Source: Octopus vulgaris
Taxonomy: Eukaryota
Length of the DNA: 64,000 nt
Assembly (NCBI GenBank): GCA_951406725.2
Contig: OX597815.1
Coordinates: 41,168,001-41,232,000, forward strand
Direction: 5' to 3'
The notes under the pieces are model-generated. The model did not search any database. It was given only the letters and a program-made list of their open reading frames with translations, and was not told the DNA's origin. The stretch's first letter is position 1, and the number at the start of each line of letters is the position of its first letter. The position numbers and the translations under genes are program-made. Below are positions 1-64,000 of the stretch, piece after piece.

Positions 1-313
1 CAGCTACAATCTTGGTCAGAGGGAGAAATGAAGTTTACTGTCAGACAACACCATACAAGTCTCTCTAGCTCGAATTCTGTTTTCTTACAACATCATTCTA
101 TCTGTCTCCACAATTACTATTAAACAATGAAGAGAACCCAAACTCAAACATTTTACCACATCTAACTTTCATATGCTTTTGGATTTATCAACCTGCCCGT
201 CGAGGCAAGGTAATGTAACGTAACGGTAAATAAATACTTTCTTAAAACTTAACGCACTTTGTTCTTTCACATCTTACAACGTGCAATTATAATAACACAT
301 TTTTATCGTTACA
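1..313 (+). mobile_element. 3' part of an LTR (same family as 23764-24406), cut by the window edge
   Basis: Reverse-complement homologue of 23764-~24085; contains AATAAA (~229) and ends ...ATCGTTACA at 313; no PBS follows. Confidence 0.7.
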
Positions 314-324
314 ATCAAAACCGT

Positions 325-381
<57 letters not shown>

Positions 382-500
382 AAATTAATAATATACAGGG
401 TAAAATTTATTAATTAATTAATAATTTCATCAAATAGATCGGTATGTTAAAATAACTTTTATAGGTAAAATTATACAAATATTTTATAATTATAAACATA

Positions 501-547
<47 letters not shown>

Positions 548-589
548 CATATATATACATATATATATATACATATATACATATATATA

Positions 590-872
590 TCATCATCATC
601 ATCATCTTCGTTTAGCGTCCGCTTTCCATGCTAGCATGGGTTGGACGGTTCAACTGGGGTCTGGGAAGCCAGAAGGCTGCACCAGGCCCAGTCTGATCTG
701 GCAATGTTTCTACGGCTGGATGCTCTTCCTAACGCCAACCACTCCGTGAGTGTATTGGGTGCTTTTTAAGTGCCACCGGCACAGGTGCCAGATGAGGCTG
801 GCAATCGGCCACAATCGGATGGTGCTTTTTACGTGTCACCGGCACGGGGCCAGTCGGGGTGGCGCTGGCAAC
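590..872 (-). mobile_element. RTE LINE 3' UTR fragment
   Basis: (CAT)n tail and GGTGCTTTTTA..TGCCACCGGCAC repeats match the 3' UTR of the RTE at 57381-57850. Confidence 0.8.
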
Positions 873-884
873 AGACACATTATA

Positions 885-1409
<525 letters not shown>

Positions 1410-1801
1410 ATGTATATAATTTTCAATATTACTAGATGTTACTGGAATAAACTGATTCCCTTAAACTTTAGGGAGGGGATCCACTTGAGTTGTGAAGTAG
1501 ATATGATGTAACAGCATAATTAAGATTTGTTTACATATAAAGCATGCTATTCTCTTTCTTAAAATGGAAAAAGGATGTGGTTTGTGACATAAAAGGAAAT
1601 TAGTGATGACTTGTAAGAAATTCCACAGTTGTAGATGGAAACTGAAAAAGCCCATCCTGTGTGTGTGAGTATCTTTCAGCTTGTGATTGTCCCTACCACT
1701 GCTTGACAATCGGTGTTGGTTTGTTTGCATCCCCGCAATGTAGCGGTTTGGTAATATAGTAATAGAGACTGATATAATAAGTTCCAAGTTTTAAAAAGAA
1801 G

Positions 1802-2211
1802 GGATCTTTTCGGTTTGAACGGCAGTTTTTAACATAATTTTTTGGTAATTAAAAAATGTTAAACTTCGTATACTGGTAGAATGTGTTTATAAAACATCTT
1901 TTTCTCTTGGCTTTATTGAGAAAATTCTATAGTTTGTAAGATATTTGTAGTTTTTTTCTTCAATTTCTGCAATATCAACCAATCAATGACGTCCATTGAG
2001 GTAAAGAACATTCTGTGCCGTATGAATATGTCCCTCGTTTAAGAAACAGAGTGAGTTTATTTACATTTGTGAAGAAAAAAAGATACCCTTCCCCTCACCA
2101 CTAACCCTAAAACAGATTGAAATGCAATAGATCGATACTAGGGTCATAATTATGGGTGACAATTTCATATGACACCGCTAGAAAAAGACTGCTGTTCAAA
2201 CCGAAAAGATC
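1802..2211. mobile_element. MITE with GGATCTTTTCGGTTTGAAC terminal inverted repeats, inserted in a SINE
   Basis: GGATCTTTTCGGTTTGAACGGCAGT ... GCTGTTCAAACCGAAAAGATCC; internal CCCTAA; relatives at 5135-5526, 6765-7172, 20510-21002. Confidence 0.75.
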
Positions 2212-2557
2212 CGTTCCAGGTTTTAAAAAGAAGTACTGGGGTCGATTCATTCGAATAAAAAAAATCCAAGCCAGTGCCCCAGCATGGCCGCAGTCTAATA
2301 ACCCAAACAAGTAAAATATAAAATGTTAAAACTTAATCATAAGGTTGGCCAGAAACGTTTCCTACTAAATTGTTGAGAACTGATTCAACTCTAAATAATG
2401 TAAAACGCCAACGTACAACTTCTTTTCCGACGCCCACCTGGTGATTGTATGACTAAAATAAAATGTTATTATTAGTTGGAATGGCTGTGTGGAAAATAGC
2501 TTCTTTTCCGACGCCCACCTGGCGATTGTATGAGTAAAATAAAATTCCATTGTTAGT

Positions 2558-2940
2558 AGGAGTGGCTGTGTGGTAAGTAGCTTGCTTACCAACCACATGG
2601 TTCCGGGTTCAGTCCCACTGCGTGGCACCTTGGGCAAGTGTCTTCTACTATAGCCTCGGGCCTACCAAAGCCTTGTGGGTGGATTTGGTAGACGGAAGCT
2701 GAAAGAAGCCTGCCGTATATAGATATGTATGTGTGCGTATATGTTTGTGTGTCTGTGTTTGTCCCCCACCCAACCGATGCTGGTGTGTTTACGTCCCCGT
2801 AACATAGCAGTTCGGCAAAAGAGTCCGATAGAATAAGTGCTAGGCTTACAAAGAATAAGTCCTGGGATCGATTTGCTCGACTATAGGCGGTACTCCAGCA
2901 TGGCCGCAATCAAATGACTGAAACAAGTAAAAGAGTAAAA
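2558..2940 (+). mobile_element. CORE-type SINE, full length
   Basis: GGAGTGGCTGTGTGGTAAGTAGC head to GAAACAAGTAAAAGAGTAAAA tail. Confidence 0.9.
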
Positions 2941-3259
2941 AAAGTTTTTTGTTTTACACACACACACACACAAAGTAAAAGTTGTAAATTTTATTAAAAT
3001 ATATTTGGTGTAATGCAACATTTATGGGATTAGGAACTCAATACGTTAAAGGGCTTGAATAGATATATTTGTGTTGATATATCCGCAGTTGTCCCTCAAT
3101 TTAAACGGTGTTTTCTCTCCACTCTAGTGTTACGCAACCGAGTTTCAAATTCCACTGAGTTCAACTTTGCCTTCCTGTGACTGGTAAATAAATTATCACG
3201 CAAGCTAAAATTCATGGCCTTAAAATCCGGCGAACCTTCGGTATAGGTACACACAGAGC

Positions 3260-3487
3260 GGCGAGCTGGCAGAAACGTTAGCACGCCGGGCGAAATGCTT
3301 AGCGGCATTTCGTCTGCCGTAACGTTCTGAGTTCAAATTCCGCCGAGGTCGACTTTGCCTTTCATCCTTTCGGGGTCGATAAATTAAGTACCAGTTACGC
3401 ACTGGTGTCGATATAATCGACTTAATCCGTTTGTCTGTCCTTGTTTGTCCCCTCTATGTTTAGCCCCTTGTGGGTAATAAAGAAACA
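3260..3487 (+). mobile_element. Nin/Deu-domain-like tRNA SINE, full length
   Basis: tRNA-like head (GAGTTCAAATTCC B box), central GAGGTCGACTTTGCCTTTCATCCTTTCGGGGTCGATAAA resembling the Nin/Deu domain, tail ending AATAAAGAAA. Confidence 0.8.
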
Positions 3488-4733
3488 GGTATAGGTACAC
3501 ACGTGACTTTGTTTACATTTCTGAAGATAACAGAAACCCCTTTCTCCCAACCCTAACCCTAACCCTAACCCCCCATATATAAAAAAAACACTTTCTTGAA
3601 ATGTATCCGGTATTTCCGGTACATATACCGAAGTTACGCCGCAAAAGCTTTCTGAAAGCAAAATTCTGTCAGAAGGGGAAATAAACTCAGAGAACCATAC
3701 GAAGGTGATATAAGTACATATCTCTGAAGACAATTTATGAAACCGAAACAAATTGGGGAAATACAAAACTAGACTTGGGTATTCTGAATTAGCGAAACGA
3801 ATATGTAAATTCTTAGTAGTCACTTATTAAACAATCTATTTAGTAACTCCTTAGTATTCTATTTATATTTGTATTTATTAAAAGATTTAACTTTTTAATA
3901 TCAACAGTTTTGATTTCATTTTAATGATGATGTTGCTAAAGTAATTTGGAAATGCCTACAAATGAAATAATCATCCTGTCACACTTCTAAGAACACTGAA
4001 AATTTATTACATCATGAACAGTCTTAATAGGAAAATAACAAAAAACGGGAAATATTCCCAAAGAAGTTATAAAAATAGATTCGAAAAGACTGAACTGAAA
4101 GTACTAATTATGTTTTTTTCTCACACACAAAAAAAAAGGAAAATAAAAGTGTAATAATAGGTGTTAAACAAATATGAAAACAAAAATTCACATAACTTTT
4201 AGGAAAAAGGATATATTTTAGTGAAATTTTATATAAATACCTTTCAAACAGCATAGATTACGATTATAAAGAAATTTGTGGGGAAAATTATTACTGAGGG
4301 GGTAAAATTTTTAGGTTCATTTTGTAAAATAGTAAAAGGTTTTAAAAAAAGATCCTATGTATCATGGTGAGAGAAACAAATTCATAAATTTGATGTTGAA
4401 TATAGTTTCACTAATAGGGGGGGGGCTGTTGTTTTTAGCACATCTCCACCGTTGGAATCTTTTTCAAAACTTTTTTTCTATTTCTCAAACAAAAAATAAA
4501 TGAATCTAAAATTATTTTTTAAAACTTTTTTCCAAGCAAAAAAATAATTTATGAATTTCTTTCTCTTCGAAAGTCCCCCCCCTCCCATCCAGAAAAAACT
4601 TCCCCGCAAATTCCGGACCTTTGACAACCGGTGTTGGTTTGTTAAAAAGAGATATCGATAAAATAAGTATCAGGCTCAAAAGACAAAAAAATAATAAACG
4701 AAGTTAATGTCTACTTTTGCACCAGGCCACCAA

Positions 4734-4768
<35 letters not shown>

Positions 4769-5582
4769 GTGTAATAGGTGTAAAAAAAAAAATGTGTATT
4801 AAACGAATATGAAAAATTTGCGCCAACGAACCGGTTGGTGAGAAGACGACTTTCGGAAAATTCACAAGATCCGATTTTTTCCCTCATAACTTTTAAGAAA
4901 ATAGATATCTTTTAATGAAATTTTATATAAATACCTTTCAAACGGCATAGATTACAATTATAAAGAAATTCATTTGGCTACCCTTCCCCCACCCCTTACT
5001 CTAACCCTAACCCTAACTCCACCCCTAACTCTAACTAACCCTAATCCTAAAACAGATTGAAATGCAATAGATCGATACTAGGGTTATAAATATGGGTGAC
5101 AATTTCATACGACACCGCTACGGAAAATGGGATATTTTTTCTAGCGGTGTCAAATGAAAATGTCACCCATAATTATAACCCTAGTATCGATCTATTGCAT
5201 TTCAACCTGTTTTAAGGTAAGGGTTAGGGTTAGGGTTAGAGGTGGGGGAGGGGTATCTTTTTTTCTTCGCAAATGTAAATAAACCCAATCTGTTTCTTAA
5301 AGGAGGGAATATTCATACAGCACGGAATGTTTTCACCCCAAATGGACTCCAGCGATTGGTTAAAATTGCCGAAATGCTCAATTTTAAAGAGGAAACTATA
5401 GAATTTTCTCAATAAAGCCAAGAAAAAATGATGTTTTATAAACACATTCTACCAGTATACGAAGTTTAAAAGTGTTTAGTTAACTAGAAATTGTGTTGAA
5501 AACTGCCTTTCAAAAGGAAAAGATCCCAAATGGATTTCTTCATAATTGTAATCTATGCCGTTTGAAAGGTATTTATTTAAAA

Positions 5583-5978
5583 CTAGCAGTATCGCCCGGC
5601 GTTGCTCGGGTTTGTAAGGGAAATAACTATATAAGCATTTTTAGAAAGTTATAGCCAAAAAATAGCAAAAAAATGCATTAAAAATGGAAAAAAATCTATG
5701 GTAAATTTTTTTTTAATCATTGACTCATTGTAGACATTTGTAGAGAGTTACTTCCCTTATATAATAGCGAAAAAATGCATTAAAATCGAAAAAATGATGG
5801 TAATTTTTTTTTTAAATCGTAGACTCATCATAGACGCGCGCTAATACCCAAAAGGGCTCGATATGAATCACGACTATAAGATACCCGGTTTTGGTTAAAC
5901 TGCACCGCAAAATGTGGGAGTAGTTAGGAATCTAAATCGTAGGAGACAGACACACAACTTGACTTTTATATATAAAGA
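5583..5978 (-). mobile_element. Non-autonomous Helitron
   Basis: Minus strand starts TCTTTATATATAAAAG, ends with hairpin CCCGAGCAACGCCGGG then CTAG; inserted A^T with no TSD; empty site visible in the inverted copy at ~4915-4940. Confidence 0.85.
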
Positions 5979-8106
5979 TTTCATTAAAAGATATTCATTT
6001 TCTTAAAAGTTATGAGGGAAAAAATCGGATCTTGTGAATTTTCCAAAAGTCCTCTTCTCACCAACCTGTTCGTTGGCGCAAATTTTGGTTTTCATATTCG
6101 TTTAATACACATTTTTTTTTACACCTATTACACTTGTTATTGTTATTTATTTATTTTTTTTGGTGGCCTGGTGCAAAAATAGACATTAACCTTGTTTATT
6201 ATTATTATTTTTTTGAAGCCTGATACTTATTCTATCGATATCTCTTTTTATCGAACTGCTAAGTTACGGGGACATTAACAAACCAACACCGGTTGTCAAA
6301 CAGTGGTAGGATACACACACAGACACGCACTCATACATGATGGGCTTCTTTCTGTTTCCTTCTACCAAATCCACTCGCAAGGCTTTGGTCGGCCTGAGGT
6401 GTCACACTGTGGGACTGAACGTGGAACCTTCTAGGTGGGAAGCAAACTTCTTATCACACTGTCTCACCCGCACCTTTATTCAATATCCGTAGTTCCAATA
6501 AAATACGTCTTTGATATATATGGAAAACAATTCACAAATTTGTTTGGCGACTTGAAATAATGGTAGCTTTATCTTTTATCTTTTACTTGTTTCACTCATT
6601 AGGCTGCGGTCATACTGGGGCACTGCCTTGAAGAATTTTTAGTCAAATGATTCAATCTCAGTATTTAATTTTTGGAATGCAAAATTGAAATGCAATAGAT
6701 CGATACAAGGGTTATAATTATGGGTGACATTTTCATTTGACACCGCTACGGAAAATGGGATTTTTTTCTAGCGGTGTCAAATGAAAATGTCACCCATAAT
6801 TATAACCCTTGTATCGATCTATTGCATTTCAATCTGTTTTAGGGTTAGGATTTGTTAGAGTTAGGGTTAGGGTTAGAGGTGGGGAAAGGGTATCTTTTTT
6901 TTTTTTCGCAAATGTAAATAAAGCCAATCTGTTTCTGAGGGACATATTCATACAGCACGGAATGTTTTAACTCCAAATGGAGGTGAGTGATTGGTTAAAA
7001 TTGCCGAAATGCTCGATTTTAAAGTGGAAATATGTTACAAACTATAGAATTTTCTCAATAAAGCCAAGAAAAAATGATGCTTTATAAACATTTATTACCA
7101 GTATACGAAGTTTAAAAGTGTTTAGTTAACTAGAAATTGTGTTGACATATGCCGTTCAAAAGGAAAAGATCCTAATTTTTTCTAAGCCTTGACTTATACT
7201 ATTGGTCTCTTTTACAGAACCGCTAGGTTATAGGGATTCAAACACATTGTCAAGTGGTGGTGGTGGTGGTGGGACAAACACCGACACACACACACATATA
7301 TATACATATATACGATGGGTTTCTTTCAGTTTCCGTCTACCAAATCCACTCACAAGGCTTTGGTCAGCCCCGATTAATTAATATTCTGATTATAACTATT
7401 TGTATAACAATTCCATTATAACATTTTCTTTATTTTCATTTTATATTACCTTATTTCCTTTTTATATATCTTAGTATAGCATCTTTTATTGGCTTACTTT
7501 TATATAATTTTTTTAAAAAAGAACTTTCTTAGTATAAATTTTTTCTTATAATTTTTTCTTATAGTTTTTATTATAATTCTTCTCTCAGATATTTTCTTAT
7601 ATTTCCTCATATATTTTATATATCTTATAGCTTATTCCTTATATCTTAAGATTTTGTATATTTTAAGATTCATATATTTTTTCCAAATTTTGTATATTTT
7701 ATTAATACTTTGGCAGTTTAAAAAAATTTTTCATATATACTGAGAACGTAAAATTATAAAATTATAATTTTTTTCACATTTCTTTTATATATATTAAATA
7801 TTTTATGTTTCATATTTCCATGCCTTTGTATTTATCTATATATTTACATTTTGCTCTAATGGTATATGTAAACTAAGATTAAAACTCACTCCTTTAATTT
7901 ATATCCCACCCATAATCCTTTAAGATAACAATAAAAATAAGCTTTATTGCACATCCGTATCCCCTCCTTTCTTTCTATTATCACCACTCTTCCATCAGAT
8001 ATTCTCGTTTACCACTCCATGACCTACCCTTTTGGCTTTGATATAGCCGGATGTAACGTTCCACTTTCTTAGATACTAGAACGGTCTGTCATAATCCTAT
8101 ATATAT

Positions 8107-9360
8107 ATGGATGAGACTGGCTTGTTCTGGAAGAAAATGCCTTCCAGAACGTACTTCATGAAGGACGAAGCCAGAGTCCCAGGATTTAAGGGACAAAAGG
8201 ACAGAGTGATGCGAATTATGTGGCAATGCTGCTGGCTTCATGATGAAACCAGGACTTATCTACAAGTCCGCGAAACTGAGGGCCTTCAAAAATAAGAATA
8301 AAAACTTGTTACCTGTCCACTGGATGTACAACACTAAGGCCTGGATTACCAAAAGTCTGACTTTGGATTAGTTCCACCAATGCTTCATTCCTCAAGCCAA
8401 GGAATACCTTGAAAATGTTTGCATGGAATTCAAGGTGTTGCTTATTATGGATAATGCTGGTGGTCACTCTTTGGATTTGAATCAGGAGGGAGTCCAAGTC
8501 AAGTTCCTCCCTGCCAACACCACCTCCCTCATCCTACTTATGGATCAAGGCGTGATCCGTGCCTTCAAGGCACTTTACACTCGGAACTCTCTCTAACACC
8601 TTGTGGACGCAATGGATTCAGACGAGAATTTCAAGTTAAAGGAGTACTGACATAACTTCACGATCGCAACGTGCCTGTCAGTCATCCATGCTGCTCTTAA
8701 AGACATGAAAAAAAGAAACCCTCATTGCATGCTGGAAGAAGGTGTGGCCAGAGTGTGTCCAGGACTACGAGGGCTTCTCACCTGAAGATATTCAGCACGA
8801 GGCTGTCAACAATGCAGTGAAACTGGCAAAGGTACTTGGTGGCAAAGGTTTTGATGACATGACGGAAAATGAGTTAAAAAATCTCATCGATACCTACTCT
8901 GAAACCCTGACAAAGATTTGTTGAAGTTAACGACGCCTACCAGCGAAGAGAAAGAGGAAGGATAAATCCAGAGGAAGAGGAGGATGAGGTGGTCTTGGCA
9001 TTCGAACGTCTGTCCGACCTTTTAAGAATAGCAAATGAGTTGCAAAGGAAAGCAGAAACATAGGATCCCTACATGGTTCGGTCTCTCCAATTTAAAAATG
9101 TCATCGATACTGCCATGCAGACATATAAAACTCTCCTCACCACCATGCAGAAACTACGACAGCAACTTCCTATCACAATGTTCCTCAAGCCGACCAAAAA
9201 AAGCCTTGCATGAAGATACGTCATCCCCTAAAACACATGAAGAGACGTCACCAGAAGAGCTTTAAATCTTCTTTGCTGTGCAGTCATTACGTTCATATTT
9301 TCATCATCACCATCTTAAATCAATATCATTCATTATTGGTGAGTAACCATACATTTTACT
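8107..9360 (+). mobile_element. pogo/Tigger transposase (DDE_1) pseudogene fragment
   Basis: MDETGLFWKKMPSRTY, LLIMDNAGGH and LPANTTSLILLMDQGVIRAFKA motifs; stops and frameshifts. Confidence 0.9.
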
Positions 9361-9461
9361 TTATTACTTATTAAATTATATATATATATATATATATATA
9401 ATAGAAATATTAAAATTACTAAGTCTCTATAAAAGAGATTACGACAGCATTTACTGGAAAT

Positions 9462-9787
<326 letters not shown>

Positions 9788-10758
9788 TATATAAATATAT
9801 CTCTTTTATAAAAGGCAGATTTTATCTGCCTCCCTTTGTATCTTATAGAAATCTACAATATAGGATTTCTTCAATTACAATTTACTTAGCATTTTTAAGA
9901 GTAGAATACATCGGGTTTTGCCAGGTCCACTTTTTAAAATTTAAACTCCAATTAAGCAAAATTTACAGAAAACTCACATTCTGGTGTGTATGTCAAATGC
10001 TTTTCTTAATGTGTTTTACACCACACGCACACACACACACACACAGTGTGCAACGAATAAAATGAAAGTAATTCACCTTTTGTAGTGAGTGACTCTTTCA
10101 GTCTGCCACTTCCTCTTTACACACATAGACACGCAAATATATAAATAAAATTGTAAGCTAACGTGCGTGTGTGTGAGTGTGTGTGTGCGTGTGTGTGTGT
10201 GTGAGGGTGCGTGTGTGTGTGTGTGTGTGCGTGCGTGCGTGTGCGTGAGTGTGTGACAGGAAAGTATTTTAGGACGAATATAAGACCTATATCGGCGATG
10301 TTTCGCTTGTCGTAGCACAGGTTTCCGTCGATTTCCGTAAAAAACTTCTATTTTTTTACATAAGTAATGAGAGCGAAAGAGACTAAGAGAAAGCGATTGT
10401 ATGACGAGGGAAGTTCTTTTGAAGTTACCGTGCATGGGACGCATTGATGTACATGTGTGTGTGTGTGTGTGTGTTTGATGGAGTGTGGGAGACAGACAGT
10501 ATGTTGTGTAAGTGAAGTGCTTCTGTTAGTGTGTGTGAAGAGACAGAGAGAGTAATGTGTGAAAGAGAGAGATAACTGAAATTTTTTACTCGGTGTATGT
10601 GTATATGTATGTATGCATGTATGTGTGTGTGTGTGTGTATGTATGTGTGTGTGTATGTATGTATGTATGGCCGATTCAGTGTTTACATTTTTTACGGAAA
10701 TCGACGGAAACGTGTGCTACGACAAGCGAAACATCGCCCCTATATCCAAGTAGCAGAA

Positions 10759-11225
10759 AGATCGCCCAAAAGTGTATATAGATATTTAAATGTTTTTATA
10801 TATTCATCTATACACAGATGTATGTATAATGTGTGTGTATATATTTCCATACACGTAACCATTCACTCGCACAAAGTTTTTTAGGACGAAAATAAGATCT
10901 AAAGTTATCTCTGAGTAGCACAGAGATCGCCCAAAAGTGTATATAGATATATAAATGTATTTATATATTCATCTATGCACACATGTATGTATAATGTGTG
11001 TGTATATATTTCCATAGAGGTAACCATTCACTCCATACAAAGTTTTTTTAGGACGGAAATAAGATCTAAAGTTATCTCTAAGAAACAGAAAGATCGCCCA
11101 AAAGTGTATATAGATATTTAAATGTATTTATATATTCATCTATACACAGATGTATGTATAATGTGTGTGTATGTATTTCCATAGAGGTAACCATTCAATC
11201 AATACAAAGTTTTTTAGGACGAAAA
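10759..11225. repeat. ~166-bp tandem repeat, about 3 copies
   Basis: AGATCGCCCAAAAGTGTATATAG recurs at 10759, 10924 and 11091. Confidence 0.9.
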
Positions 11226-12072
11226 TATTTATATATAAAAGAAAGGTTGTGTGTCTGTCTACTCCGATTTAGATTCCTAACTACTCCCACATTTTGCGAT
11301 GCAGTTTAACCAAAACCGGGTATCTTATAGTCGTGATTCATATCGAGCCCTTCTGGGTATTAGCGCGCGTCTACGATGAGTCTATGATTTTACAAATAAT
11401 TTACCATAATTTTTTTCCATTTTAATGCATATTTTTAAAAATAAACGGAAGTAACTCTCAAACTTCACACCAATATGCGTGCTCATATGCGACGTAATAT
11501 CACATCAGCAGCATTTCCTCACACCCTCCTTGCACTTGGCGAAGGCAAAATACCAGGGGATGAAAATGGTAATATTGCCATCGATTCCATTTGTACCATT
11601 GTTAAGACGCCTTCTGATCTCAGAGATGCAGTGTTCCCAGATCTACAAGCTAATTATCAGAATATGGATTGGATTGGCAAAAAGGCTATACTGGCCCCGA
11701 GGAATAAAACTGTTCACCATATTAATGATGAAATGCTAAAACTTATTCCTGGGGAAGTCTATGTATATCAGTCTATCGATACAACTCCTGACCCAGAGGA
11801 CGTCATCAACTATCCAATAGAGGTACTCAATTCCTTTGAGCACCCCGGACTACCACCACACTTTCTCAAACTTAAAGTTGGTGCCCCTATAATGCTCATC
11901 AGAAATTTGGTTCCCCCAAAACAATGCAATGGCACACGTTTGATCGCTAAGTCCTTATCTCCCACCGTAAGCTTATATCAATATTTGCCTGAATAATCAT
12001 CATAATTCAGTGCAATCATTAACAGTACTTTCAAGCAATTCAGCCCCGAGCAACGCCGGGCAATTCTGCTAG
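11226..12072 (+). mobile_element. Helitron derivative carrying a PIF1-type helicase fragment (ORF 11475-11996)
   Basis: AILAPRN, YPIEVLNS, GLPPHFLKLKVGAPIMLIRNL and CNGTRL motifs of the Helitron RepHel helicase; 3' hairpin plus CTAG at 12069-12072; 5' part shared with the 5583 and 13566 copies. Confidence 0.9.
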
Positions 12073-12082
12073 TATATATATA

Positions 12083-12489
12083 TAATAGAAATATTAAAAT
12101 TACTAAGTCTCTATAAAAGAGATTACGACAGCGTTTACTGGAAATTAATTGTTATCGCCATATTAATATGGCATTCTTATAGATATAAGAATAACCGCTG
12201 CCGCTGGTCAGCTCCATGAGGCCACCGCCTTAAGATAGCTATTGATACACGATCTGTATCCATTATAACCTTCGAACAAGGGAGGTCAGCCGCTTCACAC
12301 TGCCAGTCCGACAGCTACAGACGCGTTTCGGGGTATTGCCCCTTGTCAATGTAGCGCAGTCAGACCCCGCAGGTGTCGCCACTGACGTCTCTGTTCGAAT
12401 GGATACAGATCGTGTATCAATAGCTATCTTAAGGCGGTGGCCTCATGGAGCTGACCAGCGGCAGAGCGGTTATTCTTATATCTATAAGA

Positions 12490-12497
<8 letters not shown>
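12083..12497. repeat. Foldback element with spacer (longer version of the 9400-9647 element), probably Penelope pLTR-derived
   Basis: Same left arm as 9400-9558; inverted arms flank a spacer that contains a hammerhead-like motif. Confidence 0.7.
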
Positions 12498-12576
<79 letters not shown>

Positions 12577-12587
12577 GTATGTATATA

Positions 12588-12647
<60 letters not shown>

Positions 12648-12650
12648 TAA

Positions 12651-12682
<32 letters not shown>

Positions 12683-12750
12683 GATTGATTGATTGATTCT
12701 AGTTTCAGCTTATGAGCTGTGGCCATGCTGGGGCACACATATATATATAC

Positions 12751-12814
<64 letters not shown>

Positions 12815-13199
12815 AATCTTTAGTTAAATATATTCAATGAGAATATTATATACTGAATTGTATCAAAGTATTAGTACTATTAAAGTATTTATATATCTAA
12901 TACGAGCGATTATATATATTTTATAATATATCATTATTAATATCAGGAAATCAATATTAGAAAATTCTTCAGAAAGATATGTACGTGTGTAAAATAATCG
13001 TTGCATTAAAAATATGAATATATAAAAAAATATATGTAAATATGTATAAGTATAAATATATAATGTATATGATAGTTTAAAAGTTTTGAATTAAGTTTTT
13101 AAAGCATCTTCCGATCGTTTCGCAGAAGTGCTGTCTCTACAATGGAATCCTATATTGATAAGCATTTATAGACAACTCTTCTGCTATATATATATATAT

Positions 13200-13331
13200 A
13201 TATTTATGATATTTTACGTTATATTTTGACTTTTATAGGCATTTTTATGGACCTCGTCCAATATTCGTGGTTTTTCACCATTCCTGGGTGCTCTAGGAAC
13301 GTAACCCCCGCGAATACCAGGGGACTTATAC
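13200..13331 (+). mobile_element. Probable 3' terminus of the Tigger element at 8107
   Basis: GGAACGTAACCCCCGCGAATACCAGGGGAC resembles Tigger subterminal/TIR sequence. Confidence 0.55.
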
Positions 13332-13565
13332 CGAATATTTAAATTTGTGAACTTAAAATATTCAATAATAAAAGGAAGTTCAGACAGTAGATTTTCCTGA
13401 AAACTTTAATGTATAAAAAATCTCAGTTGCTTAGTAAATATTTCTTTCAATAATTTATCGTTAGTAAATATTTAGCGTAGTAGAAATTGGAGCGATGACA
13501 TAATAATTATTATAAGGCTTATAGTGTTCCAAACAGCCATACCAACAAAATCACTTCCTAGTTTA

Positions 13566-13952
13566 TCTTTATATATAAAAGTGAGGTTGTGTGCTGTTTG
13601 TCTCCTACGATTTAGATTCCTAACTACTCCTACATTTTGCGGTGCAGTTTAACCAAAACCGGGTATCTTATAGTCGTAATTCATATCGAGCCCTTCTGGG
13701 TATTAGCGCGCGTCTACGATGAGTCTACGATTAAAAAAAAATTACCATCAATTTTTCCCATTTTTAATGCATTTGGGCATATATAAGGGAAGTAACTCTC
13801 TAAAAATTTATTAAATCTCAGAATGTAAAAAGCTACAGTAACCCCCCCCCCCCTTGTGGTTAGCCATATTGAGATGGCTATTATACTTTACATCTCTAAA
13901 AATGCTTATATAGTTATTTCCCTTACAAACCGAGCAACGCCGGGCGATACTG
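13566..13952 (+). mobile_element. Non-autonomous Helitron lacking the terminal CTAG
   Basis: Starts A^TCTTTATATATAAAAG; ends CCGAGCAACGCCGGGCGATACTG. Confidence 0.8.
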
Positions 13953-14057
13953 TCAACACCCATTAAAAGGGGGGCTGGGTATGCCATGGTTGATGATGCG
14001 CAGATAGATTGATAGATAGATAGATTGATAGATAGATAGATAGATATATATATATAT

Positions 14058-14150
<93 letters not shown>

Positions 14151-15647
14151 TAGATAGAAGTATGAATACGTGTTGTCAGTTTCCATCTACCAAATCCATT
14201 CACAAGGCATTGATCAGCTGAAGGCTATAACAGAGGAAACTTGCCCAAGATTCCATGTAGTGAAACTGAAACCATGACATGGTTGGGAAGCCACGCACAC
14301 ACACACACACCTACACGCGCGCGCACACATACATACACGCTGCAAACGCATGATACAATGATTGACTGTAATACTGATTTGTATCATATCTCATGTTTAC
14401 TCAACGGCCTCTGATCAGGAAATAACTGATATAGGTAGGTCAGAGATTAATAACAAGCTTCGAAGAAAATGAGCTATTTCTAAATACGGGGAATTCCCGG
14501 CACAATTATAAACGCAAACACGCGTATCTACAAACATACATATAACATCCACTGATGCACATCCACATTTACATACGCACATGCATATATACATACATAC
14601 ATACATAACATCATTAGGTGAGACAAGCTGACACTAAATTAGCTTCGCTGACTGGCAGGTGACGTGGGCAAAAACTACGCGCCTTGACTTGTCAGTTAAG
14701 GTGAGACATTGTCATGTGACAACTTGCTGGTATTTAAAAGGAAAAAAATAGACAAGTCAGTCAGTCACCGGCTGACACTCGCTGACGATACATCGAAGAG
14801 GCCAGGGAACAGAAGAAAGAAGACACCTCCGAAAGGGGTGGGGTGGGGGCGCCACGTCAAAACGGTAGAGGAGTAGGGGCCGAAACCGGACGTGGTTCCT
14901 CCTGATGATGTCTTGAGCTAACTGGATCCTAGGAGCTATTGTGGTAGAAAACCACGAAACACGGTTGTAATTTCCCCCTATACACGCACATCAACATTTA
15001 CATACGCACATGCATGCATACATACATACATACACATATACACACATAAACATATTCATACACACATACGTACACATACATGCACACACAAATATACACA
15101 CATACATACACACGTGCATACATGCATACATACATACGTACACACATACACACACGCATAAACACAGCTAATTGGGTGATATTCCAAGGTTCCTCCAAGA
15201 TTGATTCACGGTTGAGGACTTCAATTCCAGGAACAATGAATTACGGTCCCGCTCGTCTTCCACGTGGCATTCTGATCAATTCTAAAGTAAATAATATCCA
15301 GTATTTACATACAATAAAGAACATTATTTTTTTATGAGTACCACTGAATTAGTAGAATCCATACACTGTGATTTAAAATTTATTCTGCTCTGCAAATTTC
15401 ATTTCCTGAGAGCTCTAAGTGGTGACTCACAATGATTGGGAAAATGTATGTAACAATAAGAATTTATATAATAATAATAATAATGAAAGTATTGTATACA
15501 GTGCTCAGGTGCACCACAACTTGTCAGAAAGTGCGTATAAAGTCTGGAAAGCGAACAATGTATGAGTCAGATACATGCTTGTGTGTGTATGGAGGGAAGA
15601 AAATCATACTGTGTTTCTCTCATTATTTATAACTTTATATGTATATA

Positions 15648-16874
15648 CGAGGGTACTCCCAAAAGTAAGGTCTCCAAAAATATTTATTTAAAAATCACAG
15701 AAACGTATATTGTCAATGATGGGGAGAATTCACAAAAAAAAACTAAACAAAAGACAGGTGGTGTAGACAACAAACAGATATATTAGTTTATCGCTCGGGA
15801 AGTGAAAAAGTCTTTAACGTTTCGAGCCTACGCTCTTTCACAGAAAGGAACACAGAAAGAAACAAGGAGAGAAGATTAATCCCTGTTCACAGTGCAAACG
15901 GGAGTCCGGAAGGCCCCTGTGCAAGGACAATCCGAACACAAACAGGTGTTGCAAAGAGTGACCGGTAGAGCAGAAATGGCGCGAGACCGGGGTGTCATTG
16001 CCGTGTCGGATGTCTCGGAGGTGTTCCGCGAACCAATCAGCCAAACGGCGTCCCATTTGCCCGATGTATAGAGAAGAGCAGAGAGAGCAGGAGATGCAGT
16101 AGATGAAATTGGTAGAAGTGTAGGTGAAGGAGTCGGTGATGTGATAGGGTCGATAATGGGCGCCGGTGATTGAGGAAGCATTGAACTTCATCTCTCACCT
16201 CGTCGTCGTTGCTGAAGCGCATTCCGGCCAAATGTTCTTTCAACTTAGGGAACAGGTGTTAGTCACTGGGTTCCAAGTCCGGACTATAAGGTGGGTGGGT
16301 GATGATGTCCCATTTATGGCCTTCGTTGCTGTTTATGGTTTTCTGTGAGCATTCGCGGGAACCATCTTGCGCACACCCTCCGATATTGCAACCTTTCACA
16401 CAAAACCCTATGAATGGTGTTTCAGGAAACCCCAGGAACCAAAATACGGAGATCATCGAGCGTGATTTCCATGCAGGATTTACTCAACCATCGCGACTGT
16501 CTCGTCGGAAATTGATGTTTGCCTACTTCTTTCTTCATCATGAATTTCAGTACGACCAGCTGCAAACTCCCTACACCACTTGTGGACGTTTTTGACAACC
16601 ATGCACGACTCGCCATTCACATCTGTCAACTGGTGATGAATTTCAATCGGTTTAATGCCTTTTGCGTTCAAAAACCAAATAACTGTGCGAACTTCACACT
16701 TGGTGGTAGTGTCAATCAGGATCTCCATCAGATACAACTGCCAAGCCAAAACTGAGCATGACAGCGAAGCGTGCAGGCGCATGCACAACAAACACAACAG
16801 TGCTGTCAATAGCTGCACGCACAGTTTCCCTGCATCCCCGGCACTTTGGAGACCTTATTTTGGGGATTACCCTC

Positions 16875-16875
<1 letters not shown>
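15648..16875 (-). mobile_element. Internally deleted mariner transposon
   Basis: TIRs CGAGGGTACTCCCCAAAAGTAAGGTCTCCA / TGGAGACCTTATTTTGGGGATTACCCTCG; left TA; HTH segment (EVRTVIWFLNAKG..EIHHQL..WCREF) and HPPYSPDLEPSD motif. Confidence 0.9.
15715..16175 (-). mobile_element. Penelope-like element 3' fragment (GIY-YIG endonuclease plus pLTR) nested in the mariner
   Basis: NFIYCISCSLCSSLYIGQMGRRLADWFAEH..PVSRHF...GH; followed by a degenerate hammerhead GAGCGTAGGCTCGAAACG. Confidence 0.85.
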
Positions 16876-16914
<39 letters not shown>

Positions 16915-17999
16915 AATTCAAATAAACAAGTAAAATTAACGGACAAGAAGAGGACGTGCACATGGAATGTATTAGCTTGATGCTCGGTGTAAAGAGAGAA
17001 TTTGACATTTCAAGCATAGCTCTTTGTTAGAAAAGAGAAAGTGAAAAGTTCAAAGAAGGAAAAGAAATCATCAACACCGCTTGTGCAGCACTGTTGCACA
17101 TCACAACATAGATTTTACACTATCTGCCTCAGACCAGTGATTCAAATTCATTTTAAGGTAACTCAAGTCTACATTATAGATGAATTGAAATAACAGTGAA
17201 ATATCAGTATCCATCATTCACCATTTGTCACCCAGCACATTTTAAGTCCAAAAGTAGTTTGTAAAACAATTTGCTCATGATGTGAGGCATTCGTAACTCA
17301 GGTTGCCCTGTACTAAGAAGTATTTGAGAGGGAAAGGTGGAGATGAGTGACTGTATGCTTGGTGTTGGAAGGATAAAGTGTGATAGAAAGACAAGCACAG
17401 GTGTGTTGCTGTAGAGGAAATATACGGCTGAAGGAGATAAGAGGAAGGTAGTGATGGGGTGCTAGATCAAACTCTTAAGAAACAAGGAGCAAGAAGGTGA
17501 GTATAAAAGAGGACAAGTTAATCGAATCCAATGAGAGTGAATGCTTTCGTGGGAGTGTGAGGAAAGAAGAGACAAATGGAGGTAGAGGTTAGTGTAGTGA
17601 ATGAAAAACAAGGAGCAGGGTGACAGATAATGAACAAAAACTTGTATGCAGCTGTGGAGAATTGGGAGATATGGGCATGTCTTAGGAAGGAGAACAGAAC
17701 AGAAAGTAGTACGATAATGTTTAAGGTGTAAGAGCAGTGGAGAGGGAGAGATAGGGATACATAAGGAGTTATAGTAGCAGGTAGGTTATGATGATGAATA
17801 TGGAAGGGTATTGAGAATAACAGCAGATGAGAGAGGTGTTTAGAATGGAGTATAGCGGAGGGGGAAAAGGGTAGTAGCTGATCGACCTCTGATCTTTATA
17901 AGAGTTCGGCTAGTCCATTCTTCCAATCCCCCAGGAATGTCAATGACTCTCGCTACAACACCACCACTATGTAACTTCTATCTTTTAGAAAGCCATGTA

Positions 18000-19260
18000 G
18001 CCGTTCTCTGTGTTTTCCGACTATGCCGAGAATACGCAGCTTGTGGCATATACCATGGTCAACTTTATCAAAGGCTTTTGCAAGTCGAGATATATCACGT
18101 CTACATTTGAGTTGTTGAGCAGCTGCTTTAACACCCAGGCGTAGTGCTGCAAGAGCTGTGTCAGGCAGCTTCTACCCGATCGAAAACTATGCTGGGTGTT
18201 AGTCATTAAGTCATTCTCTTCAAGGAATGCAATTAGTTTCCTTTAGACTATGCGTTCCATAACTTTGCTGATATGCGTTGTCAGAGAGACCTGCTCTACT
18301 TCCTCCTTTATGAATAGGGCAGATTATTCCCGCTTTCAGTTTTCCCAGGAGCTTACAATTTGCAAGAAAGATCTGAAAAGAAGCTGCAGTGGTTTTGCAA
18401 GTGCTCGTTTGCATGACATGAAAAATATTGCTGGGAATCCATCGAGGCCAGCAGCTGAGTTTGTGTTTACGTCATCTATTACCAGTATTACATTCTTTTC
18501 TTTGATGTTGATGTAGTCAACTGTTACTGCTTCCCTTTCTACATGTGTAGTGGTAAGGAATTCTATATGTTTGCTGACTTGCATGTGCCGTAAGGGTGGA
18601 GTAAGAAAAGTTTTGAATTATTCATTCAATGTTTCACTAGGTTTCCTGTGAGGAAACCATCTTTTTGAAGGAGTGGCCCTACATTGCAGCGCACAGATGA
18701 AGTTTCTTTGGCATACATAAAGAAGGCCTTAGGGGTTGATTTTATATTTTTTATAACTCGGGCTTCTTTGTCTGCTCTTTCTTTTTCATGGGAGCATTTC
18801 AAATGTTTCCCAATATCCAGCAGTGCTGTTTCCAGGCGGAAATTTTCGCTGCCATTGAGTTCTTTATTGAGGTGGTTTGCAATCTTTGTACGCCTTCTCG
18901 TAAGAACTTTCCTCTCCTTGGACATCTTGTTCTTATGTAGAGTGGCTTTTCCCTCTGGGACAACTTGTAACACATGACTTGCATTACGGATATGGATTTT
19001 TTGAATTTCATATCAATGTCATGTATAGAGAGATATTGGGCCATTCCTGTTCGATGATCTCCTCAATTGATTTCCAATCTGCTTTATGGAAATTCAGTTT
19101 GGATAGATTCTGGGTGCTTCATATAGCCTGTATGTTTGCAGGTTCTTTTGGTCCATACATGGTCAGCTCATTTATATTCTGATCCGAGACTAGCGTCGGT
19201 CTCACTTTCACATATGAATGAGATCCATATTGTTTGTGAAGCAGAGATCAAGAATATTGT
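18000..19260 (-). mobile_element. CR1-clade LINE ORF2 fragment, degraded
   Basis: QHSFRSGRSCLTQLL..VDVIYLD, SAAGLDGFPAIF, IICPIHKGGSR, KNIKSTPKAFFMYAK. Confidence 0.85.
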
Positions 19261-19348
19261 TTGCCCTGGCTGGTTGGTTGGTTGATTGGTTGGAGTATTA
19301 CTTGCTCCATATATAACTTGTTGGTGAGGTTGAGCAGCAGTTTCATCT

Positions 19349-19496
19349 GGAGTGGCTGTGTGGTAAGTAGCTTGTTTACCAACCACATGGTTCCGGGTTC
19401 AGTCCCACTGCGTGGCATCTTGGGCAAGTGTCTTCTGCTATAGCCTCGGGCCGACCAAAGCCTTGTGAGTGGACGGAAACTGGAAGAAGCCTGTCG

Positions 19497-19528
<32 letters not shown>

Positions 19529-19757
19529 AGTGTGTGTATATGTTTGTGTGCCTGTGTTTGTCCCCCTAGCATTGCTTGACAACCGATGCTGGTGTGTTTA
19601 TGTCCCCGTCACTTAGCGGTTCGGCAAAAGAGACCGATAGAATAAGTACTGGGCTTACAAAAGAATAAGTCGCGGGATCGAGTTGCTCGATTAAAGGCGG
19701 TGCTCCAGCATGGCCGCAGTCAAAATGACTGAAACAAATAAAAGAGTAAAAGAGAGT
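19349..19757 (+). mobile_element. CORE-type SINE
   Basis: Same family as 2558-2940. Confidence 0.9.
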
Positions 19758-20149
19758 ATTGTGTCATTCCTGAGGGAAAAAAAAGACTTTCAGGCCACCC
19801 TACGTTGGGTAGATTGAAACCTCCCATTAGAAGTACACTGATGTGTTGTTCTAATTTGGTTAAGACTCCTATTCATACAAGACAGTCTTCGAATAATCCC
19901 GTATAATTTCGAGCATCTGGTGGACGATAAGTAGTACATATAACTATATCAAATTGTCTTATATGTACATTTAGTGTGTGAAACACCGAGTTTGTTATTA
20001 ACAAAAGGATCTGGAATATGAAATCTTAGATGTACATTGCAACTCCACCCTGGCTCCTGTTTTTTAATTTCGCTTCGTATTACAACATACTTTGGTACGT
20101 GTATGTATGTATGTATGTATGTATGTATGTATGTATGTATGTATGTATG

Positions 20150-20215
<66 letters not shown>

Positions 20216-20509
20216 TGTGTGTGTGTGTGTGTGTGTGCATGCGTGCGCGTGTGTGTATTTACAAATGCTATTAGAGCAGTATTTTAAAAATAAAAGACTG
20301 TAATATACATTTAACTATATGTATGTATGTGAGTGAAACTGTTGAAGTAAACATGATTTACGATAAAAATTTGCACAACGATTTCAAAGCAAAACCTGTC
20401 ACTAATATTCACCTGCTTTTAGTGTCTCTGACAGTCACACACAACCACTCTGTTTATTGTTTTAATTTTCTTTCACCACTGACAGAACACTGCGTTTTAT
20501 ACATATGCA

Positions 20510-21002
20510 AGGCTGGCCCTTGTGAATTACAGGTGGCGGTGTATATTTCGTTTGTCACTGTTATTTATGATAACCCTAAAACCTCAACCCTAACCCTAAC
20601 CTTTACCCTAAAACCCCAACCCTAAAACCCTAACCCTAAACCTAAAACCCTAACCCTAACCCCAAACCCTAACTCAAACCCTAAAACCTGAAAGCTAAAA
20701 CCAGTACAAACGCACGAACGATGTCATAAATAACAGTGACAAACGAAAAATACACCGCCGATAGCTGTTGTTGACAAACAACAAGCAGTAATTTTATTCA
20801 GCTGAATACACGTCATTGATTGGTTGAAATTACCGAAATAGGACTACTTTGACGTGAAATTACTTCGTAAGTATCAGTTTTTCTCAAAAGCGCTAAGAGC
20901 AAAAGCTGTTTTATACGACACATTGTACCAGTGTCCGAAGTTTGAAAGTGTTTAGTTACAAAAAATTATTTTTTAAGTCTGTCGGTCAAAAGGTAAAGAT
21001 CC
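20510..21002. mobile_element. DNA-transposon derivative with an internal degenerate (CCCTAA)n array (20572-20700)
   Basis: Ends CAAAAGGTAAAGATCC like the 1802 MITE family; internal inverted repeats flank the telomere-like array. Confidence 0.6.
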
Positions 21003-21330
21003 AAAGGTTGTATTTAACAGATTCAATGAAGTCACTCGGAGGTGGGGCCGAACGGCTTCATTTCATTTATCATTTTATCAAATTAATCCTTTCCATCCGT
21101 CTTTTTTCTGTCTCCACCATGTATTGTCCACTCCGTATTAGGCCTTGTGTAACTAATAAAATAATTAATATTTCCCTCATACTAACACTCTTTGCACCCT
21201 TCTCATTTCATCAAGTAAAATCTTTGTAGAGCTAGTTGAGGGAGGAGGAGGGTATAGTAGCTATAGCAGACTGACATGTACTGATAGACTAAAACGTCAG
21301 TCTTATCAAATCAATTTTATTAATGTGTGT

Positions 21331-21383
<53 letters not shown>

Positions 21384-21896
21384 CATGTGTTTATCTGTGT
21401 GTGTATGTGTGTATATGTATGGGCATCTATGCATGTGTGTATGTGTGTGAATATGTGTATGTATGTGTCGGTGTGTATCTGTGTGCGTGTACATATGCAC
21501 GTATGCAGGTACGTGAGTATGTTTGTGTGTATGTATATAAGTGTGTGTATGTATATAAGTGTGTGTATGTGTGTGTGTGTATATGTGGATGTGTGTGTAT
21601 ATATATGTGTATCTGTGTGTGTTTGTGTGCATGGATACATGTGTGTTTGTGTGTGTGTGCGTATGCATCGGCGCATTTATGATTGTGTCGGGAATTCCCC
21701 GTAATCAAAAATAGCCCATTTTCCCAGAAATTCTTATGCTCTGACCTATTTCCACGTATTAAAGAGTTAAAGCGCAAATCGCTATCTCATGTGTATGTAG
21801 TGTGTGTGTGTGTATGTGCGTGTGCTCGCGTGTTTGTGTGCATGCGTATGTGTGATTGTATGTATATATATATATATATATATTTATTTATTTTAT

Positions 21897-22000
21897 AGGA
21901 GCTTCTACAGGACTAGAACTGTTTCATTCAAATGAAATCATCAGGAAGCTTCCTGATGATTTCATTTGAATGAAACAGTTCTAGTCCTGTAGAAGCTCCT
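21897..22000. repeat. 104-bp perfect palindrome with CTGATGA...GAAAC hammerhead-like cores
   Basis: Exact inverted arms centred on AAGCTT (21946-21951). Confidence 0.85.
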
Positions 22001-22080
22001 TCTATAAAATAAATTAATTTACTCTGCCTATGTATTGAGTACCTTATTTACTGTGGTTAACCCCGACTCAACCCGGGACC

Positions 22081-22143
<63 letters not shown>

Positions 22144-22147
22144 TATA

Positions 22148-22630
22148 TCTATATATATATATAAGGCAGTTTGTCTATGTGTCTGTCAGGTTGTACCCTC
22201 ACCCTGACCACGGCTTTCAACTGATTCTGATGAAACTTGACACACACATAGCCCAATGTCATAATTCAAAACTAACGCAACGAAAATTTTGAAAAGTTCC
22301 CCCAGTTCTGAAAAAAAATCGATAAATTCGACATGGGGTCGAGAATCCAAGCTTATCATATGCAACACATTTTCCGTTGTAGTTTTCGCAACTTGCAATC
22401 GATTTTCACCAAACTCATGGTGAAGCTTAATGTTACCCTAAGGAACTTAATTCTGACGTTAGTTTTCCATGCAATACCTTACCATCAGAAAAAATCGATA
22501 AAATCATGCCATTTTGGGAAATCGCGTTCAAATTCAAGATGACATATTTTCGCCAATATTTTTAACAAATTGGCAGGAATATTTTTTTGAAATTCACAGC
22601 GAGCATCATGTCTGCTCCAAGGAGCTATAT
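22148..22630 (+). mobile_element. Helitron family 2 copy, 5' part
   Basis: Highly similar to the reverse complement of 28380-28862; starts TCTATATAT..AAGGCAG. Confidence 0.75.
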
Positions 22631-23409
22631 GGCCCTTTTGATTCCAATAGGATACGTTATTACTGGAAAAATCGGTTAATTACATCATATGTGGCACACA
22701 TAGCAAACCGATTTTTCTGCGATATTTTAAAAACTGGGTTGGGTGTGCTAAACAAAACCAGAAAATGCACTTTGACTGTCATAGATTTTCTTCATGCATG
22801 CAAGGGAACGGTGCCTTGAATGCCTTAATGCCTTTTAGGCTTCATTTTACAAAATAACGGTTCAATGAGTACAAAAAAGGGTAAAAAAGTAAAGGGCATT
22901 GCATATAGGCCTATATGCTAGTCCTTGGCTTTCTGCTGAAGAGGCAACGCCAGTCGAAAATAAATTAATTTTATTTACAAAAGATTGCCGAAACTATGCA
23001 TAGTCCAGAAAGGATAGGGTAAACGTTTTTATTTCTCTTTCCATTTCAGAATTACAACTATTAGTGGTTTGGAGTTTAACTGCTCTTTCTAGTGAGTCGG
23101 ATGTCCTATTATGGCCATCCCTTATATGTTTGAATGTATATATATATATATATATATGTACACTTATATATACATTTATCTGTCTGTCTAGCTATCTATA
23201 CACATACACACACACACATGTATGGGTATATATGCGTATGTCTATATGTCGTATGAGGCTACATGTATATAATATGTATGTATATATACGTATACATATA
23301 TGTGTGTGTGTATTAAAAATGGGAATGACTGGTTTATGGGATTACATAAGTTTTCCCGTCCAGATCTTCAAAACTCTTAGGTCCATGACTTCTTAAAAAT
23401 TTGGAAGGG

Positions 23410-24600
23410 GGAAATGCCTCACTACTCATACATCAGCGCTGTTGAATGCTCCCATCGCTACGTCAGAGGAGCCGGGAGGTCGGATTGCTTGACCCATGCC
23501 GAACTTTCGTTGAACAGCACCGTCTTTCTGGCATGCATAATGACTTCTATATCTCTGTCGCTAATGTTAGTGAAGCTTCTAGTGAAAGAAAGTGCCTTGG
23601 CCAGCAGTCCTTTTGATATAGATGGGTAAAAGTCGACTATATCAAACTAGGTGAATCTTGCTTTGCTGCCTCATCCCTTGTTGGTGTTAAACGATGCGGT
23701 CACTTTGTTGGTGTTGCACCACAAGGAAAGGATGGTGGCCCTCCTTATGTCGTTATTGATATCTGTAACGATAAAAATTTGCTGTTATAATTGCATACTG
23801 TAGGATGTGAAAGATGAACAATGCATGAAGTTTTAAGGAAATATTTATTTACCGTTACGTTACAATACCTTGCCTTGACGGGCAGGTTATGATAAATCCA
23901 AAAGCATGCAAAGTAAAGTTTGTGTTTGTGTCCTCTTCATTGTTTAGTAGTGATTACAGAGAGAGAGATAGAATGATGTTGTAAGAGAACAGAATTGGAG
24001 CTAGTGAGAGTTGTAGGGTGTGGGACGTTGTCTCACAGTTGCTGACAGTAAACTTCACTTCTCCCTCTGACCAAGGTTCTAACTGGTCAGCTAGACTTCA
24101 TTGTCACCGACTGATTTTTGCTTGGGGTGTTCTTGCTTTTATAACTATCCAGAAGGATAGTCATATCATTGAGAACAATAGACTTAGTTGGTGATCTTGT
24201 TATCTCTATTCTGGTTTTTGGTGAAGTAGAAGAGGTTAGAAAGGGTCAAGTAGTAAAGACGTTATTTTGGCTTAGCTAAAGGCATCTGGAAAATGTAAAA
24301 CTGCTGTCACAGAAAAAATCATTGTTCCACTGTGGGAAAAGTTCTGTTGAAGTGTTTAAATTTGGCTATGGATCGAATCCACTTCATGCTTGCAAGATCC
24401 ACTACATACCCCTCAAAATGTGCTTGCTTGCCGGACCGTTCTCCAATTTGGCCGGATTGATCAGGCGGCATTTAGGGTTTGAGGCAAAGTTCGGTTTATG
24501 ATATTTTATGGTAATGAAGGTGTTTCTTTTAGCTAGGATCTATACCCTGTCCGCTATCTCTAATTCGTTAGCTAATCTTTTGGCTTCACTGTTGATATTG
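23410..24600 (-). mobile_element. Penelope-like reverse transcriptase pseudogene fragment, interrupted by a solo LTR
   Basis: Manual translation: [31 protein letters not shown] | INNDIRR..FDIVDFYPSISKGLLAKAL..DVAMGAFNSADV. Confidence 0.8.
23764..24406 (-). mobile_element. Solo LTR (643 bp)
   Basis: TG...CA termini; imperfect 4-bp TSD TATC/TACC; TATAAAA and AATAAA on the minus strand; second copy at 1-313. Confidence 0.8.
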
Positions 24601-24842
24601 TTATATGTGTGTGGGGAAGCGCGCCTATAATTTTGGTGTATAAATTGGCATTTTCCTCTTTCAGCTTCTGCATTCTTGAAAATTTTGCTGAAACATCCAG
24701 GCATCCCTGATTCCATTGATTTGTACCTTTGGTCGTCAGTTTTAACCTCCTGTCACTCGGAGGCCATTCTCTCTGAGCAGCAAGCTGGAATAGGTATTTT
24801 TCTTTCCAATCTTGACAGCAACTAAACATATATAACATCGCT

Positions 24843-24904
24843 TAGCAGAGCGTAGTTCCGATCTACGAACCTCTGGGTTATGGGCCCAGCACGCTTCCAC
24901 TGCG
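24843..24904 (-). pseudogene. 5'-truncated initiator tRNA-Met(CAT) pseudogene
   Basis: CGCAGTGGAAGCGTGCTGGGCCCATAACCCAGAGGTTCGTAGATCGGAACTACGCTCTGCTA matches metazoan tRNAiMet from position ~11; first 10 nt absent; T-loop A58 replaced by G. Confidence 0.85.
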
Positions 24905-25149
24905 AACATTTTTATAACAAATCGTACCATGCCTATTGAGGAGGCCAAACGGCAGTAATGTGTTGAAGTATTGAATCAAAAGGATCTAACTCTTTTAATC
25001 CAATCCCTTGTCGCCACATAAACTCAATTTTTAGTGGCAATCTTTTTATTGTGAGTGAGATAACCAAAAAGTACGAACTATCAAACTTGCAAGTTGCAGC
25101 TATGGTTTTATTTTGTACTATATGTACTGCTAATATTAATACGGACTTG

Positions 25150-25355
25150 GGCGGCAAGCTGGCAGAATCGTTATCACGTCGGATAAAATGTTTAGCGTCC
25201 TTTAGTCCGTCTTTACGTTCTGAATTCAAATTTCACCGAGGCCAACTTTCCTATTTATCCTTTCGGGGTCGATAAAATAAGTACAAGTTGTGTACCGAGA
25301 TCGATGTAATCGACTTACCCCGAACTTGCAGGCCTTGTGCCAAAGTTTGAAAGCA
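25150..25355 (+). mobile_element. Nin/Deu-like SINE
   Basis: Homologous to 3260-3420; other copies at ~27880-28075, 31355-31540, 31818-32022, 55690-55900, 62815-63235. Confidence 0.75.
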
Positions 25356-25753
25356 ATACTAATACGACTGCTGACAAAAATGATAATTTACAAATGCACT
25401 GACGGCGATGTATTGTCAGTCTGTGGATATTCTTGTTGTATTCGTTTTATGCTCGAATCCTACAGTCATTCACTGCTATTCATTTTTCTAAATAGGTATT
25501 GAGTTCCGGATAGTTGAATATATTCCCGTCTCTGCTCATTTGTCTAAGTTACAAATAATTGTCTTTATTATTGAGCTTCACAGAATCGGTTGAATAGCAC
25601 ACAAAATACTTCAAAATCAAGTCCTGTTTACATAATCTTAAGAATCACTGGATTTGTAGGACTGAAGCGGAAAGTTTTAATGCAAGGGAAATAACTGTAT
25701 TGAATTATCTCCCTTGAGTTATAAATTTCTGAACTTCAGAAAATGTAATAAAA

Positions 25754-25784
<31 letters not shown>

Positions 25785-28338
25785 CGGGTGTGTGCATGTG
25801 TGTGCTTGCATGCGTGCATGCGTGCGTGCGTGCAGTTGTCCCTTGGTCTGCACAATAGATTGTCCTCAAGACTACGTACAAATCGAAATCATGTAAAACG
25901 AATTCGCTAATCAGTGATTTTATATTCAGTGCTCAGGTGTACTACAACTTATTGCAGCCATACAGAAGAAGGGACAGAAAGCAACTATACGTCAAATATC
26001 AAATAAAGATAGCAATGATAACCACAAGTGCATGCACAGTATATCACTCATACATACGCGTTGCTCATATATACACGAACATACTGCAAGCTCCATGCAC
26101 AAACCACGTTCTTAAGAACAATGGGATTATAGAGTAAACCCTCTCTTCATTGTTTTCGGGTAGAATATGACCTTCACAGTTTTAAAACAGGGTGACAAAT
26201 TTTGGAGGCTTCCTTCATTTCAATATTTTCATCTCTTCTTTTGTCACCGTCTCATTTTATTTCCTTTTATCAACTCCTTTATTGTAACTTCAGTTACCTT
26301 ATTTTATTGTCAGTTATTCTTTTATTAGCTTTTTTTTTTATTACCATCTCATTGCATACCGTTTAAATCATTTAGCAATTATTTTATTACCGTCTTTTAT
26401 CTGCTAAATTAAATTTATTTTTATTTTTTATTTATTTATTTATTTATTTATCTAGTTTCAGCTCACAAGATGTGGCCATGCTGGGGCACCGCCATTTGGT
26501 GTTGCTACATGATTTTACTTCACGAATGCTTTTAAGCAATTGCCATTTGGTAAAGTTTTTGTGACATTAACACCATTCTCTTCCCCACTTTATTGTTTAT
26601 CTAGAAGTGGCCTACAGATATTGCTTCGGGTGATTTCCTGTAAAGAAACGCATAGAAACAAACATCCTGCCTCATATGCACCACACCTACAAGCGTTCAT
26701 ATTTATAGGAAAAATATGATTATGCACTGTCCATGCATTAATTATCTATCAGTCTGTCTGTCAATCAGTCAGAATATGCGACTAATAGAGCGAGGGAGAA
26801 ATTTGTGTGGTTATGGTCACGCGAGCTGTTAGAAATAGCAACTAAATCTCAATCAACTCAAACCCTACCATCTTAAACAAAGTAATAAAACATTGGATAA
26901 TAGAGAGCTAGACTCTTCTAAACAGATGGAATGGTCATATCAGGAAGACTTTCTCAAACATGGCTTATCTGATGTCATACGACAAAATTACATTGAACAA
27001 TAATGCTTATTGTTGTGTTCGTTTTTTGTTGTTGCTCAGACCGCAATTCGATTCTGATCACCCCTTCTTTTATTCTGATGCATCCCAGACTACGCTTTAA
27101 TTATTAGAAGACTGTACTTATATATTATTATATTTTGTTTGAATCTCACTAGAACCAACCTCTCCCATCACCCCCTCCAGTGTTGATAAGATAAACGCCA
27201 GTTATATGGTGTGATTCAAATGACAACACTGCACAAACCAATGTATCTTCCCCTTTTTTTTAATCTGAAGACAGTAGGATGTGATACGAGAGACTTGGCC
27301 ATCATTTCCAGCAGGCAGATGAACCCTAAAGAAGTTCCAACAGTTGTTGGGTTCTAACGTGACAACTAAAATTATTCATTGCTAAATGACCGTCAAATAT
27401 TAAGAATCTAGCATCGCTGGACCAGGTTCATCAAAATTATATTTTCAGAAATCAAATTAAGTATTTTGTTGGATCAAATTAGATTTTATTGAGTTTTGAA
27501 TAAATCTTGAAATTAACTGTTGATGATTAGCATTTCAACAAGATTCCTGAACTGCCTTCCCCTCTCTCATCAATCTAGAGGCCCTGTAAAAGGTAATTGG
27601 AGTTGCCTCTTCACTTCTGTTTAACCCTTAAAAATAACAAATGAGGGCCATACGTTTGTAGAGAAAGGACAGAGGCGACTGAATTAACCAAGGTGTATAT
27701 AATCCCACATGCCACTGTTTCTGCCACTTCAAGGCCTTACCTTGATTAAATCACTCCAAGACCTTGACTGATATTTGTTTTATCGGCCCAGGAAGAACAA
27801 AAGGTAAAGTCGACCTCGATGAGAATTTCAATTTAGGACATAACGGACCTGTTTAAAATAATTGTTTCTGATGTAGATACAAGGTCAACAATTTGGGAGA
27901 TAGTAGAGGGTATTAGTCGATCAAATCTACTCCAGTTCTTGACTGGCACCTTACCTATCCCGGAGGGATGAAAGACAAAGTTGAACTCAGCAGGATTCAA
28001 ACCCAGAACGTTAAGGGCTGTAACAAATACCGCAAGGCATCTTGTCCGGCACTCTACTGGTTCTCCCATTCACTGCTCTCTTCCCTTCTTTATCTGTTGA
28101 AAGTTCGTATTTAATTTAAGCAAAGTAAATAAATAGACGAAACACAGTAATTTTTTTCATGGTTTCTGAATAACTTTATTTCGTATTTTACTAAATTATT
28201 TGTAATTTAAATTGATGTTGCTTCTGCTTATTTCTGCTGCTGCTGTTGTTAATGTTGTCCTTGTTAATATTATTGCTGCTGCTGCTGCTGATGTTGTTGT
28301 TGTTGTTTAAGTTGTAATTTCTACAGTTGTAGTTAAAA

Positions 28339-28862
28339 CTAGCAGTATAGCCCGGCATTGCCCGGGTATGTAAGAACCCCTGGAGCAGACATGATGCTCG
28401 CTGTGAATTAAAAAAAAAATTCCTGCCAATTTGTGAAAGATATTGTCGAAAATGTGTCATCTTGAATTTGAACGCGATTTCCCAAAATTGCATGATTTTA
28501 TCGATTTTTTCTGACGGTAAGGTATTGCATGGAAAACTAACGTCAGAATTAAGTTTCTTGGGGTAACATTAAGCTTCACCATGAGTTTGGTGAAAATCGA
28601 TTGCAAGTTGCGAAAACTACAACAGAAAATGTGTTGCAAATAAAAAGTTTAGATTCTCGACCCCATGTCGAATTTATCAATTTTTTTCAGAACTGGGGGA
28701 ACTTTTCAAAGTTTTCGTTGCGTTAGTTTTGAATTATGACATTGGGCTATGTGTGTGTCAAGTTTCATCAGAATCGGTTGAAAGCCGTGGTCAGGGTGAG
28801 GGTACAACCTGACAGACACACAGACACACAGACAGACAAACTGCCGTTTATATAGAGAGAGA
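28339..28862 (-). mobile_element. Non-autonomous Helitron inserted at the 3' end of a coding exon
   Basis: Minus strand A^TCTCTCTCTATATAAACGGCAG ... CCCGGGCAATGCCGGG hairpin, CTAG^T; no TSD; paralog at 22148. Confidence 0.85.
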
Positions 28863-29249
28863 TGCGTCAGAAACTGAAGGACCGCTATCTTCTTCTGATG
28901 AAGAAGGGAAAATCTTACTTCCGAACGATGGCACACGTCCATTGCTTCGACGGTAACCATAATATGTATTCTTCTTCTGTAGCTGAGACGATGAATCAAA
29001 CTGGTTGTCCAAATTGGAAGCCGATGGATAGTTTATATATCCATTTGCCATACTCCTTTCTCGTAGGATGTTTAATAAGATATTAGCCAGAACATCTTTC
29101 GATGCTCTGGTTGTGTCTCGCTCTGTGCGAGGAACTGCAATAGATTGTGGTCGGTTGATCTGTTCGGGCTTCAACTCCGATGCAAGGCAGTAAAATACTA
29201 GCATTGAGGACGTTATCGAAAGTAGTGTTAATACCGTAATTCTAGGCAT
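28848..29249 (-). CDS. Secreted neuropeptide/prohormone-like precursor, 133 aa, single coding exon
   Basis: Polypyrimidine tract plus TTTCAG acceptor (exon starts 29266), ATG 17 nt later; hydrophobic signal-peptide-like N-terminus MPRITVLTLLSITSSMLVFYCLA; dibasic KK and RR; non-repetitive open frame; AATAAA at ~28175 downstream. Confidence 0.75.
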   Translation of the reverse strand: MPRITVLTLLSITSSMLVFYCLASELKPEQINRPQSIAVPRTERDTTRASKDVLANILLNILRERSMANGYINYPSASNLDNQFDSSSQLQKKNTYYGYRRSNGRVPSFGSKIFPSSSEEDSGPSVSDASLSI

Positions 29250-29736
29250 GATCACAAACGGTGGATCTGAAATATTGGAGAAGAAAAAAGAAGCATTATA
29301 AAAGACCTGTGATTGCATTAGGGGAAAATATACATATTCAAATCTACGTTGAGCATCACTGCAAAATCATCAAAATAGAGTTGAGCAGTTACTAAACCTC
29401 CGAATTTTATACGGATTCCCAAAGGCCATATGGACGACGGTTGAGAACCACTGTTTTAGGCCGCAAACATTGGGACGTCAAGTCCGACAATAATGTTCTG
29501 TTCGATATTATAGCAGCGTCGACAATGTATATCCACCTTCATCATGATTCAAAAAATGATGATGATGATGATGATTATGATGAAATTGGCGGAATATAAA
29601 CACACATAATCACTACCTGCCTGCCTACCTACCTACCTACCTACCTACCTACTTACCTATATACATACATGCTTAATACATACATACATACATGCATACA
29701 TACACATATACACACATACATACATACATACATACA

Positions 29737-29769
<33 letters not shown>

Positions 29770-30253
29770 GCATACAAAAATACCCTGTTGATGTTGATAT
29801 TCTAATGAAGGAGCTTTGGATATGGGTTAGAAACCGGCTCTTTCTCTATTGGCAAGAAATCTTGAAATAAAACTGAATAATGACACACACACACACAAAT
29901 AACCGATGTTGCAGTCACATTTGTCATAAAGAAAAGTCTGTTTTCTCAGAACTACTAAGACAAGAACATCCACGCCCAGTTACATAACATAGGAAAATAC
30001 ATGAAGATAGAAAATAAAATCTTTCATCTCTCAAACATTAATGTAATCGTCAATGAAAAGACACAAATGAATAAAAGGTTAAGAGAGAAAATACAGAAAT
30101 ATAACTTTAGAAAACCAAATATCCAGCTTAAATCAAAGAACGACTAAGATAAGAGATATTCTTTAAATGGTAAAGAATTTATGATGAAAAGTAACAATCA
30201 ATATAGTACCGGTTCCAGCACTAAGACAAGTAGAAAAAATTGGGAGGTAGGGA

Positions 30254-30417
30254 CACTAGCGTAGCTAGGTAGGGATGGTAGGGGTGGTCCTCCTCGATAG
30301 GCACTTTTAATGGGGCACTACATTTGAGTCTGCTGTAGGAAATGCATTTTTTGTGGGATCCGGGGGCGGCAAACGGAAGGGCCGCCCCGGGCGGCACACA
30401 CTGTAGCTACGCTAGTG
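30254..30417. mobile_element. hAT-type MITE
   Basis: TIR CACTAGCGTAGCT/AGCTACGCTAGTG; 8-bp TSD GGTAGGGA/GGCAGGGA. Confidence 0.8.
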
Positions 30418-30465
30418 GGCAGGGATTACCATTAATGAGAATGTTTAAAAGAACAAATGTAGCGC

Positions 30466-30710
30466 TTGAACAATGTTGGGCAGGAGCTGCACACCTTTGA
30501 ACTAATCCGACGTGAGAACCTTGAGGAAGAGAGACGTCAACGTCATCTCAGACTCACCAACAAAATAATGGGCAACTTCCCTTGTCATTTGTGTTCAAGG
30601 ACATGCCATTGCAGGACCGGACTGTTTTCCTATCTATCATCTTACAAAATGTAAGATAAGACTCCTAGAGGAGAACGTCGTCGTCAACTTTGACGGACGG
30701 CTGTAAGCAA
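30466..30710 (+). mobile_element. RTE LINE 3' end fragment with C2H2-like finger
   Basis: FPCHLCSRTCHCRTGLFSYL, typical of RTE C-termini. Confidence 0.6.
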
Positions 30711-30986
30711 TAACAACTCAGGAAGGAGTTCAGATGCTACAAACACTGAACAACTGGAAAACACCTTAAAGAATTCAGAAATTTTGGTGGAAATATCTAA
30801 TAGATAGAGAGAAGGTATTAACAAACATATTTAGTAATTTACTGAGAGAACCAGAAACAATGTGGCAGAATCATCATAATCTGCAAGACCAAAGAAACAG
30901 CAAACTCCCAAAAGAAGAAACCTATTATTGGCTTGCAAGCAATATAGAATCTTAGCTGTAATATAATATTGCAGAAGGAGAAGGTG

Positions 30987-31046
<60 letters not shown>

Positions 31047-31262
31047 GCACGCACGCACAAACACATCACGTATGTATTATGTATGTATATGCATGTATGT
31101 GTTTATGTATGTATTATGTGTGTGTGATTATTCAGTTTTATTTAAAGATTTCTAGCCAAGAGAGAGAGAGAGATATATATAGAGAGAGATAGAGAGACGG
31201 TTTCTAACCTACATCAAAGACTCCTTCATTGAAATTTAACATTAACTGGGTATGTATGTATG

Positions 31263-31296
<34 letters not shown>

Positions 31297-32540
31297 TGTA
31301 TGTATTTATGTATGTATGTATGTACGTATGTATGTGTATATGTATATATACACCAGGAAAAAACGCTTAACGGCATTTTGTCCATCTTTACGCTCTGAGT
31401 TCAAATTCCGCCGAGGTCGACTTTGCCTTTCAACCTTTAGGAGTCAATAAAATATGTACCAATTGAGTACTGGAGCCGATATAATCGACTTAGCCCCTCC
31501 CCCAAAATTACTGGCCTTGTGTCAAAAACTGAAACCAATATTGCAGAGGGAGAAAAAACGAAAAATCTCCTCTCGCTTTCAGAAGAACGGTATGGTGTGA
31601 TTTAGATGCAAAACAATTGCATCGTGGCCCTTTAAAACACATATATATATATACTGTAACACTCAAGTTTTGTTTTCGTATAGAATTGTATAATACTATA
31701 AAATACCTAAACATTTTGTCTCTCGTTTACGACCAGGTCACTGACGTTAGTCTACTGCATCTCCAAAGACCAATTCTTCCACAAAATTTATCGACAAATT
31801 GAAGTATATAAATATTCCTTTCTACGATAGGCACAAGGCCTGAAATTGGGAGGGTGTCGATTACATCGACTCCTGTGCTTAACTGGTACTTATTTTATCG
31901 ACCACGATAGGATGAAAGGTAAAGGTGATCTCAGCGGAATTTGAACCCAGAATGTAAAGACGGATGGAATGTCGCTAAGTATTTTGTCCGGAGCACTAAC
32001 GACTCAGCCAGCTCGTCGCCTTATCAAAGTATATAGATATTATCATAAAGGATAAGTAAATATAGCAGTACCTCTGTTTCACCACCAATTGTATGCAAAG
32101 GGTTTACATCTGAAATTAGCGCTTCAGCTTTGAAGAGTAGAAATCTTATTTAGCCAAGTTACTAACATAACAACAGACAAAGACTTGTATTTGGCTATCG
32201 ACGAAATAAAATGTACGAAGTATATTGATCATCAATATTCGATTGCTGTTTATCTAAATAAAGCTAAATCATCAGCATTGCACTCCTTCATTGCAGTTGG
32301 CGAATAGTTGATGAGTTTGAACATGTCTATGAACCTGAATTAAAAAGAAAAAAAGAATTGATTTAAGTAATAATGTACGGATGTACTGCATTTGTTTTCC
32401 AATATCGGCAAGGTCGTAGTCGTGTAGGAGGACATGACGCACGGCAACCCAGGTCTCTAATAGAACTGCTCCGACTTTTGTTTCTCATTTTTTTTTCTCT
32501 CCCTGTTTCATGTTGGTTCAACCCTCCAAATAACTTTAAT

Positions 32541-33076
32541 GTGAAATCCAATATTGCCAAAAATTTGCTTAACCCGATCCAGAAAATTTTCCATAGTACA
32601 CAATATTCCAGTCTTTTAACTGGTAAAATTTCAAGGCTAGCTATAGTTGCATAATAAAGAAGGGGAACATTATCTCAGGAACTATGCGCTCCAAATCACC
32701 TAATAGGCATCCCAAACCACGGAATAAATTAAAAAACTCGGTAACTAATTCTGTAGGAAGTGCTTTGAATAATCTCGCCAACCTTGGGGGACAGTTGAGA
32801 CTGTCAAAGTGAAATCCAATATTGCCAAAAATTTGCTTAACCCGATCCAGAAAATTTTCCATAGTACACAATATTCCAGTCTTTTAACTGGTAAAATTTC
32901 AAGGCTAGATATAGTTGCATAATAAAGAAGGGGAACATTATCTCAGGAACTATGCGCTCCAAATCACCTAATAGGCATCCCAAACCACGGAATAAATTAA
33001 AAAACTCCGTAACTAATTCTGTAGGAAGTGCTTTGAATAATCTCGCCAACCTTGGGGGACAGTTGAGACTGTCAAA
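32541..33076. repeat. 268-bp tandem duplication of unique sequence
   Basis: Copies 32541-32808 and 32809-33076, about 2 mismatches seen. Confidence 0.95.
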
Positions 33077-33759
33077 ATAAAGAGTTGTGTCTCCTCGGGA
33101 ATTTGGGCTAAGCTGATTCTATGATTTATCGAGCTACGGTGTTAGTCACTGGAGACATACAACACCGTAGATCAAGTATCGAAATGTTTGGAGGTAGCTT
33201 TAGTGAGTAGTTCATCTGTAAGTTTACATTAAAATATGCAGACAAGAGAAACAATGCATTTCGAAGCCATAAAAACTACTTGAAGGATTACAATAGTGAC
33301 AACTTTTATATCAGCTGGTCTGCATCACACTTCAGCAACAAGTATATACTGGCGCATAGAACACAATTCCTTCGCATCAAAACAACAGACGCTGACGCTA
33401 CCACCGTTGTGTCCTTGAGCAAAACAATTCATTTCACGTTGTTCTAGTCTACTCAGCTGAAAATGAGCATCACTTGAGTGCTCTTTCTCCCTCCAGCTGT
33501 CATATCCTGGCTGCATCGCTGGATTAAAGGGATAGTCGAGAGGGTTTCTGTGTCTGCTCCCGACTACATAGTCACCTAAAGCAATTAGCGAAAACATCGT
33601 AAAGTTAGCTAGCCATACTCATTCGCAGGTGACGGCGGGCTAAAAAAAATGTATGTATGTATGTATGTATGTATGTGTGTATGCATGTATGCATGCATTA
33701 TTTATGCATGCATGTATACATTTACCCTTTAAATAAGTGCATATCACTTCATACGCTTG

Positions 33760-34020
33760 TTTTCTATAAGTGGTCACATGATCTGGTCACGCGAGGGGTT
33801 ATACATTGATCTAGCCCTTCTAGCTTTACGCTGGCTCTCATCCCATCACATGATAGACCAACCGAGCGCTATTCGCGGGAACCCACCGTCGGCTACATAA
33901 AGAGAAATGTTCTCGCTATTTCTTCAGTGAGGTAGGTTAGCGAGGTCGACTTCGGATCTCGGCAGAGAGAAAGTTTGTTTCGTAGGCAGTCTCAGGTAGC
34001 CTTCAACGCGTACCTCTGTT
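33760..34020 (+). promoter_or_regulatory. CpG-rich putative promoter / first exon
   Basis: Non-repetitive CpG cluster; TCACATGA E-boxes at ~33774 and ~33846; donor-like GAG|GTAGGT at ~33931; CpG depletion begins downstream. Strand is a guess. Confidence 0.4.
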
Positions 34021-35279
34021 TCTTCATCCAGCAGAAGCCATGTCATGTATTTGTTTTCATTTTCTACATCGCATACATCACCATGCACCAACTGCATGAG
34101 AAACCTTATGTATATTTTCTGACAGTATCTTTCAAGATGTATTCCATTAACTTTGCTTTTTAATAGGTTGAATAAAGCATCGCTTCTAATCCTCCTGGTT
34201 TTCTGTTTCTTCCTTTATCTACATACACACGTATACTGGAACACAAACCAGCTTTTTCTATATACACCAGCTTTATCTATTAACTCACGTATACGATATA
34301 AACCAGCTTTATCTATATATATACACGTATACTGGAACACAACCGTGAAATATACATGTAAGCATGTCATTGAATGTAGCGGATCTGTATGTTTTGGCTT
34401 ATATGTATGTCTACAAGTACAAACGTTATTATGTCTGTATATGTGTGTGTATCTTCACCAGGCCACCCTAGAAATATTTTACATATTTTCACAATTCCAT
34501 CATTAGTTTGTAATTGTAATTTCTTAACTAGCGGTGTCCCGCCGGCCTTGGAAGACCATCTACCCCAATAACCGCAGGTATAAATCTGAAGTTATAGTCC
34601 AGTTTCTCGTTTATCCGACACAAATGCTTTCTTTTCCTTTTTATTTTATCATTTATGTTAATGCTAGTTGAACAACCGATCCTACTACTGCGCACGCTTT
34701 CTTTTCTCTGTCCCAGATAATTAGCCCTGCTTTGCTGAGTGTACGTTTATTTACGGAAGTTTTGACAGGAACATTTTACTAGTTTCTTTTTTATTATAAA
34801 TGTGGCTGCCTTCCACATTACTGCATTCTCATTATATTTTTTATGTTCAGGATTTACCAAGCAACGAATTGCATTGTATAGTGATTTTTGCCTCTCAAAA
34901 GTAGATAGCGTCATGATTAACATTTTACGGAGAGTAGCTTATGATGTTGGCTTCACTTTTAGCACTAATTTGACAGACTGGATTGGTTTTCACATTTTAG
35001 TGCCCTATCCTTTGTGTGAATCAGGTATTTTCTTGTTATTTCTTGTTCTTGGATTGCAAAAGCATATCCTTCGAGGTGACCGCTGATATACTGGTTATTG
35101 ATCCAAGGTAGACTACTCTGGTTATTCATGTTTACTCTTTGAAGCTTTCTAACAATTCGTGCATGACTTGCTGAAAAGGCGATAAACAATTCATTTGATG
35201 TTCTTTTGCTGTAAAAATGCGCAGCTTTTCGTGGGTTTGTATTCTTGGTAATCAGACAGGAAATACTTAGTGTGAATGA

Positions 35280-35665
35280 GAGCAGAATCCAAGTAACTTA
35301 AACTGGCTGTATTTCCCAACTTAATTCGACATCTCCAAAGGTCGAGTTTGGCCACGAAGGTTCAAATGGTGTCACAGTGTGTGAAAATGTTGATGTTTTT
35401 CCCTTGTAGTTTAAGGTCGAGAGCATTCAACACTTCGATGATGTCCACTAGGTAAGCTAGAGATAGCCGAAAGCCTTCTGACTGGAATTTGTCATGGAGA
35501 TTTGCCTTCTGCTGCAAATCTAGAAATATTGATACTTCCTCTCATAGTTCATAATGCTGTCTAAGCATGTTCCCCTTTGATAGCCATCATACGTTTGTGT
35601 GAAAACCAATGCGTCATGTTCAGATTCCATATCTTTACACAACAGTTTGAAAAGTTTAAGGTTAC
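35280..35665 (-). mobile_element. hAT (Charlie/ZBED8-like) transposase fragment
   Basis: LFKLLCKDMESEHDALVF/HTNV.WLSKGNML, LAYLVDIIEVLNALDLKLQGKN. Confidence 0.75.
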
Positions 35666-36796
35666 AACTGTGGTGAACTTTATTTGGAATCATGGGCTTA
35701 ATCACCAACAGTTCCAGGCTTTCTTTGAAGAAATGGATTCTAATTTCTGTGACTTGCCTTACTACACAGAAGTGAGATGGCTCAGTTGCAGTAGAGTCCT
35801 GTTTCGTTTTTATAAGCTCCGAAGAGAAATAGATCTTTTTCTCACCGAAAAGAATTGAGCTGATCCACAGCTGTCAGATCCTTCATGGTTATCAAGGTTG
35901 TCGTTTTTAGTTGACGTCACTTCTCATATGAATGAATTGAATTTAAAACTGCAAGGAAAGAATAACCTTGTCTGTGATCTCTACAGAATTATTACAGCAT
36001 TTCGGAGCAAGCTATCATTGTTTGAAGCACAACTTGAAGGAGGAAACCTCTCTCTCAGTGTTTTCAAGAGTTTTGCACAGAAAATGTGGAACATGTTAAC
36101 CTCGAGTTTCAGAAAAAAATTATTCAGGACTTAAATAAGCATTTTTCTCAAAGATTTTCAGATCCTGACAAAATTGGGGATGAAATTCTTTTGTTTGAGA
36201 ATCCCTGAACTACAACTGGAGCTTATTGACTTGCAAGCTAATACCTTGTTGAAAGAGAAGCACAGAGATGGAAAACTCATAGAATTTTATCACTGCTTGC
36301 CTTCTGATGAGTTTTCAAAATTGAAAAAAATTTCAGTTTTTGGAACAACTTATGTTTGTGAGTAAACTTTTTCAAAAATGAAGTGTGTGAAGTCAATACA
36401 TTGAACAAGGCTCACTGATGAACATTTGAAAGCAGTTTTTATGGTTGGCTACAGCAATCATAAAGCAAATGTTGATGATATTTTGAAAGCAAAATGCCAG
36501 TTTCACAAATCTCATTAACTTTTGTGCTGCTTACTTTTTATGCAAATCAGCTATGTGCACACTTATTCTAAAAATTCTAACTTGGTAATATTTTGGTATT
36601 ATTAAAATATGCTTATTGTTTTTATTATTTTGTGTATTTTATGTATTGATAAATAAACAGGATGACTGTCTTTATTTTTTGTGTACATTCAGTGTATTCT
36701 ATATTGTACTGAATCGAACAAAATATTTATCTGACCCGTGCTTGGCATTCTTTTAGCTATATCTGACCCACTATGAAAAAGGTTTGGTGACCCCTG
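35666..36796 (+). mobile_element. hAT (SPIN/GTF2IRD2-like) transposon 3' half, degraded
   Basis: LNHQQFQAFF..DLPYYTEVRWLS, MNELNLKLQG, LQLELIDLQ, FGTTYVCE; TIR GGTTTGGTGACCCCTG at 36781-36796. Confidence 0.85.
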
Positions 36797-37230
36797 GTCT
36801 AAGGTGTCACCCTTATCTTTATAGCAATTGATTACAGTCCTGCTACACCAGTTGTTGGGTATGACTCTCTTGTGAACAACCTGATTAACTATATGGGTGA
36901 CCAAGCCTTATCCCATTCTACCAGATATTTTAAGCTTCTCAGTGGTGATTCTTGACGGGCCAGGGGCTTTCCCCTCTTTTCATATCCTTAATTGCTTTAT
37001 CTACCAAGCAACCATCAATTTGGATATCTGGTCCCTCAGGTGGGGCCACATTAGGCATATTCCACTTCTCCAATGCATTCTCTACATTTAGCAGCCTTTC
37101 ATAGGGGGACTTCCAAACCTCTTTCTTTGCAGAGTCACTAACTGCAAGAGAAACATACAAGCAAATGCACTTCTCTTACAACATAAATAATTTTCACTGA
37201 CACACTGTCTTGCAATCCAAAATACCTTAA
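36797..37230 (-). mobile_element. Old RTE LINE fragment
   Basis: KKEVWKSPYERLLNVEN..VDKAIKDMK, IVNQVV..VIPNNW..CYKDKGD; homologous to 59400-59800. Confidence 0.8.
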
Positions 37231-38295
37231 GCCTCTGGTCCTCCTACCTCTACTACCCCTTTACCCATTAATTTAGATGACAGCATTCTAACAGTTGGCA
37301 AAGATCTGTCCTCAGTCTCTTGAATAGATTTTTATAACCACAATACTGTCTCTGTAATGATAACAGTCCTTTTCTTCACCTTTTCTTCTTTTTTTCCTTC
37401 TCTTTCTCCTTTTCTTTCTACTCCTCTACTCTAAACCACACTTGCTCTTTTGCTTTATTGTTCATTGGTTCACTAAACTTACTTCCTTGATTTTTTTTGG
37501 GGGGGTTTTTATTTTTTATTACTGATTTTCTTATTGAGTTGGATTCATCATTGTGTTGTAGCAGACTCAGAAATTCCAGGTGGCAATGTAATGTTTATCT
37601 CATGAAGGTAATCTCAGCCTAATGTTTAGCTCTGTTGAGTAGATTTCATTGCATAATGATTACATTACAAGTTTCAGCTAGTTAAAAAATATTTGTAGTG
37701 TGCATTTTACCTGTTCCACTCCCTCAGTTTGGATATATATATATCTTGGTTTTAATTTTTGTCTTAAAGAGTGTGTTTAAATGAAAGAAAGTGCTAATAA
37801 AGAATTAGCCAAAATTCTGACTGCTTCCTTTTTCTCAATACACAATATCTGTACACCACTTCAAACACTCTAAACAAACAAACATCCATCCATCCATCCA
37901 TCTGTCCATCCGTCTATCCATCCATCCATCCATCCATCTGACCGAGGTTGTATAATTATGCATAGAAGAATATAGTAATCAATGAAATTCCAACCTAGTC
38001 TGATTTTCACGTTTTATAATATATAATTTTTACAATTTTACAATATTATAAAAATAAAGTATTATATATTTATTGTGATAAAATTAATTTCTTTCATGCA
38101 TTATGCAATCATCAGTTTTATGTAGCAATAGTGATAGTTGTGTTTCACAATCGATAACTGTAGTGAAATGATAGGCTCCAGCAAGCTGAATCTAATGAAC
38201 TGTTAGTTTGGTGAGCATGCCAACTAAGTTCAGTTCTAATTGTATTTTGACCAACCAGTATGTTGACCAACCAACTTCGTTAGCATTTATAATAT

Positions 38296-38330
<35 letters not shown>

Positions 38331-38430
38331 TACATACATAATTAATATCAGGGTAATAAAGATTTTCGAAATTTTTACTGCCAGTGGTCTAGCATATAGA
38401 AAAATTAGTCAATAGACTATATATTATTCA

Positions 38431-38649
38431 TATAAAATACAGTGTACATTTAAACACATTAAGAGGTTTTCATCATAGGACCTCCTTATGCTAGAAGGAA
38501 CAGCTAAAGTCCAAACTACTAATTAGGGATAAATTCTCGAAGGGAATTTATCCCTAATTAGTGGTTTAGACTTTACCTGTTCCTTCTAGCATAAGGGGGT
38601 CCTATGATGAAAACCTCTAAATGTGTTTAAATGTACACTGTATTTTATA
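38431..38649. repeat. Imperfect foldback, ~105-bp arms
   Basis: Inverted arms centred near 38540. Confidence 0.85.
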
Positions 38650-39040
38650 CACACACACACATATATACTACCTATGATTACCCATATTTATACCCCAAAC
38701 CACTGAGTATCTTAATAACTACTGGTCCAATTTACATGAAACTTGTTTTATTCCGTTCATATTCACATTTCAGGGGTTCTTTACTTTCAAAGTTTTTTCC
38801 TATTGTGCATCACTTTGGCTGGGTAACATTGCAAGCAAACAAGCAAGATTGAACTCCACTATTGATAGTATATAGATATATGGTGCAGGCATGGCTGTGT
38901 GTTAAGAAGCTTGCTTCCCAACCATATGGTTCTGGGTTCAGTCCTACTGCGTGGCACCTTGGGCAAGTGTCTTTTACTATAGCCTTAGGCTGACCAAAGC
39001 CTTGTGAGTGGATTTGCTAGATGGAAACTGAAAGAAGGCT

Positions 39041-39092
<52 letters not shown>

Positions 39093-40247
39093 TATTAGAT
39101 ATATAAAGAATATTAATACTCATGAGATATGTTAATGTTAGTGGCTGCAAGCTAAAACCATATAGGCAAAATTAATAGATATATATAAAAGAATCATATA
39201 TAACAAGAGTGCTTTTATTGAAAACACCAGCTTTGCTAAAAATAGGAGTCAAATACTCTGAAGCCACAAAAATTAACACTATATTTCCACAAGTATGGTT
39301 GGAAAAAACTAAGGAAAATAAGGATTGCATCTTACCTCTGAAAATTTGCAAGTTAACTGACATTCGTTCTTGCAGATAAGATTTAACATTCAAAACAGCC
39401 TCCCCTCACTTCCCCTGAATCCTAACCAACAAACTATATTTAGTTCATTTCAAAACTAGCTGGTGGACAGACCCTGAATGAAGTTGCATAGAAGGTTATG
39501 CCTGGTTGCATGTGCACCTGCCCATACTCTGTGCAGTGAAAACACATGTAGGTTGTAATAACCATAAAAATATGCTATATGAACTTGTAAAATAGAAAGA
39601 AACAAATTTTGAGGGTGAATTAGTCTCCATATTTTATATTATAATTATTGTTTTGAACCATGGCTCTTAGATTTTCCCAGTTCAGAACCATGACCTAATG
39701 TATCTCCATAAAAGGAAGTGGATTACCATAAAATGTATTAACATCTCTATGGGAATGAAGCTTGACCAGCTGGTACTGGCTGACTTACTGTGGTCAAAAT
39801 GGCAAACTTCAAATGAAGTGTGCAAGCTTTCCTGCAAAAGGTTCTAGAAAGATAACTTACAGTTGTAAAAAGCAGGCAAATTCAATCCCAGACTAGAGAG
39901 CCACTCAGCTATCTCGAGAAATCTATGTCACTTATCTCAGTGAGTTGATCTCCCTGCCTTTTTCATTTTTCTCATGTAACAGTCTTATGTCATTCTCCAT
40001 AAAAGGCACCAACCTTAACTTGTAGTGTTGAGTAACACACATTAATTATATGCAGTAATTTAAAATTTCTTCTGCTTGTTTCATCTTCAAAGACTATGCA
40101 CTACTTTCATTATATCATCTTGCATGTTATATTGCAGAAAACACAATATGCCTAGGGAGAGTCATTTTCTGAAAAGGTTGCAAGACGCAACGAAAATTTT
40201 AGGAAAAAATATGAAATAAGTGGAAATTTTATTCCATTGTTAGTAGG

Positions 40248-40640
40248 AGTGGCTGTGTGGTAAGTAGCTTGCTTACCAACCACATGGTTCCGGGTTCTGT
40301 CCCACCTCGTGGCACCTTGGACAAGTGTCTTCTACTATAGCCTCGGGCCTACCAAAGCCTTGTGAGTGGATTTAGTAGACAGAAGCTGAAAGAAGCCTGC
40401 CGTATATAGATATGTATGTGTGCGTATATGTTGGTGTGTCTGTGTTTGTCCCCCCCACCCCACCCAACATCGCTTGACAACCGATGCTGGTGTGTTTACG
40501 TCCCCGTAACATAGCAGTTCGGCAAAAGAGTTCGATAGAATATGTGCTAGGCTTACAAAGAATAAGTCCTGGGATCGATTTGCTCGACTATAGGCGGTAC
40601 TCCAGCATGGCCGCAGTCAAATGACTGAAACAAGTAAAAG
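40248..40640 (+). mobile_element. CORE-type SINE, part of a segmental duplication with 2544-3112
   Basis: Shares flanks and private variants with the 2558 copy. Confidence 0.9.
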
Positions 40641-42056
40641 TAAAAAAAGTTTTTTGTTACACACACACACACACACACACAATAAATGTTGTAAATTTTA
40701 TTAAAATATATTTGGAGTAATGCAACATTTATGTGATTAGGAACTCAATACGTTAAAGAGAATGAATAGATATATTTATGTTGATATATCCACAGTTGTC
40801 CTCAATTCAAATGGCGTTTTCATGTGTGTATGGCGTTTTACATACACACATGAATTAGGTAAGAACAAATATGCAAGGCTTTTTTTTCTTCAAGTTTAAA
40901 ATGGGACATTGCTGGATTAATTTCGTTATATCTATTACTCCACAACCAAAGGAAATACCCGAAGTGAAATGTCTCGACCTTATCGAGCTATATCGAAGGA
41001 ATGCCATGCTATTAAGACGGCTCTATATGAAACCATTATCACTAAAAACAGAACTTTTATAACTGGGATAATTCAGCCTCTCACTTTAAGATGTTATACA
41101 GAGCAACCAAAATCTGTCCAGCAAGCAACAAAAGTAATGTGTATGTTGTTTACATTCTCTGCAGTGTACTCTTATAGGGTAATGAGACTTAAGCTACATG
41201 TTGTAGAGTTTAACAACACCAATATATTGTCCTCCAGGGATTGCTTACAAAATGTAAACATCACGATACGAGTAAAAGAAAACCCAACTTTGAATATTCA
41301 AGGGAGACAAACTTTATATTTACCTCCCCTCGATTGATTTTCTTCAAAATTTTAGTGTAAGTAAAAAGGATTATTAAAGCTTTACATAGATAGGTAATTA
41401 TCGGTTTATAATTATTTTGTTAAGATTTTTCTTATTAATGATTGAATTTTGAAATTTAACGAAGATGTAGAGAGCCAGAAAACCTCCATTTTCTTGAAAA
41501 TTAATTAAAATTAGAATTTTTTAAATTTTACTTTTAATTCCTGACTAAACAAAAACTTTGCCTCAAGCAAAAGTTAGATAGGTTTACAAATTTCTTTATG
41601 GCATTTTTCACCTTTTTATATGTATGTATGTATGTATGTATGTGTGTGTGTGTGTGAGTGTACGTGCGTGCGTGCGTATGTGTGTATGTATGTGTGTGTG
41701 TGCGTGCGTGCGTGCGTGTGTTTTTGGGTGTGGGTGTATAAATGCATGTAATTATGTATATTAATGTTTCTTTTTCTGTCAAGCAAATCAAATCCTTAAA
41801 GTCAGTTACTGTCAACCTTTTCCTTGTAAAAATTTAACAAATACATTCAGCGTTAGGAAGGGCATCCAGCAGTAGAAACATTACCAGATCAGATTGGATC
41901 CTGGTGCAGCCACAGGCTCTCCAGACCTCAGTGAAACCGTCCAACCCATGCCAGTATGGAAAACAGACGTTAAACGATGATTATGATAATTTACACACAC
42001 ATTCTCACTGACACACACACTATTCTGTCTTCTCTTAACTCAAGCTGACAGGAGAG

Positions 42057-42226
42057 CAGGCCCACCATGGTGCCTGGGGTTGCTTCGGAATATTCTGAGT
42101 GGGCACTAATTTATATCAATGCTAAAGCAGAATTTCAAAATAAGTGTATCACTATAAATCTGAGGGTGCATCATTGAATAGTGAGGGGGCAGTGCCATCC
42201 AGTGCACCTCCTTAGTGACGGGCATG
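42057..42226. mobile_element. Old hAT-type MITE
   Basis: CAGGCCC...GGGCATG ends; 8-bp TSD CAGGAGAG/TGGGAGAG. Confidence 0.55.
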
Positions 42227-43989
42227 TGGGAGAGCCCCTATAGTGCCCTTGATTAGAAATAAAAATCCCATCTCCATCAAATCACACCCTAATCTCATAA
42301 AAACTAACATAATGAATAGTGTTGTTCTAGATGCACTATTTTTGAAAAGAAGGCATAAATAGAAAGCCTTTGATTATAAGTCTGCTAATCAGAGCTAACT
42401 GAGGCAAAACAATACTGTGGTACAGCATGGGTTTTGGCTGCCCTCTACCTTAAATATAACATAGCTTCAACTACGGCAAACACCTCTATAAAGTGGCCAC
42501 CCTGTGCAGTCTACACACACCACATACCCCAAACTAAACCACTGACACCATAACAATTAACTGAATATTTAGTGATCAAAATCCTATACAATTGTCATAT
42601 TTTCTGACATACAAGTCAAATTTTTCAGACCAAAATTTATGTCCGTAAAAAGCTAAGTCAACTTATACTCAAAAACAACTTTGGAAGAGCAAAAATTCCA
42701 TGTGAAATGCAGCAGGGTTTGGAAAGATAGTGACAATTTTTGAATCACAGACTAATATTATGAATCACTGATTTTTTAATCACTGACTAATATTATGTTT
42801 ATTAGTTTCCTCACAAATTACAAGTGTTAACTCCAGACAGGTTTTTATCTTATTCTGGCTTCAACAGTAACAAAGTATAGTCTCACAACCTTTGTTCAGT
42901 AGTTTGCAAGCATAATTTTTTTATTATTTATCCTTTTATTTTTTTATAGCAATATGAGGTAACCCTTCCCATTACTTATGCATATGCACAAACTAACACA
43001 TACATATATGATATATGTAGCAGGAGAGAGAGATATGTAAGTTTCAAGTAAGCTGAAACCAAATTTGGTTTTGTATCTATTTCACATCTAATTCCATTGG
43101 GATGGACAAATGTCAGTTTCTCTCACCCCTACTCCTTCAAAATATTTGACCTTGTGCCTATGTGACCTTCTATCATTTCTAAAGAAACCAAACTAAAATT
43201 TAGAATATTTTGTATTTCATCTTTATTCATAAGTCTGCGGAAAAATAGCAGTGCCTGTAGTCTTATAAGAATCTCTAAATCTTGTTGCATAATGTATCTA
43301 GTGACAAGCGTGCAATGTATATAAGAGAAGTTTGAATGTAACGTAGTTAATATCTAATTGAATAGTCGCAAATTAATTTTAGAAAGGAATATCTTGGAAT
43401 TGCAAAAGGTTTTGGTTTTGAGAAGAAATGTTACCAAAATGATCAAAAAGATGTACGTGTGGTGAGCTCAGTAGAGGTGACAGAGAAAAAGAAGTTGTTT
43501 AGTCCCAGGTCAGCTCTTAATGAGCATAATTATACAGAAAAATGTTCCTGTCATGACATTGATGATTTTATTCTGGTATTGTATGTTTTCTCTTTGTTTC
43601 AAGATGATAAGATCTGATTTAAAAGATATTTAACCAATATTTCTTGTAAGTTGGACAACCATGTAGATAAATATTTGATGACTTGAGGTAAAGTGATAGA
43701 TATATTGAAGAGAGGTAGAGGGAAATAAGTTGGTATACAATCAGCAATAGGACATGAAATAAAGAACTGAACTGGTGTTATAAGATAATGGTTAGAAGGT
43801 TCACATAGTAACCAAAGCTCTCTGAGGTTAGTCAACAACTAACTTAATGTTTGGTAAGACAAATATTAAGTTAGTTGATATTTATTAATGACTACAGCCA
43901 TAATTAATCAAAATGGAAATAAATACAGATAATTGAGCTGAGCCTATTCATGCTTATTTTGAAGAGCCTAAATTGTGTAGGAAGCAAAA

Positions 43990-45290
43990 TAGAGTCGTCG
44001 TCGTCTGCCTTCAGCTTTGAGGACTTCTTCAATGTGGAACCAGAACTGTTGACATGCCTGCATGGAATGCTCTTCATCCGTTTCAGACATCATCTGGATA
44101 ATGGAAGCCTTCAGTAAAGCTATGATATTGTGAGGATGTCAATTAGTCTCCCTTCCAACAACACTACAGAATTATGGAAGCTACAAGTTTGGTGTTACAT
44201 CAAGATTATCTGACTGACATCCATTCTTGGGTTATGTGGTGTGAGAAGGTGCTGAGACTTATTGACATCCTTATAATCTTCTGTACTTCATCCATTCAGA
44301 GCTTAACAACTGTCTCCAGCATCTCAGCATATCCAGTAGCATTAATTCTAAGATTTTGTGGAAAGATATGAGGTGGCATGTCATGACTTTCATTACTCAC
44401 CATTCCTAAAACCAATTATAGTTGTTAGAAACTTAATGTGCATCACTCTAGGTAACAACAGAATAATCTGCATATAACCATCTATCATTTCTATTAGATT
44501 TTTGATTTTGGTTAAAGTTTGGGTGGAATTATGCTTTAAGCATCCTATAACTTTTGGGGTGGGTGGGAATTTTCAGAAAACTTTTGCAAATCTGTGTTCT
44601 ACACACAGGAATTTTTGTGATTAAGCAAAACACAGAAAAACATTTTGGTGCATGATCTAAGGCTATTTAGCTGTTATTTTTAGCACATGTCACAACCACC
44701 TCATACCTTTCTCACTAGTAATTTTCTGAAAATTCCACATAAGAAAAAGGGTTATGAGGGCTTATATGACATACTTAAACCAGTATTCAGTCAAGTTTTT
44801 TCATCGGAGAAGAACCAAAGTCTACCATGTTTGTAAGGTTTTAAACCATGCTAAGTAACTGGTTGGCAAAGAGCAAGCAGCTTTCCTGTGTCTTTGCAGA
44901 TATAAATTAGTCTCTCTTAAGTAAATAAAACTTGTATCACATATCTTTATGCATCACATTTCTGATAATCAGCTTCAACACCTGAAGTTCTTTGACAATG
45001 ATTCTTATTGACTTTCTAGGGATCATCATCAATAATGTTTTGAAGCTATTGGATGAATTCTAGTGTCCTTGTAGTGTCTAAACATCTAGAATGTTCTTTT
45101 TCTTTCATACAGTCGAAACATTCACACTAGAGGCTTCCAATTTCATATGAAATTTGTGTACAAAAGTTCTTACTACATTTAGAAAGTTGGCCATTTATAA
45201 CTTGTTCTGTTCTGCACATGTGGGGACAATGACTTTATGTCTTATCATTTCTTGTGTTAGCATTTCATCTGCTATGGAGGATCTAAAAGA
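43990..45290 (-). mobile_element. Highly degraded Tc1/mariner-superfamily transposase, interrupted at ~44520-44775
   Basis: Manual translation EFIQ*LQNIIDDDPRKSIRIIVKELQV; many stops. Confidence 0.5.
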
Positions 45291-45489
45291 AATAAAAAAT
45301 CTTTTAATGATAATTAAGTAGCCTCAAATATTCTTCATACCTGTTTATATAAATATATGTGTGTGTGTGTGTATGCCATTATTCAGTTTTATTCCAAGAT
45401 TTCTTGCCAATAGAGAAAGAGCCATTTTCTAACCTAGATCCAAGGCTCCTTCATTGTAATTTCAACAACTTGTATGTATGTATGTATGT

Positions 45490-45860
45490 GTGAAGGGTCT
45501 TCCTTTGATGCTGACATGTAATGTCTGTGCAAGACCCTGCCTCAGTAAAGCTGGACTCAAGAGTCATCTTCGTAGTCATAAAGCGAGACAGATGAGTGAC
45601 AACCTGGCCACTGGTGGTGGTGTAACACACCATACTAATCATATCTGTCGGGCATGTGGAAGAGAGTGTAATTCGGCAGGAGGACTTAAAAGAACATGCA
45701 AAGGTACATGAAGCCCAGTTACAACTACAGCCGGCTATTACCGGTAAAGGTATTAGTTGCCAATTCTGTACAAGACATTGTAGATCTTTAGCTGGGCTAA
45801 AAAGTCACATTTAATCACAGCTTTGTGCAATGGCCATACTCGATAATGAGGGGGCAGCCA
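45490..45860 (+). mobile_element. RTE-type LINE 3' end with tandem C2H2 fingers
   Basis: CNVCARPCLSKAGLKSHLRSH, CRACGRECNSAGGL, CQFCTRHCRSLAGLKSH; degenerate, (TAA/TGA)n tail. Confidence 0.6.
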
Positions 45861-45904
45861 TAATGATAATGTATGTATGTATGTATGTATCTATCTATCT
45901 ATCA

Positions 45905-46487
45905 TCACGCCTCCTTCCTTCAAATAGGAAGGAAGAGCTATTTTCATCATACTTGTTGCTATGGCGAAAGAATGTATCTGGTGGACATGTCTGAAAGGAT
46001 TAGAGACAAACGCTTTCCTCTCTGGTCAATCTCTCATCAACTTCTTCAAGTATCACTTGAAAAGGAAAATGAGAGTAGAAAGGCAAGTTTTGTCTAGCGA
46101 ATGTTTAAAAAAAAGATGGGTGAATGTAACAAGGATAGCACGTATGAATGACGAAGCCATCTTGAGTATGATCCTATGAACCCAGAAAAATTTTAAACAG
46201 AGAGTTACTTGCAAATAAATGTGTTAAAATGTGACATTATTGACCGAGGTTACCATGGTCTTTTCTGTAGGCTTTTCTTTCCATTTTATCTGTTTACCCC
46301 TTTATACTTTACATCATGACATTTCTGTGATACACGATCCCTATTGATCGTTTTTTTTCTTCTTTCTTTTTTACGATCCCTTTGATCGAAAAACCTACCC
46401 CACTTTTTTTTTCCCCAAAAAAAAGAAAAGCTCTCCTTTGTAATTTGTCCCGTCTGTGTTCAGCCCTGTGTGGCTAATAAAGAAACA
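45905..46487 (+). mobile_element. L1/Tx1-like LINE 3' end plus 3' UTR
   Basis: AKECIWWT..LINFFKYHLKRKMRVE...KRW resembles the Tx1/L1 ORF2 C-terminus; T-rich UTR ending AATAAAGAAA. Confidence 0.6.
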
Positions 46488-47204
46488 TATCTATCTATCT
46501 ATGCATCTATGTATGTATGCATGTCTATATGCATGTAGGCATGCATGCATGTGTATGTATACACACAGATGCACATGCAAATACTGTAGACCAGGTTAGC
46601 AAAGACTCACCAACATACTAGCTCAGAACGTCCTATCTCTGTTTCATTAATCACTACAACAAAAGCTCCTATTCTCTGAACTAATTGCATATCCCATAGA
46701 TCTAGATCAACCTAGCACACACAGTTCTCCTCCTTTCTTCTACTTTGTCTTGTCCTCCTTAACTTTATACTTTTAACTCCAGGATCGGAAATCTCTTCCT
46801 ACCCACATTTTGTCCAGACAAGCAGTCACACAGTACATCAAGTGTATCAGTCTCACAAGTCTTAGAAGATCTACAAGGTCATGGACCACTACTCCTCCAT
46901 TCTGAGTAAACCATTGAAATAATATATTCAATGTCTAGACTTATTATTTCCCTTGTGAATGGCCTTCACATCACAGGTTTTATAAGCATTTAAGCAATGG
47001 GTAATTTCTCAAGAATATTACAAACTGTTCTAAATTTAATAACTTCAATAGTCAGATAATTTACAAAACTGTTTTTCTAAATCTCTAAAATAAGGATTAA
47101 GCAGCTGAACCAGAACCCTTATAAAAATATAATAAATTTAAACTAACTGAATAAGTACAACAAATACATACAAACACATACATATATCTATATCTCTATA
47201 TATC

Positions 47205-47255
<51 letters not shown>

Positions 47256-47746
47256 ATGTATACATGTGTGTATGTGTGTGCGCGTGTGCGTACATGTAAA
47301 TATGCATATGTGTATATACATACATATATATATATATGTATATATATATGTAAACACACACAAACACACACACACACATACACACACAACATGCATGCAC
47401 ACATATGTGGATATAATTTATTTTTGTAGCAAGCAACTCTAAATGCTCACGAATGATAAGTAGAAAACATGTAAGTATAGATGTCAAGTTCAACATCTAA
47501 ATTTGTATCAATTTACAAATAGATTTCATAATTAGCATTTGAAATGGGAGGAAAAAAGAATAAATGTAATATCAATGATTGCTGGTTACAATGTCCATTT
47601 TTAATAATTACTAAATATGAATTGTAATTTCAAATTTTCTATCTAAAATGGGAACTATTTTAAGTGCAAAATAATAAATTATAAGCAACAGTAAAATTTT
47701 TGCAGAAGTTATCAGTGCAAAAAATAAGATAGAATTATTATCTATA

Positions 47747-48905
47747 GGTGCAGGAGTGGCTGTGTCGTAAGAAGCTTGCTTCTCAACCACATAGTTCCGG
47801 GTTTAGTCCCACTGCATGGCACCTTGGACAAGTGTCTTCTACTATAGCCTCAGCCAACCAAAGCCTTGTGAGTGGATTTGGTAGGCAGAAACTTATTTAT
47901 GGGTGCAGAAGTGGCTGTGTGGTAAGTAGCTTGCTTACGAACCACATGGTTCCAGGTTCAGTCCCACTGCATGGCACCTTGGGCAAGTGTCTTCTACTAT
48001 AGCCTTGAGTCCACCAAAGCCTTGTGAGTGGATCTGGTAGATGGAAACTGAAAGAAGCCTGTAGTATATATTTATATATGCGTGTATGTATATGTTTGTG
48101 TGTCTGTGTCTGTCCCCCCAACATCGCTTGACAACTGATGGTGGTGTGTTTACGTCCCCATCACTTAGCGATTTGGCAAGAGAGACTGATAGAATGAGTA
48201 CTAGGCTTACAAAGAATAATTCCTGGGTTTGATTTATTCAACTAAAGGCGATGCTCCAGCATGGCCACAGTCAAATGACTGAAACAAGTAAAAGAATATC
48301 AAGGTATACAATTAGCAAATGCTGATTTTCTAAACATTTGGAAAATGTTCAAATTATTCATTTTTATATTTGTAGAAAAATTTTTCATTAAAATTATTAA
48401 ATATGTAGAGAGTGTTGTCAAGTTGAACAAAATTTACATCAGAAACACCTGCTGCTGAACACAAATCTAGAAAGAAGAGAATGGAGTTGTATAGAAGTAT
48501 ATATATATCTTTATCTTCTCTTTTATCTTTTACTTGTTTCAGTCATTTGACTGTGGCCATGCTGGGGCACCACCTTGAAGAGTTTTTAGTCAAATTCATC
48601 GACCCCAGTAATTATTTTCTTTTTAAGCCTGGCACTTATTCTATCAGTCTCTTTTGCCAAACTGCTAGGTTGCAGAGACGTAAACACACCAACACTGGCT
48701 GTCAAGCGGTAATGGGGAACAAACACAGACACAACGATGCACACACACACTTTATATATATATATGTATATACAATAGGCTTCTTTCAGTTTCTGTCTAC
48801 CAAATTCTCTCACAAGGCTTTGATCAACCCAAGACTATTGTAGAAGACACTTGCCCAAGGTGCCCTGCAGTGGGAATGAACCCAGAACCATGTGGATAGG
48901 AAGCA
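47747..48905. mobile_element. Cluster of CORE-type SINEs (47747-47890 +, 47902-48296 +, 48525-48905 -)
   Basis: Family match with CpG-decayed positions. Confidence 0.85.
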
Positions 48906-49379
48906 ACATACATACATACATATATATATATATATGACTGCACCCTCATTACACGAGAAAAGCCATTGCCAAGAAGACTTACTGAAATGGTTCATGATTG
49001 TTGCCATGTGATGCCCTTATATGACTTTTAAGCCCAGCTAAGCATTTACGCATTTTATTACATACTAGACAACTGTGCTGGCTGGCAGGAGAAACAGGTG
49101 CCACCATATGCACTCTCTTAACATGTCGTTTTGAACCTCCAACTAAGAGGCACACCCTTGCACATTTTATACACGTTCTGTTATGAATTTTAATGGCGAC
49201 ATCATTGTTTATTATGGGTCAATTTCTATGAGAATTTTGATGGCTCAACAGGCCTGCACAACTCAAGCATTTCCGCCTACAAACCACACACATAAAAAGC
49301 AACACTCTCTCACTTTCCACAGGTTCTCCCCTCCTAATTCTCTCATATTTCACTCTCTCCCTCTCAAACCTTGAACAAC

Positions 49380-49860
49380 CATCATGCACTATCTTCCTCC
49401 ATCAATCATGATCTTGTGCCTCCCTCTCCCAGTTACCAGCTGCAATTCCTGTCTGTATTAGAGCATTTTTAAGGCAATCCTTAAACCTTAGTTTAGGCTT
49501 ATCTGCTGGTCTCCTGCCATCTTCCAGTTCACCATACAATAGCTTCTTGGGCAGTACTCATCACTCATCCTTACCAAATGTTCCCTTCACCTCAAATGTC
49601 TTTGCAAAATCATTGACTCTATACTTCTACTGCCACTCTTCTCAAGCACCTCCACATTACTAATGGGCATTTTCCAGTTTATCTCCAAAATTTTTCTCAG
49701 ACAGTATTGATGAAAATGTTCCAATTGCCTTACCTGCCCATGGTAAACAACCCATGCCTCACTTCCATATAACAAAGATGGGAGGATGCATGTGTTATAT
49801 ACCTTAACTTTAATTTGTGAAGATATATTATGTTGTTTCCACAGATGCCTATATAAAGGG
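49380..49860 (-). mobile_element. RTE (BovB-like) RT C-terminal fragment
   Basis: KVKVYNTCILPSLLYGSEAW..LEHFHQYCLRKIL.I.W..ISNVEVL; PKKLLYGEL..GRR...KPKLRFKD. Confidence 0.8.
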
Positions 49861-50026
49861 GTTGAGTTCAATTTCATCCTTTTACTTTGATAGGGTCCAA
49901 TCTAGCTTACAATTTTACAAGTATAAGTTGTGTTATGAGCAATTATAGAACATGTATCCTATATAAACTCAACAAACAATTAAAGATGGAGAAGAGATGT
50001 TAAAAGTTTTATAAAATTTTAATCCA

Positions 50027-50137
50027 TGTATACGATCGTTTCGAATGGTAACACCATGTAAGAAACATGGAAAAAATTAATTAATTATAATTATAATTAA
50101 ATTAAATTAATTACATATCACCATTCTCCTCAGTGCA
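50027..50137 (-). ncRNA. Type I hammerhead ribozyme-like motif with an extended stem II
   Basis: TGCA-CTGAGGA-GAATGGTGATA..(AT-rich loop)..TGTTACCATTC-GAAA-CGATCG-TA-TACA. Confidence 0.5.
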
Positions 50138-50307
50138 AAAAGAAGAATGCATCAGAAAGATTAAATCAGAAGAATATCATGTTGTTACAGAAGTCTATAT
50201 GGAGTCCGTGTCACATAATTCATTTGGATATTCATAAAATGATTATGAAAGATTAAATATAATAACATGCTTAGGTAGTATTGAATCTAGTTGCGTAAGA
50301 ACTAAAA

Positions 50308-50700
50308 CTGTGTGGTAAGTAGCTTGCTTACCAACTACATGGTTCCAGGTTCAGTCCCACTGCGTGGCACCTTGGGCAACTCTCTACTACTTTCACCTCG
50401 GGCTGACCAAATCCTTGTGAGTGGATTTGGTTGACGGAAACTGTAAGAAGCCCGTCGTATATATGTATATATATATGTATGTGTGTGTGTATATATGTTT
50501 GTGTCTAAGTTTGTTGCCCCAACATAGCTTGACAACCAAAGCTGGTGTGTTTACATTCCTGTAACTTAGCAGTTTGGCAAGAGAGACCGATAGAATAAGT
50601 ACTAGGCTTACAAAGAATAAGTCCTGGGGTTGATTTGCTTGACTAAAGGCGGTGCTCCAGCATGGCCACAGTCAAATGACTGAAACAAGTAAAAGAGTAA
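50308..50700 (+). mobile_element. CORE-type SINE
   Basis: Family match. Confidence 0.85.
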
Positions 50701-50781
50701 AAAGTGTAAAGAGTATATGCTTATATGCATATACATCTATACACACACACACACACTCGCATATATATAAGGCAACCAGTG

Positions 50782-50989
50782 CGTTAGGAAACGCCTACAT
50801 TGCTAGAAATAAGAGTTAAACCACCCTAATGTTGTAGTTAAAGCACATGAATGTAAACATATACACTAAAATGGACCATAATCATCCAAAAAGTGCCAAT
50901 TAAGAATTCTTAATACAGACATGTGTGCTTAAACTACAGCATTAGAGTTATTTAGCTCTTATTCCTAGCAATGTAGGTGTTTCCTAACA
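50782..50989. repeat. Foldback/MITE-like inverted repeat
   Basis: GTTAGGAAACGCCTACATTGCTAG... / ...CTAGCAATGTAGGTGTTTCCTAAC. Confidence 0.7.
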
Positions 50990-51552
50990 TCCTAGTTGCA
51001 TTTAGTGACATTTGTAATTCTCCTTTTTGGTGAAACATTGCAAACTGTTGTTTATATTAATTCCGTGTGTGTGTGTGTGTGTATACATACATATACACAC
51101 ATATACAAATGTATATCTGTGTGTGTGTTTGTATACATTTGTATCCTGCCTCGGCTACATTTGCTGTCACTCCCCTATACCTGTTGATCACCATCTGTCT
51201 TTCACCCATTTCCTCATTCACTTCAGTCATCTCATCCCTCTATCACTCATACACCCACTTCTTTTATTTCTTCACAACCTTGTGGACTATGAACGACTTC
51301 CTTTCATATCACCCTCCATCATTCTACCTTTCACCATCCTTCACTAGGTCTGTGTAGGAGAGGCTGTACTGGTCTATCCTCATCATTTTATCTATGTCCA
51401 CCTTCCCTCTTTGATACATCTCCCTATTCCAGTTAAAAACCACCCTATCATTTACATTTCCCCTCTCACCACATGTAATGGTTGCTCACTCACTGCCATC
51501 TGTCACTCCCTTTCTGTCAAAACCCCATTTGAATTCTTTCCAACTTCATCTA

Positions 51553-52377
51553 CAGTCATGGCCAAAAGTTTGGAACATAGGTCTAAAAAATAGAATTTGT
51601 ATATTATATGCCCGAAGTCATATTTTATTTATAATATATTATCACTTGGCCAAAAGTTTGGAACATAGGTTTGAAAATTAGAATTTTTATATTAAATACC
51701 CAAAGTTATATTTAACTAGCAGTATCGCCCGGCGTTGCTCGGGTTTGTAAGGGAAATAACTATATAAGCATTTTTAGAGAGTTACTTCCCTTATAGATGC
51801 CAATTCGGGCTTTCTTAGCCATTTCTGTTTTGGTGTCTTCAAGCCATGAAGTCGTTCTAAAAGAACGCTGGTCTCCTTGACAACGCTTTACGACGTTGAT
51901 TTCCTTACACTCCCTTCCCCACAGCTTCACGACGGAGGGAAGAAGGGGGAAAAGCAACACAGGTGCAGGTGTGACCATGGACGCCAACTCCGCCACCATC
52001 GATACACGAAAAATTATGCATTAAATGGAATAAAAAATGATGTTAAATTATTTTTAAAATCGTAGACTCATTGTAGACGCGCGCTAATACCCAGACGGGC
52101 TCGATATGAATCACGACTATAAGATACCCGAATTTGGTTAAACTGCACCGCAAAATGTGGGAGTAGTTAGGAATCTAAATCGAAGGGGACAGACACTCTC
52201 ACAACTACAGTTTTATATATATAGATTTGCAATATATTATTGCTTGGTCAATATAGGCCTGAAAATTAGAATTTTTATATGCCTAAATATATATGTTGTA
52301 TATATTTAAATTGAATTGTACTTGGGCATAACAATTTTAATTTTTTTTAAATGGTTCCAAACTTTTGGCCACAACTG
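51553..52377. mobile_element. Tc1-like MITE with TA TSD, containing a nested Helitron
   Basis: TA-CAGTCATGGCCAAAAGTTTGGAAC ... GTTCCAAACTTTTGGCCACAACTG-TA. Confidence 0.8.
51716..52225 (-). mobile_element. Non-autonomous Helitron with an extra ~210-bp internal segment
   Basis: TC 5' end, hairpin plus CTAG 3' end, A^T site; same family as 5583. Confidence 0.85.
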
Positions 52378-53353
52378 TATCTTTTTCTCTTTCATATTCC
52401 CTTTCTCTCACACCTTCCACCCTTGCTTATCCTTACTACATGGGATAGCCCTAACCGGCTCTATGCAACCTGCCTTCTGCTCTGTCCCTTCCTTTCTCAC
52501 TAACTATTAACACCAATCCTTTTCTTTACTCTGTTCCTTCCATTCCATACTCCCTCCGCCAAAGTATTTACTGTTATTCCCCACTATCACCCTCTCACAA
52601 CTTTAAATCTGTTCCCCTCATCATATTTCAGCCCTCTCTCACCTTGCTTAAAATCATCATCATCATCATTACACACATACACTTTCTCCCTCTTCCCTTC
52701 TCTCTCTCTCCTATTCTCCTTTGCAAGTTGCAAGGCAACCTCAGTAGTGCTGGCGCCATAGAAAAGCTCTCAGTACACTCTGTAAAATGATTTGAAGAGA
52801 ACACTGGAACACATCATGTCTCTGTGATTCATCAGATCCTGTTGTACTCATTTAACCCATGTAAGCTTGGAGATCAGACATTAAATGATGATGATGATGA
52901 TGATATAATGGGTTGGTTCATAAATAACAACCAATTTTTTTTAATTCTAAATTTTAAATAAAACTTGTAAATTAAATTATAAAACACTCGTTAATTATGC
53001 ACCATCCCAATATATGTCATCATCATCAACATCATCATTTAATGTCTGCTTTCCATGCTGGCATGGATTGGACAATTTGACTGAGGACTGGCAAACCAGG
53101 AGGTTGCACCAGGCTCCAATCTGATCTGGCAAGGTTTCTACAGCTGGATGCCCTTCCTAACACCACCATTCCAAGAGTGTAGTGGGTGCTCTTTACGTGT
53201 CACCAGGATGGGAGCCAGTCAGGTGGCACTGGCATCAACCATGCTCAAATGGTGCTTTTTACATGCCACCAGTACAGGAGCCCTCAATATAAAACTGAGG
53301 TGGTATTCCCACTGCCGGCCTTGCCCATCTTGTGGATCAGCATGAGTGCCGGT

Positions 53354-54021
53354 TGTCACGTTCGCGCATGCGCACTTACACATTCGCGCATGCGCACTTA
53401 CACGTTCGCGCATGCGCACTTACACGTTCGCGCATGCGCACGCACACGTTCAAGCATGCGCACGCACAAATACGCGCATGCGCACTTACACGTTCGTGCA
53501 TGCGCAAGCAAACGTTCACGCATGCGCACGCACACGTTCGCGCATGCGCACGCACAACTACGCGCATGCGCACTTACACGTTCGCGCATGCGCACGCACA
53601 AGTACGCGCATGCGCACTTACACGTTCGCGCATGCGCACTTGCACGTTCGCGCATACGCACGCACACCTACGCGCATGCGCAAGCAAACGTTCACGCATG
53701 CGCACGCACAAGTACGCGCATGCGCACGCACAAGTACGCGCATGCGCACTTACACGTTCGCGCACGCACAAGTACGCGCGAGCGCCCTTACACGTTCGCG
53801 CATGCTCACGCACACGTTCGCGCATGCGTACTTACACGCACAAGTTCGCGCATGCGCACCTACACGTTCGCGCATGCGCACCTACACGTTCGCGCATGCG
53901 CACGCACACGTTCGCGCATGTGCACTTACACGTTCGCGCTTGCGCAAGCTCACGTTCGCGCATGCGCAAGCAAACGTTCACGCATGCGCACATACACGTT
54001 CGCGCATGCGCACGCACACGT
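53354..54021. repeat. CpG-rich ~22-26 bp minisatellite, unit about CACGTTCGCGCATGCGCACTTA
   Basis: Direct reading; explains the AHAH/RMRT ORFs. Confidence 0.95.
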
Positions 54022-54136
54022 AAATATAACAATATAACAAAGAATTTAGTAAAATAACTTAGTTATCATTAAGCTAGTGTTAGAAACATAAATTGTGACT
54101 AAGGTTTGGTGGAAGATTTTAATTCAAAACTTATAA

Positions 54137-54296
54137 AGGAGTGGCTGTGTGATAAGTAGCTTGCTCACCAACCACATGGTTCTGGGTTCAGTCCCACTGT
54201 GTTGCACCTTGGACAAGTGTCTTCTACTATAGCCTCGGGCCAACCAAAGCCTTGTGAGTGGATTTGGTAGACGGAAACTGAAAGAAACCCGTCATA

Positions 54297-54350
<54 letters not shown>

Positions 54351-54572
54351 GATAGATATATGTATGTGTGTGTATATGTTTGTGTGTTTGTCCCCTCAAC
54401 ATCGCTTGACAACCGATGCTGGTGTGTTTATGTCCCTGTAACTTAGTGGTTCAGCAAAAGAGACCGATAGAATAAGTACTAGGCTTACAAAGAATAAGTC
54501 CTGGGGTTGATTTGCTCGACTAAAGGTGGTGCTCCAGCATGGCCACAATCAAATGACTGAAACAAGTAAAAA
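54137..54572 (+). mobile_element. CORE-type SINE
   Basis: Family match. Confidence 0.85.
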
Positions 54573-56710
54573 TGATATATATATGTGTGTGTGTGACTTA
54601 AATTTTCTATGTATATAGACGCAATAGTTATTAGGTTATCAAGTGGAATTCAAACTTATTATGTATTGACACATTTCATATGTAGATTAAAATGGTATTT
54701 TTTTTCTTTATTGTTTTTAATTCATATCTAAATTTAAATATAGGGATCTTCCATTTTTAATTTTTAAATAAAAATGTTGGATTAAAGTTATTTTGAATCA
54801 AGTTAAAGCATAACATCAGAACATTTACTGAAGAGGAGACTCAATGCTAGATTCAAATTCACATGTTGGACATGTTTTGGCATAAAGCCAGCAATTTTGA
54901 AGGGAGGAGGAAGTCAATTATATCAATCCCAGGGGAAGTTGAGCTTGGCAGCATTAGAACTCAAAACATAAAGACTATAAATGATGGGCTTCTTACAGTT
55001 TCCATCTACCAAATCCACTCACAAGGCTTTGGTCGGCCTGAGGCTATAGTAGGAGACACTTGCCCCCAAGATGCAGTGCAGTGGGACTGAACCCGGAACT
55101 ATGTAGTTGGTAAGCAAACTACATACCACACACCCACTCCTGCTTAAAATAAGAATACAAATGGGTTAAAGGTTCACTACAACTGTTTCAGATGCAATTT
55201 TTATTGATGGTAAAACTTCAGGTGATTAAAAATTTAGTTTGGAGAAAAAAAAATACAAGACTAACCTCCTCAGTAAGGCATCATTGAAAACAGTGAAAGC
55301 ACATCAAGAGTTAACTAGATTTAACGGGCTAAGATGTCAGAGGTCAATGGATCATAAATCAATTATTGGACAGTGTCACAGCTAATTTGTTTCTTTATTT
55401 AGGACTAGATAAATAATTAAAAATAAATAGATGAAAGGAAGACAGAAAGAGAAAATAGGGAGGAAATGGAAGAGAGGATGGAATAAGGGTTAACAACAAA
55501 GGATTGTCATTCTGACAATGGAACTACTACTACCCCAAAATCCATCAGAATAAATATGTACATGATAACACATACATATAATCACCTTGGGCAAGTTTCT
55601 TCTACTATAGGCTTGAACAAACCAAAGCCTTGTCAGTAGATTTGGTAGAAAGAAGCATTTTGTCTAATGCACTAACAAATGAATAATAATCCTTTCTACT
55701 ATAGACACAAGATTTGAAATTTGGGAAAGTGGGATAAGTCAATTACATCGACTCCAGTACACAACTGGTATTTACTTTATTGACCCTGAAAGGATGAAAA
55801 GCAAAGCTGACCTCAGTGGAATTTGAACTCAAAATGTGAGGACATGAAATGCCACTAAGCATTTCGCCCAGCATGCTAACAATTCTGCCAGTTCGCTGCC
55901 CACACAATTGAATAATAATGATGAGGAACAGAGCAGTTTGCTTTCTGAATATGGTTAATTAAAGAGACTGACCAACAAAAATCAAAACAAAAAACAACAA
56001 AAAAATAATAAAATGTAGTTATTTTTCAATGTAATCACATTTGGAAAGTAAATACTAAATTTGCAACAGCATAACGTAATAAATATGTGTGTATGTGAGT
56101 CTGACATTAATGTGTATTAATGTCAGGCTCACATGATGCAGTATAAGTGCATCATAGACATTTTCAGTACACCATGTGCATCTGTAAAAATGTACCCAAA
56201 AGACGCATTGTGCAATATCTTTTATCATTTACTTGCTTCAGCCATTAGACTGGGGCCATGCTGGGGCACCACCTTGAAGAATTTTAGTTGAATGAATCAG
56301 GTCCACTATTTAATTTTTTTAAGCCTGGTACTTATTCTATTGGTCTCTTTTGCTGAACTGCTAAGTTATGGGATCGTAAACACACCAACACTAGTTGTGA
56401 AGCAATGGTGGGGAACAAATACAGGCACACACCCATAAATATATATGCATATATATGATAGGCTTCTTTCGGTTTCTTTCTACCAAATCAAAATAAAGGT
56501 GGCAAGCTGGCAGAATCGTTAGCAGCCGGGCGAAATGCTGAGTGGTATTTTGTCTGCTGCTACGTTCTGATACCTAACTGAGAGGGTTAATCTTGTTTTG
56601 TTTTTTTCTCCAAACTAAATTTTTAATCACCTGAAGTTTTACCATCAATAAAAATTGCATCTGAAACAGTTGTACTGAACCTTTAACCCGTTTGTAATTC
56701 TTATTTTATG

Positions 56711-57140
56711 CAGGAGTGGGTGTGTGGTATGTAGCTTGCTTACCAACCACATAGTTCCGGGTTCAGTCCCACTGCGCGGCATCTTGGGCAAGTGTCTTCT
56801 ACTATAGCCTTGGGCCAACCAAAGCCTTGTGAGTGGATTTGGTAGATGGAAACTGTAAGAAACCCATCGTTTATATATATAAATATATATATATGTGTGT
56901 GCGTGTGTGTACATGCATGTGTGTACGTATGTTTTTGTGTCTGTGTTTGTCCTCCCAACATCACTTGACAACCGATGCTGGTGTGTTATCCCCATAACTT
57001 AGCGATTCGGCAAAAGAGACCGATAGAATAAGCACTAGGCTTACAAAGAATAAGTCCTGGGGTCGATTTGTTCAACTAAAGGTGGTGCTCTGGCATGGCC
57101 ACAGTCAAATGACTGAAACAAAGAAAAGAATAAAAGAATA
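56711..57140 (+). mobile_element. CORE-type SINE
   Basis: Family match. Confidence 0.85.
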
Positions 57141-57350
57141 AACATCATATCTGGGACCTTCACTATGTTGATCTGAAACTTGCCTTGGATAATGAATTTA
57201 CATGTGTGTGTGTATATGTGTGCATATATATATATATACATATGTATATATGGATGTATTTGTATGTAGTATACACATATGTGCCAAACATGACCCTTCC
57301 CTGGTATCCTGAATGTTAAAACCACTTGATTCAGATAAATCCTACAATTA

Positions 57351-57380
<30 letters not shown>

Positions 57381-57382
<2 letters not shown>

Positions 57383-60300
57383 ATCATCATCATCATCATC
57401 ATCATCGTTTAACGTCTGTTTTCCGCGCTAGCACGGGTTGGACAGTTCGACCAGGGTCTGGGAAGCCAGGGGCTGCACCAGGCTCCAGTCTGATCTGGCA
57501 GAGTTTCTACAGCTGGATGCCCTTCCTAGCGAGTGTAGTGGGTGCTTTTTATGTGCCATCTGCACAGGTGCCAGTGGGGTCCGGCATCGGCCACGATCGG
57601 TTGGAGCTTTTAACGTGCCACCGGCACGGAAGCTAGCCACCAGCACTGGAGCCAGTTAAGGCCGCGCTGGCATCAGCCACATTCGGATGGTGCTTTTTAT
57701 GTGCCACCGACACAGAAGCCAGTTGAGGCAGCGCTGGCATCGGCCACGTTCGGATGGTGCTTTTTATGTGCTACCGGCACAGAAGCCAGTCGAGGTGGCG
57801 CTGGCAACGGCCACGTTCGGATGGTGCTTTTTATGTGCCACTGGCACAGGTATCACAACTACTATTTCCATTAATATTTATTTCGATGTTCATGTTCATG
57901 TACTTGACTCAACAGGTCTCCTCAAGCACAGCGGGATGTTCTGGAATCCAGGGTACTTTAAATGGGTAGGGGCTATGTGGAACTGGTGCAGGAAGCATCC
58001 CGGGTCTTAGCAGTCACAGCATATCTCCAGAGATCTCGGTCCTTCACCATTGCCTCAGTGAGGCCCAATGCTCTGAGGTCATGCTTGACTACCTCATCCC
58101 ATGTCTTCCTGGGTCTACCTCTCCCCCTGATACCTTCAACTGTTTGGGAGTGGCACTTCTTCACACATCTCTCCTCATCCATCCGCAGTACATGACCATA
58201 CCATCGCTCTTGCACACCACATCTGATGCTTCTTATGTCCAGCATTTCTCTCAGGGTGCTTACACTCTGTCGTGCGTGCACACTGACATTACACATCCAG
58301 CGGATCATGCTAGCTTCATTTCTTTCAAGTCTACGCAAGTCCTCTGCAGTCACAGCCCATGTTTCACTACCGTGAAGCATGGCAGTTCGCACACATGCAT
58401 CATACAATCTACCTTTCACTCTGAGCGAGAGATCCTTTGTCGCCAGTAGGGGTAGGAGCTTTCTGAACTTTGCCCAGGCTATTCGTATTCTAGTGGTGAT
58501 ACTCTCTGAGCATCCACCTCCACTACTAACTTGGTCACCCAGGTAGCGGAAACTATCAACTACTTCTAGTTTCTCCCCTGGAGTGTGATGGAATCTGTTT
58601 CCTGAGTGTCTGTGGTGTCTATTGTCCCTGTGCATCTGCTGCACATGAAAGCTATCTTATCAGTTAATTTCCCTTTGATGTTGCTGCACCTCTTATGCGT
58701 CCATAGCTTACATTGGCTGCATCTTATGGAGTTTCTACCTACACCTTTCCTACAGATCGAGCAGGGCCACCTGCCCGAGGGTGTGTGTGCTGAGTTCGCC
58801 TTTCTGCTTACTATAACTTTGGTCTTTGCTACATTTACTCTAAGGCCCTTTGATTCTAACCCTTGCTTCCACACCCAAAATTTCTTTTCTAGTTCCGGTA
58901 GTGATTCTGCTATGAGAGCCAGGTCATCAGCATAGAGGAGCTCCCAGGGGCATCCTGTTTTGAATTCCTCTGTTACTGCCTGGAGGACTATGATGAATAA
59001 AAGGGGACTGAGGGCTGAGCCTTGGTGTGCACCTACTTCTACCCGGAATTCTTCACTATATTCGTTGCCAATCCTAACCTTGCTGACAGCCTCTCTGTAT
59101 AGAGCCTGTACAGCCCTTATTAGCCATTCGTCAATCTCCAGTTTCCGCATCGACCACCAGATAAGGGATCAGGGGACCCTGTCAAAGGCTTTCTCCAAGT
59201 CCACAAAAGCTATGTAGAGGGGTTTATCTTTAGCTAGGTACTTCTCCTGCAGTTGTCGGACCAGGAATATAGCATCAGTGGTGCTTCTACCCGGCACAAA
59301 ACCGAACTGCATCTCATCTAAGCAAATTCTCTCCCTAATGAGATGGGTTATGACCCTCTCTGTGACCTTCATCACCTGATCCAACAGTTTAATACCCCTG
59401 TAGTTACTTCTATCTAGAGCATCACCCTTACCCTTGTAGCAGTTGACTATGGTGCTGCTACGCCAGTCATTGGGTATGACTCCATAATGAACTACCTGGT
59501 TTACAATGCGGGTGACTAGGCCATAGCCCACATAGCCAGCTGTTTTAAGCATCTCAGCAGTGATTCCTGATGGGCCGGGGGCTTTACCTGGTTTCATATC
59601 CTTAATTGCCTAAACTACAAGGGAGCTGTCTATTCGGGTAGCTGGTCCCTCTACTGGGTCAACATTTGGCAGGCTCTCCTCCTCCAATTCATTCTCCTCA
59701 TTCAGCAGTCTTTCATAATGGCTTCTCCAAGCCTCTTTCTTTTCACCAACATTAAAAGCAAGTACCTTATCATCCATGCGGACACATTTCTCTCCTGTAA
59801 CATCACTATTTTCTCTCACACACTGTCTGGCAATCCGAAATACCTCAGCTCTTTGGTCCTCACATCGCTGGACATTGGCAAACTTCTTCTTTTCTGCTAC
59901 ATCTTTGGCTATGTATACCTGCCGCCCAGCCTCCCTTTTGGCTACCTGGTACAGTTCCCTGCTACCCCTATCCCTCCAGGCTTTCCAGGCCTGTCTCTTT
60001 GCACTAATGGCTTTGTCTACTGCACTATTCCACCACCACGTAACTCTAGGTCTGGAAGGGACTTTGCACCATCCACAGACTTGGTCTGTGGCACTCAGCA
60101 AGCTGTCCCGTAGGAATTCCCAGCTACCTTCTATGTCCGACGTCTGAAGCTCCTCCTCCCTCTCATCAAATTTCTTGATGAGGATGTCCCTAAATCTCTG
60201 ACCATGTGAAGGGTTCTTTAGCTTCCAAATCCTTCTTTTCTGGATTGGTTTGTTTCTTGGAGTCCTTCTGGCCTCAAGCTTAAAGTCACTGATGATTAGC

Positions 60301-61039
60301 CTATGCTGAGGGATACATTCTTCACCCGGGAGGGTCTTTGTATTTAAGAGCGACCCTGCATCCCGCTGTCTGGTGAGGATGAAGTCTATTTGGCTAGCGG
60401 AGTCTCCTGACTGATAGGTTATAAGGTGGCAGTCAGGCTTCCTGAAGTTAGTATTGCAGATTAAAAGGTTACATGCATCACAGAATTCCAGTAGTCTAGT
60501 TCCCTCATCATTTCTGGTGCCAATACCATGGCCACCATGTACCCCAGTGAAGATACCTGATTCCCGCCCAACATGCCCATTAAAGTCTCCACCCACAAAG
60601 ATGAGGTCCTTGCCACTAGTCTTTGAGGTAGCCTGTAGAAGGGTATCATAAAAGTGGTCCTTCTGATCATTTGGTAGTCCCGCTTGTGGGGCATAGGCGG
60701 AGATAATCGTAGCTGTGCAACTCTGTAGGACTAACCTGAGCTTAAGCACTCTATCGCAAACCCTGACAACCTCTATGACCTTATCCACCCATTTCTCCGC
60801 AAGGAGAATGCCTACACCATCCATGTTACCTTGCCAGAAGACTTTATACTTATGTGCCTTGCCTGTGAGGACCCTAGCTGAAGCACCTCTCCATCTTACC
60901 TCTTGTATGCAGCAACCCGTCTTCTCTCAAGCATCTCTACAATCTCACTAGACCTACCTTTCAATGTACCAACATTGACAGTGCCAACTCTGAAAACTGG
61001 GAAGGAGATGTAGGGAGGAGGGGAGCAATTCAGCACCTG

Positions 61040-61040
<1 letters not shown>
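57381..61040 (-). mobile_element. Near-full-length RTE-clade LINE (APE endonuclease, RT, PHD-like finger), inactivated
   Basis: RVGTVNVGTL, GVGILL, ISAYAPQ, GDFNGHVG, SQIDFIL; QFGFVPGRSTTDAIF, FVDLEKAFDRV, HQGSALSP, LLYADDL, FRYLG; repetitive 3' UTR and (ATG)n tail; in-frame stops at 59610 and 59169, frameshifts at ~60915 and ~58580. Confidence 0.95.
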
Positions 61041-61105
<65 letters not shown>

Positions 61106-61298
61106 GTAAAACTTGCCATTTGATTTATGAATTCAAGAATGTTTGACAAAAACTGTTGAAGATAAATAGGGTGCAATAAATTACTTTGACAAAAACACAA
61201 AATGACATAAACAAATGTGAAATGGGTTTACCGAGATGTTTCACTTTTTCAATTCCTAGCATGCTAGAAAATAATTTTAAAACAACAAAAATAATGAT

Positions 61299-61681
61299 TG
61301 TTTGCCAACATAACATGGCAGTCCTGGTTAAGGACTAATGTTGCTGCAATTTAGCCCCAGGAGACATCGTCTCCAGCTGGCTATATGACACGATCTGTGT
61401 CCTTATATTTTTTTTCGAACAAGGGAATCTAGCACCCCCACTCAGCTCAAAACAATATCTGTGTATTGCAATTTTTTTTGCTTAGACTATTATAACTTCA
61501 CAATACATAGATATTGTTTTAAGCAGAGTGGGGGTGCTAGATTCCCTTGTTTGAAAGAAAAGGAAAAAATATATAAGGACACAGATCGTGTCGTACAGCC
61601 AGCTGGAGACGATGTCTCCTGGGGCTGAATTACAGCAACATTAGTCCTAAACCAGGACTGCCATGTTATGTTGGCAAACAA
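61299..61681. mobile_element. Long-TIR MITE / foldback, ~170-bp arms
   Basis: TGTTTGCCAACATAACATGGCAGTCCTGG... / ...CCAGGACTGCCATGTTATGTTGGCAAACA. Confidence 0.8.
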
Positions 61682-63419
61682 TCTTTACTACAAAGTACTG
61701 TTGCTGAATATCTCGCGTTGTGAAATTTAAAAATAGTAATTTTCTAACAAAAATAACATCATCAGTTACAAAATGGTCAAAGTTATAATGGTCTAAGCAA
61801 AAAAAAAATGAAGTAAAAAAAATGTCCTTCTCTACTGTTGTTATGAATATAAACACTGACAATGGTGGTTTCCACACTCATCATCATCAGAGTCAACTAG
61901 ATAGGAATGGAAACTTCCTTTAATTAACAAATGTGTATTGAATAGCTGCTAATTCTTTGAACTTTTTAAACCAATTACCTCAAAATATATTTATTTATGC
62001 CAACGTTACCCCCTTGATTTGAAAGGAAGAAACACATAGATTCTTTGGATTCAAAAGGTTTGTTGAATCTATTTTATTGAATCTATTTATATGAATCTAT
62101 TTACACGTTCATTACATTGGACAGATGCAGTGTTACCAAAAAAAAAAAAAAATTCTGTCATAACAAGGAACATGTTTTTAATAGAATTTTACTGATGTCT
62201 AATGAGTCCTCATTACCACCAAGAATTTCATTTTTACCACACTTTACCCTGGTTCACCGCCCACTGTTTCATGTTGATTCAGATGCTTTGAAATATGTTA
62301 ATAGTTGGAAAATCTGGAAGTTTGTTACCTGGTAAAATGTTTAATTATCAAGCACAGGGTAATTAAATAACTTGTTATGCTTAATGGCACTACAGTTGTG
62401 ACTTGAATTGAATTGCTTAATAACTTTTCAATGTATTTAGCTGGATTTAAAAAAAATTCCAGTGTTTCAATTACATAGTGTCAATTATTGCATAGTGTAA
62501 TTGCATTATTGCATAATGTAATTGCTTTGTCATTTACCCTATCAAATAAAAATACATTTTTACTAAGGAGACACTGAGGAAGCCTCTACATTTGAACTGT
62601 TTGATATAGCAGCTAAATCTCCCTCCTATCACACCCTAAACAACTCAAATAAGGGATATCAGTACATAATGCAGTCCTAAATACAGTATATATGGGGAGA
62701 AAATTATTACACTGGACTAAAGGCCTTAGGTGAGGTGAGACTAACGTTTTAGTTTCATGGATTCTTCCTAAATCTGCTGAAATTCTACTTCATTTTGTCT
62801 AATAATAATAATGTCTTTCTACTATAGGCACAAGGCCATTGATCTAAAGCTTGTCTGGTACTTATTTCATTGAACCAGGAAGGAAGAAAGACAAAATTGA
62901 CCTTGGTGAAATTTGAACTTAGAACATAAAGAACTGGATGAAATGTCACAAAGCGTTTTGTCCAGCATGCTAACGAATCTGCCAGCTTGTCATCATCATT
63001 GACATTTAACATCTGTTTTCCATCCTGGCATGGGCTGAATCCTTTCTTCTATAGGCACAATCCTGAAATGTGGGGGAAGGAGGCTAGGTGATTATATGAA
63101 TCCCAGTGCTCAGCCGGTACTTACTCTATTGACTCTGAAAGAATGAAAGGCAAAGTCAACCTCGGTGGAATTTGAACTTGGAACTTGGAACTTATTTGGT
63201 CTGATAGGGTAATGATTTTGCCAGCTTGCCACCTTAACAAAGCTGATCTCGGTGGAATTTGAAATCAGAATATGAAGATCTGGAAGAAATACTGCAAAGC
63301 ATCATTATGTTTCAATTAATGGTCTCACTTACGTATAATAACAACTGATTCACACACATTTTGTTTTTCTCTCTCTTTCTTTCTCTCTTTCTCTCAATCA
63401 CACTCAGATGTACATATGA

Positions 63420-63682
63420 AAACACTAGGTACCCATGCTAGTGACATGTAAAAGGCACCTGTGCCGGTGACACATAAAAGGCACCCATGCCAGTGACAGA
63501 CATGTAAAAGACATTCAGTACATTCTATAGAATGGTTGACATTAGGAAGGGCATCAACCATAGAAACCAAGCAGAAACAGATTGAAGTCTGGTGCAGATC
63601 TCTGGCTTACCGGTTCCAGTCAAACCGTCTTACCTATGCCAGCATGGAAAACGGATGCTAAATGATGATGATGATGATGATG
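63420..63682 (+). mobile_element. RTE 3' UTR fragment
   Basis: TTAGGAAGGGCATC..GCCAGCATGGAAAACGGA..(TGA)n; similar copies at 41850-41985 and 53020-53280. Confidence 0.75.
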
Positions 63683-64000
63683 ACTACACCCGCTAGCATT
63701 CATACTTACTAACCATCTTACTAACAATAACTCTGAGTACCTTTTCAAACTCCACCTGTCTAACACCCATGGACATGTTTAGAAAGTCAGAAAACAGCAC
63801 AGCTCCCATGACTTTCGGAAACATTTTTTCACGCTAAGAGTTGCTGAAGCATGGAACAAACTGCCAGCATCAGTTGTTAGTTTTCGGAGCACTGCATCCT
63901 TCAAAACTTCCATGCTTCCTGAGATTCACCAACACTACACCTGATTTTCTCCTCTCCATACACACGCAAGCATGTATCTGACTCATACACAGTTCACTTC
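63683..64000 (+). mobile_element. CR1-type LINE 3' end
   Basis: THGH..RKHFFTLRVAEAWNKLPASVV....ASFK; 3' UTR matches the minus-strand copy at ~15500-15600. Confidence 0.75.

Follow-up and report, generated by a model that had tools for sequence, protein, structure and literature searches.

What kind of gene does the one open reading frame belong to that stands apart from its repetitive surroundings in a 64,000-nucleotide stretch of the Octopus vulgaris genome (GenBank assembly GCA_951406725.2, contig OX597815.1, positions 41,168,001 to 41,232,000; this whole stretch is called the window)? In the preliminary description, made from the sequence letters, it was put forward as a candidate cephalopod neuropeptide precursor. 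Our analysis makes it probable that the frame came about when a coding exon was copied as part of an incomplete, inverted segmental duplication and is likely a non-functional relic, and that the intact parent copy is likely an NKY-like prohormone gene. Coordinates of the features are collected in Table 1.

Table 1. Features of the duplicated exon and of its surroundings in the window
Feature	Position	Strand	Remarks
ORF P0001, 133 codons and TAA	28848..29249	minus	codons 1-126 homologous to parent CDS; codons 127-133 (SDASLSI) and stop foreign
Exon part in common with parent: 17 nt of 5'UTR and codons 1-126	28871..29266	minus	4 substitutions compared to parent CDS
Polypyrimidine tract and AG acceptor (AG at 29268-29267), intact in window copy	29267..29290	minus	use shown only for parent copy
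528-bp segment in place of 60 bp of parent (C2:158003429-158003488)	28343..28870		contigs of 4/4 runs join 28871 to 28342
Interspersed repeat of ~450 bp inside the 528-bp replacement	28381..28829		high-copy; contig loose ends at 28381
Inverted collinear duplicate, ~16 kb, of C2:158011321-157996295	18971..35276		88-97% identity per BLAST piece
Window-specific 1.8-kb insertion in duplicated block	21655..23465		contains second copy of ~450-bp repeat

The frame itself is real and is read without interruption from ATG to TAA. Its beginning is hydrophobic (mean Kyte-Doolittle value of 2.0 over residues 4-18) and is followed by a predicted signal-peptide cleavage site of the (-3,-1) type, CLA/SEL, after Ala23, in agreement with the hydrophobic N-terminus of about 23 residues noticed before. 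Dibasic sites are present as KK (residues 92-93) and RR (100-101). Upstream, the sequence ttttcttctccaatatttcag directly precedes the exon, which starts with ATCCACC at position 29266, and the splice acceptor reported ahead of the ATG is intact. The segment KDVLANILLNILRER, which had been taken for amphipathic, was rejected as an amphipathic helix, its helical hydrophobic moment of 0.28 being no better than that of shuffled sequences (reached by 1152 of 2000).

The frame had also been called the only clean, non-repetitive one in the window. With respect to the other frames this stands: a Pfam search with 15 other long frames gave five matches to transposon domains (one Pif1, one mariner HTH and three LINE EN/RT) and none at all for the remaining ten, and many further long frames are microsatellite read-through. 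It does not stand with respect to the frame itself, which has a 98% twin elsewhere and owes its last seven codons and stop to the 528-bp replacement with its high-copy repeat. The only Pfam match of the frame was ExbD, below the cut-off (E 0.17). An Rfam search over positions 24000-46000 yielded 44 weak matches, mostly microsatellite look-alikes of miRNA models and none near the gathering score.

When the frame was compared by tblastn with the octopus's own genome, exactly one other copy was found, at C2:158003050-158003427, 98% identical over residues 1-126; a third match at C2:106125778 (E 3.28), interrupted by a stop, was dismissed as a chance match. This other copy, the parent, lies on the same chromosome at a distance of 117 Mb, and the two copies are inverted relative to each other, inside otherwise unrelated sequence. 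The duplicated block comprises the coding exon, about 6 kb of the parent's intron and about 10 kb of downstream sequence, without exon 1. Since intron sequence was duplicated along with the exon, the window copy is not a retroposed one. The copies differ by 631 substitutions in 12842 positions (~4.9% over 12.8 kb), as well as by the 528-bp replacement, the 1.8-kb insertion and a 268-bp tandem duplication. Such differences are too large for two haplotypes and, together with the inversion, the distance and the unrelated surroundings, they make it extremely improbable that the window copy was created by the assembly as a misplaced haplotig or a false duplication. The result that speaks for such an artefact comes from X15, the one large run reading through the intron, in which 28871-29549 is covered by a single contig of parent type, an observation which by itself does not show that the duplicate is absent from that animal.

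The 60 bp lost from the parent sequence begin at the second base of codon 127 and comprise the remainder of the CDS up to codon 130, its stop and the first part of the 3'UTR. From that base on, the window copy has foreign sequence, and SDASLSI with a stop stands where the parent has FRYG with a stop. The repeat within the replacement reached, in every run examined, a summed depth thousands of times that of the exon, which is not to be read as a copy number; its second copy (22169-22619) is 95% identical and has the opposite orientation. The C-terminal amidation glycine is missing from the window copy because the 528-bp segment replaced the parent's last four codons. The earlier remark that there is no such glycine is right for this copy but not for the parent and two relatives, all of which end in VFRYG and a stop. 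The statement that no family can be assigned also proved to be an artefact of the damaged tail, as the parent ends in FRY-Gly-stop like NKY precursors do, and the loose likeness to NKY-type precursors pointed out at the same time turned out to be the best lead found.

Transcript contigs from X1, X2 and X4, which come from three studies, cover 28871-29268 with one contig each, and in all of them the match ends at 29268. Beyond this point the X4 contig runs on for 72 letters and the X2 record for 182 letters. The X4 continuation (30 letters compared) matches an exon 1 that ends AAG/GTAAGA at a GT donor located 35.7 kb upstream of the parent exon; as it adjoins a donor upstream of the parent copy, the acceptor is used, in the parent copy. 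Run labels naming RNA are guesses, and it is the exon-exon junction in X4 which shows cDNA. All three contigs agree with the parent in having G at both 29000 and 29134, and skip the 528 bp. The A of the window copy at either site was found in no contig of any of the four runs, among which rare transcripts could be missed and the source animals may be without the duplicate. The expression observed is of the parent type, since the transcripts carry the parent's bases. Thus, both the spliced transcripts looked for at 29266 and the upstream exon exist, but they are those of the parent copy.

The promoter and exon 1 of the parent are situated 35.7 kb upstream of its coding exon, outside the duplicated block. 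In the 2.8-Gb genome a 30-mer of exon 1 occurs once when up to 2 mismatches are allowed, in the window it does not occur at up to 3 mismatches, and 241 bp of the promoter/exon-1 region likewise have a single occurrence in the genome. The signal peptide, basic site, single coding exon and 5'-UTR intron, from which a neuropeptide-like gene had been concluded, do fit the gene family; the locus in the window is, however, a promoterless partial duplicate without exon 1 and with a replaced 3' end. Two marks of a partial-duplicate pseudogene, the missing promoter and exon 1 and the disrupted end of the frame, were both found here, and contigs at the variant sites are all parent-type in the four runs. 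The window copy is likely a pseudogene, and we infer that it is silent.

Could it instead be a young functional paralogue, driven by a new upstream exon and promoter and encoding a non-amidated prohormone that ends in ...SVSDASLSI? The frame, ATG and splice acceptor are intact, missing window-type contigs are no proof of silence, and the common CDS is less diverged (4/379) than the whole block (631/12842; Fisher p 8e-5). This lower divergence could mean past constraint or gene conversion, and the flanks adjoining the common CDS are themselves only 1.7-2.7% diverged. If the parent alone were constrained, this would reduce the divergence of the exon by half. We find such a paralogue very unlikely, given that promoter and exon 1 of the parent exist as single copies, that contigs at 29000 and 29134 have the parent's bases in 4/4 runs, and that the conserved, family-defining FRY-Gly end was lost to a repeat-bearing replacement. 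Moreover, both changes specific to the window copy in the common CDS, at 29134 (A39V) and 29000 (L84F), are non-synonymous and none is synonymous, the polarity of substitutions being set by the O. bimaculoides protein P0002.

With the window copy read as a likely relic, interest shifts to the parent gene (C2:157967xxx-158003442), which begins with a non-coding exon 1, followed after an intron of 35.7 kb by a single exon that contains all 130 codons of the CDS. Its translation agrees letter for letter with CAI9718432.1 (O. vulgaris, 130 aa), and in the databases it is only a "hypothetical" or "uncharacterized protein" in O. vulgaris and O. bimaculoides. The layout comprises a predicted signal peptide, a helical propeptide, KK(K) and a 36-residue peptide ending VFRY-Gly-stop. 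A relative, P0004 (122 aa), is 44% identical to the parent (E 1.6e-18) and has kept the hydrophobic signal-peptide features (core 4-18, site after A23), the Leu-rich helix, KKK, RVP(S/A)FGS and VFRYG-stop. The only basic pair conserved between octopus and P0004 is KK92-93/KKK83-85, and the candidate peptide behind it takes up residues 94-129 before Gly130 and the stop in the parent, and 86-121 before Gly and the stop in P0004, 36 residues in both. An AF2 model built from three sequences, used for secondary structure only, places helices at residues 2-25 and 43-70 and disorder at 87-130, at low confidence (mean pLDDT 56.7, pTM 0.20).

Peptide-hormone precursors occupy 8 of the best 10 rows among the Atlas feature neighbours (scores 0.87-0.91), which share fewer than 170 features and from which no single family can be named. 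No named NKY was among the phmmer matches in 1.84 billion representatives. Word-based protein searches returned one cluster out of 17 candidates for P0001 and, for P0004, only itself out of 20. A full-text literature search with peptide strings of the frame gave no match. NTYYGY, RVPSFG and RVPAFG have no occurrence in the supplement text of PMC6425005, two files of which were covered in part, a result from which absence of the gene from these data does not follow.

For the parent we propose the following route. Exon 1, which is non-coding, is spliced to the one coding exon; from its N-terminus the product is predicted to be a secreted prohormone. The signal peptide would be removed after Ala23, cleavage would take place at the conserved Lys92-Lys93 with trimming of the basic residues, and Gly130 would donate the amide to Tyr129. 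The mature product would then be a 36-residue peptide ending -Ser-Val-Phe-Arg-Tyr-NH2, with a RYamide-recognising GPCR of the sNPF/NKY/NPY group as its putative target. Any product of the window copy would be without the Tyr-Gly end for amidation, by which the active terminus is defined.

NKY peptides are described from molluscs, annelids and nemerteans in the published accounts on which we draw, where their native, physiological receptor is a matter of debate. As far as these accounts go, including the supplement of PMC6425005, the precursors combine a signal peptide and a propeptide with a Lys-containing basic site and a peptide of ~34-43 residues ending (V/L/I)(F/L/M)RYG at or near the precursor end. 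The parent has the predicted signal peptide (Kyte-Doolittle core, (-3,-1) site and AF2 helix 2-25) and, N-terminal to the peptide, the Lys-containing site which is the 'K' of KY (KK92-93; KKK83-85 in P0004). The long C-terminal peptide with Tyr-Gly is present in the parent and P0004 and absent from the window copy. The whole CDS of the parent lies in one exon, as in NKY-1 and both NKY-2 genes of the O. vulgaris genome. Core motifs given by De Oliveira et al. 2019, FW[RQ]P[LM]G[YG] for NKY-1 and G[YF]WIWMPAQG for NKY-2, were not found; the parent has NTYYGYRRSNG and P0004 DTWYRYRGIDS, in which only the aromatic character and a Gly are kept.

In the profile comparison, which took in cephalopod NKY sequences only, hhalign placed residues 79-130 on residues 65-118 of four cephalopod NKY-1 sequences (score 27.8, E 3.8e-4); the best of 200 column shuffles reached 19.7. 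After the last five columns, VFRYG, had been cut from both profiles, the score fell to 10.1 (E 0.51), so that a single pentapeptide carries the sequence evidence for kinship with NKY. For scale, NKY-1 and NKY-2 of octopus scored only 14.2 (E 0.098) when compared with each other. BLASTP of the parent with NKY-1 aligned 9 residues (E 0.014). From architecture, gene structure and C-terminus we infer that the parent is an NKY-like third type beside octopus NKY-1 and NKY-2. A more specific proposal, "NKY-3", we advance tentatively, at somewhat less than even chances: a third octopus NKY gene for a 36-residue FRYamide, which originated in an old local duplication next to NKY-1 (at 4.6 Mb from the parent), lost the FWxPxG core, kept the ancient RVPSFGS mid-motif of monoplacophoran and chiton NKY, and is still being copied, as seen in the recent partial duplicate in the window and the tandem doubling of NKY-2.

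Loss of similarity to NKY-1 once VFRYG is removed, as well as the missing core motifs, would also suit a parent that is no endogenous NKY neuropeptide but a secreted peptide found in cephalopods only and serving another role, such as a salivary-gland venom mimic of prey RYamides with a convergent VFRY-Gly. The relatives found by protein searches and phmmer are octopus sequences and one unnamed 44% relative only, and a 2026 preprint describes toxins acting as neuropeptide mimics as well as numerous families of short secreted proteins that occur in venom glands, have no known function and are confined to cephalopods; the portion of it considered here reports no mimic of NKY or FRYamide. We regard this alternative as unlikely: the parent follows NKY precursors collinearly in its architecture, including the one coding exon and the 36-residue C-terminal peptide, NKY-1 is linked to the parent on the same chromosome, and by eye RVPSFGSKIFPS of the parent resembles RLASFGSRLVPS of a monoplacophoran NKY-1-type peptide.

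Annotators should mark the frame in the window as a partial duplicate and not call it as a gene, and its tail would mislead motif-based peptide prediction. Read as NKY-like, the parent, now a "hypothetical protein", appears to extend the cephalopod repertoire by a long, divergent RYamide peptide; a paralogue in which no more than the two peptide ends are retained shows what the peptide can do without. The parent peptide is a further ligand to test and, if the "NKY-3" proposal is true, a natural extra ligand for settling the NKY receptor. Overall, we see here an extension of a family and a pseudogene, not a new signalling principle.

Among known systems, the octopus LFRFamide/sNPF precursor (Ocbimv22002924) contains VFRYG next to other xFR(F/Y)G units, and the VFRYamide end is common to the parent. 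It carries many short copies (5-7 residues) flanked by basic sites, whereas the parent has a single 36-residue C-terminal peptide; assignment to sNPF/LFRFamide was rejected, as the single FRYG is at the very end and KK and RR are the only basic pairs. NPY/NPF peptides are alike in the length of 36 residues and the C-terminal RYamide, but they end in RxRY/F instead of SVFRY, and the parent peptide does not follow directly behind the signal peptide. According to Stewart et al. 2014, in the part used here, NPY/NPF genes have a conserved intron that interrupts the codon for Arg of the RF/RYamide end; with its SVFRY end, the C-terminal position of its peptide and a CDS uninterrupted by such an intron, the parent was not placed in that group either.

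Octopus NKY-2 (Ocbimv22002636) is present in the O. vulgaris genome as two tandem copies, P0011 and P0012, on C5, a chromosome other than that of the parent. It has the same architecture and a single coding exon, its peptide ends (I/V)LRY-Gly-stop, and, by eye, the spacing aromatic-aromatic-x-aromatic ... G-x-V-(x-x-)P at the peptide start is alike; WIWMP(S/A)(H/Q)GY is absent from the parent, and hhalign gave a score of 17.2 (E 0.031) over only 24 columns. Octopus NKY-1 (Ocbimv22003823, De Oliveira et al. 2019) corresponds to P0006 at C2:153324274-153324630. With it the parent has in common the chromosome, the signal peptide, the Leu-rich helical propeptide, the Lys basic site (KRK in NKY-1, KK in the parent, KKK in P0004), one long peptide at the very C-terminus of the precursor with VFRY-Gly-stop (38 residues in NKY-1, 36 in the parent) and a CDS contained entirely in one exon that follows a 5'-UTR intron. 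Unlike NKY-1, the parent is without the core AFWRPMGYLP, having NTYYGYRRSNGRVPSFG, and with VFRYG masked there is no detectable similarity. Monoplacophoran and chiton NKY-1-type precursors (PMC6425005 supplement; compared by eye) keep FW(R/K)P(L/F)G, which the parent is without, and share with it KK and an aromatic-rich start, the mid-motif R(L/V)x(S/A)(F/M)G(S/R)(R/K)(L/I/M)xP and the (L/F)RYG end; in the monoplacophoran Laevipilina the likeness of the two segments compared above amounts to 7/12 identical residues in collinear position.

The window ORF, whose 133-aa product was absent from the protein collections searched, represents the coding exon within a partial, inverted duplicate; this duplicate is devoid of exon 1 and promoter and has its 3' end replaced. 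A six-frame search of the 2.8-Gb genome found one other copy, the intact parent, at C2:158003050-158003427, on the same chromosome (C2) but 117 Mb distant and in opposite orientation, with 98% identity across residues 1-126. Its translation is identical letter for letter to a 130-aa O. vulgaris record, "hypothetical predicted protein"; an O. bimaculoides "uncharacterized protein" (P0002) is 97% identical. BLAST comparison of 94 kb around the window with 90 kb around the parent revealed a collinear block comprising the coding exon, ~6 kb of upstream intron and ~10 kb of downstream DNA. In the parent block the 268-bp unit is present once (in parent coordinates the BLAST pieces have a ~257-bp overlap), and its tandem duplication is therefore younger than the segmental one.

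Features of the window and of related loci in the same genome (C2 and C5, chromosomes; L006, L018 and L019, genome extracts; coordinates without prefix refer to the window)
Feature	Position	Strand or orientation	Details
Window ORF	ATG at 29249, TAA at 28850-28848	minus	133 codons
Inverted collinear duplicate block	18971-35276 vs C2:158011321-157996295	inverted	BLAST, 88-97% identity per piece
Window-specific insertion, 1.8 kb, interrupting the block	21655-23465		BLAST
268-bp unit twice in tandem, window only	32541-33076		BLAST, 99% identity
528-bp replacement	28343-28870		in place of 60 bp of the parent
~450-bp interspersed repeat, copy 1	28381-28829		inside the 528-bp replacement
~450-bp interspersed repeat, copy 2	22169-22619	opposite to copy 1	95% identical to copy 1
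CRE-like octamer and TTATAA box	L006:6972-7017 = C2:157966972-157967017		~345-390 bp upstream of exon-1 donor
Pif1 helicase 2B domain fragment, Helitron-like	11445-11996	+	Pfam E 2.8e-14
Mariner-type HTH fragment	16480-16854	-	Pfam E 2.4e-4, below cut-off
Degenerate tandem repeat, HAHAHLHVRACA...-like units	53183-54057	+	ORF list only
LINE-like element, endonuclease and reverse transcriptase, several frames	57973-60926	-	Pfam
Octopus NKY-1	C2:153324274-153324630		4.6 Mb from parent; motif pattern search of genome
Octopus NKY-2 copy	L018:1261-1599 = C5:24266016-24266354		motif pattern search
Octopus NKY-2 copy	L019:1261-1599 = C5:24370547-24370885		motif pattern search

Beyond the first base of codon 127 the two copies are no longer homologous. 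The parent's 60 bp code for F-R-Y-G, the stop and the beginning of the 3'UTR, and the replacement encodes SDASLSI, the last seven residues of the window ORF, with its stop. In contigs of all four sequencing runs compared (X1, X2, X4 and X15) 28871 is joined directly to 28342, and comparison of the two genomic copies gives the same gap. The ORF had been described as clean and non-repetitive; its 133-codon frame is indeed open, but it has a nearly identical twin and draws its tail from repeat-bearing DNA. Each copy of the ~450-bp repeat is part of an insertion that the duplicated block has in the window only. Summed over each of the four runs, the depth of this repeat exceeds that of the exon or of unique sequence by a factor of thousands, a figure which is not a copy number.

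A splice acceptor (pyrimidine tract and cag/A, AG at 29268-29267) lies 17 bases upstream of the ATG. Contigs of X1, X2 and X4, three small runs from three studies, span 28871-29268, where their match to the window ends; past this point the X4 contig continues for 72 letters and the X2 record for 182, giving an exon 1 of at least 182 nt. Thirty letters of the X4 continuation have a single genomic site (C2:157967328-157967357, at most 2 mismatches) and, with up to 3 mismatches allowed, no match within the window; in the direction of transcription the sequence is ...TTAAACCCAAG/GTAAGA and provides a consensus donor. In the parent, a non-coding exon 1 is thus separated by a 35.7-kb intron from a single exon with the entire CDS; the gene is spliced and expressed, and at least X4 contains spliced cDNA, even though the RNA labels of the runs are a guess. 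Since the exon-1 30-mer and a 241-bp non-repetitive promoter/exon-1 piece are both single-copy in the genome, the window copy is without the parent's promoter and first exon. A perfect palindromic cAMP-response-element-like octamer, TGACGTCA, is placed 33 bp upstream of the TTATAA box, and to judge from the sequence the two plausibly form the parent's core promoter.

With the O. bimaculoides protein as outgroup, the changes at 29134 (Ala39Val) and 29000 (Leu84Phe), both non-synonymous, were assigned to the window copy. Every contig of the four runs carries the parent's base at both positions. Taken with the exon-1 junction and the absence of the 528 bp, this shows that the observed transcripts are those of the parent type; the contigs are no proof that the window copy is silent, and the sequenced animals may be without the duplicate. 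We regard the window copy as probably a pseudogene. One result goes against this reading: the common coding bases differ at 4 of 379 (1.06%), against 631 of 12842 (4.9%) in the block (Fisher p 8e-5), so that the coding exon (28871-29249) is ~4.6 times less diverged than the block average. Divergence is graded, being only 1.7-2.7% in the pieces adjoining the exon, and constraint on the parent alone would suffice to halve that of the exon; the low value is therefore compatible with a dead copy. Local rate variation, (past) constraint, including that on the parent, or gene conversion may each account for it.

The remainder of the window is composed of microsatellites and transposon debris. Pfam gave no match for the window ORF (best ExbD, E 0.17, below cut-off); of 15 other long frames, five contained transposon domains and ten nothing. 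The LINE-like element carries its endonuclease/reverse transcriptase domains in three frames within 58566-60926, with a PHD/C1-type zinc finger behind the reverse transcriptase, and a fourth frame (57973-58656) had no Pfam match. The Pif1 and mariner fragments lie just beyond the edge of the duplicated block. Three overlapping open frames of 225-284 codons traverse the degenerate tandem repeat.

The hydrophobic N-terminus noticed in the preliminary description was borne out (residues 4-18, mean Kyte-Doolittle 2.0, with a CLA/SEL site after Ala23), and the ORF product has one KK and one RR pair; the helical moment of the segment called amphipathic is ordinary, being equalled or exceeded in 1152 of 2000 shuffles. 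A phmmer search of 1.84 billion representatives (E up to 0.001) returned three proteins: the octopus cluster itself, a 122-aa relative (P0004; 44% identical, E 1.6e-18, found on 30 short contigs) and a 1278-aa frame from a 21.3-kb contig (P0005). Kept in P0004 are the signal peptide with a CxA/S site, the Leu-rich helix, QL(K)KK, (N/D)T(Y/W)Y.YR, RVP(S/A)FGS and the terminal VFRYG-stop, while RR100-101 is not conserved. From KK(K) to the final Gly the peptide measures 36 residues in both proteins. Classically, amidation is signalled by a C-terminal Gly immediately ahead of the stop codon, so the predicted product is a 36-residue peptide ending in -SVFRY-NH2. Kinship of P0005 with the parent protein is doubtful; 17 BLASTP stretches align it with the propeptide, and its HMMER E-value of 2.5e-18 is inflated by repeats. 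This long frame crosses a tandem repeat of at least 15 units, which resemble propeptide residues 39-68 (APRT...DALASVLLGSLR; 10-13 of 30 identical).

The AF2 model (3 sequences, mean pLDDT 56.7) places helices at 2-25 and 43-70 and leaves the peptide region unstructured, and the Atlas feature neighbours (0.87-0.91) are mostly peptide-hormone precursors: DH31, NPFF, urotensin-2B, CCK, PDH, osteocrin and tachykinin-3. Both would agree with an amidated peptide precursor, none of the neighbours being specific. The main competing reading, a venom-gland or other secretory role, finds some support in what a 2026 preprint presents on cephalopod peptide mimics. A full-text literature search with four peptide strings of the parent protein found no paper; supplementary files may still contain the protein. 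NPY/NPF was rejected (the end is not RxRY, the peptide does not follow the signal peptide, and the Arg codon is not split by an intron), as was sNPF/LFRFamide, the parent having only a single long peptide.

On balance, the parent is somewhat more likely than not to be an NKY-like (neuropeptide KY) amidated neuropeptide precursor of a third, divergent type. According to De Oliveira et al. 2019 (PMC6425005), Stewart et al. 2014 (PMC4200219) and Zhang et al. 2018 (PMC5996578), NKY precursors comprise a signal peptide, a propeptide, a Lys-containing basic site and one peptide of ~34-43 residues at or near the precursor end, terminating in (V/L/I)(F/L/M)RY-Gly; the first of these lists octopus members of both subgroups, NKY-1 (FW[RQ]P[LM]G[YG]) and NKY-2 (G[YF]WIWMPAQG). 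Because neither core motif occurs in the parent, we place it as built like NKY, and presumably working like it, rather than as a proven member; in the literature consulted, the NKY receptor, too, is described as unsettled. C5 carries two intact tandem 112-codon copies of NKY-2, 104.5 kb apart in the same orientation and differing at a few residues (P0011, P0012); the O. bimaculoides set, as published in PMC6425005, has one.

Profile comparison of three sequences of the parent's family with four cephalopod NKY-1 aligned the whole peptide region (79-130 vs 65-118) with a score of 27.8 (E 3.8e-4), reached by none of 200 column shuffles; accepted NKY-1 against NKY-2, our yardstick, scored less (14.2, E 0.098). 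Deletion of VFRYG from both profiles lowered the score to chance level (10.1, E 0.51), and VFRYG is also listed in the octopus LFRFamide/sNPF precursor (PMC6425005). Like the parent, NKY-1 and both NKY-2 genes have the entire CDS in one exon. In a monoplacophoran NKY-1-type peptide, the stretch RLASFGSRLVPS is, by eye only, identical to the parent's RVPSFGSKIFPS at 7 of 12 residues, and the two stretches are collinear, each flanked by the KK site on one side and the RYG end on the other.
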